Shown one piece after another: positions 1 to 64,000 of a stretch of 64,000 nt of DNA (the first letter of the stretch is position 1; each line of letters starts with the position of its first letter). Where the stretch lies: IMG/VR virus record IMGVR_UViG_3300042534_000747; one strand, written 5' to 3'. The translations under genes and the position numbers were made by a program. The DNA comes from a virus. The notes below the pieces were generated by a model that searched no databases, had not been told where the DNA came from, and saw only the letters and a program-made list of their open reading frames with translations.

Positions 1-1062
1 CATAGGCAATTCATATGTAGTCACTGGTGTTGTGATTGAAATTGAAACATCATCTATTGCAGTATTAAAGGTGATGGTTAATGTTACATCTGTTCCAGTA
101 GTCACGGATTCTGATGATAATTCTTCTGAAATTAATGATAATATAATAATTGGTTCTGATATAACATATGTTGGCTCTGTATCAGTGTATTGACGTACAA
201 TTATCCAATCTACATATGAAACAGCAGTTTGATAAACACAAAATCCTAATTTTGCATTATTTTCTGTGCCTGTAACAAATTTAGATTCACCATTGAATTG
301 ATATTCAATTGTCGATTCATCTTGTAATATAATTTTAGAGTCATACCATGTATCTACTTCTACCATTGGAGTAATAAAATCAGTCCAAGTTGTAGTATAA
401 TATTGATGTCCATTATAAATATTACCATGCACAGTTGTAGTGCTTAAAGCAGGTCTATAACCCCATACAAAAGCATCATATACTTCCGATTGTTGTTTAG
501 ATTCAAATATATAACCCATTTCTGCACGGTTAAATGTTCTTAAACTTAATATACCATTTCCACCCCATCCATTGAAACCTGTCATTTTTAAAGAACCGTC
601 TATAACATTTATATTTGCAGCAGCATCGGTTTCTGTCCATTTTGTAGCATCTACTTCATCTCCATTGAAATCATCACCAAATATCATTACAGAATCAATA
701 TTACCTGTATATGTTTTTGTATTATCTCCAAATTGCATTGATAATATATTGTCACCTATTGCAAGTGTTGGTATTTTAATCCAAAAATTAGCAGTTTCAC
801 CACTTGTATATTCTGAAATCCAATATGGTAATTCTGTTTCACCTTGATAGAATCTTACATCTTCAAAAGTACTATCCATACCTGTTTCGTAAGGAACAAC
901 TATTTTCATTTGATAATCTGTTAAAGTTGCTGTACTTGTAACTGTTATTTCTTGTTCATATAAATTATTATCAACTAAAGCACCTATATTTGTTAATGAA
1001 AACGCACAGATGCCAAATAATGAAAATAATAATATGATATATATAACTTTCTTATTCATCAT
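1..1062 (-). CDS. Secreted DUF2341-type surface/adhesin protein, partial (runs off the left end)
   Basis: Not in the ORF track. I translated an open frame from ATG 1062 to base 1: signal peptide MMNKKVIYIILLFSLFGICAF, then DYQMKIVVPYETGMDSTFEDVRF...ELPYWISEYTSGETANFWIKIP and FGDDFNG...YVDWIIVRQY, typical of DUF2341 + lectin-like domains. Confidence 0.75.
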   Translation of the reverse strand, partial: MMNKKVIYIILLFSLFGICAFSLTNIGALVDNNLYEQEITVTSTATLTDYQMKIVVPYETGMDSTFEDVRFYQGETELPYWISEYTSGETANFWIKIPTLAIGDNILSMQFGDNTKTYTGNIDSVMIFGDDFNGDEVDATKWTETDAAANINVIDGSLKMTGFNGWGGNGILSLRTFNRAEMGYIFESKQQSEVYDAFVWGYRPALSTTTVHGNIYNGHQYYTTTWTDFITPMVEVDTWYDSKIILQDESTIEYQFNGESKFVTGTENNAKLGFCVYQTAVSYVDWIIVRQYTDTEPTYVISEPIIILSLISEELSSESVTTGTDVTLTITFNTAIDDVSISITTPVTTYELPM

Positions 1063-1118
1063 ATTATTATAATTAATATGAAAGTATATAAACTTTTTTA
1101 TAAAAGATATAGATTAAT

Positions 1119-1793
1119 TTATGTTTGAGGTATTTGTTTTTCAGATTGCCAATACTCTTTTGTTTCTATATTCATGATTGTAAGATATCCTTTCCATCCT
1201 GCACCTGTATCAAGCATCCATAAGTTATTGTGCTGAATAGGCTTAAATGAGCCATAAAATTCTGTTGTAGTGTGACCTACAAATATCTGGTCATAATTAG
1301 ATATTGCAACTACTCTTGATAAATTGCACAATTCTCTATTCCATGTTATATCTTCAAGTAACTGTTCTTCAATTGATTTAAATGGGTCAAAACCACCATG
1401 AACAAAGATTGATTTTTTACCTGCAATATTTTCTATATGATATGGTAAACCTGAAAGTAAAAAATCAAGATGTGAATCAGGTATTACATTATCATTCTTA
1501 TAGCGATATGATAACATTGTATTCATACCACCCTGATTCCACCATAGAGGAAATTCATATCTATCTTCATCTAAAATATAATCAATGAACCATAAATCAT
1601 GATTTCCAGTTATCAATATTTTATTTGGTAAATCTTTGAGATAATCAATTACTTGAAAAGTTTGCATTCCACCATCACAAACATCTCCTAAAATGTATAA
1701 TTCATCATTTTTAGGATTAAAATTAGATTTTTCTATTACTTCCATTAAAGCCTTGAATCTTCCATGAATATCACCTATTACAAATTTAGACAT
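1119..1793 (-). CDS. Calcineurin-like metallophosphoesterase (PPP/lambda-phosphatase family)
   Basis: Motifs GDIHG, GDVCDGG, GNHD, VHGG, GHT, LDTGA. Confidence 0.92.
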   Translation of the reverse strand: MSKFVIGDIHGRFKALMEVIEKSNFNPKNDELYILGDVCDGGMQTFQVIDYLKDLPNKILITGNHDLWFIDYILDEDRYEFPLWWNQGGMNTMLSYRYKNDNVIPDSHLDFLLSGLPYHIENIAGKKSIFVHGGFDPFKSIEEQLLEDITWNRELCNLSRVVAISNYDQIFVGHTTTEFYGSFKPIQHNNLWMLDTGAGWKGYLTIMNIETKEYWQSEKQIPQT

Positions 1794-2259
1794 TACAATA
1801 TTCTCCTACCAAATCACAATCAAAATCAAAATCAAATTCACGTAAAATTTCATCTGGTAAGTTATTTATTATTTTATCAATTTCATCATTGCAATAATTT
1901 ATTATTTTATTTACAAATTCATCTGATTCATTTTCAAATAATGTACCACATTCAATAAGTTGAATAATATCATAAAGTTCACAAACATTAGTTTTTACAA
2001 GATTATCTATCATTTCCTTATTTTCATCAATATCATCTTTTAAATTTAATTTTATCCAATCTTGCCAACAATAAAATTCTGCTTCACTACCTTCAATTGC
2101 ATCTTCAATTGTATTATAGCAATAACAATCTAATTTTTGTTTACATTCAGGACAAATAGGCTTATTTCTATATTGATTTGTTTCAGAATCAAAATAAATT
2201 TTTAATTTTGAAATATCTTCATTTCCATATTCTGTAATAAGTGTTAATGATTCTTTCAT
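1786..2259 (-). CDS. Hypothetical acidic protein with CxxC
   Basis: 157-aa ORF coupled to the next gene, upstream GTAGG RBS, CPEC motif. Confidence 0.6.
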   Translation of the reverse strand: MKESLTLITEYGNEDISKLKIYFDSETNQYRNKPICPECKQKLDCYCYNTIEDAIEGSEAEFYCWQDWIKLNLKDDIDENKEMIDNLVKTNVCELYDIIQLIECGTLFENESDEFVNKIINYCNDEIDKIINNLPDEILREFDFDFDCDLVGEYCNV

Positions 2260-2320
2260 TGTTTTATCCTACATTTTGCTAAATATATGTATGTAATCAT
2301 ATTTAAGTGTATGTAAAATA

Positions 2321-2689
2321 ATGACAAAACGTTTAAATACATATAAAGTAATAATTTTATTAATGGTAGAAAATAAAAATTATCAAAATGCAATAAAATC
2401 AAGTTATTTTGAAATATCAGTTGCAATTTTGTGGATAATTACAACTTTATTATATACAAATGTAATTTATCAAACATTGCAATGGATGGATTCAAATTTT
2501 AATTTATTGTATGTAATTAGTTTAATGATAACATTTACAATCCTTTATTTAGTTTTAAATAATATATTTAAAGGAAATGTGAAAGATAAAATATTTGAAT
2601 TAAAAAATAGAAAGAAAAATGAAAGTAAAGTAGATATTATTTGGATTATCATACCTATAGTAATGATTATTTTATTATTTATATTCTAA
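2321..2689 (+). CDS. Hypothetical membrane protein (3 TM)
   Basis: Three hydrophobic segments; true start may be a downstream Met. Confidence 0.55.
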   Translation: MTKRLNTYKVIILLMVENKNYQNAIKSSYFEISVAILWIITTLLYTNVIYQTLQWMDSNFNLLYVISLMITFTILYLVLNNIFKGNVKDKIFELKNRKKNESKVDIIWIIIPIVMIILLFIF

Positions 2690-3135
2690 TAATCTTCAGG
2701 TAATAATATAGTCCATTTATTAGGAATTTCGTTAGGATGTACCCATACAATTATTTCTTCATCATTTGGAGTTTCAATTTTACAAGTGAAATAATTCCCA
2801 TCTTCACGATTTTCTTTTTTTGATTGTTCATAACATTGTTTACTACATTCATTTATCAAATCAATTATCCCTTGTATATTAAGAATCTCACTATTTACAT
2901 CTGGTGATGAAATCATATATTTTTGTGTTCTTAATAAATTTGTAGTTATAAATCTAAAAGGGCAATCTTCTATATTTTCTAAAGGTAATTCTTTTGTATC
3001 AAATAATATTCCATCTTCTACTGCTTGAAATGCTGTATAAACGCTTACGTATTCAGCTTCTATTCCAAATATATCAGATTTATCTCCAACTTTCGGAATT
3101 AATTTTTTAACTTCATCATCTGTAAGTGTTTTCAT
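2686..3135 (-). CDS. Hypothetical protein, DUF6573-like
   Basis: YTAFQAVEDGILFD and C-terminal WTILLPEDY resemble the YTRAQAIEDG...TIMLPEDY family. Confidence 0.55.
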   Translation of the reverse strand: MKTLTDDEVKKLIPKVGDKSDIFGIEAEYVSVYTAFQAVEDGILFDTKELPLENIEDCPFRFITTNLLRTQKYMISSPDVNSEILNIQGIIDLINECSKQCYEQSKKENREDGNYFTCKIETPNDEEIIVWVHPNEIPNKWTILLPEDY

Positions 3136-3231
3136 AATAGTGATTTTGGCATATTAGGTAATAAAGATTTGTATTAACAAATAGCAATTTTGCAGTTAGA
3201 TTCTTATAGTATTAGGTATATTCATTGAGTT

Positions 3232-3549
3232 GTGAATAGCATAATAGAAAATGAAATGCTTGAAATATTATTTAAGGATTTTAAAAATTCTAAATATTAT
3301 ACTGAAGCACTTCTAGGATTAGAAATAAGACGTGCTTTACAAAAATTTTTATTTAATGAGAATGATAAAGAAAAAAATGAGATTATCATTAAATTATTAA
3401 TTCCTTTTTTTAAAACAGATGTTGTTGAACAAAATGAAAATATGAAAATGAAAAATAATTTACCTATTTGTTCACATGCTACAAATGACTGTGAATTTAA
3501 GTCATGTGATATTTTACTAAAAAATTATGTTTTTTGTTTAAAAAAATAA
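3232..3549 (+). CDS. Hypothetical protein with Cys-rich C-terminus
   Basis: 105-aa ORF, C-terminal CSHATNDCEFKSC..C. Confidence 0.45.
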   Translation: MNSIIENEMLEILFKDFKNSKYYTEALLGLEIRRALQKFLFNENDKEKNEIIIKLLIPFFKTDVVEQNENMKMKNNLPICSHATNDCEFKSCDILLKNYVFCLKK

Positions 3550-3563
3550 AAGATTCTTATAAA

Positions 3564-5687
3564 TTAATATAAGAACTTATTTACTTCTGTATCTGTTAAC
3601 GTTGCATGGTCTACATATGAATATTGATGTCTACCATAATCATTATATGTTACTTTGTAAACAAATATATCATGTTTTGTAGTTAAACCTGATTTTGCAT
3701 TATATTTAACAATGAAAGCTATGTATTTTTCATCTTCATCATCATCAAATATAACAGAAATTTTATTATTTAATACATTTCTCTTTCCATCATATGTTTC
3801 AATTAAGTTGAAATCTACATCACTAATTTCATTTGTAAATGTATTATCCCATTTAACATCATTTGCATAATATATTTTTGCATTGTTTGCATCATAATAT
3901 GAAGATACTACACTTGCAGTATTTTGAATAGTTGCAGATAAGAAATTATTCAAAATTCCGATAGATATACTTTCACTATTTTGAACTGGATATACATATA
4001 AATAACTAAGTCCTAATTGACTATATGTAGTTGCTCCAACTTTTACATTATAACTGTTTGGAAGTGCATTTAATGTAAATACTTGTTTTGATTCAGTTAC
4101 TTTTGATGCAGGATATGTTATAGTTTTTGATATGATTGTAGGACTAGATACATGAACAGTTATCTTAGTACTAGGTTTTAATTTGAATTCATTACTCTGT
4201 GATAAACCATTCATACCAGTTGTAAATGAATAACTTTGTTTAAATGTACCTGTGTTTCCCTCAAAACTATCATATACCCAAATACCTTCTTTATCAGAAG
4301 AAGTTACAGTAACTTTGACATCTTTACAAATTAAACGTTCACCTGCATCACTGTAAACACCAGAATATACTTTAAACTGTTTGTAAGCCCAATTATTAGT
4401 TCCATCATCTGTTACAGTTTTATCCATAGTAAATTCTAAATTATAACTATCGGATTTTATTTTTGGTAACATTAAATCATAATTGTTATCATAGCCTTCT
4501 GCTACAGCTACATAATAAACTGTTTGTTGAGTTTGTTTAATTTCAACTTTTTGTTGAGTTGCTGTTTTTGTTGAAACTTTATCTCCCATATTCATAAATT
4601 TATCAGTTTTATATAAATCAAATTTTACACCATTTGTACATTTAAATGTAATTGTAGATGTTTCATTTAATTCATATGTTTCTAATGTATATCCATTATT
4701 ATCTTTTACAACAATTGTATCCTGTGTAGTCACAACTGTTTTATCTTTAAATGTATCTACATCAAATTCTATTTCATTATTTTTAAAATTACCATTCAAT
4801 TGATATGCAGGAATTTCCATTGCATATGATTCTGTTTCATCATCAATATTATAGAATGTAACAGTATGTACTTTACTAACTAATATATTATTAAGTGTTA
4901 TTTTAGATGCAATTCCTATTTTTTGAGTATCAAATGAAACTATTGCATTTCCATTTTTAACATTAATAATTAAATTTCCATAATTAGATACACCTTCATC
5001 AATATTTACACTTTCATTAGCATCAGATGTTGTTCCTAATTGTTCTTCAAAACTATCTTCTACTGATTTTGCAACATTAAATGTTGGTTCTAAATCATCT
5101 TCAGTTTCAGATTCATCTACTGTATCAGTAGCAATAATAGTGATATCACTAGGGTTATATATCAATTTGATAGTACATGCTCTTCCTGCTTCAATTGTAC
5201 CTGTAGCATCATCCCCACTGACCTTTAAATTACCATTAATGTAACCTCTAGCTACATAAACACCTTGTGATTTTACTGCTGCATAAACTTGATATCCATT
5301 ATCTCCTACTTTAAAATCAACTTCTTCTTCATTGACTTTTAATGCAAGTCCTGTATCTCCTTCATTAGAGTCATATATGTATAAAACACCTTGATTTTCA
5401 ATATCTATTTGACTTTTTGGAATAGTTAATGTGTTTCCATCATCAAAAGTAAATATATATGTATCAGTTGCATCATCATAAGTACAGCTATCACTAATAG
5501 TTGCAATTGCAGTTTGAGATGCATCTACTATGAAATTATTACCTACTGAACCTGTATCCATTGAATTATCTGAATTACCTGTATAGTAGTAATAAAAACC
5601 AATACTAGATGCAATTAAAATTAACATTGCAATTGCAATTACTATGATTTTATTCTTTTTTATAAAATCTTGTATTTTTAAATTCAT
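3564..5687 (-). CDS. Large N-terminally membrane-anchored beta-rich surface protein
   Basis: 707 aa; single N-terminal TM (IIVIAIAMLILIASSIGFYYYY); Thr/Ser/Asp/Val-rich ectodomain; own TATA box. Confidence 0.7.
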   Translation of the reverse strand: MNLKIQDFIKKNKIIVIAIAMLILIASSIGFYYYYTGNSDNSMDTGSVGNNFIVDASQTAIATISDSCTYDDATDTYIFTFDDGNTLTIPKSQIDIENQGVLYIYDSNEGDTGLALKVNEEEVDFKVGDNGYQVYAAVKSQGVYVARGYINGNLKVSGDDATGTIEAGRACTIKLIYNPSDITIIATDTVDESETEDDLEPTFNVAKSVEDSFEEQLGTTSDANESVNIDEGVSNYGNLIINVKNGNAIVSFDTQKIGIASKITLNNILVSKVHTVTFYNIDDETESYAMEIPAYQLNGNFKNNEIEFDVDTFKDKTVVTTQDTIVVKDNNGYTLETYELNETSTITFKCTNGVKFDLYKTDKFMNMGDKVSTKTATQQKVEIKQTQQTVYYVAVAEGYDNNYDLMLPKIKSDSYNLEFTMDKTVTDDGTNNWAYKQFKVYSGVYSDAGERLICKDVKVTVTSSDKEGIWVYDSFEGNTGTFKQSYSFTTGMNGLSQSNEFKLKPSTKITVHVSSPTIISKTITYPASKVTESKQVFTLNALPNSYNVKVGATTYSQLGLSYLYVYPVQNSESISIGILNNFLSATIQNTASVVSSYYDANNAKIYYANDVKWDNTFTNEISDVDFNLIETYDGKRNVLNNKISVIFDDDEDEKYIAFIVKYNAKSGLTTKHDIFVYKVTYNDYGRHQYSYVDHATLTDTEVNKFLY

Positions 5688-5767
5688 TTTATCACATATT
5701 TTTATTTTTTAAACTAGATAAAAGGAATTATGACAAGATAGTATATAAACTTTTTTATATCATATTG

Positions 5768-5857
5768 AAAAAAAGAATGAATTAAGAAGTTACTGTTTAA
5801 GCAACTACTCATTCATTTTGTTCTTACCGATGATACGGCAACTTGCATGAACAATAC
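5768..5857 (-). ncRNA. Candidate small structured RNA A (two hairpins + U7 tract)
   Basis: TATA 5876-5883, 18-nt spacer, start GTATTGT. Stems TTGTTC/GAACAA, TTGCCG/CGGTAA, AGTTGCT/AGTAACT, GAATGA/TCATTC, with G-U pairs only on the minus strand; ends in T7; no ORF. Confidence 0.5.
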
Positions 5858-5883
5858 AACTTATGTATAGCATAGTATAAAAA

Positions 5884-5977
5884 GATAACGCAATTATTGT
5901 GTGAGAATGTACAATGATTTTAATAGATGTGATGTAATAGATAATAATAATTTCAATATTTTATCATTGTACAATAC
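5884..5977 (-). ncRNA. Candidate small structured RNA B
   Basis: TATA 5995-6002, start GTATTGT, perfect 11-bp inverted repeat 5908-5918/5963-5973; no ORF. Confidence 0.4.
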
Positions 5978-6085
5978 TCTATTGTACGTCACTCTATATA
6001 AAGATTTTTAGATTTTTTGTGTATAAAATTTATACTTATTTATTAAAAAAAGAAGGAATAAAAGGGTGAAATAATTAAAATAAAA

Positions 6086-6105
6086 GAAACTGAATAATCA
6101 GTTTC
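6086..6105 (-). terminator. Hairpin directly after the MC1 stop codon
   Basis: GAAACTGA-ataa-TCAGTTTC followed by T-rich tract on the minus strand. Confidence 0.55.
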
Positions 6106-6107
6106 AA

Positions 6108-6536
6108 TTACTCTTCATCAAGAAGTCTAGTTCCCTTTGGAATATCAATCTTAGGTTTAACGTACTTAGCAAGTCCTTTCTTCACATCAATTGTTAGTTT
6201 ACCAGTCTTTTTATCTGTGATTGCATCAGGTGATTCCTTCATCCAATCAAGCATTTTATCTTCTTCAATGGTAACTTTGATAATAGAACCTGAGTATCTC
6301 TTCATCTTTCTTCTATCATTAGTTTCACGGACAATAATATTTTCATATCCTCTGCTTGCAAGTTTTGTTGCAGCATCCTTTGGGTATTTTCCACTGTACT
6401 TTAAAACACTACCCTTTTTACCTCTAAGTGGAACAAGCTTACCTTCCTTATCAAAAAGGTCTGCATCGTATGCAATAAATGTTCTCTTGTCGGACTTTAC
6501 TTCATCTACAATTACTGTTTCTACGTTTTCTGTCAT
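6108..6536 (-). CDS. mc1: MC1-family archaeal chromosomal DNA-bending protein
   Basis: YSGKYPKDAATKLASRG..IIVRETNDRRKMKRY..KMLDWM matches the MC1 pattern FTGKQPRQAALKAANRG..IRLRERGTKKVHVF..PAWMP. Confidence 0.75.
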   Translation of the reverse strand: MTENVETVIVDEVKSDKRTFIAYDADLFDKEGKLVPLRGKKGSVLKYSGKYPKDAATKLASRGYENIIVRETNDRRKMKRYSGSIIKVTIEEDKMLDWMKESPDAITDKKTGKLTIDVKKGLAKYVKPKIDIPKGTRLLDEE

Positions 6537-6729
6537 TTTACATCACATTCTCACTATTTATTTTTTTATTTATTTAATTTTATAAACAAGGGTTTATGCT
6601 TGTAGTTACATAATATACAACGGTATATATATACCTTCCTGCAAAATCTTTATATACTAGTTAGTGCTAACCAAGAGCAGTAAGTTCAGTATAAGTAAAA
6701 TTACATATAAAAAAAGAAAAGAAAAAAAA

Positions 6730-8286
6730 TTAAACTAATTTACTAATTTTAAATAGTTCATCTAATGTTGTAGCCTGTTGAAGTGGTTTATATGTAACAT
6801 AATCTTTAAATCTAGAAAAACGTAATGTATATCCTGATTCTGATGTTGGACTTTTTTCAATTGCTTCAAAATCAATCTTAATCATGAACTTTTCACCATT
6901 GTTAATTTTTTCAGTTACAATGATAACATCTTCAGCAGTTAAACCAGAACCACAACTACCTATTTTATGTCCATCACCTGTCATTATTTGTAAAGAAGAA
7001 TACATTCCTGCATACTTATTTTTTCCATAATTACCATCATAAACAATTACATCTGCTGTATCAGAAGGCTTCTTTTTAGTCCATTTAGCAGTTTTTTTAC
7101 CAAAGTCATAGATTGATTTAGGGTCTTTGACCATAACACCTTCAAAGCCATCTTCAAGAGCATTTTCATAATATTCATTGAAATGCTCCATAGATTCAAT
7201 AAAAAGTGTTTCTACAGGAACTATACCTTCAGGAAAATTAAGAGTATCTAATATATTTCTTCTTTCAATTAATGGTGTATCATATAATGGAACACCACAA
7301 TAAATTATATCAAATACATAAAATATTGCAGGATATTTTTCTGCATATTCAGCAACATCATACTTTCGTCTTGTACGTTTTGCACTATCGCTGAATTTAT
7401 CACCTGATACAATTTCACCATCAAGCACAATAGGCAATTTATCCTTATTGAGTTCTTTAAATTCATTTAAAAATTTAACAATATCAGGGAATGATTCAGT
7501 TTGGTCATGTAAGTTTCTACTATATATTGTAATATCTTCATTTTCTATTACATTGCCAACTGCTCTATTACCATCCAATTTAATATCCATTATTTTACCA
7601 ATGGAAATATCTTTTTCATCTGAAAGTTTAGCAAGCATTACTGGAAATGGTTTACCTAATCTAAATTGTAAATCTTCAATATCTACAGTAAGTACTTTTA
7701 CCATTGAATTTGAAAATATAAATGCTCTTTCAATATCCTTTTTTGGAATATTTCTATAATTTGAAATCGCTTTAATAATTACAGGGTCTTTATATCCTAA
7801 TGGCAAATCTCTAAGAATTATATGAGAAATGAATCTAATTGATTCTGATGTTTGTCCTGTAAAACATGATTTAATAAGACTTATTTTTTCATCATCTGTA
7901 TTTACATTTGCAATATTTGCAAGATTATCTACAATTGCTTCAATTGATAATGCAATTTTAGGTTTTCCAAAATCAAACAATCCAGTTGATTTTTTATGTT
8001 CAAAACAATATTTTGCAATATCTGAAGTGCAACCAAATTCCTTTTGTGTTGCCATTTTTTTAATTTCTTTTATTGAAAAACCTGTTTCATGTGAAATTGC
8101 AGTTATCATTTTTGCCTTACCTGCATCTAATTTTTCAGGTCTAGGAATAATTTCATCAGCAATGATTTTCATATAAACTTCATGTTTATCTTCATTATTT
8201 GCAAAAAAATTTGCAAAAATTTGTTCTTTCTCACTTGATTTTGTAGTTGATTCAATTTGAGAAAATAATTGAGTAATATTTTTCAT
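6730..8286 (-). CDS. lig: ATP-dependent DNA ligase
   Basis: KLDGNR (motif I), LDGEIV, FYVFDII, GFEGVMVK, KWTKKK, YTLRFSRF; N-terminal DNA-binding domain. Confidence 0.95.
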   Translation of the reverse strand: MKNITQLFSQIESTTKSSEKEQIFANFFANNEDKHEVYMKIIADEIIPRPEKLDAGKAKMITAISHETGFSIKEIKKMATQKEFGCTSDIAKYCFEHKKSTGLFDFGKPKIALSIEAIVDNLANIANVNTDDEKISLIKSCFTGQTSESIRFISHIILRDLPLGYKDPVIIKAISNYRNIPKKDIERAFIFSNSMVKVLTVDIEDLQFRLGKPFPVMLAKLSDEKDISIGKIMDIKLDGNRAVGNVIENEDITIYSRNLHDQTESFPDIVKFLNEFKELNKDKLPIVLDGEIVSGDKFSDSAKRTRRKYDVAEYAEKYPAIFYVFDIIYCGVPLYDTPLIERRNILDTLNFPEGIVPVETLFIESMEHFNEYYENALEDGFEGVMVKDPKSIYDFGKKTAKWTKKKPSDTADVIVYDGNYGKNKYAGMYSSLQIMTGDGHKIGSCGSGLTAEDVIIVTEKINNGEKFMIKIDFEAIEKSPTSESGYTLRFSRFKDYVTYKPLQQATTLDELFKISKLV

Positions 8287-8552
8287 TTATTCACCTTTAT
8301 CATTTCATCAAAATCATCATCTGTCAAAAAACATCTATCTTTATATTGGAGATGCACATTACCTAGTATATCAGTGATAGTGAATTGTGAATGTGAAACT
8401 ATTCCAACAACTCCACTTGAATCAGGAGTAACAAAATAACCAACATTTAAGATTTTTCTACCACATTTTGTACAGATTTTTCCTTTGAGTGCTATTATCT
8501 TTTCAATTTCATCATTATTTGCATATTTTCCAATAGTTGATATTTTAATCAC
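8283..8552 (-). CDS. Hypothetical protein (CxxC)
   Basis: 89-aa ORF overlapping the ligase start; TTGTAGGTG RBS upstream. Confidence 0.55.
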   Translation of the reverse strand: MIKISTIGKYANNDEIEKIIALKGKICTKCGRKILNVGYFVTPDSSGVVGIVSHSQFTITDILGNVHLQYKDRCFLTDDDFDEMIKVNK

Positions 8553-8639
8553 CTACAATTTAATAATTACTATAATAGATTTGATAGCATTTAAACATTT
8601 GCATTTTTAGTAAATCTATAATTTGATAAATAACATAGT

Positions 8640-8677
8640 TTTATATAGTTTGTGTGTGTATGTATGAATTGTAGGTG
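8640..8677 (+). promoter_or_regulatory. Repeated promoter/RBS unit
   Basis: TTTATATA-N18-GAATTGTAGGTG. Confidence 0.7.
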
Positions 8678-8686
8678 AATTAACAA

Positions 8687-9010
8687 ATGGCAACTATGGA
8701 TGAAATTAGAAATGAATTTGATGAGATTAGAAACATGGCATGTAAAATATCATCAAAGGGATTGAAAGATGATACTCTTTATGAAGCTATAAAGAAGAAT
8801 TTCAATGATATTGAAAAGAAGAATGGAGTCAATCATTGGAAAGACAATATGGTTTCTATTGTTAGAAGCAAGCAGGAAGCAATTGAAGCTGCAACATCAA
8901 TGATTTGGTATCATGGTGGTGTAGATTTTGATGTTGTTGCATCAGGTGTCAATGAAGGTGCTTATGTAGTACTTTCAAAGGGATATAAGTATTATATGAA
9001 TGAAAATTAA
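8687..9010 (+). CDS. Hypothetical protein
   Basis: 107-aa ORF directly behind the repeated promoter/RBS unit. Confidence 0.7.
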   Translation: MATMDEIRNEFDEIRNMACKISSKGLKDDTLYEAIKKNFNDIEKKNGVNHWKDNMVSIVRSKQEAIEAATSMIWYHGGVDFDVVASGVNEGAYVVLSKGYKYYMNEN

Positions 9011-9067
9011 TTTTATTTTCTTTTTCTTGCATATCCTTTTATAACAAAACGTACATCTATTGAACTA

Positions 9068-12000
9068 ATGGATAATGAACGTGATTATTTAGAAAATTTT
9101 CATACAGATATAAATGATATTAATTATCATACTGAGCATGAATTTTCTAAAGATTTAGAAACATTATATAAGTTGTTAGAAAATACAACATTAGATGATT
9201 CACTAAATACTAAAAAACATAATATTATCCAGTATTATAATAATCAAGGTAGATTTGATAGGGAATATGAATTTTTAAGTGATAAAGATATTGATTTTGA
9301 TAATATAAATCATGTTGATTATTATTTTAGAAAAATATTAAATCAAAATAACCTTTCTATTAATGATTTTGGCAAAAGATATAAAGAATTATTTGGAAAA
9401 AAAGTTAATTTTAACAATACTCATTTATATGTTAGTCAAATAGCAAATGCTTTAAAAGTTATTGATAATGCATTTAAATTTCCAGAATATGCTTATAATT
9501 TGATAAAAACAACTAGAGCAGGATGCACAACTAGTATGGGTATGGCAACTTTGATTAGAAATAAATCAATTCTTATCGTTGAGCCTACAAATAAAATTGC
9601 ATATGATGTAGTTGAAGAAGTTCATGAAAATTATGAAAGATTAACATTAGATTTTACTAAAAAAAGAAGAGCAATTCCTTCAAATAAAGATGGATGTAGT
9701 TTTGTACAATCTAAAATATTTGCATATGAAAATTTGAAAGAAATGCCTTATATTATTTCAAAAGCATGTGATGGATGTAAAGAACATTCTTCATATCCAA
9801 TTGGTCAAAAAAGTATTCCTAAAGCAACTAGAGAAAATTGTACAATCAAAACAATGATGGATGAAACAAAGGAATATGGAACTAGTTGGAAACCTGATAT
9901 TTTAACTATAACATATGATAAATTATTATCATTGAAATATGGTCAAAGGGGAGAATATTTTAAAAAATTAATTGATAATGTTGATATTATCCTTTTTGAT
10001 GAAATTGGTGATTTTGTTTCAAATTCAGATAATGGAATTGAATTGAAAAAAGTAACTACTACATCTGGATATGTAGAAGTGAAAAATATTGCTAAAATAA
10101 TGAATTCTATAAAAATGAAATTATTTATAGATATGGAAGAGCATCAGCGTGTTGTTTTTACAGAGTTTATTCAAGAATTTGTTAGACCATTCATTAACGA
10201 AGTTTGTATACCTGCAATTGATAATGAAATTTTACCTGTGTATATTGATAATTCACCATTTCAGCAAAAATTATGTAAAGCAAAAATTAAACAAGGAAAT
10301 ATTACAAAAACAATGTTAGTGCCAAAACTTGAAGCACTTGAAAATAAAATTATTGAAATATATGAATTATTGGAAGAACTAATATATTATGCAACTGATG
10401 AAAAGAAAGACTTAATCATTTGGTTAATAAATATAATGAAAATTATGACATGCAAGACTCTTGTTGTTTATGAAACTCATGGATTAGTTCATAATGATGA
10501 TAGGACTGAAAGTGAAATTGATTATATAAAATTGTCACCAATGATTGATGAAAAAGTAAAAGAATTGGCAGAATTTACACATAATAAAGTTGTATTTTTT
10601 ACAGATGCAACAATGCCTTGTTATAATTTTGATGCATTTGGAAAAAGATTTAGTGATTTTTATTTTGGAGACCCAAATAAAACAAATCAAAATTTACTGA
10701 TGGTCAATGATAAAAATGTAGAAAGATTCAGTAATCATAAATGGTTTAAAGATTCTAATTATAGAAAATTAATAATGATTAAAATAGAACAATCATTATA
10801 CTATTTTGGTGAAAAAGGAATTATTATATGGACTCCAAATATTAAAATTTGTAATAGTGTTATAAAAGAATTAACAAAAAGAGGTATAGAAGTACAATCA
10901 GGTGATGAGGATATTAATTTTAGTGAAATCACTGATTTATATGGAAAATATAATAAATATAGTAATAAATTAAAATCTAAAAAAGACCCTAGAGTAATGG
11001 TAACTTACTATGGTGGTTCTATTGCAAGGGGAGTTGAAACAAAACAATTGTATCAAATTATGCTAGGTAAAGCCAATAAACCTAAAGGTTCATACAAACA
11101 CTTAGCATACATGCAGAGAGTTCAGTGGGAAGCATTTGATGATAGAGTCATAGAATCTATGGCTTTAGAATTTGAACTCACTACAGGCGAATTTAAAAGA
11201 AAAATAAACTCTTGGATGAGAAAAAAATACAATAAAGATAAAGTTATCATGAAAAAAACTTTGCCATTAGAATTAAAAACATATTTTGAAAAATATGCAG
11301 AAGTAATTCAGATGGAAAAAACATATATGGATACTTGGCAAGCAGGTAGTAGGGCAAAGGATTCTAAAGGTATTGAAAGATGTGTACTTTTATGTTTAGG
11401 TTGGAATACTAAAGATATTTGGGAAATGGTAAAATGGGGAAGCAATAAAAGTGTAAAATATATTCCATTTAGAGATACACTTAATAGAACATTGTTAAAT
11501 CAAGAAAATATTATTGCACCGCCTAATGCAATTGAAATTGTAGATTATGTTGAAATTAAAAAATGGTTTGAAGGCGGAGACATTGTTAATGATTGTGTAG
11601 GTTTTTCTGATGATTTAGATAATGGAATTATGGAAATGTTAATTAGAGGTAGAAAATATGTTACAACTGAAGAAATATGGATGGAATTAAGTAAAAATTT
11701 ACCAGTTGGCAATTTAAGTGAAGATTATACTAATGGATATTTGATAGGAACTATTAGAGCATTTTTATTATACAATGATTTTGGTGAAGATATAATTTGT
11801 AAAGAGAATAATTCAAGTATATATAAATTTACATCTCCAAAATATACATTCACATTATCAAAAACACCAAAGATTATTAAATCAAATCATAAAATGTATG
11901 ATAAATTTTTAATTAGTAAATATAATGATATTAGATTGATTAGTGAAATTTTGAAAACAGTATATCGAATAAAGAAAGATAAAGTATCACTTAGTGACAT

Positions 12001-12511
12001 TTTAAATTATAATAAAAAGTTATCTAAACCTGAATTTACAATGACTAAAAATCCTGTAATAACAATTAAAAGAATTTATAATTTCATGTATAGTAAAAAT
12101 CTTTTATTAGGCACTAGTTGGAAATTTGTAGATAGAATGAGAAAAGGCAAAATGATATTTGATATTCAAAAAAATATGAAAGAAACAGCATATGATATTA
12201 TTATTGGAACTGCACCAGTAGATGTAAAAAAGAAATTAAGACTTAAAGATAGGAAAGTTATTGAATGTATTATAGATTGGAATTATAATGGAAAAACTAA
12301 TAAATATAATTATAATTCAAATTATATGGAATTAACATTAAAAGATATTAAACGTGAAACAAAACTTGATGTTGAAGATATTAAAGAAGTAATTAAGAAG
12401 TTCTTTAATGAAAATCATAATCACTTTGGATTAAAATGTTTAGCATTTATCACAAAAGATAAAAGAGGGGAAAGAGTTTCAATGTACAGAACATCATTGA
12501 ATGACATGTAA
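9068..12511 (+). CDS. Large SF2-helicase-like protein with atypical Walker A
   Basis: TTRAGCTT (motif I, K->C), ILIVEPT (Ia), Cys cluster, DIILFDEIG (II), FTDAT (III), ARGV (V), QAGSR (VI); basic C-terminal region. Confidence 0.6.
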   Translation: MDNERDYLENFHTDINDINYHTEHEFSKDLETLYKLLENTTLDDSLNTKKHNIIQYYNNQGRFDREYEFLSDKDIDFDNINHVDYYFRKILNQNNLSINDFGKRYKELFGKKVNFNNTHLYVSQIANALKVIDNAFKFPEYAYNLIKTTRAGCTTSMGMATLIRNKSILIVEPTNKIAYDVVEEVHENYERLTLDFTKKRRAIPSNKDGCSFVQSKIFAYENLKEMPYIISKACDGCKEHSSYPIGQKSIPKATRENCTIKTMMDETKEYGTSWKPDILTITYDKLLSLKYGQRGEYFKKLIDNVDIILFDEIGDFVSNSDNGIELKKVTTTSGYVEVKNIAKIMNSIKMKLFIDMEEHQRVVFTEFIQEFVRPFINEVCIPAIDNEILPVYIDNSPFQQKLCKAKIKQGNITKTMLVPKLEALENKIIEIYELLEELIYYATDEKKDLIIWLINIMKIMTCKTLVVYETHGLVHNDDRTESEIDYIKLSPMIDEKVKELAEFTHNKVVFFTDATMPCYNFDAFGKRFSDFYFGDPNKTNQNLLMVNDKNVERFSNHKWFKDSNYRKLIMIKIEQSLYYFGEKGIIIWTPNIKICNSVIKELTKRGIEVQSGDEDINFSEITDLYGKYNKYSNKLKSKKDPRVMVTYYGGSIARGVETKQLYQIMLGKANKPKGSYKHLAYMQRVQWEAFDDRVIESMALEFELTTGEFKRKINSWMRKKYNKDKVIMKKTLPLELKTYFEKYAEVIQMEKTYMDTWQAGSRAKDSKGIERCVLLCLGWNTKDIWEMVKWGSNKSVKYIPFRDTLNRTLLNQENIIAPPNAIEIVDYVEIKKWFEGGDIVNDCVGFSDDLDNGIMEMLIRGRKYVTTEEIWMELSKNLPVGNLSEDYTNGYLIGTIRAFLLYNDFGEDIICKENNSSIYKFTSPKYTFTLSKTPKIIKSNHKMYDKFLISKYNDIRLISEILKTVYRIKKDKVSLSDILNYNKKLSKPEFTMTKNPVITIKRIYNFMYSKNLLLGTSWKFVDRMRKGKMIFDIQKNMKETAYDIIIGTAPVDVKKKLRLKDRKVIECIIDWNYNGKTNKYNYNSNYMELTLKDIKRETKLDVEDIKEVIKKFFNENHNHFGLKCLAFITKDKRGERVSMYRTSLNDM

Positions 12512-12562
12512 GAAATTAATTAACATTATATATTATACCATTAAAAAAGAAAAAAGAAAGAA

Positions 12563-13651
12563 TTAATTAATACGGTAAATATAATATAATTCACCATTAT
12601 ATCTTTCTTCAGATTCTTCACCATCATATTGTGATATAAAGTGACCTCTACCATCTGAACTGATTGCATCTGCTATAAAATCATCCATATCATCTATCAT
12701 ATCTGTTATAGTATCGTTTGAACTTTCATAATCAGCTTGAATTTCACTAATTATAGCTTCCATATCTCCTGAACCTTCTATAAATTCAAATATATGTTGA
12801 GATGGAATGCCTTCACTTGCTAATTGGTCAAAAAAAGTATCTTCCCATTCACGATTATCTTCATAAGCTTCATCTTCATCAAATCCTGTTTCACGGAGTT
12901 CTTCTTCAATATCTGAAACATTTTGTTCACATTCTTCTAAGAATTCTTGTGCTTCATCTATTTCTTCTCCATCACCTGTATCATTTGCAGATTCAAGACT
13001 TTCTTCAGCTTCACCAAGTTCTTCCCTTGCATCAACAAGTCTTGCCATTATGTCTAAAGCATTTTGGAAATCTTGTCTCATTTCATTATATTCATCAATA
13101 ATATTCTCAACATTATTATTTATATGGTCATTGATAAAACTTGCATTGAAAGCCCATACTGTATCTCTAATATATTCTTCAGCGATTTCATCTGCTTCAC
13201 TATCTGTAACTACATAAAATTCTGCATTACCAACTGTAAATACTTGTACATTATTATACTCATTTGATTCAAGTTCAATTTCATCAATACTTACACCTTG
13301 ATTTTGTGCAAGTGCTCTTGCTCTATCATTGGTTTCTTCATCTCCAAAATCAACATTATCATCATCTTCATCAAATATAGGTGCATTAATTCTAGGTGAT
13401 ATAGTATTTCCACCATCACTTTTTATAGTATTAAGATTTGAATTTGATTTAAATTTATCAATATCTTCTGTATTTACTGTAATACCTATTGCGTTGTAAA
13501 TTGATGCAATTTTTGATGAACCTATGTGAGAAATTAAAGCTACTCTTTCCCATCCTACTCTTTTCATATCTTCACTAGATTCAATACCCATACTTCTAAG
13601 TTTATTTATAGTTTCATAACCAATTCCATTAATATTTTCTATATTTGACAT
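12563..13651 (-). CDS. HhH domain fused to a very acidic domain
   Basis: N-terminal IENINGIGYETINKL..MG (helix-hairpin-helix, RadA-NTD-like); D/E-rich remainder ending DGRGHFISQYDGEE. Confidence 0.65.
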   Translation of the reverse strand: MSNIENINGIGYETINKLRSMGIESSEDMKRVGWERVALISHIGSSKIASIYNAIGITVNTEDIDKFKSNSNLNTIKSDGGNTISPRINAPIFDEDDDNVDFGDEETNDRARALAQNQGVSIDEIELESNEYNNVQVFTVGNAEFYVVTDSEADEIAEEYIRDTVWAFNASFINDHINNNVENIIDEYNEMRQDFQNALDIMARLVDAREELGEAEESLESANDTGDGEEIDEAQEFLEECEQNVSDIEEELRETGFDEDEAYEDNREWEDTFFDQLASEGIPSQHIFEFIEGSGDMEAIISEIQADYESSNDTITDMIDDMDDFIADAISSDGRGHFISQYDGEESEERYNGELYYIYRIN

Positions 13652-13723
13652 TTTTTCACCTTTTTAATTTATTTGCATTTGATATTAATTACATTTATTT
13701 ATATATAAACTTTTCTATAATTA

Positions 13724-13990
13724 TTATTTATTAATTTTTTCATTCATATGTCTTTGCAATTCATCAATTGTGTGAAATCCTGCATTATTTAATTTTTTCC
13801 AATTTTTTACCGTTAATTTTGTAAAATCATATTTTATTTCATTTTCTGTAATTGTACAAACTTTATTATTATAAAATATTACTTCGAGATAAGTATGTGG
13901 TTTATTATCTAACATAATCATTTTTTTATCATTTGTTGATTGGTTATCCTTTCCATATTTCCAATAAAATAATTTTTGTGATATGTTCAT
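13724..13990 (-). CDS. Hypothetical protein
   Basis: Co-oriented, overlapping-stop coupling in the small-gene array. Confidence 0.55.
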   Translation of the reverse strand: MNISQKLFYWKYGKDNQSTNDKKMIMLDNKPHTYLEVIFYNNKVCTITENEIKYDFTKLTVKNWKKLNNAGFHTIDELQRHMNEKINK

Positions 13991-14571
13991 TTTTTAATAC
14001 CCATGTTTGCAATCTTAAATGCAATTTTTTCCATATCTTCTTTTTTAATATGCTGAACTGAATCTTCAATATGCAATAAACATTTTTTTATTGCTTCATC
14101 GATTGTGATATCTATTCCATCATTTGAAATAGAATTAATTTCCATAGTGAACATATTTGAATGATATTTCATAAAAAAATCAGTGTGATAATATTCATAA
14201 TCAATCTGTTCTAACATATGAATGCATAATGATGTAATTTTATTTGGAAATAATTTTATTTGATAATTTTGTCTTTCATTTGTATTATCCCATCTAACAT
14301 TTATTTGATGTGGATGATGAATATCTACATCTTTATTTTTTGGATATAATGTAGCAGGTTCATACACTTCAATTATTCCTATAAAATCATTTACTTCATA
14401 TATTTTTGACCATCTTAATAATGAACTACTTCGATATTCATTTCTTATTTTTAAATCTTTTAAAATCCTATTTGAATCTCCATCTTTCATTTTTTTGTAA
14501 ATTGCTACATCAGATGATACTTCATTAAAATTTAAATTTTTAATTGAATTTTTGTACATATTAACCTCCAT
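13987..14571 (-). CDS. Hypothetical protein
   Basis: 194-aa ORF, coupled to neighbours. Confidence 0.65.
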   Translation of the reverse strand: MEVNMYKNSIKNLNFNEVSSDVAIYKKMKDGDSNRILKDLKIRNEYRSSSLLRWSKIYEVNDFIGIIEVYEPATLYPKNKDVDIHHPHQINVRWDNTNERQNYQIKLFPNKITSLCIHMLEQIDYEYYHTDFFMKYHSNMFTMEINSISNDGIDITIDEAIKKCLLHIEDSVQHIKKEDMEKIAFKIANMGIKK

Positions 14572-14829
14572 TTATTCAAATCTATCCATAAATTGACTAA
14601 ATACATTTATTGTATTACCACATTTTTCACATTTAATTTTTTCATCATTCCAAATTTTATATTTACCTAATTCTGTCCAACATTTATCACAATAAAGTTC
14701 ATGATAGAATATTTCATTTTTAGAATTTGATTCTTTAGCTAATACAAGTATCATTTTCCATAAATATTCATTTTCTTTTTCCAATCTTGAAATATCTTCT
14801 TCAATCATTAATACCACATACCATATCAA
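14572..14829 (-). CDS. Hypothetical Zn-ribbon protein
   Basis: CDKC...CEKC. Confidence 0.6.
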   Translation of the reverse strand: MIWYVVLMIEEDISRLEKENEYLWKMILVLAKESNSKNEIFYHELYCDKCWTELGKYKIWNDEKIKCEKCGNTINVFSQFMDRFE

Positions 14830-14859
14830 TTTCTGTAAATCCTAATTTTTTAAAATCTA

Positions 14860-15189
14860 TCATTTTTTAACCTTTATATTTAATAAAACAAATTTACCTT
14901 CATTATTTTTTTCGGCAAGTTTTAAACCATATGGAAAGCACATTTCAACTAAGAATTTTTGTGGATAAATCATATTAAATTTACCATCTGGTTTTTTCCA
15001 TCCATAGTATGTGTTTTCATCATCTACATTTGTTTCTGAAACAATAACTTCAATTACAGGTTCATCACCATACATTTTAGTTAATATTGGGTGAGATTTA
15101 ATATGCATGAAATAATTACGTTTCTCTAATTCGTGAAATACTTCATGACAATAAAATGTTTGATTATTTTCCATTAATAAAATCTCCAT
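14860..15189 (-). CDS. Hypothetical protein
   Basis: 109-aa ORF coupled to the methyltransferase gene. Confidence 0.65.
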   Translation of the reverse strand: MEILLMENNQTFYCHEVFHELEKRNYFMHIKSHPILTKMYGDEPVIEVIVSETNVDDENTYYGWKKPDGKFNMIYPQKFLVEMCFPYGLKLAEKNNEGKFVLLNIKVKK

Positions 15190-15782
15190 GAAGTATTTCT
15201 TTCTCTTTTTCTCTGTGATTCAAGTATACCTCTACACCATGAACCCTGATAGTCTGTATGTCTGCCATATTTCCTGTGTAGCTTCTTCATTCCTTCAAGG
15301 TTATCAGTACATATATCATCCCAAATATCATGCCATATAGCATCGTAACGGACATTCTTAGGTGGTTTGTACTCATAGGCATCTGCATGTATAATTGTAA
15401 GCTTATCACCATATATATCCTGATAAAATGGTGCTACTAAAGCAATTACATCTTCAGACATTTCAATAACTGTTACATGAGTAACTTCAGGCTTATTAAG
15501 TACTGCCTGTAATACCATTCCTATACCTAATCCATTTATGAGAACATTGCCTGTTGCATTACCTATAAAACTAAGATGGTCTTTAATTTCATTAGGTGTA
15601 TCACTCATAATGAGATAATTATTTCTTGTAAGTTTTGTGTATGTGCCTTCAGGAACACCACGACCCCCATTAAATGCACTTCTCATTAGTTGAAATTCAG
15701 CTTCTTTTTTAGTAACTTCAAATCTTGATACTTTCCATGCACCTGATTCTCCTTCAGGAATATTTACTTTGTATTTATTCAT
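15174..15782 (-). CDS. Class I SAM-dependent methyltransferase (spermidine-synthase-like fold)
   Basis: VLINGLGIG (motif I), VTVIEMS, IIHADAY, YDAIWHDIW. Confidence 0.8.
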   Translation of the reverse strand: MNKYKVNIPEGESGAWKVSRFEVTKKEAEFQLMRSAFNGGRGVPEGTYTKLTRNNYLIMSDTPNEIKDHLSFIGNATGNVLINGLGIGMVLQAVLNKPEVTHVTVIEMSEDVIALVAPFYQDIYGDKLTIIHADAYEYKPPKNVRYDAIWHDIWDDICTDNLEGMKKLHRKYGRHTDYQGSWCRGILESQRKRERNTSWRFY

Positions 15783-15788
15783 TTAATT

Positions 15789-15826
15789 CACCTACAATGA
15801 ATAACATAGGGTTGATACTATATGAA
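15789..15826 (-). promoter_or_regulatory. Repeated promoter/RBS unit
   Basis: TTCATATA-N18-TCATTGTAGGTG. Confidence 0.65.
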
Positions 15827-15851
15827 TGTTTCGTAAAAAAAGAAAAAATAT

Positions 15852-16076
15852 TCAATTAATCAGTACAACATCAAATTCAAAATCAGCATTATACCCTTCT
15901 TTCTTTGCAGTTTCGATATCATCTGAAAACCATCCGAAGTTTTCTTCAGGTGTATATTCGGAATCTGCAAAATAAGAATGTTTTGAAAGTGCTTCTTTCC
16001 AATTTTCAGCTTCTATAATTTCAATTGTAAGACCTGTACCCATATTATCATAATATCCTACTGCATATTTTGCCAT
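15852..16076 (-). CDS. Small acidic hypothetical protein
   Basis: 74 aa, D/E-rich, coupled to upstream gene. Confidence 0.65.
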   Translation of the reverse strand: MAKYAVGYYDNMGTGLTIEIIEAENWKEALSKHSYFADSEYTPEENFGWFSDDIETAKKEGYNADFEFDVVLIN

Positions 16077-16078
16077 AT

Positions 16079-16423
16079 TTATTCACCATCATTACATCTA
16101 TTATATTCAATGAATTTTTCCACATCAGTGTTATAAGCTATCAATGTGTCGTTTTCTGTAAGAAATCCAAAATGTGAAATTGTTTTATTACAATCCCATT
16201 CATTAACATTAATTACAATTTTTTTCCATTGAGTCATTGAATCTTCCATTCTGTTTGATATGTGACTACGTGCATAATTATAATAATCATAAAGATTCAA
16301 TGCATCTAAAATTTGATTAAGTTCATCACAATTAGTTGCAAGTCCTGCTGACATACAAATATCACTAAGTGCTTTTTTTATTATTTTTTTTCGATTGTTA
16401 ATTATTGATTCAATAATATTCAT
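16079..16423 (-). CDS. Hypothetical protein
   Basis: Directly behind a repeated promoter unit. Confidence 0.65.
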   Translation of the reverse strand: MNIIESIINNRKKIIKKALSDICMSAGLATNCDELNQILDALNLYDYYNYARSHISNRMEDSMTQWKKIVINVNEWDCNKTISHFGFLTENDTLIAYNTDVEKFIEYNRCNDGE

Positions 16424-16430
16424 TGTAATT

Positions 16431-16468
16431 CACCTACAAGGTAATAATAGGCACTAATCATATATAAA
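16431..16468 (-). promoter_or_regulatory. Repeated promoter/RBS unit
   Basis: TTTATATA-N18-ACCTTGTAGGTG; shares ATTTATATATGATTAGTGC with the unit at 36723. Confidence 0.7.
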
Positions 16469-16524
16469 TTTATGTAATATTTGTTGTAAATAATTATATA
16501 TAGCATATAATATATAATTAAATT

Positions 16525-16881
16525 ATGTTTGTACCACATTATAAAAAAATAAATGGATTGAACTACATATTGGTTAATAGTAGTGGATTTGAAGGGTTTA
16601 ATGTTGAAAAAGCTAAATCTGTAAAAAAATTATATAAAGAAAAAGGATATAAAATTCGTTCAATTACTAATAATGAAGGAATTTTTGTATATATTCATAA
16701 AGCTGATATTCCTGATGTAATGAAAGCAAGAGAATTTGGTAAAAAAGCATTCAAAGATGGTAAACATCCAATACCTGCACAAAATAAAGACCTTATGAAT
16801 CTGATAGGAAAATCTAAAGAATCGATTATGTTGTTAATGAGTGAATTTGTATATGCATGGCATGAAGAAAATTTAAAGTAG
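16525..16881 (+). CDS. Hypothetical protein
   Basis: 118-aa ORF, lone plus-strand gene in the array. Confidence 0.6.
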   Translation: MFVPHYKKINGLNYILVNSSGFEGFNVEKAKSVKKLYKEKGYKIRSITNNEGIFVYIHKADIPDVMKAREFGKKAFKDGKHPIPAQNKDLMNLIGKSKESIMLLMSEFVYAWHEENLK

Positions 16882-16889
16882 GTATAAAA

Positions 16890-17288
16890 TTACCTATTTT
16901 CAATCTTTTGTTTATATAATTCTTTAATTATTGCTCTAATTACATTTCTAGGAGTGAATTCTTTTGATATTTTTATTCCATCAAGTCTTTTTCTTTTAGT
17001 ATCTTTCCACTGAATTTCAGCAATTGTTTTTCCATCTTTATAGTAATTTCTACGAATAATTAATGTATCATCACCATAATCAAATCTTGCAAAAAATACA
17101 GTATCATTGATTCCTAATTGATTTCCTTCTAAATCTAAAAGGAATTCATCACTACCTTTAATGTATGAATATCTTACAAGAATTCCATGTAATTCACCAT
17201 TTGTCAAAGCTACTATTTCTTTACCACCAATACCAATATAATGCCATCCATCAGGGATAGCAGATTGGTCAGATTTATAGAATTCCAT
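16890..17288 (-). CDS. Hypothetical protein
   Basis: 132-aa ORF with GGAG RBS. Confidence 0.65.
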   Translation of the reverse strand: MEFYKSDQSAIPDGWHYIGIGGKEIVALTNGELHGILVRYSYIKGSDEFLLDLEGNQLGINDTVFFARFDYGDDTLIIRRNYYKDGKTIAEIQWKDTKRKRLDGIKISKEFTPRNVIRAIIKELYKQKIENR

Positions 17289-17340
17289 TATAAATTCTCC
17301 ATTTTTTCATCATATAATACTTTAATCATTCTTTCACCTA

Positions 17341-17814
17341 TTAGATTAAATGAGAATATCTTGATTTACGAATTTTTAAATTTTCAGGTACATATCCTAA
17401 CGATATAGCTTCATAAGCTTCCATAGGTGATATTGTTCCTTTTTCTACTGCATCTGACAAATGTTGCCATTGTGCAACACCAGATATGTTTTGTGCTGCT
17501 TTTTTTCTGTTTCCACCCATACTTGTATGCCATTCACGTTGATATCGTAAACATGCATCATGTATATCAGCATGTGGAATTTCTTTAATGGAATTTCCTC
17601 TTGTGAATAAATCATCTACAATAGGAATAATGATTTCTCCATTTTTATTAAAATATCTAATCTTTTGATACTTTCTACCTACAAATTTTACTATTTTTCC
17701 AATTGGAGAATCAATTGGCATTGATTTTATAAAATCAGGTTTTACTTTATTTGCATCAATTATAGTTATATACAAATCATCTTTTTTTGAAATATAGTTT
17801 TTACTTAAATCCAT
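17341..17814 (-). CDS. Hypothetical protein
   Basis: 157-aa ORF with GTAGGTG RBS and TATA. Confidence 0.65.
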   Translation of the reverse strand: MDLSKNYISKKDDLYITIIDANKVKPDFIKSMPIDSPIGKIVKFVGRKYQKIRYFNKNGEIIIPIVDDLFTRGNSIKEIPHADIHDACLRYQREWHTSMGGNRKKAAQNISGVAQWQHLSDAVEKGTISPMEAYEAISLGYVPENLKIRKSRYSHLI

Positions 17815-17857
17815 TTTACACCTACTCTAATTTAGTTTTATGAATATATAAAGATTT

Positions 17858-18496
17858 TTATAATACTTGTTCACCCAATACTGCATTTTTAGGATTGAGA
17901 AGTATATAATAATTTCCTACTTCACCATTTATATAGGTAGAAGAAAACCATGCTAAAAATTCTTGTCTTTCAGACGACCATCGTGTATTGATTTTGTATA
18001 TTCTTTGATGTGTTTCTATATTAATTTGAATTGATTTTTTATTTTTAAATGAATTTTCTATCATTTCCATATTTGATTTGTTTATAACAGTTGATATATT
18101 TGTAAATTTAGCATTTCCATCTTTATTAATTAATCCTAATAATAATTTTGTAGGTTCATCAATAGTTCCTAATGATTTCCATGTCAATTCATCATACCTA
18201 TAATTCAATATTTTTTCAATTGTTTTTTCAGGTGTTAATTTATTTTTATATTTAATTGTTATATTAAGAATTATATCTGGATTACTAATTACATCTGTTA
18301 TTTTAAAACCATTACTGGAATCAATTCTTTGATTGACAAATACTTTTCCATTTTTTTCAAATACTTTTCCAAATATTTGTTTATACTTAGAAAATCCTCT
18401 AAAATAAACAGGTTCAGAGAATTCAAATACTAATCTATCTCCATAATTCATCAATGGGATATATTCAGTAATTAATTTATTTTCTAAATCAATCAT
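17858..18496 (-). CDS. Hypothetical protein
   Basis: 212-aa ORF, TATA about 25 nt upstream (leaderless). Confidence 0.65.
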   Translation of the reverse strand: MIDLENKLITEYIPLMNYGDRLVFEFSEPVYFRGFSKYKQIFGKVFEKNGKVFVNQRIDSSNGFKITDVISNPDIILNITIKYKNKLTPEKTIEKILNYRYDELTWKSLGTIDEPTKLLLGLINKDGNAKFTNISTVINKSNMEMIENSFKNKKSIQINIETHQRIYKINTRWSSERQEFLAWFSSTYINGEVGNYYILLNPKNAVLGEQVL

Positions 18497-18524
18497 AAAT
18501 TTAAAAGAAGTTATTAATATATAA

Positions 18525-18613
18525 AGTTAATTATAATGTTGAATGATAGATAGTGAAACTATGAAATCCAAACTATCATTCAACATAATTTTGTGCAATG
18601 GAATTTGCAATCT
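18525..18613 (-). ncRNA. Candidate structured RNA D
   Basis: Promoter TTAGCAAACATTTATATG (18632-18648) is followed by no RBS or ORF but by a TGCAA/TTGCA hairpin and a perfect 14-bp stem 18536-18549/18573-18586 with an inner ATAGT/ACTAT stem. Confidence 0.45.
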
Positions 18614-18650
18614 GTATAATGTATGTTATTACATATAAATGTTTGCTAAA

Positions 18651-18983
18651 TTACCAATCTGACCAATCTGCATTATCTAAATTAGGTTTTTTGTTCAAGA
18701 CACTAATTGGATTGTAATAACTCCAATTATAAATTAATTTTTTATCTTCATCATTTAATTTACTTTTAATTTCAATATAAATTCTTGAAGTTGTTGCAAA
18801 TGATTCATATTCAATGTTACGTTCTTTCAATTCTCTAATGAATGCTTTCATCGTGTCTCTCATCATTTCATTAGATTTTATACTAAGCCATTTTATATCT
18901 TTAGACATACTTTCACTCTTATATTTATATATATAAACTTTTTTATAATTATTGTTTATTAATTTACCATTTAAATTCATCAT
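18651..18983 (-). CDS. Hypothetical protein, tandem paralogue 2
   Basis: IKWLSI..NEM..RIYIE..NW.YYNPI..L..KP shared with the adjacent ORF. Confidence 0.65.
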   Translation of the reverse strand: MMNLNGKLINNNYKKVYIYKYKSESMSKDIKWLSIKSNEMMRDTMKAFIRELKERNIEYESFATTSRIYIEIKSKLNDEDKKLIYNWSYYNPISVLNKKPNLDNADWSDW

Positions 18984-19233
18984 AATCTGAAACTTCAGGT
19001 TTAGATGCTAATCTTTTAATTGGATGATAAAACATCCATGAATTTATTTCTTTAACTTTATCTTCAGTTAAATCGCCATATGCTTCAATGTATATTTTTC
19101 TTGTTGTTTGATAAAAAGTTAAACTCATTGATTCTTTCAACATTTTAACAAAAAAATTCATATCATTATATATCATGTTGTTTGTATCAACACTAAACCA
19201 TATTTTCTTATCTTTATAAGATTTTATTTCCAT
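18964..19233 (-). CDS. Hypothetical protein, tandem paralogue 1
   Basis: KIWFSV..NNM..KIYIE..SW.FYHPI..L..KP. Confidence 0.65.
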   Translation of the reverse strand: MEIKSYKDKKIWFSVDTNNMIYNDMNFFVKMLKESMSLTFYQTTRKIYIEAYGDLTEDKVKEINSWMFYHPIKRLASKPEVSDYDEFKW

Positions 19234-19299
19234 TTAAATCACATTTTATAGATGGATAGAAAACTATATAATCTTTTTTATAAAAAGTGTTAATTAATT

Positions 19300-19445
19300 T
19301 CAAGAGGGTAATGAAAAAGAATGGATAACTAGCCACAGAAAAACCATTCTTTTTCTTTGTATAAGTTTTAGGAGGTGGAATAGAGATATTAATCCCTATT
19401 CCTAATATGGACTTATTTTGTAGCGAATTGACCCAACTACAATAC
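19300..19445 (-). ncRNA. Candidate three-hairpin RNA C containing a 16S-tail-like CACCTCCT
   Basis: TATA 19464-19471, 18-nt spacer, start GTATTGT; stems TTGTAG/CTACAA, 11-bp 19377-19402 (G-U on minus strand), 12-bp 19313-19324/19344-19355; no ORF. Confidence 0.5.
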
Positions 19446-19472
19446 TACTAATGTACTTCATTTTATATAAAA

Positions 19473-20807
19473 CTATGCATAATCAAACAATGATTTTACT
19501 TTTGTTTTCTTTCTCATTATATGAGATGTTGTTTCAGCATCAGGAATGAATGTTGGAGTTAAACATTCTTTAATTCTTGTATCATTTTTATCAGTTTCAA
19601 GCAATAGCATTAATTCAAATTCATTTAAGTCATACATTGAAGTTATTGATTTAAGCCATTGTAAATCTGTTTGAGCTTTTGTTTTTATTAATGGAAACAT
19701 CACTTGATTAAATCTAAGAACAGAGCAATGTAAATCTTTTGATAATTTTTCAGCTAATGTTTTCATAACATTTCTATTACGTTTTGTTTGACCCATTTTC
19801 TTAATATAAGATGGATATTCTGTTTTGGTAAAACGTTTTTCTTTTTCAACAATTGTCCTTGCAAGAGATACACCTGTGGACATTAATTCACCTGCAATTC
19901 TCCAATTATCATAATTTTGAGTAAGTATTGCACGTTTTAAGAATAAATCTGCTTCAGAGATAGCTTCATATCCTCTAAATAAATCAATTCCTGTATATTT
20001 TCTCCCTATATTTTCATCAATCCACATTAAAGCATCTGGTGGTGTTAATCCTGATTTTTGTGTGATATCACCAATTTCAAATGAATCTTTTCCATCAAGA
20101 ATAGTGGATACCATTTCAAAAAATGAAACTTCTCCATCTTCTTCAGGTACATATATTACATCTGAATAACAATAAATTTGTAATGAATTTATACAAGTTC
20201 TAGTATCTTTAATTCCATTTATTTCATTCAATGCTTCTATATTAGGCTTAAATCCTTCCTTTTCAGCGATTGTTTTTAAAAGCTTCAATCTTGTACGAAT
20301 ATTCATCTTTTTATATTGTAATTGAATGCAATCATTTTTGACGTTCATAGGCACATCAAATAAAACATTACATGCCATTATGATAGGGAATTTACTTTTA
20401 GACATTAATTCAATTAATGCTCTTTCAGCAGATTTATCAACTTTACCTTCATTTGTATAAAGTTTATCTACTTCATCAATAAAAATTAATTTTTTAGCAT
20501 TCAAATTCATTAAATTTTTAGTTTGAGATGCATCATATAGTTTTTTCTTTATTTCATCATATGTTCTTACATCAGATGCATTTACTTCTATGATTTCCCA
20601 TCCATATTCATTTGCAAGTACATATGCTGTAGAGGTTTTTCCTGTACCTGCTTCACCATAAAGAATTGCAGCAGGTTCTTTATTCTTTTTATTATCAACA
20701 AATTTATTGCACCATTCAATTAATGTTTCCATATTTTTATTGATACCTACTAATTCTTTTGTAGTCAAAGGTCTGTATTTTTCAAGCCATAATTCATTTA
20801 TCATCAT
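19473..20807 (-). CDS. rfcL: Replication factor C large subunit
   Basis: WLEKYRP, YGEAGTGKT, EVNASD, IFIDEVD; C-terminal PIP-like KVKSLFDY. Confidence 0.92.
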   Translation of the reverse strand: MMINELWLEKYRPLTTKELVGINKNMETLIEWCNKFVDNKKNKEPAAILYGEAGTGKTSTAYVLANEYGWEIIEVNASDVRTYDEIKKKLYDASQTKNLMNLNAKKLIFIDEVDKLYTNEGKVDKSAERALIELMSKSKFPIIMACNVLFDVPMNVKNDCIQLQYKKMNIRTRLKLLKTIAEKEGFKPNIEALNEINGIKDTRTCINSLQIYCYSDVIYVPEEDGEVSFFEMVSTILDGKDSFEIGDITQKSGLTPPDALMWIDENIGRKYTGIDLFRGYEAISEADLFLKRAILTQNYDNWRIAGELMSTGVSLARTIVEKEKRFTKTEYPSYIKKMGQTKRNRNVMKTLAEKLSKDLHCSVLRFNQVMFPLIKTKAQTDLQWLKSITSMYDLNEFELMLLLETDKNDTRIKECLTPTFIPDAETTSHIMRKKTKVKSLFDYA

Positions 20808-20814
20808 ATCACCT

Positions 20815-22626
20815 TTATAATAATTTTGTAAACCAATCAGTATATTCTTCAGGATGTTCTTTTAAAATCTGAAGTAATTCATTTCTATTATTCATAGCAA
20901 ATTCTTTATTTTGTCTTACATATCTTGTAAATTGTTGCCATAACATTTCTCTAATATCATTTCTTTTTTCATTACAAATATTGACATACATTTCATCAAT
21001 TGTATATATATAACACCAATCATCGACTGCTCTCATACCTCTACCTTTTGTTTGAATTATATCATTACAAAGTGAAGTATCGAACCATTTATTTTTATCA
21101 ATTTTCTTACGTTCAACTACATAAGGGTCATACATATTTTTGAAAGGCACTTTCACCATTATTTGAAATCTACATAAACTATAACATAGATTAACACCTT
21201 CTATCATACTAGGTGATAAAAGAATAGTAGGTTCTTTTGAATCAATATGTATTTTTAAAATTTCTTCTCTTGTAGTATCATCATTTACTGTTAACAATCT
21301 ATGTTTATGTCTACTTCTACTTGCAACTAATTTAGTTATATGATGTGTAGATGTGTGAATAATTCCTTTATTGGTTGGATATAAATCTATAAGTTGGTCA
21401 ATCACATTTACCATTTTATCAATATTATTATTTTTGAAGTCAGGATTTAATGTATCACGATTCAATTTAACTGCATTTAAATTATAAATTGGTGTATTTA
21501 TTGCAGGGAAAGGTGATTCTATATCATTAATAAATTCATATTCATGTTCTTCTAATCCTAAATTCTTAGCAAGTTCTTTACAATCAGGGAATGTTGCAGA
21601 CATTAAAATTATTTTATCACCTGATTCTAAGAAAATATCTCTTGCAATTTCATTAATGAAGATTGGCTTAAATGATAATTTGACAATATCTGAACCTTTA
21701 TTGTAATTAGATGTGGTCACTTCTGAAAACCAATTTGTAGAATTTTTCTGATAATATTTTATAAATGTATTTATATTATTAGATAATTCTTCAAGTTTGT
21801 TATTTTCTGCAATATATATTAATGCAATTGAAGTACTTCCTAATTTTTGAGAATTGTTAATCTTTTCATTATTCTTGCCAATCATTTTAGGAATTATTTT
21901 ATGAATTCTAATTAACCAATTATACCATGCTTTAATATTATTACCATAATTTCTAAATTCAATACTTTCATTCTTTTCATTTTTAAAATTTTTGAAACTA
22001 TCAATTTGTTTTTTGGTAATATTTATTGCATAGAAATCTAATAAACTTTCTTCTATTTTTTGTCCTTCATCTGCAATTACAATTTTTCTTTTACCAAAAT
22101 CACCAATAAAATTAAGTTCAAGTAAAAAATATGTATTGTTGTGTACAACTTTAGGAGAATTTAAAGCATTTGCTTTTTGTTCCCAATATGGACAATGTAA
22201 TTCTGTACCAAATTGCCAATAAAAATCTCCTCTACTATTAGAATGGAATGCAAATTTATCTGCTTTGTTATGTGTAATCGTGACAGGTTTATGAATACAC
22301 TCTTCTTCTGATAATTTACATTCTCCTAAATCACATGTATTGCCATTTTTTAAACATGTGAAATTAACTCTACCTTTTGTAATTGTATATCCATCATCTT
22401 CATATTGATGTTCTAATTGTTTTGTTTTTGTCAGTATATATCCTTCACCAATATAATTAATAATTGTATCAGCAATCACACTTTTACCTGTTCCAGTAGG
22501 AGCTTGTAAAAGTAAAACTTTTTTATCACTGTTTAAAAAAGATTGAATTCTTTTTAATATATCCATTTGGTCATATAAAAATTCATCTTTTGAAAAATGA
22601 TTAAGTATAGGGTATTTTTTATTCAT
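20815..22626 (-). CDS. XPD/Rad3/DinG-family SF2 helicase
   Basis: QAPTGTGKS, KGRVNFTC + Cys cluster, IADEGQ, MSAT, EGVN, QTKGRGMR. Confidence 0.9.
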   Translation of the reverse strand: MNKKYPILNHFSKDEFLYDQMDILKRIQSFLNSDKKVLLLQAPTGTGKSVIADTIINYIGEGYILTKTKQLEHQYEDDGYTITKGRVNFTCLKNGNTCDLGECKLSEEECIHKPVTITHNKADKFAFHSNSRGDFYWQFGTELHCPYWEQKANALNSPKVVHNNTYFLLELNFIGDFGKRKIVIADEGQKIEESLLDFYAINITKKQIDSFKNFKNEKNESIEFRNYGNNIKAWYNWLIRIHKIIPKMIGKNNEKINNSQKLGSTSIALIYIAENNKLEELSNNINTFIKYYQKNSTNWFSEVTTSNYNKGSDIVKLSFKPIFINEIARDIFLESGDKIILMSATFPDCKELAKNLGLEEHEYEFINDIESPFPAINTPIYNLNAVKLNRDTLNPDFKNNNIDKMVNVIDQLIDLYPTNKGIIHTSTHHITKLVASRSRHKHRLLTVNDDTTREEILKIHIDSKEPTILLSPSMIEGVNLCYSLCRFQIMVKVPFKNMYDPYVVERKKIDKNKWFDTSLCNDIIQTKGRGMRAVDDWCYIYTIDEMYVNICNEKRNDIREMLWQQFTRYVRQNKEFAMNNRNELLQILKEHPEEYTDWFTKLL

Positions 22627-22642
22627 TTTTATTTACATCCGA

Positions 22643-23209
22643 TTATAATTCATTTGCATCTGCAACATTATAATAATGAAAACATTTGCATTCAACACAA
22701 TAAGATTTTTCAATAACAGCATCTACTACATCATTATAACAATTTAATAATTCAGGAATTTCTAAATCATCTATATTGCCATCATATTTCAATAGTAATT
22801 GTTTGTCTGGTTTTGGAAATTTTGCATCAATCTTATATATTACTAAATTTACATTATCATCAGTTCGTTTCACATGCACTTTTATAAATGGATAGCATGT
22901 TGTAGTGTAAATAATGTCCTTCTTAGTATTTAAGATTAAGTATTCTAACGAATTTCCATCTAAATCACAATAGATATAACTTTCACCCTGTATTGATTCA
23001 GAATCGTCTTTAGAAGGCTTATATCCACATCCACCTTCAACATTAATACTAGCATTGACCTGAATAATTGGATATTTTATTTCTTTAATCATCATTATTT
23101 TTTCTTTAGAATTAGGAGAAAAATGTATCTCCGTAATTCCATCATGTGTTTTGCCATACAAACCTTCAGGTATTGCAAATTCACCTTTATATTCAATATT
23201 AAACTTCAT
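22643..23209 (-). CDS. Hypothetical protein in the replication operon
   Basis: 188-aa ORF overlapping the polB stop. Confidence 0.65.
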   Translation of the reverse strand: MKFNIEYKGEFAIPEGLYGKTHDGITEIHFSPNSKEKIMMIKEIKYPIIQVNASINVEGGCGYKPSKDDSESIQGESYIYCDLDGNSLEYLILNTKKDIIYTTTCYPFIKVHVKRTDDNVNLVIYKIDAKFPKPDKQLLLKYDGNIDDLEIPELLNCYNDVVDAVIEKSYCVECKCFHYYNVADANEL

Positions 23210-25953
23210 GAATTATCTCCAAAAGAAAATAAATTAAATTCCTTCTTTTCTACTTTAATAGTTTTTTTCCTTTCAAATTGATTAATATCTACATCAGTTA
23301 ATTTATCAGGATTCAATTTTGTAGTTTTTTTCTCATGTAAAAATTCTTTTAAATCATTTTCAGATGAATCTTTATTATAAGCAAAAATGCTTTTATTTTC
23401 AGATTTATCTTCTAACATTGACCAATCCATATTATATACATTAATAATTGGTGTCATAGGTCTTTTAATGAAATTTTCCCAACATTCATCATAATCTAAT
23501 TTGAATCCTGTAGGTATTTTTTCATCAAATTCAAGACATAATTCATTGAATAATGGAATGTCTTTAGGTGTTTCATTTACAAAATAAAGCATTAAAGTAT
23601 CGCCTTTGCCAAATCTTCTATAAAGGTGTTTATTAGCGTTTAGTGTTCCTTTATAGCCTTTTGAAACAGACATGTACTTAGTGTTTTTTCTAAGATGCTT
23701 ATTACGTTCAAGTTCAAAATCTACAATTGGTTTTTTAATATTATATCTTAAACTTAATTTTGTTTGTTCAATATTTCCATTGTGCAAATCAGTATTAATT
23801 TTATTAAGATAATCAATTATTTTACTTCTAGGATTTTCATCAAGAACCATTTTAATTAATTCTATTTGAGTTTCCTGTGTAAGTGTGGAACTGCTTGCTC
23901 TTTTAAGCTCAAAACCTTTTGCAGTAAACTCAAATTTATTAAATCCATAATCATATTGATATCCTGCATAACGTTTTTTCGCACCTTCACCAGTTTTCTT
24001 ATTGACCTGCATAAGTACACTGAAATATTTATCAAACTCAATACTGAAATAATGTGTATCTATATTGAAATATTCTTTTGCAAGTTTATCTAAGAATACA
24101 TGAATTTCATTGCAAAGTTTTTCTGCAATTTCTTTAGCTTTAATTGGGTCACCATTTGCTTCAGGTATATGAAGGAACAAACTATCTGTATCACCATAGA
24201 TTACTTCATAACCAAATGTTTTCTCAACAAAATCTTTTGTAGACATTGAAATGAATTGACCTGTTGTAGTGATTGCAGATGCAGTATCAATATCGTTAAG
24301 ACGGAATGATTTGAAACCTAATACACCAAAAAATGCATTCATTAGAATCTTAACAGCTATCTGCTTTAAATGGTAGACTAATTCCATCATTTTATCGCCA
24401 TCTGCAATAGCTTGTTTTTCAAGTTTTTTATAATAAATTCTTTCTTCTAATAAAGATTCAAGAATTTCAGGTACTATACCTCTAGGTGATTTTTTAAATC
24501 TGATTCCATTAGCAGCTTTTATTTCACCATTAGGGTCTTTAGTTTCAATAGAGATGTTTAAACTTCTCATTATAGAAGGATACAGACCAGAGTAATCCAG
24601 AACAACTATATTTTTGTGGATTCCTGCTTTAGATTCATATACCATTCCACCAACAAAATCATCATCTTCTTCAACATCTTCTTCTTCAATTTCTTCCTTT
24701 GTTTTTTGAGTAGGTAGTACAAATCTTCCTTTGACATAATCAAGAATTAAACTGTCAATTAACTGACTGTTAAATGTCACACCTAATCGTGAAAATGCCT
24801 TTGTTGCAATCATTTTGAAGAAATCAATCAAGTGCATTTTTTCTTCAATGAGCTTGGTCAATTGAACATCAATAATATTGTATGCAAGTAAATGTGCAAC
24901 GTTTGTTTGTGACATTTCCTTAATGGAAACTCTAGGAAGTTTTTTAGTTCCTAATTCTATATTGGAAATATGATTGAGATTAGTAAATCTAAGTGTTTTT
25001 TCTGCTAATTTATCATATAAACCCATTAAATCAATAGTTAATAAACCACTAACTGAAACACCATATTTATTATCATGAACTTTCCCACTTTCTGAAAGAA
25101 TAGCAGGATTTATATTTAATTTTTCACATCTATGAACATATACTGGAACATCATAATCTTCAAAATTCCAACCTGCATAAACATCTGGATAATTTTGTCT
25201 GATAAATGTATTTACTTCATTAAGCATTTCAATTTCAGAATTTGTATCTGTATGAAATTGAATTTTTGAATCAATCATATATTCATATTTGCTATCCTTC
25301 CAATGACCTTTTAAAATAGACTTAACTTTAAGTTTGTCAAATTTGGTTAGATTTAGATAACTAAATATATGATATGTATCAGTTCTACTATCCCAAATGC
25401 ATAAACAATAAATTTCTGCTAATCCTTCTTTTGCATCATCAATTGTTCCTGTATCATTGTTTTCTAAATCCATTATCATCATGCGTAATGGAATTACAAT
25501 GTCAGATTTGTAAGGTGATATATCATCAATTTTAATATTATCTTTTGTAGGTACAACTACTGGATTATTTAATTTTAAATCAATAATTGCACGATTTGTA
25601 TATCTAATATCAGTTTCATATGATTCATCAAAATAATCTTTGATATATGTATATTTTTCATTTCTACCTGAGATATCTAATGGTGACTGTACTACTAATT
25701 TTTTAAGTCTTTGTCCTGTAACAGATACAAAATGTTTTGTAACACCATCTTCTATGAAATCTGTTTCAACTCTTAATATTCTAGTATCTTTAGGCACTTT
25801 TGTATCAATTGGAATGAAAAAATATGGATTGTAACCTTTCACATGTTTTAAGACTCTATCGCCATTTTCATTCCTACCATAAATATCTAAAAATGGTATT
25901 TTATTATGGATAGTATAGTCTACATATGTAGGGTATATTATTTCTGTTGACAT
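23206..25953 (-). CDS. polB: Family B DNA polymerase (RNA-primed, with 3'-5' exonuclease)
   Basis: Exo DLE / WNFEDYD / YNIID; Pol DYSGLYPS, KILMNAFFG, YGDTDS, KKRY; C-terminal PIP-like FNLFSF. Confidence 0.97.
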   Translation of the reverse strand: MSTEIIYPTYVDYTIHNKIPFLDIYGRNENGDRVLKHVKGYNPYFFIPIDTKVPKDTRILRVETDFIEDGVTKHFVSVTGQRLKKLVVQSPLDISGRNEKYTYIKDYFDESYETDIRYTNRAIIDLKLNNPVVVPTKDNIKIDDISPYKSDIVIPLRMMIMDLENNDTGTIDDAKEGLAEIYCLCIWDSRTDTYHIFSYLNLTKFDKLKVKSILKGHWKDSKYEYMIDSKIQFHTDTNSEIEMLNEVNTFIRQNYPDVYAGWNFEDYDVPVYVHRCEKLNINPAILSESGKVHDNKYGVSVSGLLTIDLMGLYDKLAEKTLRFTNLNHISNIELGTKKLPRVSIKEMSQTNVAHLLAYNIIDVQLTKLIEEKMHLIDFFKMIATKAFSRLGVTFNSQLIDSLILDYVKGRFVLPTQKTKEEIEEEDVEEDDDFVGGMVYESKAGIHKNIVVLDYSGLYPSIMRSLNISIETKDPNGEIKAANGIRFKKSPRGIVPEILESLLEERIYYKKLEKQAIADGDKMMELVYHLKQIAVKILMNAFFGVLGFKSFRLNDIDTASAITTTGQFISMSTKDFVEKTFGYEVIYGDTDSLFLHIPEANGDPIKAKEIAEKLCNEIHVFLDKLAKEYFNIDTHYFSIEFDKYFSVLMQVNKKTGEGAKKRYAGYQYDYGFNKFEFTAKGFELKRASSSTLTQETQIELIKMVLDENPRSKIIDYLNKINTDLHNGNIEQTKLSLRYNIKKPIVDFELERNKHLRKNTKYMSVSKGYKGTLNANKHLYRRFGKGDTLMLYFVNETPKDIPLFNELCLEFDEKIPTGFKLDYDECWENFIKRPMTPIINVYNMDWSMLEDKSENKSIFAYNKDSSENDLKEFLHEKKTTKLNPDKLTDVDINQFERKKTIKVEKKEFNLFSFGDNS

Positions 25954-25962
25954 AAAAACACC

Positions 25963-26856
25963 TTATAGAGCCATTATACAGATGTTTCTAGCATCACACA
26001 TTTGCTTATATTCACACCCATTGTACATAGTACAATTAGATTTTATAGCAGTTAGTGGGAATTTTTCAGCATTGATATATTCTCTTGCCATGTTAATGTA
26101 ATTAGTTACTGTTTTAATTTTTTCATCAGTAATTTTTACTTCCAACATTCCATTATGCTTTTTCTTCAAATGACGTACAAATAAAAATGTCATTTTACTA
26201 GGCAAAACTCCATATTTATCTTCCACTACCATAGCATTCATTACACCCTGAATGAGATATTCTAAATTTTTATCATCATACATTTCTTTTTCTTCAGGTG
26301 ATAAGCTAGAACGTTCTTCTAAAAGAATATCAGGGAACATTTTATTAGATTTATAATCAACAAGATTATAGCTTTGATTTCTTCTATCAACTATGCATCT
26401 AATGTTTAATTTTTCAGATACAATGTCCTCTTCTACAGCAGCAGGGAAAAATTTATCAATAGTATCATTTTTCATTCTATAATCAAATTCAGGAGCACTA
26501 AAATTAGCAAAGTTGATTAGAATTTCTTCTGCTTCTTTATAAAAATCATTATTGGTTTTACGTTCATCTGAAATTGAATAATCCCAATGTTTATTTAATA
26601 AATTTAGCATTATACTATTAAAATATGTTTTTGCATCTCCATCATAATCATCAGGTTCAATTTCAATATAGAATTTTTCTAATATTGTGTGAATAGTCCT
26701 ACCAAATTTAAATGCATTTTCAGGCATTGGAACTTCTATTTTTGCAATTTTGGAAAAATAATATTTCATAGGACACCTTAAAAATGTAATTAAGGCAGTT
26801 GGTGACAATTGTTTCCATTCAGTTTCATACATTATTTCATTACTCCTTTTCTTCAA
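25963..26856 (-). CDS. PD-(D/E)xK nuclease (RecB/Cas4-like exonuclease)
   Basis: LSPTALITFLRCP, FGRTIH, VD..VDYKS, C-terminal C..C..C Fe-S-type cysteines. Confidence 0.85.
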   Translation of the reverse strand: MKKRSNEIMYETEWKQLSPTALITFLRCPMKYYFSKIAKIEVPMPENAFKFGRTIHTILEKFYIEIEPDDYDGDAKTYFNSIMLNLLNKHWDYSISDERKTNNDFYKEAEEILINFANFSAPEFDYRMKNDTIDKFFPAAVEEDIVSEKLNIRCIVDRRNQSYNLVDYKSNKMFPDILLEERSSLSPEEKEMYDDKNLEYLIQGVMNAMVVEDKYGVLPSKMTFLFVRHLKKKHNGMLEVKITDEKIKTVTNYINMAREYINAEKFPLTAIKSNCTMYNGCEYKQMCDARNICIMAL

Positions 26857-27064
26857 TAAATAATTCAGAATGATACTTTCTCATTAAATTTACTTGATAT
26901 GGGCTAAAATCACTCCATAGGAATGTACCCATTTTCAAATTTTTATACAGCATGTGAACTGATGTGGTATCAGGGATAATTTTTCGTTCACGTTTATTTG
27001 GTTCATCATCTATTTCTAAATTATTTCTTAAAGGGTTTTTAGACTTTTTGACTGTGTTAGACAT
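26840..27064 (-). CDS. Hypothetical protein
   Basis: 74-aa ORF coupled in the operon. Confidence 0.55.
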   Translation of the reverse strand: MSNTVKKSKNPLRNNLEIDDEPNKRERKIIPDTTSVHMLYKNLKMGTFLWSDFSPYQVNLMRKYHSELFIEEKE

Positions 27065-27291
27065 AATTCTAGCTTTTTCTTTTTAGAATATTTCTTAATT
27101 TCACGTTCTCTTCTCATGGCATACTTACGTTCATCAAAAGATTCAAAATAAAGAAGTTGTAAAGGTGGATTATATTTTGTATATTTAGCACCTTTACCAT
27201 TCAAATGTTCTTTATAACGAATCAATATATTTTTAGTATATCCTGTATAAAGTGTTCCACCACGACATTCTAAAATATATGTGAAATACAT
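27028..27291 (-). CDS. GIY-YIG nuclease (YhbQ/UPF0213-like)
   Basis: YILEC..LYTGYT..R..EH..GKGAKYT..E..IK. Confidence 0.9.
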   Translation of the reverse strand: MYFTYILECRGGTLYTGYTKNILIRYKEHLNGKGAKYTKYNPPLQLLYFESFDERKYAMRREREIKKYSKKKKLELCLTQSKSLKTL

Positions 27292-27292
27292 T

Positions 27293-28354
27293 TTAACTTC
27301 TTATGGCAGTACACTGAATTGGCACATTTGCAATGAATGCAATTTCTGCAAGAAGTGCATCAAACTGGATGATTGGAGAATTACCATTGTTGATTCTATT
27401 TTCAAAATCAGCAAGTTTTGTCATACATTTTTGAAGAGAAAGTTGTTTAAGTTTTTCTTTTCCACCATTATGATTGACAATTTCAAGGTCTGTTAAAATA
27501 GAATGAATTGCCCTAATCATTGCATATGAATCAAAACCAGTTTCAATGAATTCTGTTGCAAACATATTCTTTGCTTCAATGAAATCTCCTGTAATTGCCA
27601 TTTGTATAATGTCTTTTACAGTTTCAGTTCTTGGAACTTTTAATATTTCTGACAAAATTTCTACATCAATATTATCAGTAATATAGCTCAATATTTGAAT
27701 TGTATTAATTACAGGTCTGGAATCTCCATCAGCATGTGCAATTAAGTAATCAATTGCATCATTTTCAATAGTGATACCTTCATTTTTACAAATATTGTTG
27801 ATGATAACCGTTAAATTACCTTTTGTAAGCCTTCCAAACGTGAAAGTGGCACATCTTGATTGAATAGGCTTAATGAGTTTAGAATGATAGTTACAAGAGA
27901 TTATAAACCTACAATTAGATGAATATCTTTCAATTGTTCTTCTAAGTGCTGCCTGTGCTTCAGAAGTAAGAAAATCTCCTTCATCAAGGAAAATCATACG
28001 GAATGGATAATTACCATATGTACCTGTTTCAGCACGTTCTTTTATGAATTCTCTAACAACACTAATACCTCTTTCATCAGATGCATTAAGTTCATCAAAA
28101 TTGGATTTCCAGTGTTCACCATAGAAATCTTTTGCAAGAGCAATTGCAGTTGCAGTTTTACCTACTCCCTGTTCACCTGCAAAAATTAAATGAGTAACAT
28201 TATTTTTTGCAATAAATCTTTTTAATATTTTAATTATAGGTTCATGTCCTACAATATCATCTAGTCCATTAGGTCTATATTTTTCAATCCAAACTGATTC
28301 ATCCATAATTGTTAGATTTGACATTATTATTACTCCATTAATTATTAATTTCAA
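27293..28354 (-). CDS. rfcS: Replication factor C small subunit
   Basis: WIEKYRP, AGEQGVGKT, ELNASDERGI, FLDEGD, AQAALRR, SRC. Confidence 0.95.
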   Translation of the reverse strand: MKLIINGVIIMSNLTIMDESVWIEKYRPNGLDDIVGHEPIIKILKRFIAKNNVTHLIFAGEQGVGKTATAIALAKDFYGEHWKSNFDELNASDERGISVVREFIKERAETGTYGNYPFRMIFLDEGDFLTSEAQAALRRTIERYSSNCRFIISCNYHSKLIKPIQSRCATFTFGRLTKGNLTVIINNICKNEGITIENDAIDYLIAHADGDSRPVINTIQILSYITDNIDVEILSEILKVPRTETVKDIIQMAITGDFIEAKNMFATEFIETGFDSYAMIRAIHSILTDLEIVNHNGGKEKLKQLSLQKCMTKLADFENRINNGNSPIIQFDALLAEIAFIANVPIQCTAIRS

Positions 28355-29096
28355 TTATTTCATCAGCAATTTTATTGCCAATTTTATTCACTTCTTTTAA
28401 TTCATCTTTTGTTGCATTTACAAAATTTTTAATACTTCCAAATTTTTCTAATATATCTTTTGCTTTATCAGTTCCAACCATTGAATATGATGTGAGAACA
28501 CGCAATTTTTTATCAGATTTTGTAGATGCAAGTCTTTGGGGATTAATTTCAATAGATGATTCTTTGCCATCATTTGCTTTTACCATGATAGGCAGCATAT
28601 CTTCCATCGCTAATTCGATAGTTGCATATTTTTTAACATGAATATTTTTTCTTGCTTCAAATGATGCAAGTCCACCGAAAATCATAGCAGGATTTAATTG
28701 TCTTTCACCTTTTTTCATAAGGTGTTTTGGCTTGGATTTACATGCAGAACGAATTTCATCATTAGTTCCAATGTATATTAGATAATTATGTGTGTAGTTA
28801 GCTACCATATTATCAATTTGAACTGCCATCCTATTGCTTCTGAATGAAGAAACTAAGTCTATAGCATCAGCTTTTAATTCAATGCAGGTATTGCCATAAA
28901 CAATATCTCCTACTAAATTTTGTTGAATTATGACTTCAGTATCTTTATTAAATTTATCAATATGTTTAGTAATATATGCTTCACATATATTTTTTAATTG
29001 TTGTGCTCTTTGATAGTTTAGACTATCTTCTCTGTGGTCAATTAAGAAATTCATACTATTACCTATAATAATTTGAACATATGTTACAATTTTCAC
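28338..29096 (-). CDS. ERCC4/XPF-family nuclease with C-terminal HhH
   Basis: IDHRE, VGDIV..IELKA..DL..S, VGTDKA / IGNKIA HhH motifs. Confidence 0.85.
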   Translation of the reverse strand: MKIVTYVQIIIGNSMNFLIDHREDSLNYQRAQQLKNICEAYITKHIDKFNKDTEVIIQQNLVGDIVYGNTCIELKADAIDLVSSFRSNRMAVQIDNMVANYTHNYLIYIGTNDEIRSACKSKPKHLMKKGERQLNPAMIFGGLASFEARKNIHVKKYATIELAMEDMLPIMVKANDGKESSIEINPQRLASTKSDKKLRVLTSYSMVGTDKAKDILEKFGSIKNFVNATKDELKEVNKIGNKIADEIIEINN

Positions 29097-30111
29097 ATAG
29101 TCCGTATTCTTCCATCTTTTTTCTACTCACAGGTTTAATATTTTCTTTTGCATAAATTGAACTAATATGATAATCACTTATCATTTCATCCCAATCAAAC
29201 CAATTTAATGCACTAAAGTATAGCAATACTCTTTTTTTTGATATTCCTTGTACTTTGAGTTGGATTACAGCAGCTAATCTGACAAAATCAGGTGGATTTG
29301 AGGTTACTAACAGTTTATAAATACATGGTCTTTTGATTAACTTTTTTAACCAGTACACATGTACACTTCTGCTAGAAAGTTCACCTTCTTCATAGTCATG
29401 TTTATTGAAATTATATACAGATTTGAAATTGTCCATATCAATGTCAACATCATTATATTCATCAAGTGTTGATGTTGGTTCATCGAAATTATATCTAATA
29501 TTATAATTTGGTTTTTTTATTAAATCCATAACTTCTTTAATATCCATATCAAGATATCTTTCAGGGTCTAATGGTATGCACCATTTTCCAATACTAATTC
29601 GTGATGAATTGATTCTTCTTGTGTTTGGAATTCTACATAATCTTCTTACATCTCCAATTACTCTTGGGTCTGCATAAGGTATGTATTTCCCATCATCTTT
29701 ATCAATTTTGTAAGTTTCAGTTTCAAGAATTACATGATATGAATATTTTTTCAATAATATTGCTGCTTCATCGTAAACTTTTGGTTTGAATAAAGGGTAG
29801 ATATGAGAACCCCTTACACCTGACCATGTAGGCACAGTTGGTTGATTCAATGTTTCAGTACAATATTCAAATTTTTTCTGTCCTGCTTTTAATGTTTCTT
29901 CCAATGTTCCATAGTCAAGGTCAAAGAATGCTTTATCTATAATAGGTTTTTTATTTATGTCAAATGAAAATAAAGATGTGAAACATTCATTAAATCCATT
30001 GTTTATATCAATATAATATTTAAACTCATTAAATGAATTTACTATTGACTGCAATGGATTCCCTACGTATCGAGGGAATTTATCAAATAACAAATGTAAT
30101 ACATCTTGCAT
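29059..30111 (-). CDS. priS: Archaeo-eukaryotic primase (PriS) fused to a PriL-CTD-like domain
   Basis: FFDLD, SGVRGSHIY, D..RRLCRIPNT; C-terminal RPCI..VRLAA..YHISSI..GLCENC. Confidence 0.85.
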   Translation of the reverse strand: MQDVLHLLFDKFPRYVGNPLQSIVNSFNEFKYYIDINNGFNECFTSLFSFDINKKPIIDKAFFDLDYGTLEETLKAGQKKFEYCTETLNQPTVPTWSGVRGSHIYPLFKPKVYDEAAILLKKYSYHVILETETYKIDKDDGKYIPYADPRVIGDVRRLCRIPNTRRINSSRISIGKWCIPLDPERYLDMDIKEVMDLIKKPNYNIRYNFDEPTSTLDEYNDVDIDMDNFKSVYNFNKHDYEEGELSSRSVHVYWLKKLIKRPCIYKLLVTSNPPDFVRLAAVIQLKVQGISKKRVLLYFSALNWFDWDEMISDYHISSIYAKENIKPVSRKKMEEYGLCENCNICSNYYR

Positions 30112-30125
30112 TAGTACACCTGAGA

Positions 30126-31100
30126 TTAATCTTCAATATCATCTCTAGGTGCAATCAAGTAACCTATTTTGCCAACTTTTTTACCCTTTACATTGGAAAT
30201 ATCTGTTGTAATCCATATAGGGTAATTATTTTCAACAAAATAAATTGTTACCAATGAATCATTAGGTAATGCTTTGAATAGATGTTTGAATCGTTGACCT
30301 ATTTTCACTGATATATCTGATTGAGCAGGATTAATGTCTACTACTGATATAGATTCTACAAAAGAACCTGTTTTAGTAGGGTCATTTATATCACCAATAA
30401 TACACTTTAATCCATTTGTACTAAGTGTAAGTGGATAATATTCCTTATCGAAGTCAGAAAGTTTTGTAATCATTCTTTGAATTTCTGAAACCCTAACTGT
30501 AGCATAATTCTCTTTGTAAAGTTTTTCTCCTAAAGTAATGTTGAATGTTTCCATTGAAATTTTAAATGGTAATTGTGATAAATCACCAATGTAACTTTCC
30601 ACTAATTCAGGAGCAGGAGCATTGTCACTCATCTTATTATCATTACTATTGAAATACATCATTACATTAGAGACTGTGTTATATACAATACTACATTCTT
30701 CTTCAGTTCTAAGCCATTTCAATCTTCTATTAATAACTTTTTCTGAATCAATAGGCATTAATCCAGTTCCCCAAATTTCAGAAAAATATTTTGGAGAAAT
30801 ATACATTATAGTTGAAAGATTTGTAAGTGGACAAATTAAATTAGTATATACACCATCTTTTCTAATATTAAGAACAAATTTTGGATATACGAAATCTTTA
30901 GCTCCAATTTTTAAAGCTAGTAAGTCAAACAAATGGTTCAAATCACTAGGTGATGCATTGATACCAATTGATGTACTAGTTTCATTATTTGTAAATGGGT
31001 CTGCAACTTCATCTTTATGTGAATTAATATTTACACTTCCACATTCACATTTTTCAAATATTTCAGAATCTTCATGTCCACAATCATTACAATAATACAT
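30126..31100 (-). CDS. pcn: PCNA-like sliding clamp with N-terminal Zn ribbon
   Basis: N-terminal CNDC...CEC; about 260-aa clamp-sized body ending GYLIAPR (PCNA-type end); lies next to primase and RFC. Confidence 0.65.
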   Translation of the reverse strand: MYYCNDCGHEDSEIFEKCECGSVNINSHKDEVADPFTNNETSTSIGINASPSDLNHLFDLLALKIGAKDFVYPKFVLNIRKDGVYTNLICPLTNLSTIMYISPKYFSEIWGTGLMPIDSEKVINRRLKWLRTEEECSIVYNTVSNVMMYFNSNDNKMSDNAPAPELVESYIGDLSQLPFKISMETFNITLGEKLYKENYATVRVSEIQRMITKLSDFDKEYYPLTLSTNGLKCIIGDINDPTKTGSFVESISVVDINPAQSDISVKIGQRFKHLFKALPNDSLVTIYFVENNYPIWITTDISNVKGKKVGKIGYLIAPRDDIED

Positions 31101-31112
31101 TTTTAAAACTCC

Positions 31113-32219
31113 TTAATCATTAACTCCGAAAAACCCAAAACCACCTTTTTCAGCAGGTTTTTTCTCTTCAACAGGTTCTTCCACTGTTTCTTCTTCCACT
31201 ATTTCTTCAATAGGTTCAGATTCTTCAACAATTTCTTCTACTGTTTCTTCTTCTACTGTTTCTTCAATAGATTCTGATTCAGGTTCTTCAATTAGTTTAG
31301 ATTCAACTTTTTTAACAGATTTAGATTCATTACGTAAATTTTCAAGTTTTGCCTTTTCATCATCAAGGTCTTTCTTAGTGCGTATGTTTGATTTCTTTCT
31401 AACTTTATCAAGTTCAAACATTAATTTATCATAAGTCATTTTCTGTTTTTCATTAAGATTTAGTGATAGTCCTAAACTATTTTTTTCAATATCACAATGA
31501 GGAACACCATTAATATTATACATGAAAAGAACTACATCTACCATGTAAGTATTTTTCTTCTGTCCTTCAGGCTTTAATCCTGTGATTTTGAACCTATCCT
31601 CTTTATCATATACTGATTTTGCAGTACATGTGAAACAACAATTGAATCTACTAGTAGTGATACTTTCACGTACACTGTTATGCATTTCATTAAGGGTTTT
31701 GTAATCATTCATAGGGTCAAGATGAACCTCTGTGCGTACTGCATCAGCACCAAACTTTTCATCTATGTATGCTTCATGTACAGCATCCCATGCTTGTGAC
31801 ATTGAATCAATTACAATTGTTCCAACTTCACCTTCTTTAATGAGATTTCCATCATCATCAAACTCACATGTATTTTGATAGTGTTTTTCAAGCATTCTAA
31901 GGGATGCATTTACTAAACGTTCAAGCTGACTAAATGTAGTCCATTTTGCAATCTTGATGTTCTTTGCATATCCCTCTTCATTACTAAATTTACCAATGAT
32001 TATACCTGCTCTATCCTCTGAATCTAAAATAAATACAGGTTCAGGCATAGTACATGCAAAGTGTGTTTTTCCAGTGTGAGTAGAACCATAGACAAGGATT
32101 CTACTTTTAATTGGTCTTTTTACAATATCTTCAATCGTTTGAAACAAAGCTTCATCTTCATCAAATTCTTTCTGTTTCAGTGGATTTTTTATTTTACCAT
32201 TTGCAATATTTCCAGACAT
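31113..32219 (-). CDS. RecA-fold/AAA_24 ATPase (Sak4-like) with acidic low-complexity tail
   Basis: VYGSTHTGKT, ILDSE, TIVIDS; EEPESESIEETVEEE tail. Confidence 0.75.
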   Translation of the reverse strand: MSGNIANGKIKNPLKQKEFDEDEALFQTIEDIVKRPIKSRILVYGSTHTGKTHFACTMPEPVFILDSEDRAGIIIGKFSNEEGYAKNIKIAKWTTFSQLERLVNASLRMLEKHYQNTCEFDDDGNLIKEGEVGTIVIDSMSQAWDAVHEAYIDEKFGADAVRTEVHLDPMNDYKTLNEMHNSVRESITTSRFNCCFTCTAKSVYDKEDRFKITGLKPEGQKKNTYMVDVVLFMYNINGVPHCDIEKNSLGLSLNLNEKQKMTYDKLMFELDKVRKKSNIRTKKDLDDEKAKLENLRNESKSVKKVESKLIEEPESESIEETVEEETVEEIVEESEPIEEIVEEETVEEPVEEKKPAEKGGFGFFGVND

Positions 32220-32250
32220 GATTTCTCCTTAAAAATTAAAAAAAGAAAAA

Positions 32251-33309
32251 TCATTCACTGAATTTGAATGACTTTATTTCTTCAGATTCTCCAACTGTTT
32301 CCTGATATCTCTGTGATTTAATGGATTCCTTTAAAGCATCCATTGAGAATCTTTTTACAGTAGGGATAATAAGGCAAGCTGTCATTTGGAAAATATTCTT
32401 ATTAGGCAAAAAGACGTTAGTTCCAAAGAAATATACCTGACTTTTCTTTCCACAATCAAATTTCTTTGCTAAATCAGGTGGACACCAAATAGTATAAGTA
32501 TCATTTTCTTGTTCAGAAATTGACCTGTCTGTAACAGTATAAACCGCCCATTCACGACCTGTATTTTGGTCAACACCTTCTGAATAATTGACAACTGTTC
32601 CCTTAATACACTTCAAATCTGTAGGATTTACGAATGAACGTTTTCCATCAGGTGCAGGTGTCATTTTTGACCTGTTCTTATCAATTTTATTAAGGTCAAT
32701 AACTGGATATTGAGCAGTTACATTCTTTTGCTTCTTTTTCATATCATTTGGAATACCTGTGATTTCACATGGCTTAAATTCAGTTGATTCCTGAATTGTG
32801 AATCTCATTTCAGGCTTTCCTTCTTCATCCTCATAATAAGCAAGTAGGCAACTATATGTTTCAAGAACTTCAACATTCTTCAGTTTGATGAGCTTTTCAT
32901 CATAAGCACGTATCATTCCCTTAATAGGTGCATCTGAATCTGATTCAGGGTCTTTTACCAATGCAAAAATATCTCTGTAATGACTTCCCTTTGAAGTTAC
33001 ATTTGCAGGATACATACCCATAACAAGAATTTCAAACAGGCGTTTAGGCATCTTTGCTTCCTGTTTAACAGAAACAATTACATCATCCTTCACCATGTCT
33101 ATAAATTCATCAGGTTCTACACCATCTTCTACAGAATCATCATCCGTAACTACAATGCCTAGTCCTTCAACTAAATCTGTAATATTTTTGTTAATGAAAT
33201 TAAAAATAATTTCTTCATCCATTTCATTATCAGATGCTATTTCTTTTCCCCATGTTCTGAGTTCTTCATATACATCTTCTGGAATTCCGCTTGGTATTTC
33301 AATTGACAT
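32251..33309 (-). CDS. Probable OB-fold ssDNA-binding (RPA-like) protein
   Basis: First gene of the replication operon; acidic N-terminus; two beta-rich segments (IKGTVVNY..WAVYTVTD..YTIW..YFFG..FQMTA). Confidence 0.5.
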   Translation of the reverse strand: MSIEIPSGIPEDVYEELRTWGKEIASDNEMDEEIIFNFINKNITDLVEGLGIVVTDDDSVEDGVEPDEFIDMVKDDVIVSVKQEAKMPKRLFEILVMGMYPANVTSKGSHYRDIFALVKDPESDSDAPIKGMIRAYDEKLIKLKNVEVLETYSCLLAYYEDEEGKPEMRFTIQESTEFKPCEITGIPNDMKKKQKNVTAQYPVIDLNKIDKNRSKMTPAPDGKRSFVNPTDLKCIKGTVVNYSEGVDQNTGREWAVYTVTDRSISEQENDTYTIWCPPDLAKKFDCGKKSQVYFFGTNVFLPNKNIFQMTACLIIPTVKRFSMDALKESIKSQRYQETVGESEEIKSFKFSE

Positions 33310-33504
33310 TTTATTTCACCTATTTAACATACTACATAATTTTGCATGTTCTGTTTGATTTTTTAGATAGAATTCTCTATTTGTTGACAATTCCATTTAA
33401 GATTGTAAAAAAATACAGAATGTTTAGTTAAAACAACTGTGCTAATTATACAACCGTTGTTCTGTGTTAGAACAATACTATCAATGTACGTTTTAATATA
33501 TAAA
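33310..33504 (-). promoter_or_regulatory. Promoter and long structured 5' leader of the replication operon
   Basis: TATA 33497-33504, 18-nt spacer, GTATTGT at 33478; 7-bp hairpin TTGTTCT/AGAACAA; T7 tract 33407-33413; no other clear TATA before the ATG at 33309. Confidence 0.5.
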
Positions 33505-33564
33505 CGTATGCCAAGAAAGGAACATACTTACTTAAAATATTTAAAAAGTAAGGAAAAAAAGTAA

Positions 33565-33906
33565 TTATTTCTTCAATTCAAGTGGTTCAGTCGTTAGTAA
33601 ATAATTATATAATTCAGGATTTAATTCTTTAATGATATCCATTCTTCTCTTTTTTTGTACTGGATATGGTATTGTATTCAATTCTTCTAATTTACTATTA
33701 TAGAATGAATCAGTTTCATTATTAATATTAGTAACAACTTTCAAACATACATCAGGGCAATAATTTTTAAATTTACATGCATGACAACATGTAAAATCTT
33801 CAGTTGCATAACATTCTGAAGCGTTTTTATCAGTGCATAAAATATTATTTGCATCACATATTACTTTTTCATCTTTATTTGGTTTATAAAAATTAAACAA
33901 TGACAT
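33565..33906 (-). CDS. Cys-rich hypothetical protein
   Basis: 8 Cys in about 40 aa; N-terminus MSLFNFY. Confidence 0.65.
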   Translation of the reverse strand: MSLFNFYKPNKDEKVICDANNILCTDKNASECYATEDFTCCHACKFKNYCPDVCLKVVTNINNETDSFYNSKLEELNTIPYPVQKKRRMDIIKELNPELYNYLLTTEPLELKK

Positions 33907-34226
33907 TATAATCCATCCTTAAATATTAATTCTTTAAAAGGTTTAATTTTATTATTTGTTCTTATTTCAAGTGCATTATTGATTTCATGTTCAGAAGCAA
34001 TTCTATCAATGTGAAATGATTGAATTTTACATTTTTCACCATCCGATAAAAATTCACCAAATATAGATGCATTTTTTATAAAATGTTCCTGATTTGAAAA
34101 ACTGCCTTCTCCACCACTACAAAAAAATATACGTGTTAATGGATTTTTACCATTATAGTATTCTGATAATAATAACACATATTTGCCTTTATAATCCATG
34201 ATATCAAGGTAATATCTATACTTCAT
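33906..34226 (-). CDS. Hypothetical protein
   Basis: Stop/start overlap with the next gene; upstream TATA. Confidence 0.6.
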   Translation of the reverse strand: MKYRYYLDIMDYKGKYVLLLSEYYNGKNPLTRIFFCSGGEGSFSNQEHFIKNASIFGEFLSDGEKCKIQSFHIDRIASEHEINNALEIRTNNKIKPFKELIFKDGL

Positions 34227-34420
34227 TATATAAAAATGTTTCTACTAATTGATTATCAAGTTTATTTTTTTACAATGAAATGGTTATATTTACTGGTATT
34301 TAACTATGATGTTGTAAATAAATAAAATTGCATAAATAAAACAATATCTTTAAATATAAAGACTGTATAGTACAGGTGATATTATAATAATATCATAATG
34401 ATAAAAAGGGATGAATGTAA

Positions 34421-34972
34421 ATGAATAATATATGGAATACAGATAAATTAATTTTTAATGAAAGAACGGCACTTGTATTTAAACATCCTTATCATATGAG
34501 ATGTAAAAAGATATTTTTAGTAATTGATTGGTGTAATAAAGTAATAAGTACTGATGTAGAAAAATGTTTAACCCCTTATGAAAAAACTCTTTTTGTAAAA
34601 CCTGAAGATAATAAACATATTACAAGACATTCAATTATGAGCAATGTAAATGCTTTGACATTGAAGAGTATTGTTGATGAGAACATTGAATATTTCAATG
34701 AAGTATTTGATTATGGTAATCCTGAAACACATTATATGGAATATGCTGAAATGCTCATGGAAGGCATATATAGAGCCAATTTAAACGGTACTGACGGACT
34801 TTATTATTGTGATGAATGGTTTGGTAGCAAAAATATAATTGTTGATAAAAATATATATGGTAAAAAGTTTGATACTTTTATAACTAATAATGCAATTATT
34901 GCTAAAACCAATGGTGTTGTTTTTGTAGATGATATTTTTACTTATTTTATGGGATTAAGAGATAAATCTTAA
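34421..34972 (+). CDS. Hypothetical protein
   Basis: 183-aa ORF, first of the plus-strand array. Confidence 0.65.
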   Translation: MNNIWNTDKLIFNERTALVFKHPYHMRCKKIFLVIDWCNKVISTDVEKCLTPYEKTLFVKPEDNKHITRHSIMSNVNALTLKSIVDENIEYFNEVFDYGNPETHYMEYAEMLMEGIYRANLNGTDGLYYCDEWFGSKNIIVDKNIYGKKFDTFITNNAIIAKTNGVVFVDDIFTYFMGLRDKS

Positions 34973-35090
34973 TCTCATTTGTACTATTTTTACAAACCTT
35001 TATGTAGTATGAGGGTTATACTATGAACTGCAAGTTTGGTATACTTGTTGACATTAATAAAGTTTGCAAGATTAGTTACTTTACAAAAAA

Positions 35091-35330
35091 TTGAAGGTAT
35101 TAATTATGGTATATGAAAAAAATATAGGAGATTATGAATATAAGAATGGTATAAAAATGATAAGTTCATTAGGTACTCAGACAATTCAAATTAATGAAAA
35201 TTTAAAAGATTATACTATTGAAGAAATTGCAGATGCAATTGTGGAAAAATATGGTATTGAAAAAGGAATTTTGAAAATATTGAATGTTGAATTTACATAT
35301 GTAAAAGAATCAAAAAATCAAGAGGTATGA
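35091..35330 (+). CDS. Hypothetical protein
   Basis: 79-aa ORF. Confidence 0.5.
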   Translation: MKVLIMVYEKNIGDYEYKNGIKMISSLGTQTIQINENLKDYTIEEIADAIVEKYGIEKGILKILNVEFTYVKESKNQEV

Positions 35331-35337
35331 TTGAAAG

Positions 35338-35513
35338 ATGATAAATGATATTGAATCAAAAAATATGATAATGATAGGTATTTGGATAATAAGTTTAGAG
35401 GGATTGTTATACAAATTAATAGAAATTATTCACATCCAACAACATGTGTTGTAAAGTATTCTGATGGTAATCAAGGCAATACATGGACTGATAAAATTGC
35501 AAAAATCGATTAA
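35338..35513 (+). pseudogene. Small ORF split by a -1 shift at an A6 run
   Basis: MINDIES frame joins KKYDNDRYLDNKF...KIAKID* only by slipping at A-AAA-AAT (35358-35364). Confidence 0.3.
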
Positions 35514-35582
35514 ATATTATTTTTTTCTTTTTTACATAACATTTATATAATATAAGTGCCATTGTATGACTTGCAATTTTAG

Positions 35583-36185
35583 GTGAGACATATGATGAAG
35601 AGTGTTAACTATGCAATTTGGGTTATGATTGGATTTTTATATCTGGTTTTAACTGCAAATGTTGCAGTAAGTGGAACAATTGATTATAATCAAAGTTATG
35701 ATTATTTTGTAAATTATGAGCATAGTGTTTTAAAAATAAATGAATCTGATTACATGGGATTTGCAGGGGATTCATGTAAATATATGTATAATAATCCTGA
35801 AGCTGTTGATGTAAGTTATGATGAATTAATTAATTTTGTTGAAAATGATAAAACTGATAATTTATTATATGTTAATAATTTATTCAAATGTTTAGATTTT
35901 GCTACAGTACTTCATAATAATGCTGAAGAAAAAGGAATTAGAACAGGGATAGTTTTAATTAAATGGGAAAATAAATCAATAGGACATGCAATTAATTGTT
36001 TTAATACTACTGATAAAGGAATGATTTACATTGATAGTGTAGGCAGTAGTGAATATCAAAAAGATGTACAATATGATTCAATAAGTTGTTTTAGTGGTGG
36101 AAATTATATAGAAACTAATTTAAAAACAAATAAGGAGTGTATTAATCGAATGGGGAAATATCAATGGAAGAAAGAATATTGGTAA
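35583..36185 (+). CDS. Secreted papain/transglutaminase-fold Cys protease-like protein (paralogue 1)
   Basis: N-terminal TM; FKCLDFA, GHAIN, YID triad; paralogue of 53545-54156. Confidence 0.7.
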   Translation: MRHMMKSVNYAIWVMIGFLYLVLTANVAVSGTIDYNQSYDYFVNYEHSVLKINESDYMGFAGDSCKYMYNNPEAVDVSYDELINFVENDKTDNLLYVNNLFKCLDFATVLHNNAEEKGIRTGIVLIKWENKSIGHAINCFNTTDKGMIYIDSVGSSEYQKDVQYDSISCFSGGNYIETNLKTNKECINRMGKYQWKKEYW

Positions 36186-36239
36186 TTTAGCAAATGATTA
36201 TATATCATTAGTGTATGATATTTACATGTAGGTGGAAAA

Positions 36240-36704
36240 ATGCATCTTGATAAAATTCATGATAATTGGGAAAATATATGTATGATAAGTGAAGATATTA
36301 GAGAAGAATTTATAAAGTATTTGGAAAATTTACCAGATGAATTTGATGATTATATAATAAAATTGATTGATGATACTGCATTTAAAAATGAATATTTTTC
36401 AAAAAATAGATATAAAATTTCAAAAAGTGCATTAGTATTAGGTGAAAAAATATATGATGAAATGGGTAGATATGTATTTCCATTTATTGAAAAAATAAAC
36501 ACAAAAGGTTATTCAGGTTGTGGCACTTGGAGTTGGTCAATGTGGGATTTAAAAACACAGTTTTCAATTGGTAGTAGTGATTCTGTTAATGATTGTAAAT
36601 TAAAAAAACATGGTTTGGATTTTGTAACACCATTATATGATTCTGAATATGTTGATGGTGAAATCAGTGTATTTTTAAAAATTCCTGAAAAATTTATTAA
36701 ATAA
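36240..36704 (+). CDS. Hypothetical protein
   Basis: Behind a variant promoter unit ending GTAGGTG. Confidence 0.65.
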   Translation: MHLDKIHDNWENICMISEDIREEFIKYLENLPDEFDDYIIKLIDDTAFKNEYFSKNRYKISKSALVLGEKIYDEMGRYVFPFIEKINTKGYSGCGTWSWSMWDLKTQFSIGSSDSVNDCKLKKHGLDFVTPLYDSEYVDGEISVFLKIPEKFIK

Positions 36705-36722
36705 TTCTTTTTTTAGCAAACA

Positions 36723-36760
36723 TTTATATATGATTAGTGCATTGTATGGTATTGTAGGTG
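36723..36760 (+). promoter_or_regulatory. Repeated promoter/RBS unit
   Basis: oligo-T, AGCAAACA-TTTATATA-N18-GTATTGTAGGTG. Confidence 0.75.
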
Positions 36761-37087
36761 AATATTATGGCAATTACAAATTATGAATATGAAGTTGTAA
36801 AGATTCCAACAATGTTACTTATTGGTAAAGAAACAGAAAAGGGTATTCAGTATGAAGATGAAATTGAAGGATTTAATGTGAATCTTGTAAGATATGAAAT
36901 TCATGATGATGGTGATAGAGTAATTGATTCTAGTGGTAGTATTACTCTGACTGGTCTTACAAAGGATGAAGAAGGTCAATTTGAAATGATTAAAAATATG
37001 ATTATAAATACATGTTGTATGTTTGGACAGCATGTTACAGATATAAGCAGGTTTGATTTTCATAAGATGTTTAGGAAAGATAACTAA
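36758..37087 (+). CDS. Hypothetical acidic protein
   Basis: Behind a promoter unit; true start likely the ATG after the RBS. Confidence 0.65.
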   Translation: MNIMAITNYEYEVVKIPTMLLIGKETEKGIQYEDEIEGFNVNLVRYEIHDDGDRVIDSSGSITLTGLTKDEEGQFEMIKNMIINTCCMFGQHVTDISRFDFHKMFRKDN

Positions 37088-37281
37088 TGTATGGAAAAGC
37101 AATAGATATGTTGTTTGATAAGGATTTTGAAATTAAAGAATTACTTGAATCTTTGATTGATGAAGTTAAAGATTCTAAAAATCCTTCTGAAAAGACATTA
37201 TGTGTTTTGGAAAAACATATGGAAAAAAATTCATTTGTAGCAGAATATTTGATTGAATATTATAAAAAGAATTCAAGATAA
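37087..37281 (+). CDS. Hypothetical protein
   Basis: TAATG coupling. Confidence 0.6.
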   Translation: MYGKAIDMLFDKDFEIKELLESLIDEVKDSKNPSEKTLCVLEKHMEKNSFVAEYLIEYYKKNSR

Positions 37282-37293
37282 GGAGTGGAGTAG

Positions 37294-37482
37294 ATGGAAA
37301 ATACAATGCCTGAAAATGAGCATGAAATGATGCTTATCATTAAAAAAGAGCTTGAAATGAATGGTGATATTGAAGATATTCTGGTTGACGATGGTGTAAA
37401 ATATCCAACTGGATTTTCAATAACTTTCAAAAATGGAAAAACATTCTATATTCATCCAGAAGAACTTGATTATGAGGTATGA
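37294..37482 (+). CDS. Small acidic hypothetical protein
   Basis: GGAG RBS. Confidence 0.6.
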   Translation: MENTMPENEHEMMLIIKKELEMNGDIEDILVDDGVKYPTGFSITFKNGKTFYIHPEELDYEV

Positions 37483-37703
37483 AAATGACTGAACATGTAG
37501 TATGGGAAATTATAAAAAAAGATGTATATACTGAAGAAGGTGTAAAGAAAATTGAAGATGTTTATGATGAACTCTATGAGATTTTCTATAAACCTTTGAA
37601 TCATACACCTAGAGAGAATGTACAGAATTATTTGGCATCGTTTAGTGAATTTTATAGTGAAGTATATTCTATCATGAGATATTTTTCAATGCAGAATGAT
37701 TGA
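37479..37703 (+). CDS. Small hypothetical protein
   Basis: ATGA coupling, GAGGT RBS. Confidence 0.6.
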   Translation: MKMTEHVVWEIIKKDVYTEEGVKKIEDVYDELYEIFYKPLNHTPRENVQNYLASFSEFYSEVYSIMRYFSMQND

Positions 37704-37730
37704 ACTATATTTTTTAAAAATGTGATTTAA

Positions 37731-38198
37731 ATGAAAAATAATGATTATATTTTTGAAGAAAGTGAAAGATTGTCCGAATGGTTAAAAGATAATCCAAATG
37801 CATATTCAAAAAAAATTATATCTGAAATGAAATCACTTGTTTCAGCTCTTGATGAATATTTTTTTGAAAATGCATATATTACAAATTCACTGAATATAGC
37901 ATTTGAATCAGAAAAAGCAGATGTATGTCATGTTTGCCATACAAAAAAAGACCTTATAAAGACATTAAGTGCAAAAATTTATTATTCAAGTGATAGATGG
38001 AATTATGCAAGATTACATCATGTAAAAATGATTGTTGCAAAAATTGCAGAACTTGATGGATTTTCAGATAGATTAATGAATAATGAAATTAGAAATATTC
38101 GTACAATTGAAGCTAAAAGGCGATATATAAGAATTGATGGTGAAAAATATAAAATAAGAACTGATTATAGAAGAATACAAAAAATGACAAGAGGTTAA
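37731..38198 (+). CDS. Hypothetical protein
   Basis: 155-aa co-oriented ORF. Confidence 0.6.
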   Translation: MKNNDYIFEESERLSEWLKDNPNAYSKKIISEMKSLVSALDEYFFENAYITNSLNIAFESEKADVCHVCHTKKDLIKTLSAKIYYSSDRWNYARLHHVKMIVAKIAELDGFSDRLMNNEIRNIRTIEAKRRYIRIDGEKYKIRTDYRRIQKMTRG

Positions 38199-38202
38199 AA
38201 AT

Positions 38203-39060
38203 ATGACAATAATTTGTTATCATCATGATGATTTAGATGGGATTGTAGCAGGTGCTATTGTATTGGAAGCAGAACGTAATGTAGAATTTATTGCTGTTAA
38301 TTATGGGGATATGTGGGATGAAGAGTTGGTGAAGGATGCTAAAGTTTATGTAGTTGATTTTAGTTTCCCTGTTATGATGAAATTGAAGGAATCTTGTAAA
38401 GAACTTGTATGGATTGACCATCATAAAACTGCAATGGAACAACAGATAGATGCATGGAATGATGAGGAAATCAAAGGGTTACGAAGTATGGAACTATCAG
38501 GTTGTGAACTTACATGGCAATATTTCCATAATGGTGAAAATGTACCACAGGTTGTAAAATATGTAGGTGACATGGATTTATGGGAGTTTGATTATGGAAA
38601 TGATACTAAACAGTATTGTGAAGCAGCTAAGTATATATTTACAACACCTGATGATTATTTGCTAGGTTTTATGCTAACTACTGGTCAACTTAATTTTGAA
38701 AAAGCAACAGAAATTAAAGAACAGGGAAAAATTCTTATTAAGGCAAAAGAAGAACGTGTTAAAAAAGTATTCCATAAAGGGATTGATATTTCATTGCAGG
38801 GTTATAGAGCACGTTTGATGAATACCACATGTGATACTTCTGAAGTAGGTGCTTATGTTTATACTATGCCTGAATATGATATGGCAGTGATGTATCAGAT
38901 AATAGGTAATGATGTTATATTGAGTTTTAGGTCAAATGTTGTTGATGTAGGTGAAATAGCTGAATCTTATGGTGGTGGTGGACATAAATTTGCATCAGGT
39001 GCAACAGTTGATTTTGAAATATTAATTGGTTGGTATAATACTTGTAAAAAGAATATTTAA
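38203..39060 (+). CDS. DHH/DHHA1 phosphoesterase (NrnA-like)
   Basis: HHDDLDG, VVDFS, WIDHH, DMDLW, SFRS, YGGGGHKFASG. Confidence 0.92.
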   Translation: MTIICYHHDDLDGIVAGAIVLEAERNVEFIAVNYGDMWDEELVKDAKVYVVDFSFPVMMKLKESCKELVWIDHHKTAMEQQIDAWNDEEIKGLRSMELSGCELTWQYFHNGENVPQVVKYVGDMDLWEFDYGNDTKQYCEAAKYIFTTPDDYLLGFMLTTGQLNFEKATEIKEQGKILIKAKEERVKKVFHKGIDISLQGYRARLMNTTCDTSEVGAYVYTMPEYDMAVMYQIIGNDVILSFRSNVVDVGEIAESYGGGGHKFASGATVDFEILIGWYNTCKKNI

Positions 39061-39075
39061 AAATGTAAAATTTAA

Positions 39076-39480
39076 GTGATAATTATGAAAATATGTATTA
39101 GACATAAAATTTGTGGAAATGATGAAGATTGTCAATATTTTATAAAGGGTACATATCCTGTTTGTTCATCATGTTATGCTGAATATCTGAATTTTAATTC
39201 TGCATTTTTAGACATTGGTGATTATAAAGATTCAGATGGTAATGAATTACCGTATTTTAAATATTTCAATATTGGTGTTTGTGAAATAAAAAAATATAAT
39301 GCCAATTATGGTGATGATAGAGTTTGTGTATGTGGACATACATATGACAGACATTTTGACTATTATGAAAATTATGCGGCAGTAGGTTGTAAATACTGTG
39401 GTTGTGAATTTGAAGAAGCAGATTCAAAAGAACGAATCATACGTAATGATGCATGGTCAATGGAACAAATAATTAAATAA
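39076..39480 (+). CDS. Cys-rich hypothetical protein
   Basis: CSSC, CVCGH..H, CKYCGC. Confidence 0.6.
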   Translation: MIIMKICIRHKICGNDEDCQYFIKGTYPVCSSCYAEYLNFNSAFLDIGDYKDSDGNELPYFKYFNIGVCEIKKYNANYGDDRVCVCGHTYDRHFDYYENYAAVGCKYCGCEFEEADSKERIIRNDAWSMEQIIK

Positions 39481-39501
39481 CAATTCATTTTTTAGCAAAC
39501 A

Positions 39502-39539
39502 TTTATATACTTTGACACCATTGTATAGCATTGTAGGTG
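39502..39539 (+). promoter_or_regulatory. Repeated promoter/RBS unit
   Basis: AGCAAACA-TTTATATA-N18-GCATTGTAGGTG. Confidence 0.75.
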
Positions 39540-39546
39540 TATTAAA

Positions 39547-39807
39547 ATGAATATAAATGATATAGTAGATTTTGCAAAGGAAAATGGTTTTGCCATTGTA
39601 CAGATTACAAATGAAGAAAATTTTTGTGCCGATTTTGACACGATTGTTTTTGAAAATGTAGACAGATATGTAAGTGTTGAAACAAGAAGAGGAAAAATTT
39701 CAGTCAATTGGTCTGCAATTGGTAATTCCAGTATTGGTGCTACAACTAATTTCATTCATAAAATGGAAATTGCAAAGGAAATTGCAAAGATGCTTCAGGT
39801 GCTATAA
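39547..39807 (+). CDS. Hypothetical protein
   Basis: Directly behind a promoter unit. Confidence 0.65.
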   Translation: MNINDIVDFAKENGFAIVQITNEENFCADFDTIVFENVDRYVSVETRRGKISVNWSAIGNSSIGATTNFIHKMEIAKEIAKMLQVL

Positions 39808-40316
39808 TGAAACTTTTTTATAAAGATGAAGCAGGTAGAATTGAAGATGTTATTGCTAAGAATTGCACATTTCCTAAAATGACAGGTCATGGTGGCAGGT
39901 CATGGGATATAAAAGATATTTACATAAATGATGTGAAATATAGATTTTATTATGATACTACATGGGGTAGAAATTATTATTTTGTGTATGATGGAAAAAG
40001 CTATTCAATAGATGTAATTGATTTCCCATCAAATAAATATTATACACTTTTGTCATATGCATATCATAATCAGGCAATTCCTTCTGAAATGAAAAATATA
40101 GATGATTTGAATTCTATGTTTTTTAATACAGTGTATGAGTTAAAGAGATATTCATATACAGATTTAAATGAAGCATTTGAGCATTTAGAAGATGTTTATA
40201 TTTTCAAAGATGATGTAATCACTGATATTGAATATTTTATGAGGATAGTTGAAAATCCAAATAAAGTACAAATTAAAATAATGAAGATATTGAATTTCAA
40301 TCGTGTAGAATTGTAG
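39807..40316 (+). CDS. Hypothetical protein
   Basis: TAATG coupling. Confidence 0.65.
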   Translation: MKLFYKDEAGRIEDVIAKNCTFPKMTGHGGRSWDIKDIYINDVKYRFYYDTTWGRNYYFVYDGKSYSIDVIDFPSNKYYTLLSYAYHNQAIPSEMKNIDDLNSMFFNTVYELKRYSYTDLNEAFEHLEDVYIFKDDVITDIEYFMRIVENPNKVQIKIMKILNFNRVEL

Positions 40317-40790
40317 GTGAATATTATGAATGTTGATTTAGAAAGTACAATAATTCAGATGGCAGAGTCAGTTGTTATAAATAATGAATTACCTGATTCT
40401 ATTTCTTTTACTATTAGGATGGAAACACCAATCTGTGAAATGCATGACGGTGAAAGATATTTTGAAGGGTCAGATTGCTCATTTTATCATATGATTTTCC
40501 ATACAAGAAGTAATTATGTTAAGGTGTATGCTGTGAAGTCAGAATCTATGTTTTATCCTGATATTGAAGATGTGCTTAAACTTGTTTCAAATCATGATTC
40601 AGGATGGCGACAGGACTCTTGGTATGACCTTAGAAAGATTGTAAGGGAAATCAATAATCCAGAATTGAGATTGAGTATTCAGAATGTAGAAATTTTCAAC
40701 TTAACAACTGAAATCGTACCTTGCAGTTACGAATATACATATAGATATAATCATCATCAAAAGACAATTGAAAAAAATAATTTAAATTAA
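40317..40790 (+). CDS. Hypothetical protein
   Basis: TTGTAGGTG RBS. Confidence 0.65.
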   Translation: MNIMNVDLESTIIQMAESVVINNELPDSISFTIRMETPICEMHDGERYFEGSDCSFYHMIFHTRSNYVKVYAVKSESMFYPDIEDVLKLVSNHDSGWRQDSWYDLRKIVREINNPELRLSIQNVEIFNLTTEIVPCSYEYTYRYNHHQKTIEKNNLN

Positions 40791-40815
40791 AATATAATTA
40801 TATAAAGGTGTATTT

Positions 40816-41199
40816 ATGAAAGCAATTTGTTTAAGAACTGGAAGAGAAGCTTCTTTGATGGAAACATGTAATTGTGCATTGAAAGTTAATGATAAAATAA
40901 TTGAATTTGATGAAATTTGTCAGGTTGGATGTGGATTTCTAAAAGAATGTCAGGAGTTCACAAATAAGGAAGCTCTTGAATTTGGCATAAGATTACATCA
41001 GATTATGGAAAAATGGAATTCCGATTTGTCATTTGAAACAGAATTGAATGAAGATACAGTAGATGAACTTGCTTCAAAATTGAAGGATGAGTTAGGTGAT
41101 TTGGCAATTATTTACGGTGTAATTTGGAATTTGAGAAAAGAACAACATGCAGTAAGATTGAATGAAGATTGCTATGATATGGCAAATTTGATGCTTTGA
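40816..41199 (+). CDS. Hypothetical protein with Cys motifs
   Basis: AAGGTG RBS. Confidence 0.65.
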   Translation: MKAICLRTGREASLMETCNCALKVNDKIIEFDEICQVGCGFLKECQEFTNKEALEFGIRLHQIMEKWNSDLSFETELNEDTVDELASKLKDELGDLAIIYGVIWNLRKEQHAVRLNEDCYDMANLML

Positions 41200-41240
41200 A
41201 GGTATATAAATAAAAACAGATAAACATAAAGGGTAATTAA

Positions 41241-41423
41241 ATGATATTTATTAAAAATTATGAAAAGTTTAGAGATGAAATTATTGATGTACTTAATAAA
41301 TCTGAAAAATTTGAAAAGATTTCATTAATTGCAGATGATATATTAAGAATTGAACTAAAAAATGAAGATAGAACGTTTAGTTTACACATTGGTGAAATAA
41401 ATCCAAAATATGATTTAAAGTAG
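41241..41423 (+). CDS. Small hypothetical protein
   Basis: 60 aa, co-oriented. Confidence 0.55.
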   Translation: MIFIKNYEKFRDEIIDVLNKSEKFEKISLIADDILRIELKNEDRTFSLHIGEINPKYDLK

Positions 41424-41432
41424 GTGTGAAAA

Positions 41433-41978
41433 ATGTCAGGTGGGAGTTTTAATTATTTGTTTGCTACAGATGGTATTGATTTGATTGATGAATGTAAATT
41501 GCGTTATATGAAAAAAATGTATCGTGAACTTATAGATTTAGGTATTCATGATGGTGCAAAAGAAACAAAAAAAATAATTGATGAAATGGAATTATTTGTT
41601 AAAAAATATGATAATACAATGGAAACTCTTAGTTCATTGTGGAAAGCAGTAGAGTGGGAATGTAGCGGTGATATTGGAGAAGATTCATTGAATGAAAAAG
41701 TTGCTGAATTTAGGAAAAATAAATATAATATAGATGTATTAAGTAAGAATTTTAAAATTAATGCTTATCAGTTTGATGGAACAAAAGCAAGTAAAGAAGC
41801 AATTTGTACTGTATTTCCTGATTTGGTGACAAGTTTCATAAAAGATGAAGAAAGTGATATAATTGAAATATGGGGAATATATATTGATTTTAAAAATGAA
41901 TGTTTATCACATCTTCAAAAAAATGATTGGATTTATCAAGATTCAAAAGGATTGTTCCATGTAGTTGAGTATTTTTGA
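41433..41978 (+). CDS. Hypothetical two-domain protein
   Basis: MSGGSFNYL start (recurrent phage motif) and C-terminal AYQFDGT..DWIYQDSKG domain. Confidence 0.65.
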   Translation: MSGGSFNYLFATDGIDLIDECKLRYMKKMYRELIDLGIHDGAKETKKIIDEMELFVKKYDNTMETLSSLWKAVEWECSGDIGEDSLNEKVAEFRKNKYNIDVLSKNFKINAYQFDGTKASKEAICTVFPDLVTSFIKDEESDIIEIWGIYIDFKNECLSHLQKNDWIYQDSKGLFHVVEYF

Positions 41979-41989
41979 GGTAGATTAAT

Positions 41990-42406
41990 ATGTATGATTT
42001 AGATGATGTAACACATATAGTTGATAAGTGTTTTAATTGTAAAACATTTTTTGTAAAAGGTAATATAATTTGGGAATCAATTATTGATAGAATGGGTAGA
42101 AAAGAAAAAGTTTTTGAAGAACCTTTTCGAGAAGATAATGAATGGGGAAGTATATATTTTTGCAATAAATGTAATGATAAACATTTGAATTTAGTTGGTG
42201 ATAAAGGAGATAAAGCAGTATGTAATTTGAACAATGATATTGATTGTGTGCAATGTTTTGAATGTGGTGAATTTATCACAGATTGTATAAAAAAGAACAA
42301 TATAGGTGTTTTGAAATTTGAAAAAGGATATATAGGTAATAGAGATGAACCTTCTGAAGATGGTTATATTTATTTTATTTGCATGAATTGCTTTGAAGCA
42401 ATTTAA
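41990..42406 (+). CDS. Zn-finger-rich hypothetical protein
   Basis: CFNC, CNKC, CFECG, CMNC. Confidence 0.65.
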   Translation: MYDLDDVTHIVDKCFNCKTFFVKGNIIWESIIDRMGRKEKVFEEPFREDNEWGSIYFCNKCNDKHLNLVGDKGDKAVCNLNNDIDCVQCFECGEFITDCIKKNNIGVLKFEKGYIGNRDEPSEDGYIYFICMNCFEAI

Positions 42407-42424
42407 TTCTTTTTTTAACAAACA

Positions 42425-42462
42425 TTTATATATGATTAATGTCTACATATGTATTGTAGGTG
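42425..42462 (+). promoter_or_regulatory. Repeated promoter/RBS unit
   Basis: AACAAACA-TTTATATA-N18-GTATTGTAGGTG. Confidence 0.75.
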
Positions 42463-42470
42463 TAATTAAT

Positions 42471-42629
42471 ATGTCAAAAAATCTTGTTGAACATTGTTTT
42501 GAATATAATGGTGAATTGGAAAGAGTTTTTTATGCAGGTGATTTGTGTAATTATTGTCATAATTGTCAAATATGGATACATATTAGGGCTTTGACTGAAG
42601 AAGAAAAAAAGTATGAATTTTGTGTATGA
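42471..42629 (+). CDS. Small Zn-finger-like protein (start revised from 42393)
   Basis: ATG 8 nt after the promoter-unit RBS; MSKNLVEHC..CNYCHNC. Confidence 0.6.
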   Translation: MSKNLVEHCFEYNGELERVFYAGDLCNYCHNCQIWIHIRALTEEEKKYEFCV

Positions 42630-42642
42630 ATAGGTGATTTAA

Positions 42643-43326
42643 ATGTATACTGAAGAAGAAATTGAAACATTAATTACAAGAGAAGCAATTAAAGATTATT
42701 TTTCAAAAGAAGGGAAAATGATTGTTTATTCTGATACTTCACATGTTATTGTAAATGATGATGAAGGCATTTTGGAAGAAAAGGAAATTGTAGGTATTAT
42801 TAATTGTTTTAAATTGAATGAAGAAAGCATTGTGAATGCTTGTGATATAGGTGATGATGTTTCACCAGAGGTTGCATTTATAACTCAAAAATTGTACAAT
42901 TATCAGCTTAATCAAAAAAATGCAATGGATTTATCTGAAAATTATTTGGATATGTGTTCATATGCATGTGATGAATTTCAAGATTATTGGAATATTGAAA
43001 TTGGTGATTATTGCCTTGATACAGGTGATATTTTGCTCATTGATTCAGATGAAAGAAAAGATTATGCAGAAGAATATGAATCTACATGGATTCCCAAACA
43101 AGACCAATTAATTAATATTGTGATGAATGAATGTAAAACGGATTGGTTTGGTGCTATTGGAATTGTTAGAGATTGGGTAGTGAATCCATCAAAGAAAGTT
43201 AAGAAGGCATATCCTAATATTTCTAAAAATAGAGGATTTGAAACTTTTGAACAAACAATAATGGCTTGTATCATGGAAATGTTTTTTGGCAAAATTTGGG
43301 TAAATGGAAATTGGAAGGATGTGTAA
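42643..43326 (+). CDS. Hypothetical acidic protein
   Basis: 227 aa; WIPKQDQL motif. Confidence 0.65.
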   Translation: MYTEEEIETLITREAIKDYFSKEGKMIVYSDTSHVIVNDDEGILEEKEIVGIINCFKLNEESIVNACDIGDDVSPEVAFITQKLYNYQLNQKNAMDLSENYLDMCSYACDEFQDYWNIEIGDYCLDTGDILLIDSDERKDYAEEYESTWIPKQDQLINIVMNECKTDWFGAIGIVRDWVVNPSKKVKKAYPNISKNRGFETFEQTIMACIMEMFFGKIWVNGNWKDV

Positions 43327-43617
43327 TTGATGGAATGGGAAGAAGAAATTTATTTCATTAAGGATAATATTGTTAGAAAATATAGTTTTGTTGCAGTACA
43401 TAGCAATGAACATTATGCTATTTATATGGGTGGTGGATGTGGTAATTATCCAATAAGAGTTTATCAGGATAAAACAGGAATGTATTCTACTGAAGAAATG
43501 GGTAAAGCTTATTTCAATGAAATTGATGCAATTGATTTTGCTATAGATGTACTTGAAAGAAGATTGGAAAGAATGAAGGAAAGAAAAGAAATTTATTTAA
43601 CTGAAAATCATGTTTAA
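43327..43617 (+). CDS. Hypothetical protein
   Basis: Coupled to neighbours. Confidence 0.6.
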   Translation: MMEWEEEIYFIKDNIVRKYSFVAVHSNEHYAIYMGGGCGNYPIRVYQDKTGMYSTEEMGKAYFNEIDAIDFAIDVLERRLERMKERKEIYLTENHV

Positions 43618-45052
43618 AATTATTGATGAAAATATAGATAATATAATTGGTAAAAAATATTATCTTTGTAAAATTAATTTGTTTGAATTAATTACAATTG
43701 TAAAAAATAAAATGGTAGATATAGACATTTCATCATTTAATCGTGATTTTTTAGATTTTAATGTGAATGATTATTATGAAACAGATAATGAAACACCTGA
43801 AAATAAAAAAATCAGAATTGAAGCAGAAAATAATGTAAAAAGATATAATGGAATTACTTTAACAAGTCCATATATAGATGATGGATATACAAGAGAAAGA
43901 ATAAATTATTTTAGTAATAAAAGTAAAAGCATAGAAAATGAATCAGAACATGGTTTTATTTTTAATTATGCAATTGAAAATAATTTTATATCTCTTTATT
44001 CAGAATCATTCAATGATGGGAAATTAGAAGGATATTTTTATTTATTGGATGGATATAGAAGATTACTATTTGATTTTAATACAATTGAAAAAAATATTGA
44101 TAAAGATGTGTATGTAAAAATCTATACTAATACTACTGAACAAGATATTATGGAATTGATGTTTGGGTTTAATATTTGGAAAATTCCACAAGGAATACAT
44201 GTTTGGTTTGATAGAGGATGGAGATTATTCATTTTTATGCATACTGGTATTTATTTAAGTCAGCAGCATTTTTATTTGTTAGATGAATATGTTGGTAGAG
44301 AATATATTAATTATAAAACATATGATGCACAAGAAAAAATAATTACATCTAAACAATTTTATAATGATATAAAGATTATTGATTATTTAGTTAATTGTGA
44401 AAAAATGCATCATTCAAAAGGTAAATATTTTAATTATGAATTTATTGAAAAATTAGGAAAGATAAGATTAAATGGCAATGAAAATTATTTAAATGTTGAA
44501 GATTGGATTCATTTTTTAGATTTAAAATATGAAGATGTTGATAAGATTAAAAGCATGACTGTTCACGGACATTATAATAAGAGAATTATATTGCTAGTGA
44601 ATGAATTCTTTGATATGTGGAAAAATCCAGAACTTATTGAAGAAATGAATACTGAAAAACCTAAATCAGTATCAAAAACGGTAATTGAAGATTTTTATTG
44701 GAATATTCCATCTTATGTAAGAAATGAACATACGATATCAATTATAAATGATGAATGTTTATATATTGATTGTGTAAATTATTATTATGAAAATAATAAA
44801 TTATATCAATATTCTACTTATAATAAATATAGTAACAAATACAGAGTATATTTAATATTTGATAAGTATAAAGTAATTAGTTATGATAAGGTTTATTATA
44901 TAATTAACAAAGATATGAAAATTAATTATGTAGATTTAGTATTTCATGATAATTATGTATTTAAAGGCTCAAAGGAAGAATTAATTATTAAAATTAAAGA
45001 AAATACTGGAAAGACATGGAAACCTAATACAAGATTGACTGAATTTTTATAA
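43610..45052 (+). CDS. ParB/Srx (DUF262-like) domain protein
   Basis: FYLLDGYRRL followed by ELMFGFN (DGQQR...F..lN-type pattern). Confidence 0.55.
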   Translation: MFKIIDENIDNIIGKKYYLCKINLFELITIVKNKMVDIDISSFNRDFLDFNVNDYYETDNETPENKKIRIEAENNVKRYNGITLTSPYIDDGYTRERINYFSNKSKSIENESEHGFIFNYAIENNFISLYSESFNDGKLEGYFYLLDGYRRLLFDFNTIEKNIDKDVYVKIYTNTTEQDIMELMFGFNIWKIPQGIHVWFDRGWRLFIFMHTGIYLSQQHFYLLDEYVGREYINYKTYDAQEKIITSKQFYNDIKIIDYLVNCEKMHHSKGKYFNYEFIEKLGKIRLNGNENYLNVEDWIHFLDLKYEDVDKIKSMTVHGHYNKRIILLVNEFFDMWKNPELIEEMNTEKPKSVSKTVIEDFYWNIPSYVRNEHTISIINDECLYIDCVNYYYENNKLYQYSTYNKYSNKYRVYLIFDKYKVISYDKVYYIINKDMKINYVDLVFHDNYVFKGSKEELIIKIKENTGKTWKPNTRLTEFL

Positions 45053-45063
45053 AGGTGATATAA

Positions 45064-45309
45064 ATGATAAGTTTTGATAATTTGTTTAATGGATGTGAAC
45101 CTGATGAAAAAGGTATATTTGATTGTGTAATTACTCAATTAACAGCAGAATCAAAAAATAAACCTGCTAGAATGACTATTAAAATACCTAAAGAAATATG
45201 TACAGATAATTTGAAAGATTTCAATAAATTTGAAGAAGATTATATTTTGACAATTGTTTGTATAAAAAAATCTGCAATTAATAGATTAACTATTAATGAT
45301 AAAGATTAA
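45064..45309 (+). CDS. Hypothetical protein
   Basis: AGGTGA RBS. Confidence 0.6.
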   Translation: MISFDNLFNGCEPDEKGIFDCVITQLTAESKNKPARMTIKIPKEICTDNLKDFNKFEEDYILTIVCIKKSAINRLTINDKD

Positions 45310-45335
45310 CCACCATCTTCTTTTTTTGAGATATA

Positions 45336-45373
45336 TTTATATACTTTGAATGCCTTGTATTGTCTTGTAGGTA
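45336..45373 (+). promoter_or_regulatory. Repeated promoter/RBS unit
   Basis: TTTATATA-N18-GTCTTGTAGGTA. Confidence 0.7.
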
Positions 45374-45379
45374 ATTAAA

Positions 45380-45733
45380 ATGATAAAAATAGAAACTCTT
45401 GGAAATCAGATAATGATGAACGGTGACTTTCTTTTTGATGTTGAAAAACATGTTGTGAATTTAGCAGGTATTAATATGTCTGTTGAAACTGATGAATTTG
45501 CAATTATTCCTTTGCCAAAATATGCACAGGATGAAATTAAAGGCTTGTTATATGATGATGCAATGCCTAATGAACTTAGTAGAGTAGAATCTATTATTAC
45601 AATTCTTGGCAATGAATTTCAGGATGTAGAAGGGGAAATAAAGATAATGTCAAATGGCATTCCTTATAGTATTATGCTATGTTTAGAAACAAATCTTAGA
45701 ATGCATAATTTTAAATTGGTATCTGTTAGTTAA
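45380..45733 (+). CDS. Hypothetical protein
   Basis: Directly behind a promoter unit. Confidence 0.65.
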   Translation: MIKIETLGNQIMMNGDFLFDVEKHVVNLAGINMSVETDEFAIIPLPKYAQDEIKGLLYDDAMPNELSRVESIITILGNEFQDVEGEIKIMSNGIPYSIMLCLETNLRMHNFKLVSVS

Positions 45734-45741
45734 GGGATTAT

Positions 45742-45954
45742 ATGTGTGAAAATTGTAATGACGAAGAAGATTTATATCAAAAAATAATAGATGTTGGAGT
45801 TATAGATTTAAGAATCAATCCATGTGAAAATGATTATTTTAAGGTAATTAATTGCACTTGGACTGATTATGTATTTGATTATGGTGGTTTTGGTGAGATA
45901 AAAGTTTTATGTAAAATATGTAATGAAATTAAAAATATTGATATAAGTGCTTAA
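45742..45954 (+). CDS. Small Zn-ribbon-like protein
   Basis: CENC...CKIC. Confidence 0.6.
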   Translation: MCENCNDEEDLYQKIIDVGVIDLRINPCENDYFKVINCTWTDYVFDYGGFGEIKVLCKICNEIKNIDISA

Positions 45955-45969
45955 AGTGGGTAAGATAAA

Positions 45970-46401
45970 ATGCATGATAGATATTTAGCAAGAGTTGATT
46001 CAAAACATTTCAATATTATGGATTTGATTGAATATATTGATGAAAATCAAATTAAATATGTTCATTTTGAAGTTGATGATATTGTAAAATCTGAATTGAT
46101 TGAATCTATTTTGCTAAGAATTTCAATAGGTGTATTTTATTTTGATATGAGAAATAATTGTGTTCTTGAAACATTTGATGGTAAAAAAAGAATTTCAGTA
46201 ATTCATGATTTTGTAAATGATAAATTTAAGTTGAATGGTATGAAATTTTTCCCTGAATTGAATGAATTATCATATAGTGAAATTCAGAGAGGTATACAAA
46301 GACGAATTGATGAGTATATGATTAATTATGAACTTATTGATATAGAAGTTCCAGAAGATATGAAGGAAATAATTAAGCAAAGAATGATAACTAAATTATA
46401 G
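45970..46401 (+). CDS. Short DUF262-like protein
   Basis: LIESILLRI..GVFYF..ETFDGKKRISVIHDF..F.L. Confidence 0.6.
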   Translation: MHDRYLARVDSKHFNIMDLIEYIDENQIKYVHFEVDDIVKSELIESILLRISIGVFYFDMRNNCVLETFDGKKRISVIHDFVNDKFKLNGMKFFPELNELSYSEIQRGIQRRIDEYMINYELIDIEVPEDMKEIIKQRMITKL

Positions 46402-46429
46402 ATAAGATTAAATAAAAAAGTGATTTATA

Positions 46430-46906
46430 ATGTCTTATATAAAATATGGTAGACGTTGGTTTATAACTCGACATGAAGCAGAAAAATACAATGAAAATGG
46501 AAAAAAGTTATATTTTGATAATGGAGAAATGGCATATTGTTTTATTAACAATGATGGTTCTTTTTGGAGAATTGATAATGAACTATTGACCAATAATAAA
46601 ATTTATGAACAGTATAAAATGTCAATTTCTGCTTGTTCACAATGTCGATTGGATATTGCTACATTTGAAATTGAACATATGATTCAAAAATTGAATAAAC
46701 TTATTATAAATATAAAATATGTTCATGAATATGAACAATTGGATTCATTAACTGAATATAAAAATGAAATTTATAAAACTGTAATCCCATATTATGAAAT
46801 TCTTTCTTATTTAAGAAAAAATAGATTTAATGTTCCAATAATTCAAGAAGAAGAAAATTATGGAATTAAAAATCGTGTAAAAGCATTTTTAAAAAAATAT
46901 AACTAA
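46430..46906 (+). CDS. Hypothetical protein
   Basis: 158-aa co-oriented ORF. Confidence 0.6.
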   Translation: MSYIKYGRRWFITRHEAEKYNENGKKLYFDNGEMAYCFINNDGSFWRIDNELLTNNKIYEQYKMSISACSQCRLDIATFEIEHMIQKLNKLIINIKYVHEYEQLDSLTEYKNEIYKTVIPYYEILSYLRKNRFNVPIIQEEENYGIKNRVKAFLKKYN

Positions 46907-46934
46907 TATTTTTCAATTCCTTTTTTTAGATACT

Positions 46935-46972
46935 TATTTATAGTTTGTATGCATTGTATATGATTGTAGGTG
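46935..46972 (+). promoter_or_regulatory. Repeated promoter/RBS unit
   Basis: TATTTATA-N18-TGATTGTAGGTG. Confidence 0.7.
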
Positions 46973-46979
46973 TATTAAA

Positions 46980-47159
46980 ATGAATATATATGATAAAATT
47001 GAAAAAATGTCTGATAATGATTTGTTGATTGTTTGGAATGGTCTTTTTCATGAATCATGGAATTGTGATACTATGTATGATGATGAATTTTCTATGGATG
47101 ATTGGGCACAAGGAATTTACAGTGAATTGAATAATCGTGAAATTGAATATAGGACATAA
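46980..47159 (+). CDS. 59-aa acidic protein missed by the ORF track
   Basis: MNIYDKIEKMSDNDLLIVWNGLFHESWNCDTMYDDEFSMDDWAQGIYSELNNREIEYRT*, 7 nt after the promoter-unit RBS. Confidence 0.7.
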   Translation: MNIYDKIEKMSDNDLLIVWNGLFHESWNCDTMYDDEFSMDDWAQGIYSELNNREIEYRT

Positions 47160-47161
47160 AG

Positions 47162-47545
47162 GTGAACATAATGATGATTAATGGATTTGAATTTATTGTT
47201 GAAGATGATATTTTAAATCTTACGTCAATGCTTGCTACAAAAGAGCAGCAGGAATTATGTGTTGTTGATTTAGATGATATTAGTAGGAGTCAAATAAGGG
47301 AATATATGACTTTCTATGAGATGCCTGATAATGAAGAAATTGAAAAAAGGGCATGGTATATTGTAAGAATTCTAAATGATTTGTGTGAAAGTGAAGATAG
47401 AAAGATTATGGTGTTAGTTGATTGTCCTCTTTGGTTTATGGAAACTTTCAAGAAATGGTTAATTAGTTATGATTTTATACCAATGTGTGAAGTTTATGGT
47501 ATAGTAGAAAATGAATGGGAATTTATGGGATTTAAGGAAGTGTAA
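47162..47545 (+). CDS. Hypothetical protein
   Basis: ILNLTSMLATKEQQ..LTFYEMP..EEIEKRA pattern. Confidence 0.65.
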   Translation: MNIMMINGFEFIVEDDILNLTSMLATKEQQELCVVDLDDISRSQIREYMTFYEMPDNEEIEKRAWYIVRILNDLCESEDRKIMVLVDCPLWFMETFKKWLISYDFIPMCEVYGIVENEWEFMGFKEV

Positions 47546-47548
47546 AGA

Positions 47549-48190
47549 TTGAATTTTAATAATATTTTAATTGATGAACATAAGGCAATTAAATTATTAT
47601 TAGATAAATCTAAATTAACAGAATTATGCATTAAAAGAATAAATGACAAAAAGGAGATAAAAATAAAATTTTATAATCAATATAGTAGGTATCATTCAAT
47701 TGAATTTTTTGAAAATAAAGTAAATGTATGTTTTATAAATGGGAAAAATAAAAAAATTTTTATACCCTTAATAATTGAAGAAATATTAATTGAAGGTCAA
47801 TCTTGGAAATTTTATTTAGATTATTTAAAAAATAAAAATAGTTTTTATCTTAAATATTTATTTGATTTGAAATCTAAATATAGTATAGTAATGTCATTTA
47901 AAATGGAAAAGGGAATAATTCATGAGAAAACAAAAAAATGTGCAATATGTTATATTGAATTAAAAACATTAAATACTAGTTATGATAAATTATATTGTAA
48001 AGATTGTATTAAACAAGTAAATTTAGAAAAAAGAGTAAATATGATATATATAAATCGTGATTCAGATATACATCCAAATAGTTCATTATGTAAGATATTG
48101 AAAACACATAAAGATGAATTTCATGATGACCCTGAAAGATTGACTACTGGAGATATGATGAGAATTATATATGGTGATGAAGATGAATAA
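47549..48190 (+). CDS. Hypothetical protein with Zn finger
   Basis: CAIC...CKDC. Confidence 0.55.
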   Translation: MNFNNILIDEHKAIKLLLDKSKLTELCIKRINDKKEIKIKFYNQYSRYHSIEFFENKVNVCFINGKNKKIFIPLIIEEILIEGQSWKFYLDYLKNKNSFYLKYLFDLKSKYSIVMSFKMEKGIIHEKTKKCAICYIELKTLNTSYDKLYCKDCIKQVNLEKRVNMIYINRDSDIHPNSSLCKILKTHKDEFHDDPERLTTGDMMRIIYGDEDE

Positions 48191-48470
48191 TGTTTGGAAA
48201 GATAAACTTTATATTTTTTTTCATGGTAAAATAACTGAATTTTATAAAGTGAATATAGTTGAAAATCAAACAGCTATATATAAAAATGAAAATGGTTTAA
48301 AATTATGTGTTAAGTATGATAATTATGGATATCATGCAGTGGGTTTTAAATATGTATTTATTTCATCTGAAAAAAATGATGTTATTGATAAAGTAACAAA
48401 TTATTGTGAAATGGAAATTAAGAATCTTGAATTGTATATTGAAAAAATAAAATGTTTGAAAGATATTTGA
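48171..48470 (+). CDS. Hypothetical protein
   Basis: Last gene of the plus array; stop abuts the convergent gene. Confidence 0.55.
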   Translation: MVMKMNNVWKDKLYIFFHGKITEFYKVNIVENQTAIYKNENGLKLCVKYDNYGYHAVGFKYVFISSEKNDVIDKVTNYCEMEIKNLELYIEKIKCLKDI

Positions 48471-48767
48471 TTATTTCTTTTTTGCATTTTTATATTCAGT
48501 CATTAATTCATTTTCTAATTCAGACATTAATTTTTTTAGTTTTTGTTTTACAAGTTTATTTACAAGCACTGTATCAGTTTCTTTTATATAAGGGCAGTGT
48601 TTTAAAACTGATTTTGTATTAAATTTATTATAATTAACTGAAATTGAATGGAATAATTGATGAGCTAAAAAATCACTATTTTCTTCTTTATATTTTCTAT
48701 CAAATTCCTTCAATTTTGCTTTACGTTCATCTTCATATGATTGTAATTCAGGTGCATTGTATTTCAT
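48471..48767 (-). CDS. Hypothetical basic protein
   Basis: 98 aa, own TATA upstream. Confidence 0.55.
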   Translation of the reverse strand: MKYNAPELQSYEDERKAKLKEFDRKYKEENSDFLAHQLFHSISVNYNKFNTKSVLKHCPYIKETDTVLVNKLVKQKLKKLMSELENELMTEYKNAKKK

Positions 48768-48859
48768 ATTATCTGAATAGTAATTTGTTTAAGAGCATAT
48801 AAAGTTTTTTAGAATTAGTGGGAGTTAAAAAAGAAAAGAAGAAAAAGTTTAAAAAATAA

Positions 48860-51658
48860 TTAGCGGATAGGGCAAGCTCCGCCTTCACATCCACTTTCTA
48901 ATAATTCATAGTCTACATTTTCTACTTCATATTTTGAAATTAATGAAGGGTCAAAAGGTTTCATGTTAGCAAGTCTTTCTTCATATTCTTCTTTAGTTAT
49001 TGATTCATACGGTTGGAGTGGATAGAATGAATCATCAAGTGATAAGAAAGATATTGCCACTACATCATCCCAATTATCCCATACCCATTGTTCAACTAAT
49101 TCCCATTCATTTTCACGTACATGAACAGTGATTGAAGTGTTATGTTGCACATAGTTTTCCATGAACATTTTATAGTTTTCAAGCTGTTGGAGTGCAGATA
49201 CATCATATTTTGTAATACCTTCAGGTGCTTTGACAGGGAATTCTATAACTTTAGTTGTGCAATTTTCTTCTGTTTGTCCTGTTTCTGCAAATATAGGATA
49301 TTCCAAATCTTCACAAACACGACATAGAGGGTCATGAGATGCTATTCTTACACGTCTGATGTAATATGGACTATGTGAATAGTGGACTCCTGATGATACC
49401 AGTGGTAGAAGTGACAGAGAACCTTCAGGTTTGACCGTAGTGACTAGTTTAGGTTGTGGTAGACCTAACTTATCAGCGTAATTATTTGCGGAGTCTGAAG
49501 CAGCTTTATTTAGGCTTTTCAAAAGTTTCTTTTCTTCTTCTCTAGATAGGTTGAGAGCATTGACTATGTCCTGCCATCCAGTGAGTGAACATCCTGTGAG
49601 TTTATCTCTATGTAGAATTTCATTCCATTCAGGCATTTCCATTTCAACACAAGTCATTCTATAGCCCATTTTAGCAGACAATCTTTGAGCATTAAGTAAT
49701 CCTTCAATGTCAAGCTTGCCATCTTTTACAAAAGCCATTATATTGACAGTTGTGAGGTTACATGTTCCCTTATTGTCAAGAAGGATTTCACCACATGGGT
49801 TACATCCATTTGCATCATATCTTCTTTTTCTTGCAGCTTCAAGATTCATGAATGCAGGTTCACCAGAATAACGCATAGTCTTTATGTGCCAATTCCACTT
49901 TTCTCTAGTTGGTTTTGATTCATAGATAATTGTGTTATTTGACATTCTTCTATGAGATATTTCATCATTAATTACAAAATCATTACCTTGTTGAATATAG
50001 AGATTTGTTTTTGCATTAATACATTCTTCATCATCTGAATCAATGAGCACTATTTCTGATGTATTATGGGTTAAAATTCCTTCACATATGAAACAATGAT
50101 TATTTTCAACTGATATATCATAAGTTTCTTCTATTTCACCTGTATAAACAACTTCTTTTACAGTGATAGGAATTAATTTTTGAATTATATCAATTGATTT
50201 AATATAATTAGATAATTCTAAATTTTTAACATCTTTTGCATCAGGAATTGATACTAATCTATCATCAGGTTTAATATCCTTTGCCATTTTCCATTCATAC
50301 TTATCAATGTCTGTCATTATTGCCATTCTATGTTTATCAGTACATCTAAATTTACCAAATTGATGTTTTATAGTGACAATTTCTTGTTTACCTTGATATA
50401 CAAAATCAATAACATTTTGGTATCCATCGTCTGTAAGTACTTGCATACCTGTTTTAACATTCTCTATTGGAATCAAACCATCTTTGGTATGAACCATACT
50501 ACCTTCAGGTAAACATCTTCTTACTCCACCGCTTACTACATTTTCACCTATGATGTTAGCAATATCCATGCAGTTGATAGGTTTGAGTTTAAATGTTGTT
50601 GAATCTGCAACAATAGATGCTTTTTTAATTATTTTGTTGATTTTAACAAACATTGTTTTTAGGGATTCATGACCTGATGCAGTTCCACCAAACTTCTTTA
50701 ATTTCATACCTTTTGGTCTTACAAAATCATAATTCATTCTGATGGTTTTTATGTTCTTATATTCAGGTTTAGTAATTAAATCAAAATATGTTTGTAGAGC
50801 TTCAGACCAACCTTCTTTTGAATCTCCAATTGTGATTAAGACCATATCATTAGATTTAAAATCAATTGATGTGTTGTCACATTTGTTTTCAATTGTGTAT
50901 GTATAATCTTCATGAATTAATTCATGATTATAACGTACTTTAGGCAATCTTATAACATCTGATTTTAGGATTCTAATGCCTACTCCTGAACCTACCATAA
51001 GCAGATAGAAAAGTTCAATGAAATCACTGAATTTATTTATTATTTGAAAAGCACAATTATAATTAGACATAGGGTATTCATTTGCTACTGAAGTTCCACC
51101 TACCCATAGGGTTCTACCTGATGGAAATTGCCTAAGATTGAAGATATTGTCAAATATTTTTTCAGCTTCATCTTTTGTTGTGGGTGCAAGTGAACAATTA
51201 TATTCTACTGCCCTACGAATTGTTTCATACCATGTTTCCCTTCTACCTTTTTCTTGAATGAATCTGGAATATGTTCTGTAGTAAATGAATTTACCTAATT
51301 CAGATTCCATCGGCAAAGGTAAATGTTTGTATTTTGAAATGAATTCATCAGTGAGCAGTTGATTTTTTACAGGTTTACAGCATGTTCTTTCTTTAGCTCT
51401 TTCATCTCTATATCTCATGTATCTTCTTGCAGTTTCGATAAGGTTGTTTGCAAGGAGTTCTTTTTCAACCATATTTTGAATTTCTTCAACATCTACAATT
51501 TCTGTATCAATAGTTTCTTCAATCTTTTTTGCAATATCATATGCAATAGTAGTAGTAAATTTTTCAGATGATGTAGATTTAGCTAACATTATTACAGCAA
51601 TAATTTTTAAACCATCAAATTCAACTAATCTACCATCACGTTTTTTAATCATAGACAT
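48860..51658 (-). CDS. nrdJ: Class II (B12-dependent, monomeric RTPR-type) ribonucleotide reductase with ATP cone and intein
   Basis: ATP cone IKKRDGR; YYRTYSR, PSGRTLW, NYNC, NPCGEI, CNL, TVKPEGSLS, C-terminal CEGGACPIR. Confidence 0.95.
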   Translation of the reverse strand: MSMIKKRDGRLVEFDGLKIIAVIMLAKSTSSEKFTTTIAYDIAKKIEETIDTEIVDVEEIQNMVEKELLANNLIETARRYMRYRDERAKERTCCKPVKNQLLTDEFISKYKHLPLPMESELGKFIYYRTYSRFIQEKGRRETWYETIRRAVEYNCSLAPTTKDEAEKIFDNIFNLRQFPSGRTLWVGGTSVANEYPMSNYNCAFQIINKFSDFIELFYLLMVGSGVGIRILKSDVIRLPKVRYNHELIHEDYTYTIENKCDNTSIDFKSNDMVLITIGDSKEGWSEALQTYFDLITKPEYKNIKTIRMNYDFVRPKGMKLKKFGGTASGHESLKTMFVKINKIIKKASIVADSTTFKLKPINCMDIANIIGENVVSGGVRRCLPEGSMVHTKDGLIPIENVKTGMQVLTDDGYQNVIDFVYQGKQEIVTIKHQFGKFRCTDKHRMAIMTDIDKYEWKMAKDIKPDDRLVSIPDAKDVKNLELSNYIKSIDIIQKLIPITVKEVVYTGEIEETYDISVENNHCFICEGILTHNTSEIVLIDSDDEECINAKTNLYIQQGNDFVINDEISHRRMSNNTIIYESKPTREKWNWHIKTMRYSGEPAFMNLEAARKRRYDANGCNPCGEILLDNKGTCNLTTVNIMAFVKDGKLDIEGLLNAQRLSAKMGYRMTCVEMEMPEWNEILHRDKLTGCSLTGWQDIVNALNLSREEEKKLLKSLNKAASDSANNYADKLGLPQPKLVTTVKPEGSLSLLPLVSSGVHYSHSPYYIRRVRIASHDPLCRVCEDLEYPIFAETGQTEENCTTKVIEFPVKAPEGITKYDVSALQQLENYKMFMENYVQHNTSITVHVRENEWELVEQWVWDNWDDVVAISFLSLDDSFYPLQPYESITKEEYEERLANMKPFDPSLISKYEVENVDYELLESGCEGGACPIR
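50063..50515 (-). mobile_element. 151-aa mini-intein in NrdJ (no homing endonuclease)
   Basis: GGVRR|CLPEGSMVHT...block B FRCTDKHR...YDISVENNHCF..THN|T; +1 residue Thr; no LAGLIDADG motifs. Confidence 0.92.
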
Positions 51659-51738
51659 TTTTTTACTCCATTAAAATTAGAACAAGTCAATTGATGTAAT
51701 GCAATATATATAAATGTATTGTAAAAATAGAAAGAGTA

Positions 51739-53391
51739 TTATTGATAAATACTCTTAAATTTATTATATTTAACAATTAATTCATCTGATGTTGTCAATT
51801 CATTGCCTTTTATGGTAGTGATATTGTCAGTTGAATCCATTACAAAAAGAGTTAATATTCCATCAATTTTCTTTACAATGTAAGTTTCTTCTAATTCTTC
51901 AATTCCATTATTAATTATAACATCTTCCTTCATTTCAATAATTTTAGAACTTATTGTTTCATACATTTCTTCAACTACATTTTTATCTTCTTCAATAGGT
52001 TCAATGATTTTTTCTTCAATAGGTTCAGGTTCTTCTATTGGTTCAGGTTCTTTGATAGGTTCAATAATTTCTTCTTCATCTAATTCTGATATATCAGGTA
52101 ATATTGGAACATTTGAAGATATTTCAGGTGTTTCCTGATGTGGCATTTTTAAAATTATTGAAGGTAAATCATTATCATATGCCATCAAAATTACATTTTT
52201 TATAGTTTTAATGTTTTCAATTTTAATAATAGTTTCAATATTATTGTTTGTGAATTCATTGAATTGAGATTGAAGCAGTATTATATCATCAAATTCTAAT
52301 TCATCTGTAAATGAATCTGTAAATGGAGATGCAATTAAAGATGTAATTTGTGAATTAATGGGTGATGAATTAGGAAATATTGTAGTTAATTTGGAATCTT
52401 TAAATTTATTGAATGGTTTAGCTCTTCCATCAATTCTACAAGATTCTCTCCATGCTAAATCATTAATAAATTTAGATATATTCTTTAATGTTGCAACTAC
52501 ATCATTTTTAGATTTCAATTCTAATTGATTCAAAACTTCATTAATTCCTATAATATTTAGATAAATAGGTAATGTGTTTTGCATATTCTCTTCTATTTCA
52601 GATGTAGGATAATGCAAATTTTGAGCATACCATTTTAACATTTGAACTGATGTTTCAACATATTCTCTAAGTATTTTATAGTCAAAACTATTATCTTCAT
52701 TGATTATTGAACTGATATTCAAATGTCCTGAAATAATAGATGAATTTTGATTAAAAAAATATCCATCATATGAAGGTATTACTATTTCATTTTCAAATGG
52801 ATGATATGCTTTTAAAATATCTTCAAAATAACAATTTATGTTAATGGGTGAATTAGATAAAGCATCAACTAAATCCTTTGAATTTAATATTTTCTTAACA
52901 CCTTCTTTAGTGTTAGTTGTATTGAAAGTACTATCTTTTTTGATGGCAATAGTTGTTTGTTCTGTGAATAAAATTGCCTTTTTATAATCAGTAGAATCAA
53001 GATTTATGAATTTTATAATATCTGGATTATCTGATTTCATTACAAATTGGTAATATTCTTCTTTAAATGCAATTTCAGATAAAGATGCAATTTTATTTAT
53101 AAAAGAAATATTATCTATGAGAATTGATAATTTACATCCAGTTACTTTTCTAAATAAATTCATATTTTGGTTATAATCTTCTTCAGTAAGAATATATGAA
53201 TTTGGAATTCCATCTACTGCATATGAATTAGGTATGAATATTCCATTTTTTATAATGCTATAAAATTCTTCTTTTTTATCAATGCTTACAATGATAGTTT
53301 CAGCAACTTTATTAGAAAAATCATCCCAACGTTCAATCTTATTAATTTCTGAATATGTATCTATTAATTTTTTAGTATATTCATTCATCAT
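51739..53391 (-). CDS. Degenerate ribonucleotide-reductase-like protein (catalytic cysteines absent)
   Basis: Collinear RNR barrel relics ERWDDF..VA, EEFY..FIPNS, DNPDIIKFI, GHLNIS, FDY..L..YV, YP..EI, LLQSQFNEF..NNI, AYDNDL; no SAC/NPCGE/CNL; E/P/I-rich linker. Confidence 0.65.
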   Translation of the reverse strand: MMNEYTKKLIDTYSEINKIERWDDFSNKVAETIIVSIDKKEEFYSIIKNGIFIPNSYAVDGIPNSYILTEEDYNQNMNLFRKVTGCKLSILIDNISFINKIASLSEIAFKEEYYQFVMKSDNPDIIKFINLDSTDYKKAILFTEQTTIAIKKDSTFNTTNTKEGVKKILNSKDLVDALSNSPININCYFEDILKAYHPFENEIVIPSYDGYFFNQNSSIISGHLNISSIINEDNSFDYKILREYVETSVQMLKWYAQNLHYPTSEIEENMQNTLPIYLNIIGINEVLNQLELKSKNDVVATLKNISKFINDLAWRESCRIDGRAKPFNKFKDSKLTTIFPNSSPINSQITSLIASPFTDSFTDELEFDDIILLQSQFNEFTNNNIETIIKIENIKTIKNVILMAYDNDLPSIILKMPHQETPEISSNVPILPDISELDEEEIIEPIKEPEPIEEPEPIEEKIIEPIEEDKNVVEEMYETISSKIIEMKEDVIINNGIEELEETYIVKKIDGILTLFVMDSTDNITTIKGNELTTSDELIVKYNKFKSIYQ

Positions 53392-53544
53392 TTCATTTCC
53401 TATTTTTTGATACAGAACAAATAATGGCTTTTATTATATATAAGTCAATTGGTTGAATGGGTATTATTTTACTGAAATTTAATAAACTTTATATAATATG
53501 AGTGACATTCGTTGAACAATATTATAAACTAGAGGCATATATTA

Positions 53545-54156
53545 ATGATTAAAAATAGTTATATTCAAAAAATTACAAAATGTATAAGTTTAATATTTGT
53601 TATTTTGTCAATATTATTAACTATTCCAATTGTTGCATATGGTTTTGAAATACCTTACACCTATGTAAATGCAGTTGGTGAAAAAATTGTATTGATAGAT
53701 AATGAATCTGCTACAAATCCAACATATGATGAATTAGTTGAATTTATTCATGAAGATGAAACTGATAAAATATTATATGTTTATGATGAATATATGTGTG
53801 CAGATTTTGCAAAAGAATTACATGATAATGCTGAAGAAAAAGGAATTAGAGCAGGTTTTGTATTTATAGGATTTGAAAATAAAATAATAGGACATGCAAT
53901 CAATTGTTTTAATACTAGTGATAGAGGTTTAGTGTTTGTAGATTGTTGTGGTACTACTGAAATTGTAATTAATGATAACTATGATAAAATTGCATATGTT
54001 GAACTTGGTAAAGAATATGGAATGGTTTCAATGCAATATACCAATGATACTAGTTATGAATATTATGATTTAAGAAAAGATTTTAAAAGTGATAGAAAAG
54101 GATTTTTTGAAACTTTTGGAAATGTAAAAAATATAAGAATTTTTTGGGAAATGTAA
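53545..54156 (+). CDS. Secreted papain/transglutaminase-fold Cys protease-like protein (paralogue 2)
   Basis: Signal/TM; YMCADFA, GHAINCFNT, FVD; strongly similar to 35583-36185. Confidence 0.7.
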   Translation: MIKNSYIQKITKCISLIFVILSILLTIPIVAYGFEIPYTYVNAVGEKIVLIDNESATNPTYDELVEFIHEDETDKILYVYDEYMCADFAKELHDNAEEKGIRAGFVFIGFENKIIGHAINCFNTSDRGLVFVDCCGTTEIVINDNYDKIAYVELGKEYGMVSMQYTNDTSYEYYDLRKDFKSDRKGFFETFGNVKNIRIFWEM

Positions 54157-54420
54157 TTATTTTGCTTTTTTAAATGTAAATGTTTTTCCTGAAATTTCAA
54201 TTAATCTCCATCCTATTAAGAATAATACCATACTTGCAATCCATAATGCAATGAATGCATATCCCATTGATTCAGATGTGATTTCACCAAAGAAAAGTGT
54301 AGCAATTGAAGTAGAAAGAATATCAGAAGGAAAGGGATTTACCCATGAAATAGCACAAAATACTATAAAGTATCCTGCTTTAGCATATTGAGTTTTTGTA
54401 AATTTTTTATTTAAATTCAT
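54157..54420 (-). CDS. Small membrane protein (2 TM)
   Basis: Two hydrophobic segments, basic termini. Confidence 0.65.
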   Translation of the reverse strand: MNLNKKFTKTQYAKAGYFIVFCAISWVNPFPSDILSTSIATLFFGEITSESMGYAFIALWIASMVLFLIGWRLIEISGKTFTFKKAK

Positions 54421-54455
54421 ATTATCATTTCAAAATAATTAGGGTTAATCCCTAA

Positions 54456-54680
54456 TTACTTTTTAAACATACCTTCAACAAATTCTCCACCAATCTGACC
54501 AACTAGAACTACAACAGAAACAATTGCGTATCCTAATGGCTCTGCACTCTCTACAAGACCTGCCATAGAACCTAAAAATAGACCTGCTGCACCTGCAATA
54601 ACTATGATTGCACCCTTTACAACATCTCCTGTACCAATCTTGCCATTTCCATCAAAGTCTACTGATTTACCTTTTGCCAT
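54456..54680 (-). CDS. 74-aa Gly/Ala-rich 2-TM protein (start revised from 54725)
   Basis: AAAGGTGA RBS before MAKGKSVDFDGNGKIGTGD; two hydrophobic helices. Confidence 0.7.
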   Translation of the reverse strand: MAKGKSVDFDGNGKIGTGDVVKGAIIVIAGAAGLFLGSMAGLVESAEPLGYAIVSVVVLVGQIGGEFVEGMFKK

Positions 54681-54742
54681 AATTTTTTCACCTTTTATTT
54701 TTATTTTTTTTGTTATGCATAACATGAAGTTATGATTGTGAT

Positions 54743-54910
54743 TTATTTCATATTGAATGGGTTTACTAATGTTACTATTGAAGTCAAACCACCTAATATG
54801 AATACTAGAGAATACTTAGTATAATCTATTTCAAATACTGCAATTAATAATGTTCCTATACAAAGGACAAGCAATGATTTCAATAAATCTGAACTTTTTA
54901 CATCCACCAT
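54743..54910 (-). CDS. 55-aa 2-TM protein missed by the ORF track
   Basis: MVDVKSSDLLKSLLVLCIGTLLIAVFEIDYTKYSLVFILGGLTSIVTLVNPFNMK*, overlapping the upstream stop. Confidence 0.6.
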   Translation of the reverse strand: MVDVKSSDLLKSLLVLCIGTLLIAVFEIDYTKYSLVFILGGLTSIVTLVNPFNMK

Positions 54911-55386
54911 GCACTCATACTTCCTTTCACTGCATTACTCAATTCGCTTTCTATTAAAGTTGTAATATTATCATTGAAATTGTATTTTGTATAAAGCATT
55001 AATAATTTTATTTTATCTAAAATTCCTAATTTACCATTGTCACAAAATGAATCAATTAAATTATTTAATGTTTTAATATCATTTTCATTCGTTTGAATAA
55101 TATAATTGGGATTTTCAGTTGCACCTTCCGTTATACTTGAAGAATTTTCTCTCAGCAATACAATGTATTGTTCTTCTTCTATATAAACTTGTAGGTCAAT
55201 ATGAAAATCTGTAAAATATCCTAAATCTTGGATTTTATTCATATTTAATTCTAATTTTTGCATTTCATCTGATGCATTTGCTGAACATGTAGGAATAAAT
55301 ATCATTAATAAAAATGAAAGTAATAATATTTTTTTAATGTAATACATCATATGCTCTCCTTTTTGTATCTTTTTCATCTGTATCAA
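54898..55386 (-). CDS. Secreted protein, possibly SCP2-like lipid-binding fold
   Basis: Signal peptide; YIVLLRENSSSITEG..NPNYIIQT..DI..L resembles the SCP2 pattern. Confidence 0.4.
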   Translation of the reverse strand: MIQMKKIQKGEHMMYYIKKILLLSFLLMIFIPTCSANASDEMQKLELNMNKIQDLGYFTDFHIDLQVYIEEEQYIVLLRENSSSITEGATENPNYIIQTNENDIKTLNNLIDSFCDNGKLGILDKIKLLMLYTKYNFNDNITTLIESELSNAVKGSMSAWWM

Positions 55387-55999
55387 ACATTATGTAAATG
55401 ACTGTGCCAAATCCAATGAAGCTTAATAACATCATTCCATACGCAATTAAATATGATGATAATACAAATATTGAAATAGTTAAATCTAAACCAAATAAAT
55501 TAATAAATGCATTTGTTATCGATTGACCTAAACTTATAGGATTATCAAAGAATATTAATGAATTTGAACTTGTCAACATTACATCAAGTGCATTTTGACC
55601 ATCTGAACTTACAATTAATGGAACAAATGAAGCAATATTTAAAAATAAAATTACAATAGCCCAAATTCCAATTAATCTTTTTGGATATAACATTACTGCA
55701 ATTATACTAGTTGAACATAAAATCAAAGGAGGTGCTATATAATAAATCCATAATTTTAATGGTTCGTTTGAATAGGCATCCATCACTGTATAACCAGTCA
55801 TAATACCAATGTACATATCTACAAAATTCCATCCAAATAATAATCCTGTTATTGAATGAATCATTTCGTGTAAAATTGTAAGAGTGGTCATTAATAATAT
55901 TACAATGGATACAATCATGGGATAAACAGAACTATCTATTGTTGATTTTGGCTTTTTTTGAAATGATTTTTTATTAAATATCGTTTTTATTTGATTCAT
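55334..55999 (-). CDS. M50-like intramembrane zinc metalloprotease
   Basis: HEMIH inside a TM helix, G.T, IAPP (AGP equivalent), N..SFVP..SDG. Confidence 0.75.
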   Translation of the reverse strand: MNQIKTIFNKKSFQKKPKSTIDSSVYPMIVSIVILLMTTLTILHEMIHSITGLLFGWNFVDMYIGIMTGYTVMDAYSNEPLKLWIYYIAPPLILCSTSIIAVMLYPKRLIGIWAIVILFLNIASFVPLIVSSDGQNALDVMLTSSNSLIFFDNPISLGQSITNAFINLFGLDLTISIFVLSSYLIAYGMMLLSFIGFGTVIYIMFDTDEKDTKRRAYDVLH

Positions 56000-56550
56000 T
56001 CAATTACACCTACGTCAACTATTATATTTTCAAATTTTCCAATTGCATATAATGTTAAAATATTATTATCTTTTTCCAATTTGTAAATATTAATATTGTC
56101 TGTGAAATACATAGAACTTCTATCAATTAATTTGAATTTATATGATAAACTTTCTGATGTATACTTATAAAAATCATCCTTTATATAGTTTATTGTAATA
56201 GTTGTTTCAGAATTATTTATTGTTATTAAATCATTATTGCTAGTGCATAATTCTGTTTTATTAAAAATTTCAAATGCATTACCATTGAAAGTATATTTAG
56301 CTCTATATCCATTTTGTGTAGATTCAATTACATTTACAATATTATGATTTTCAGTAATGATAGAATTATCTACATTTAAATTTGAATATGATATTTCATT
56401 ACCATTTGCAAAAATAAAAGATTCATTGTCTAAATAAATATTTTGAGAATATGTATTTAAATTTGAAACTATTATCATTGAAAGAATAAAAAATGAAAAA
56501 ATAATTAATACAGTTTTAAATAATTTATTAATCATTAATTCAACTCCCAA
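55996..56550 (-). CDS. Membrane-anchored beta-rich protein
   Basis: N-terminal TM, Asn/Thr-rich. Confidence 0.6.
   Translation of the reverse strand: MGVELMINKLFKTVLIIFSFFILSMIIVSNLNTYSQNIYLDNESFIFANGNEISYSNLNVDNSIITENHNIVNVIESTQNGYRAKYTFNGNAFEIFNKTELCTSNNDLITINNSETTITINYIKDDFYKYTSESLSYKFKLIDRSSMYFTDNINIYKLEKDNNILTLYAIGKFENIIVDVGVIE

Positions 56551-64000: not shown

Follow-up and report, generated by a model that had tools for sequence, protein, structure and literature searches.

DNA precursors are made de novo by ribonucleotide reductase (RNR) alone, and it is common for viruses to encode an enzyme of their own. To our knowledge, dead RNR large subunits that have taken on new jobs occur in herpesviruses only. 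The herpesvirus R1 proteins are of class I descent, belong to viruses of animals, and bear their host-interaction motifs (for instance, RHIM) in N-terminal extensions; we know of no working RNR in betaherpesvirus genomes. Among the small subunits, yeast Rnr4 is a dead paralog that partners the active Rnr2. UL45 of HCMV and M45 of MCMV are inactive betaherpesvirus homologs of R1 (PMC5469499), and BORF2 and ORF61 are moonlighting herpesvirus R1s (PMC12282084). UL45 and M45 act against RIPK signalling, and BORF2 acts against APOBEC3B (PMC5469499, PMC12282084). In Pseudomonas aeruginosa, NrdJa and NrdJb are one class II RNR cut into two complementary pieces (PMC4520616). The literature searched yielded no account of a dead RNR from a virus that infects bacteria or archaea.

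The locus analyzed here lies in a 64-kb stretch of AT-rich DNA (26% G+C), referred to as the window. It contains a gene for an RNR homolog that has lost its catalytic residues, P0001, followed on the same strand by a gene for an active RNR of another subtype, P0002. The features of the two genes and their surroundings are the following.

48860-51658, minus strand: active RTPR-type NrdJ (P0002, 932 aa) with ATP-cone, RNR_Alpha, and insertion domains
50063-50515, minus strand: mini-intein (residues 382-532) interrupting the NrdJ gene; the NrdJ of the relative described below lacks it
51659-51738, minus strand: intergenic spacer of 80 bp; GGAG precedes the NrdJ start
51739-53391, minus strand: dead RNR homolog (P0001), whole ORF, 550 aa plus stop, ATG start
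51742-51897, minus strand: C-terminal beta-beta-beta-alpha domain of P0001, residues about 499-550, with a conserved 'KKIDGI' hairpin
51898-52131, minus strand: acidic E/P-rich disordered linker of P0001, residues about 421-498
52132-53391, minus strand: RNR alpha core of P0001, residues 1-420, an N-terminal all-alpha part and an alpha/beta barrel, shortened by deletions
52714-52806, minus strand: former finger-loop and strand F region of P0001, residues 196-226
53197-53199, minus strand: Ser65 codon of P0001, at the position of the first redox-active Cys
53392-53544, minus strand: region upstream of P0001, common to the divergent gene at 53545-54156 (plus strand)

P0001 is a true, very diverged homolog of the RNR alpha subunit. 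Its residues 222-336 match the Pfam model of the RNR barrel, PF02867, with 33 bits (E 3.5e-8; gathering threshold 23.9 bits), and the Pfam model of the N-terminal all-alpha part matches weakly; a PHROGs search with P0001 gave no match. The two-member alignment of P0001 and its relative P0003 was compared by hhalign with a profile of nine dimeric NrdJ sequences, giving a probability of 99.1% and E 4.7e-19, with query residues 17-416 aligned to RNR profile positions 29-554, which cover the whole enzyme core. All ten relic motifs listed in the initial annotation are present in the translation, and in this alignment they fall in order on the matching motifs of the nine enzymes. Against PDB sequences, the two-member profile found no match and the single sequence of P0001 a chance match only.

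Structural comparisons lead to the same fold. The AF2 model of P0001, which leaned on RNR sequences included in its alignment, has pLDDT 70-90 for residues 1-350 and matches human R1 and T. maritima NrdJ with Foldseek E about 1e-16. VIA-align superimposes model residues 1-420 on T. maritima NrdJ and yeast R1 with Z 27-28 (382-391 residues aligned, rmsd 2.8-3.1); the final three strands of the barrel have low model confidence and are poorly conserved. The single-sequence model of the ESM Atlas, a check independent of the RNR alignment, matches clusters of B12-dependent RNRs over residues 2-429 with TM 0.66-0.70. Absence of the ten-stranded barrel had been named beforehand as the observation that would overturn the RNR assignment; the barrel was found in profile and structure comparisons alike.

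The subtype is indicated by the NCBIfam models. P0001 scores 40 bits with NrdJ_Z, 40 bits with another B12-RNR model, and 23 with class I NrdE/NrdA, while neither RTPR (TIGR02505) nor the insertion domain PF21995 matches it at E <= 1. Since the best scores are those of dimeric class II models, the earlier assignment to the dimeric class II type stands, but its qualification as 'archaeal-type' is not established: the nearest placeable real RNRs by sequence are from bacteriophage-like contigs, and the structural Z-scores are tied between class I and class II. All NCBIfam RNR scores of P0001 are far under the equivalog cut-offs (for instance, 40.1 bits against a curated cut-off of 399.95 for the dimeric NrdJ equivalog TIGR02504), and P0001 and P0003 constitute a new two-member family in the RNR alpha superfamily, outside every functional RNR equivalog. 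RNR-like proteins of unclear function have already been catalogued, as is seen from the NCBIfam model NF005401 (PRK06948), 'ribonucleotide reductase-like protein', of 604 positions, which P0001 does not match.

The catalytic and allosteric elements were followed through motifs (SACF, NPCGE, CNLGS, the GGG loop, QGG.RRGA of loop 2, and APTGT) whose identities we take to be established RNR knowledge. The first redox Cys, part of 'SACF' in active RNRs, is replaced by Ser65 in P0001, and 'NS' is invariant in both family members. The NPCGE finger-loop stretch reads HPFENEIVIPSYDG, with a gap, in P0001 and YPFANKELLMP in P0003; the thiyl-radical Cys and the Asn and Glu of N-x-C-x-E are absent from P0001. 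The 'CNLGSINL' strand has become ISGHLNIS, with Ile/Ser-Gly-His at the position of the second redox Cys. Loop 1 (GGG.G / LRP.G) is gone through a 14-residue deletion, loop 2 (QGG.RRGA) reads FKEEYYQ with a 4-residue deletion in the profile alignment, and the APTGT phosphate loop is ASPFTDS. Cysteines occur in P0001 only at positions 86, 187, and 318, with none in residues 188-317, and in P0003 at 167, 223, 240, 369, and 515; in the alignment of the two proteins no Cys is common to both and none stands at the three catalytic positions. The reported absence of the NPCGE motif and the redox cysteines is thereby confirmed. A homolog retaining the catalytic Cys would have spoken against a dead enzyme, and the sole full-length homolog, P0003, is equally dead. 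As judged from these replacements, P0001 is a pseudoenzyme, radical initiation, re-reduction, and canonical effector binding being lost in both known members; in particular, since loops 1 and 2 are deleted, its canonical dNTP effector site looks lost.

In addition to the reduced core, P0001 carries two parts whose gain had been proposed in the initial annotation and which are real by composition, pLDDT, and a model of the domain folded alone. The linker (residues about 421-498, ~80 aa) is 28% Glu and 12% Pro, with pLDDT < 40, and its EPIEEP repeats are encoded by an 18-bp DNA unit present 2.9 times in tandem at 52012-52063, where slippage may alter the linker length. The C-terminal domain (residues about 499-550) folds alone into a beta-beta-beta-alpha structure with pLDDT 88. 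It is conserved in P0003, and no stretch of the entire protein is more conserved than its first hairpin, 'KKIDGI'. The domain has no match in Pfam, a best Foldseek E of 0.16 in PDB, and no significant match in the Atlas, where the structures retrieved are uninformative small domains; it is absent from the other ORFs of the window and loci. Derivation of the domain from the TSCPD/zinc-finger tail that dimeric NrdJ carries was considered and ruled out (hhalign probability 0.3%).

The relative P0003, a protein of 540 aa, was the one full-length match in a HMMER search of 1.84 billion representative proteins (E 6e-24). It is 25-29% identical to P0001 and has the length, linker, and C-terminal domain in common with it. 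The other 26 HMMER matches are mostly ordinary RNRs, aligned over residues ~115-380 with E 1e-10 to 1e-3. Pfam alone finds no match in P0003. The best-conserved segments of the pair are the barrel-core strands, the region of the former finger loop, and the 'KKIDGI' hairpin; residues 181-230, the former active-site segment, are among the most conserved, and the alphaA/alphaB region, with 15-25% identity, is among the less conserved. P0003 is encoded on a 183-kb contig with direct terminal repeats, rated complete, 18 bp upstream of a gene for a 782-aa ATP-cone RTPR-type NrdJ (locus L001, 11642-13990).

Further searches did not enlarge the family. Neither P0001 nor the two-sequence alignment retrieved anything in word-indexed protein searches, which low-complexity words had probably swamped, and tblastn found no match in 50,697 phage records. 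A pattern scan based on the family alignment retrieved only the 183-kb contig from the viral collection and nothing from the metagenome and genome collections; a pattern scan with a conserved neighbor protein led to the same contig only. In 13 viral and 80 bacterial loci, no P0001-like gene was found within 6-8 kb of a related NrdJ. Among the HMMER matches, the metagenomic proteins P0009, P0011, and P0015 (615-660 aa) have an ATP-cone and an NrdJ-like part without the NPCGE cysteine and without the first redox Cys. P0009, for instance, has 'SASEGQ' and 'LSTEF', yet scores over the NrdJ_Z equivalog cut-off (437 against 400 bits). By their motifs, these three look like another dead-RNR family that annotation would call an enzyme.

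The existence of the P0001 gene does not depend on the homology searches. At the composition of the window, the stop-codon probability is 0.087 per codon, so that one stop is expected per ~12 codons, and 551 open codons would arise by chance with P about 2e-22 (base composition); the longest open run in 2000 shuffled versions of the region was 122 codons. P0001 is maintained by selection, since its frame has been kept open since the split from the P0003 lineage. The initial annotation had taken the intact frame itself as a sign of selection, and this finds support in a second member, likewise dead, with the same length, architecture, and position at 25-29% identity. The P0001/P0003 pair is saturated for dN/dS, and the two available copies of P0003 (L001 and L002) are identical in protein. 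Catalysis was lost before the split, since P0003 shares with P0001 the inactivity, the architecture, and the position directly upstream of an RTPR-type NrdJ.

The neighboring NrdJ, P0002, keeps NPCGE and the C-terminal Cys pair, has the PF21995 insertion domain, and scores over the NCBIfam RTPR equivalog cut-off (357 against 340 bits). No pairwise similarity between P0001 and P0002 is detectable; together with the RTPR subtype of the neighbor, this agrees with the earlier remark that P0001 is not its recent duplicate. The mini-intein of P0002 (~151 aa) was recognized by the Pfam Intein_splicing and NCBIfam intein C-terminus models; it begins with Cys after 'GGVRR' and ends with HN before T. 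P0002 is 60-67% identical to chromosomal NrdJ proteins of Clostridia and other Bacillota (loci L017-L096), and at about 60-63% identity the NrdJ of the 183-kb relative is only as close as these Bacillota genes. The closeness to clostridial NrdJ, while the PolB of the window is nearest to that of haloarchaeal viruses, suggests that NrdJ was acquired across domains.

Because of the 80-bp spacer, each of the two genes in the window may carry its own promoter. The 10-mer CAATTGACTT occurs in exactly two copies in the 64-kb window, at 51684-51693 and 53442-53451 (minus strand), 25 nt upstream of the NrdJ start and 50 nt upstream of the dead RNR start, respectively. About 0.3 exact matches are expected from base composition, and the one-mismatch count is at chance level; conservation of the 10-mer does not extend to the region preceding the pair in the 183-kb relative. 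Of the words sampled from the stretch of the two genes as a whole, 43% also occur in a sediment metatranscriptome of a different study, which is a weak hint that this stretch is transcribed.

The window and the 183-kb contig represent two distantly related virus-like elements of ~180-200 kb, in which the pair of dead RNR and NrdJ is intact while the flanks have changed. Thirteen proteins of the relative's 21.6-kb locus, including a membrane module, have partners in the window at 25-63% identity, with the order partly conserved. Most other shared proteins are 27-45% identical, compared to 25-29% for the dead RNR, which since the split has diverged as constrained proteins of these elements ordinarily do. 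A ~14-kb plus-strand block, which is a rearrangement or an insertion, separates NrdJ from the Sak4-like block in the window, the two being adjacent in the relative. The block at about 34000-48500 (plus strand) has a GC skew of +0.29 to +0.48 and ORFs without family matches. The window encodes PolB, a clamp loader, a helicase, an ATP-dependent ligase, and a Sak4-like protein, its PolB being nearest to those of haloarchaeal tailed viruses (27% identity), and the relative's locus carries PTH2 and ERCC4 genes. Taken together, the replication genes, the PolB affinity, and PTH2/ERCC4 make an archaeal host plausible; they are consistent with such a host but are not proof of it. In L001, an IS605 OrfB/TnpB (Cas12f-like) gene is situated at 19948-21087, a few kb downstream of the relative's RNR pair.

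We tentatively suggest, with a probability of roughly 0.4, that P0001 serves the element's own dNTP-supply machinery without catalysis, as an accessory protein or a tether. Produced from the gene pair that also yields NrdJ, it would act via protein-protein contacts rather than chemistry, and could hold or modulate NrdJ or link it to replication proteins. An adaptor-like role is suggested by the architecture, in which a flexible acidic tether of 80 residues joins a rigid body of RNR shape to a small conserved beta3-alpha head. The pair also stays together despite different flanks, and P0003 is separated from its NrdJ by only 18 bp. On the other hand, the two genes may lie side by side in both elements simply through common descent and overall synteny rather than coupling, the family has only two known members, and NrdJ needs no such partner, since about 90 loci with a 48-67% identical NrdJ are without any. 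The form of the contact is also constrained. In RTPR-type enzymes the insertion domain fills the place of the dimer partner, and, as the neighboring NrdJ has this domain, a classical alpha-alpha heterodimer of P0001 with NrdJ is unlikely.

Alternatively, the dead subunit might be a host-directed decoy or inhibitor that binds a host protein, either a dimeric RNR or a defense factor, which we regard as possible but doubtful. In one form of this explanation, P0001 would pair with the host dimeric RNR via retained alphaA/alphaB helices and so disable the effector site of that enzyme. The core of P0001 indeed belongs to the dimeric type, whereas the active enzyme of the element is of RTPR type, and a host-directed role would account for this; helices are modeled at the alphaA/alphaB positions, with loops 1 and 2 deleted, and the fact that NrdJ elsewhere does without such a partner fits a target other than NrdJ. 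Viral R1 homologs with host-directed roles are documented and provide a real precedent (PMC5469499, PMC12282084), and the structural matches of the P0001 model include the BORF2-APOBEC3B complex 7rw6. However, the alphaA/alphaB region is weakly conserved between the two members (15-25% identity), blocking the host RNR would bring no obvious gain, and no known anti-defense protein motif was found in P0001 with Pfam and PHROGs. That P0001 poisons or re-tunes the host dimeric RNR through crippled heterodimers, or neutralizes a host defense acting on nucleotide supply, is rather unlikely; if true, it would be the first RNR-derived host-acting pseudoenzyme of a prokaryotic or archaeal virus and an independent parallel to herpesvirus R1.

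An improbable alternative is a ligand carrier or sink: the barrel would have kept its affinity for adenosylcobalamin or a nucleotide, without turning it over, and would act as a cofactor chaperone, buffer, or sensor for NrdJ. The neighboring NrdJ is AdoCbl-dependent, and the conservation of residues 181-230, where the active site used to be, would be in line with ligand binding. However, the deletion of the specificity-site loops argues against a dNTP sink using the canonical effector site, the APTGT phosphate-binding motif and the N/C/E triad are replaced, and both conservation and model quality are poor for the last three strands, which in NrdJ form the lining of the cobalamin pocket.

Still less can be said for a functionless leftover, that is, an ancestral dimeric NrdJ displaced by the acquired RTPR-type NrdJ and now decaying. 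P0001 adjoins the gene that would have replaced it, the family is so diverged that Pfam misses P0003, and NrdJ itself looks horizontally acquired, judging from its 60-67% identity to clostridial proteins in an element whose PolB is nearest to haloarchaeal viruses. Yet frames of 540-550 codons are open in both lineages in DNA of 26% G+C, each with the chance probability of about 2e-22 given above, and they have survived a divergence that left the syntenic proteins with 27-45% identity. P0001 and P0003 are still significantly similar and have the linker and C-terminal domain in common, where neutral sequence would have decayed, so that this explanation is close to refuted. Finally, that the RNR scaffold now supports an active enzyme of some other chemistry is hardly credible. 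Conserved residues do cluster near the former active site (PF.N.E, LNI, DY), but there is no conserved Cys and no glycyl-radical or metal-binding motif, and the family matches RNR only.

A selected dead copy of class II type beside a B12 enzyme of another subtype suggests that the dNTP supply of viruses involves an extra layer, be it of control, of tethering, or of host manipulation, and P0001 and NrdJ make up a small, well-defined protein pair for testing. Pfam alone would annotate such dead proteins as 'ribonucleotide reductase'.

Among enzymes, P0001 is most conveniently compared with T. maritima NrdJ (1XJE/3O0O; TIGR02504), with which it has in common the fold from the N-terminal helices to the last barrel strand (VIA-align Z 27, ~388 residues aligned, rmsd 3.0-3.1). 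In contrast to dimeric NrdJ, its core is ~150 residues shorter and lacks the TSCPD/zinc-finger tail, and the linker and beta3-alpha domain are present. The NrdJa/NrdJb system resembles the locus in having two adjacent class II RNR-related genes, but here P0001 and NrdJ each span the full core and the downstream NrdJ is complete alone. Rnr4 provides a precedent for a dead RNR paralog as the partner of an active one; it differs in being a beta subunit and a close paralog that forms a heterodimer, whereas P0001 and NrdJ are of different subtypes without pairwise similarity. With UL45 and M45, finally, P0001 shares an RNR alpha fold without catalytic residues kept in a viral genome, and the use made of these herpesvirus proteins is protein binding. 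Unlike them, P0001 is of class II type, belongs to a prokaryotic (probably archaeal) element, has a working RNR encoded next to it, and bears its extension at the C-terminus.
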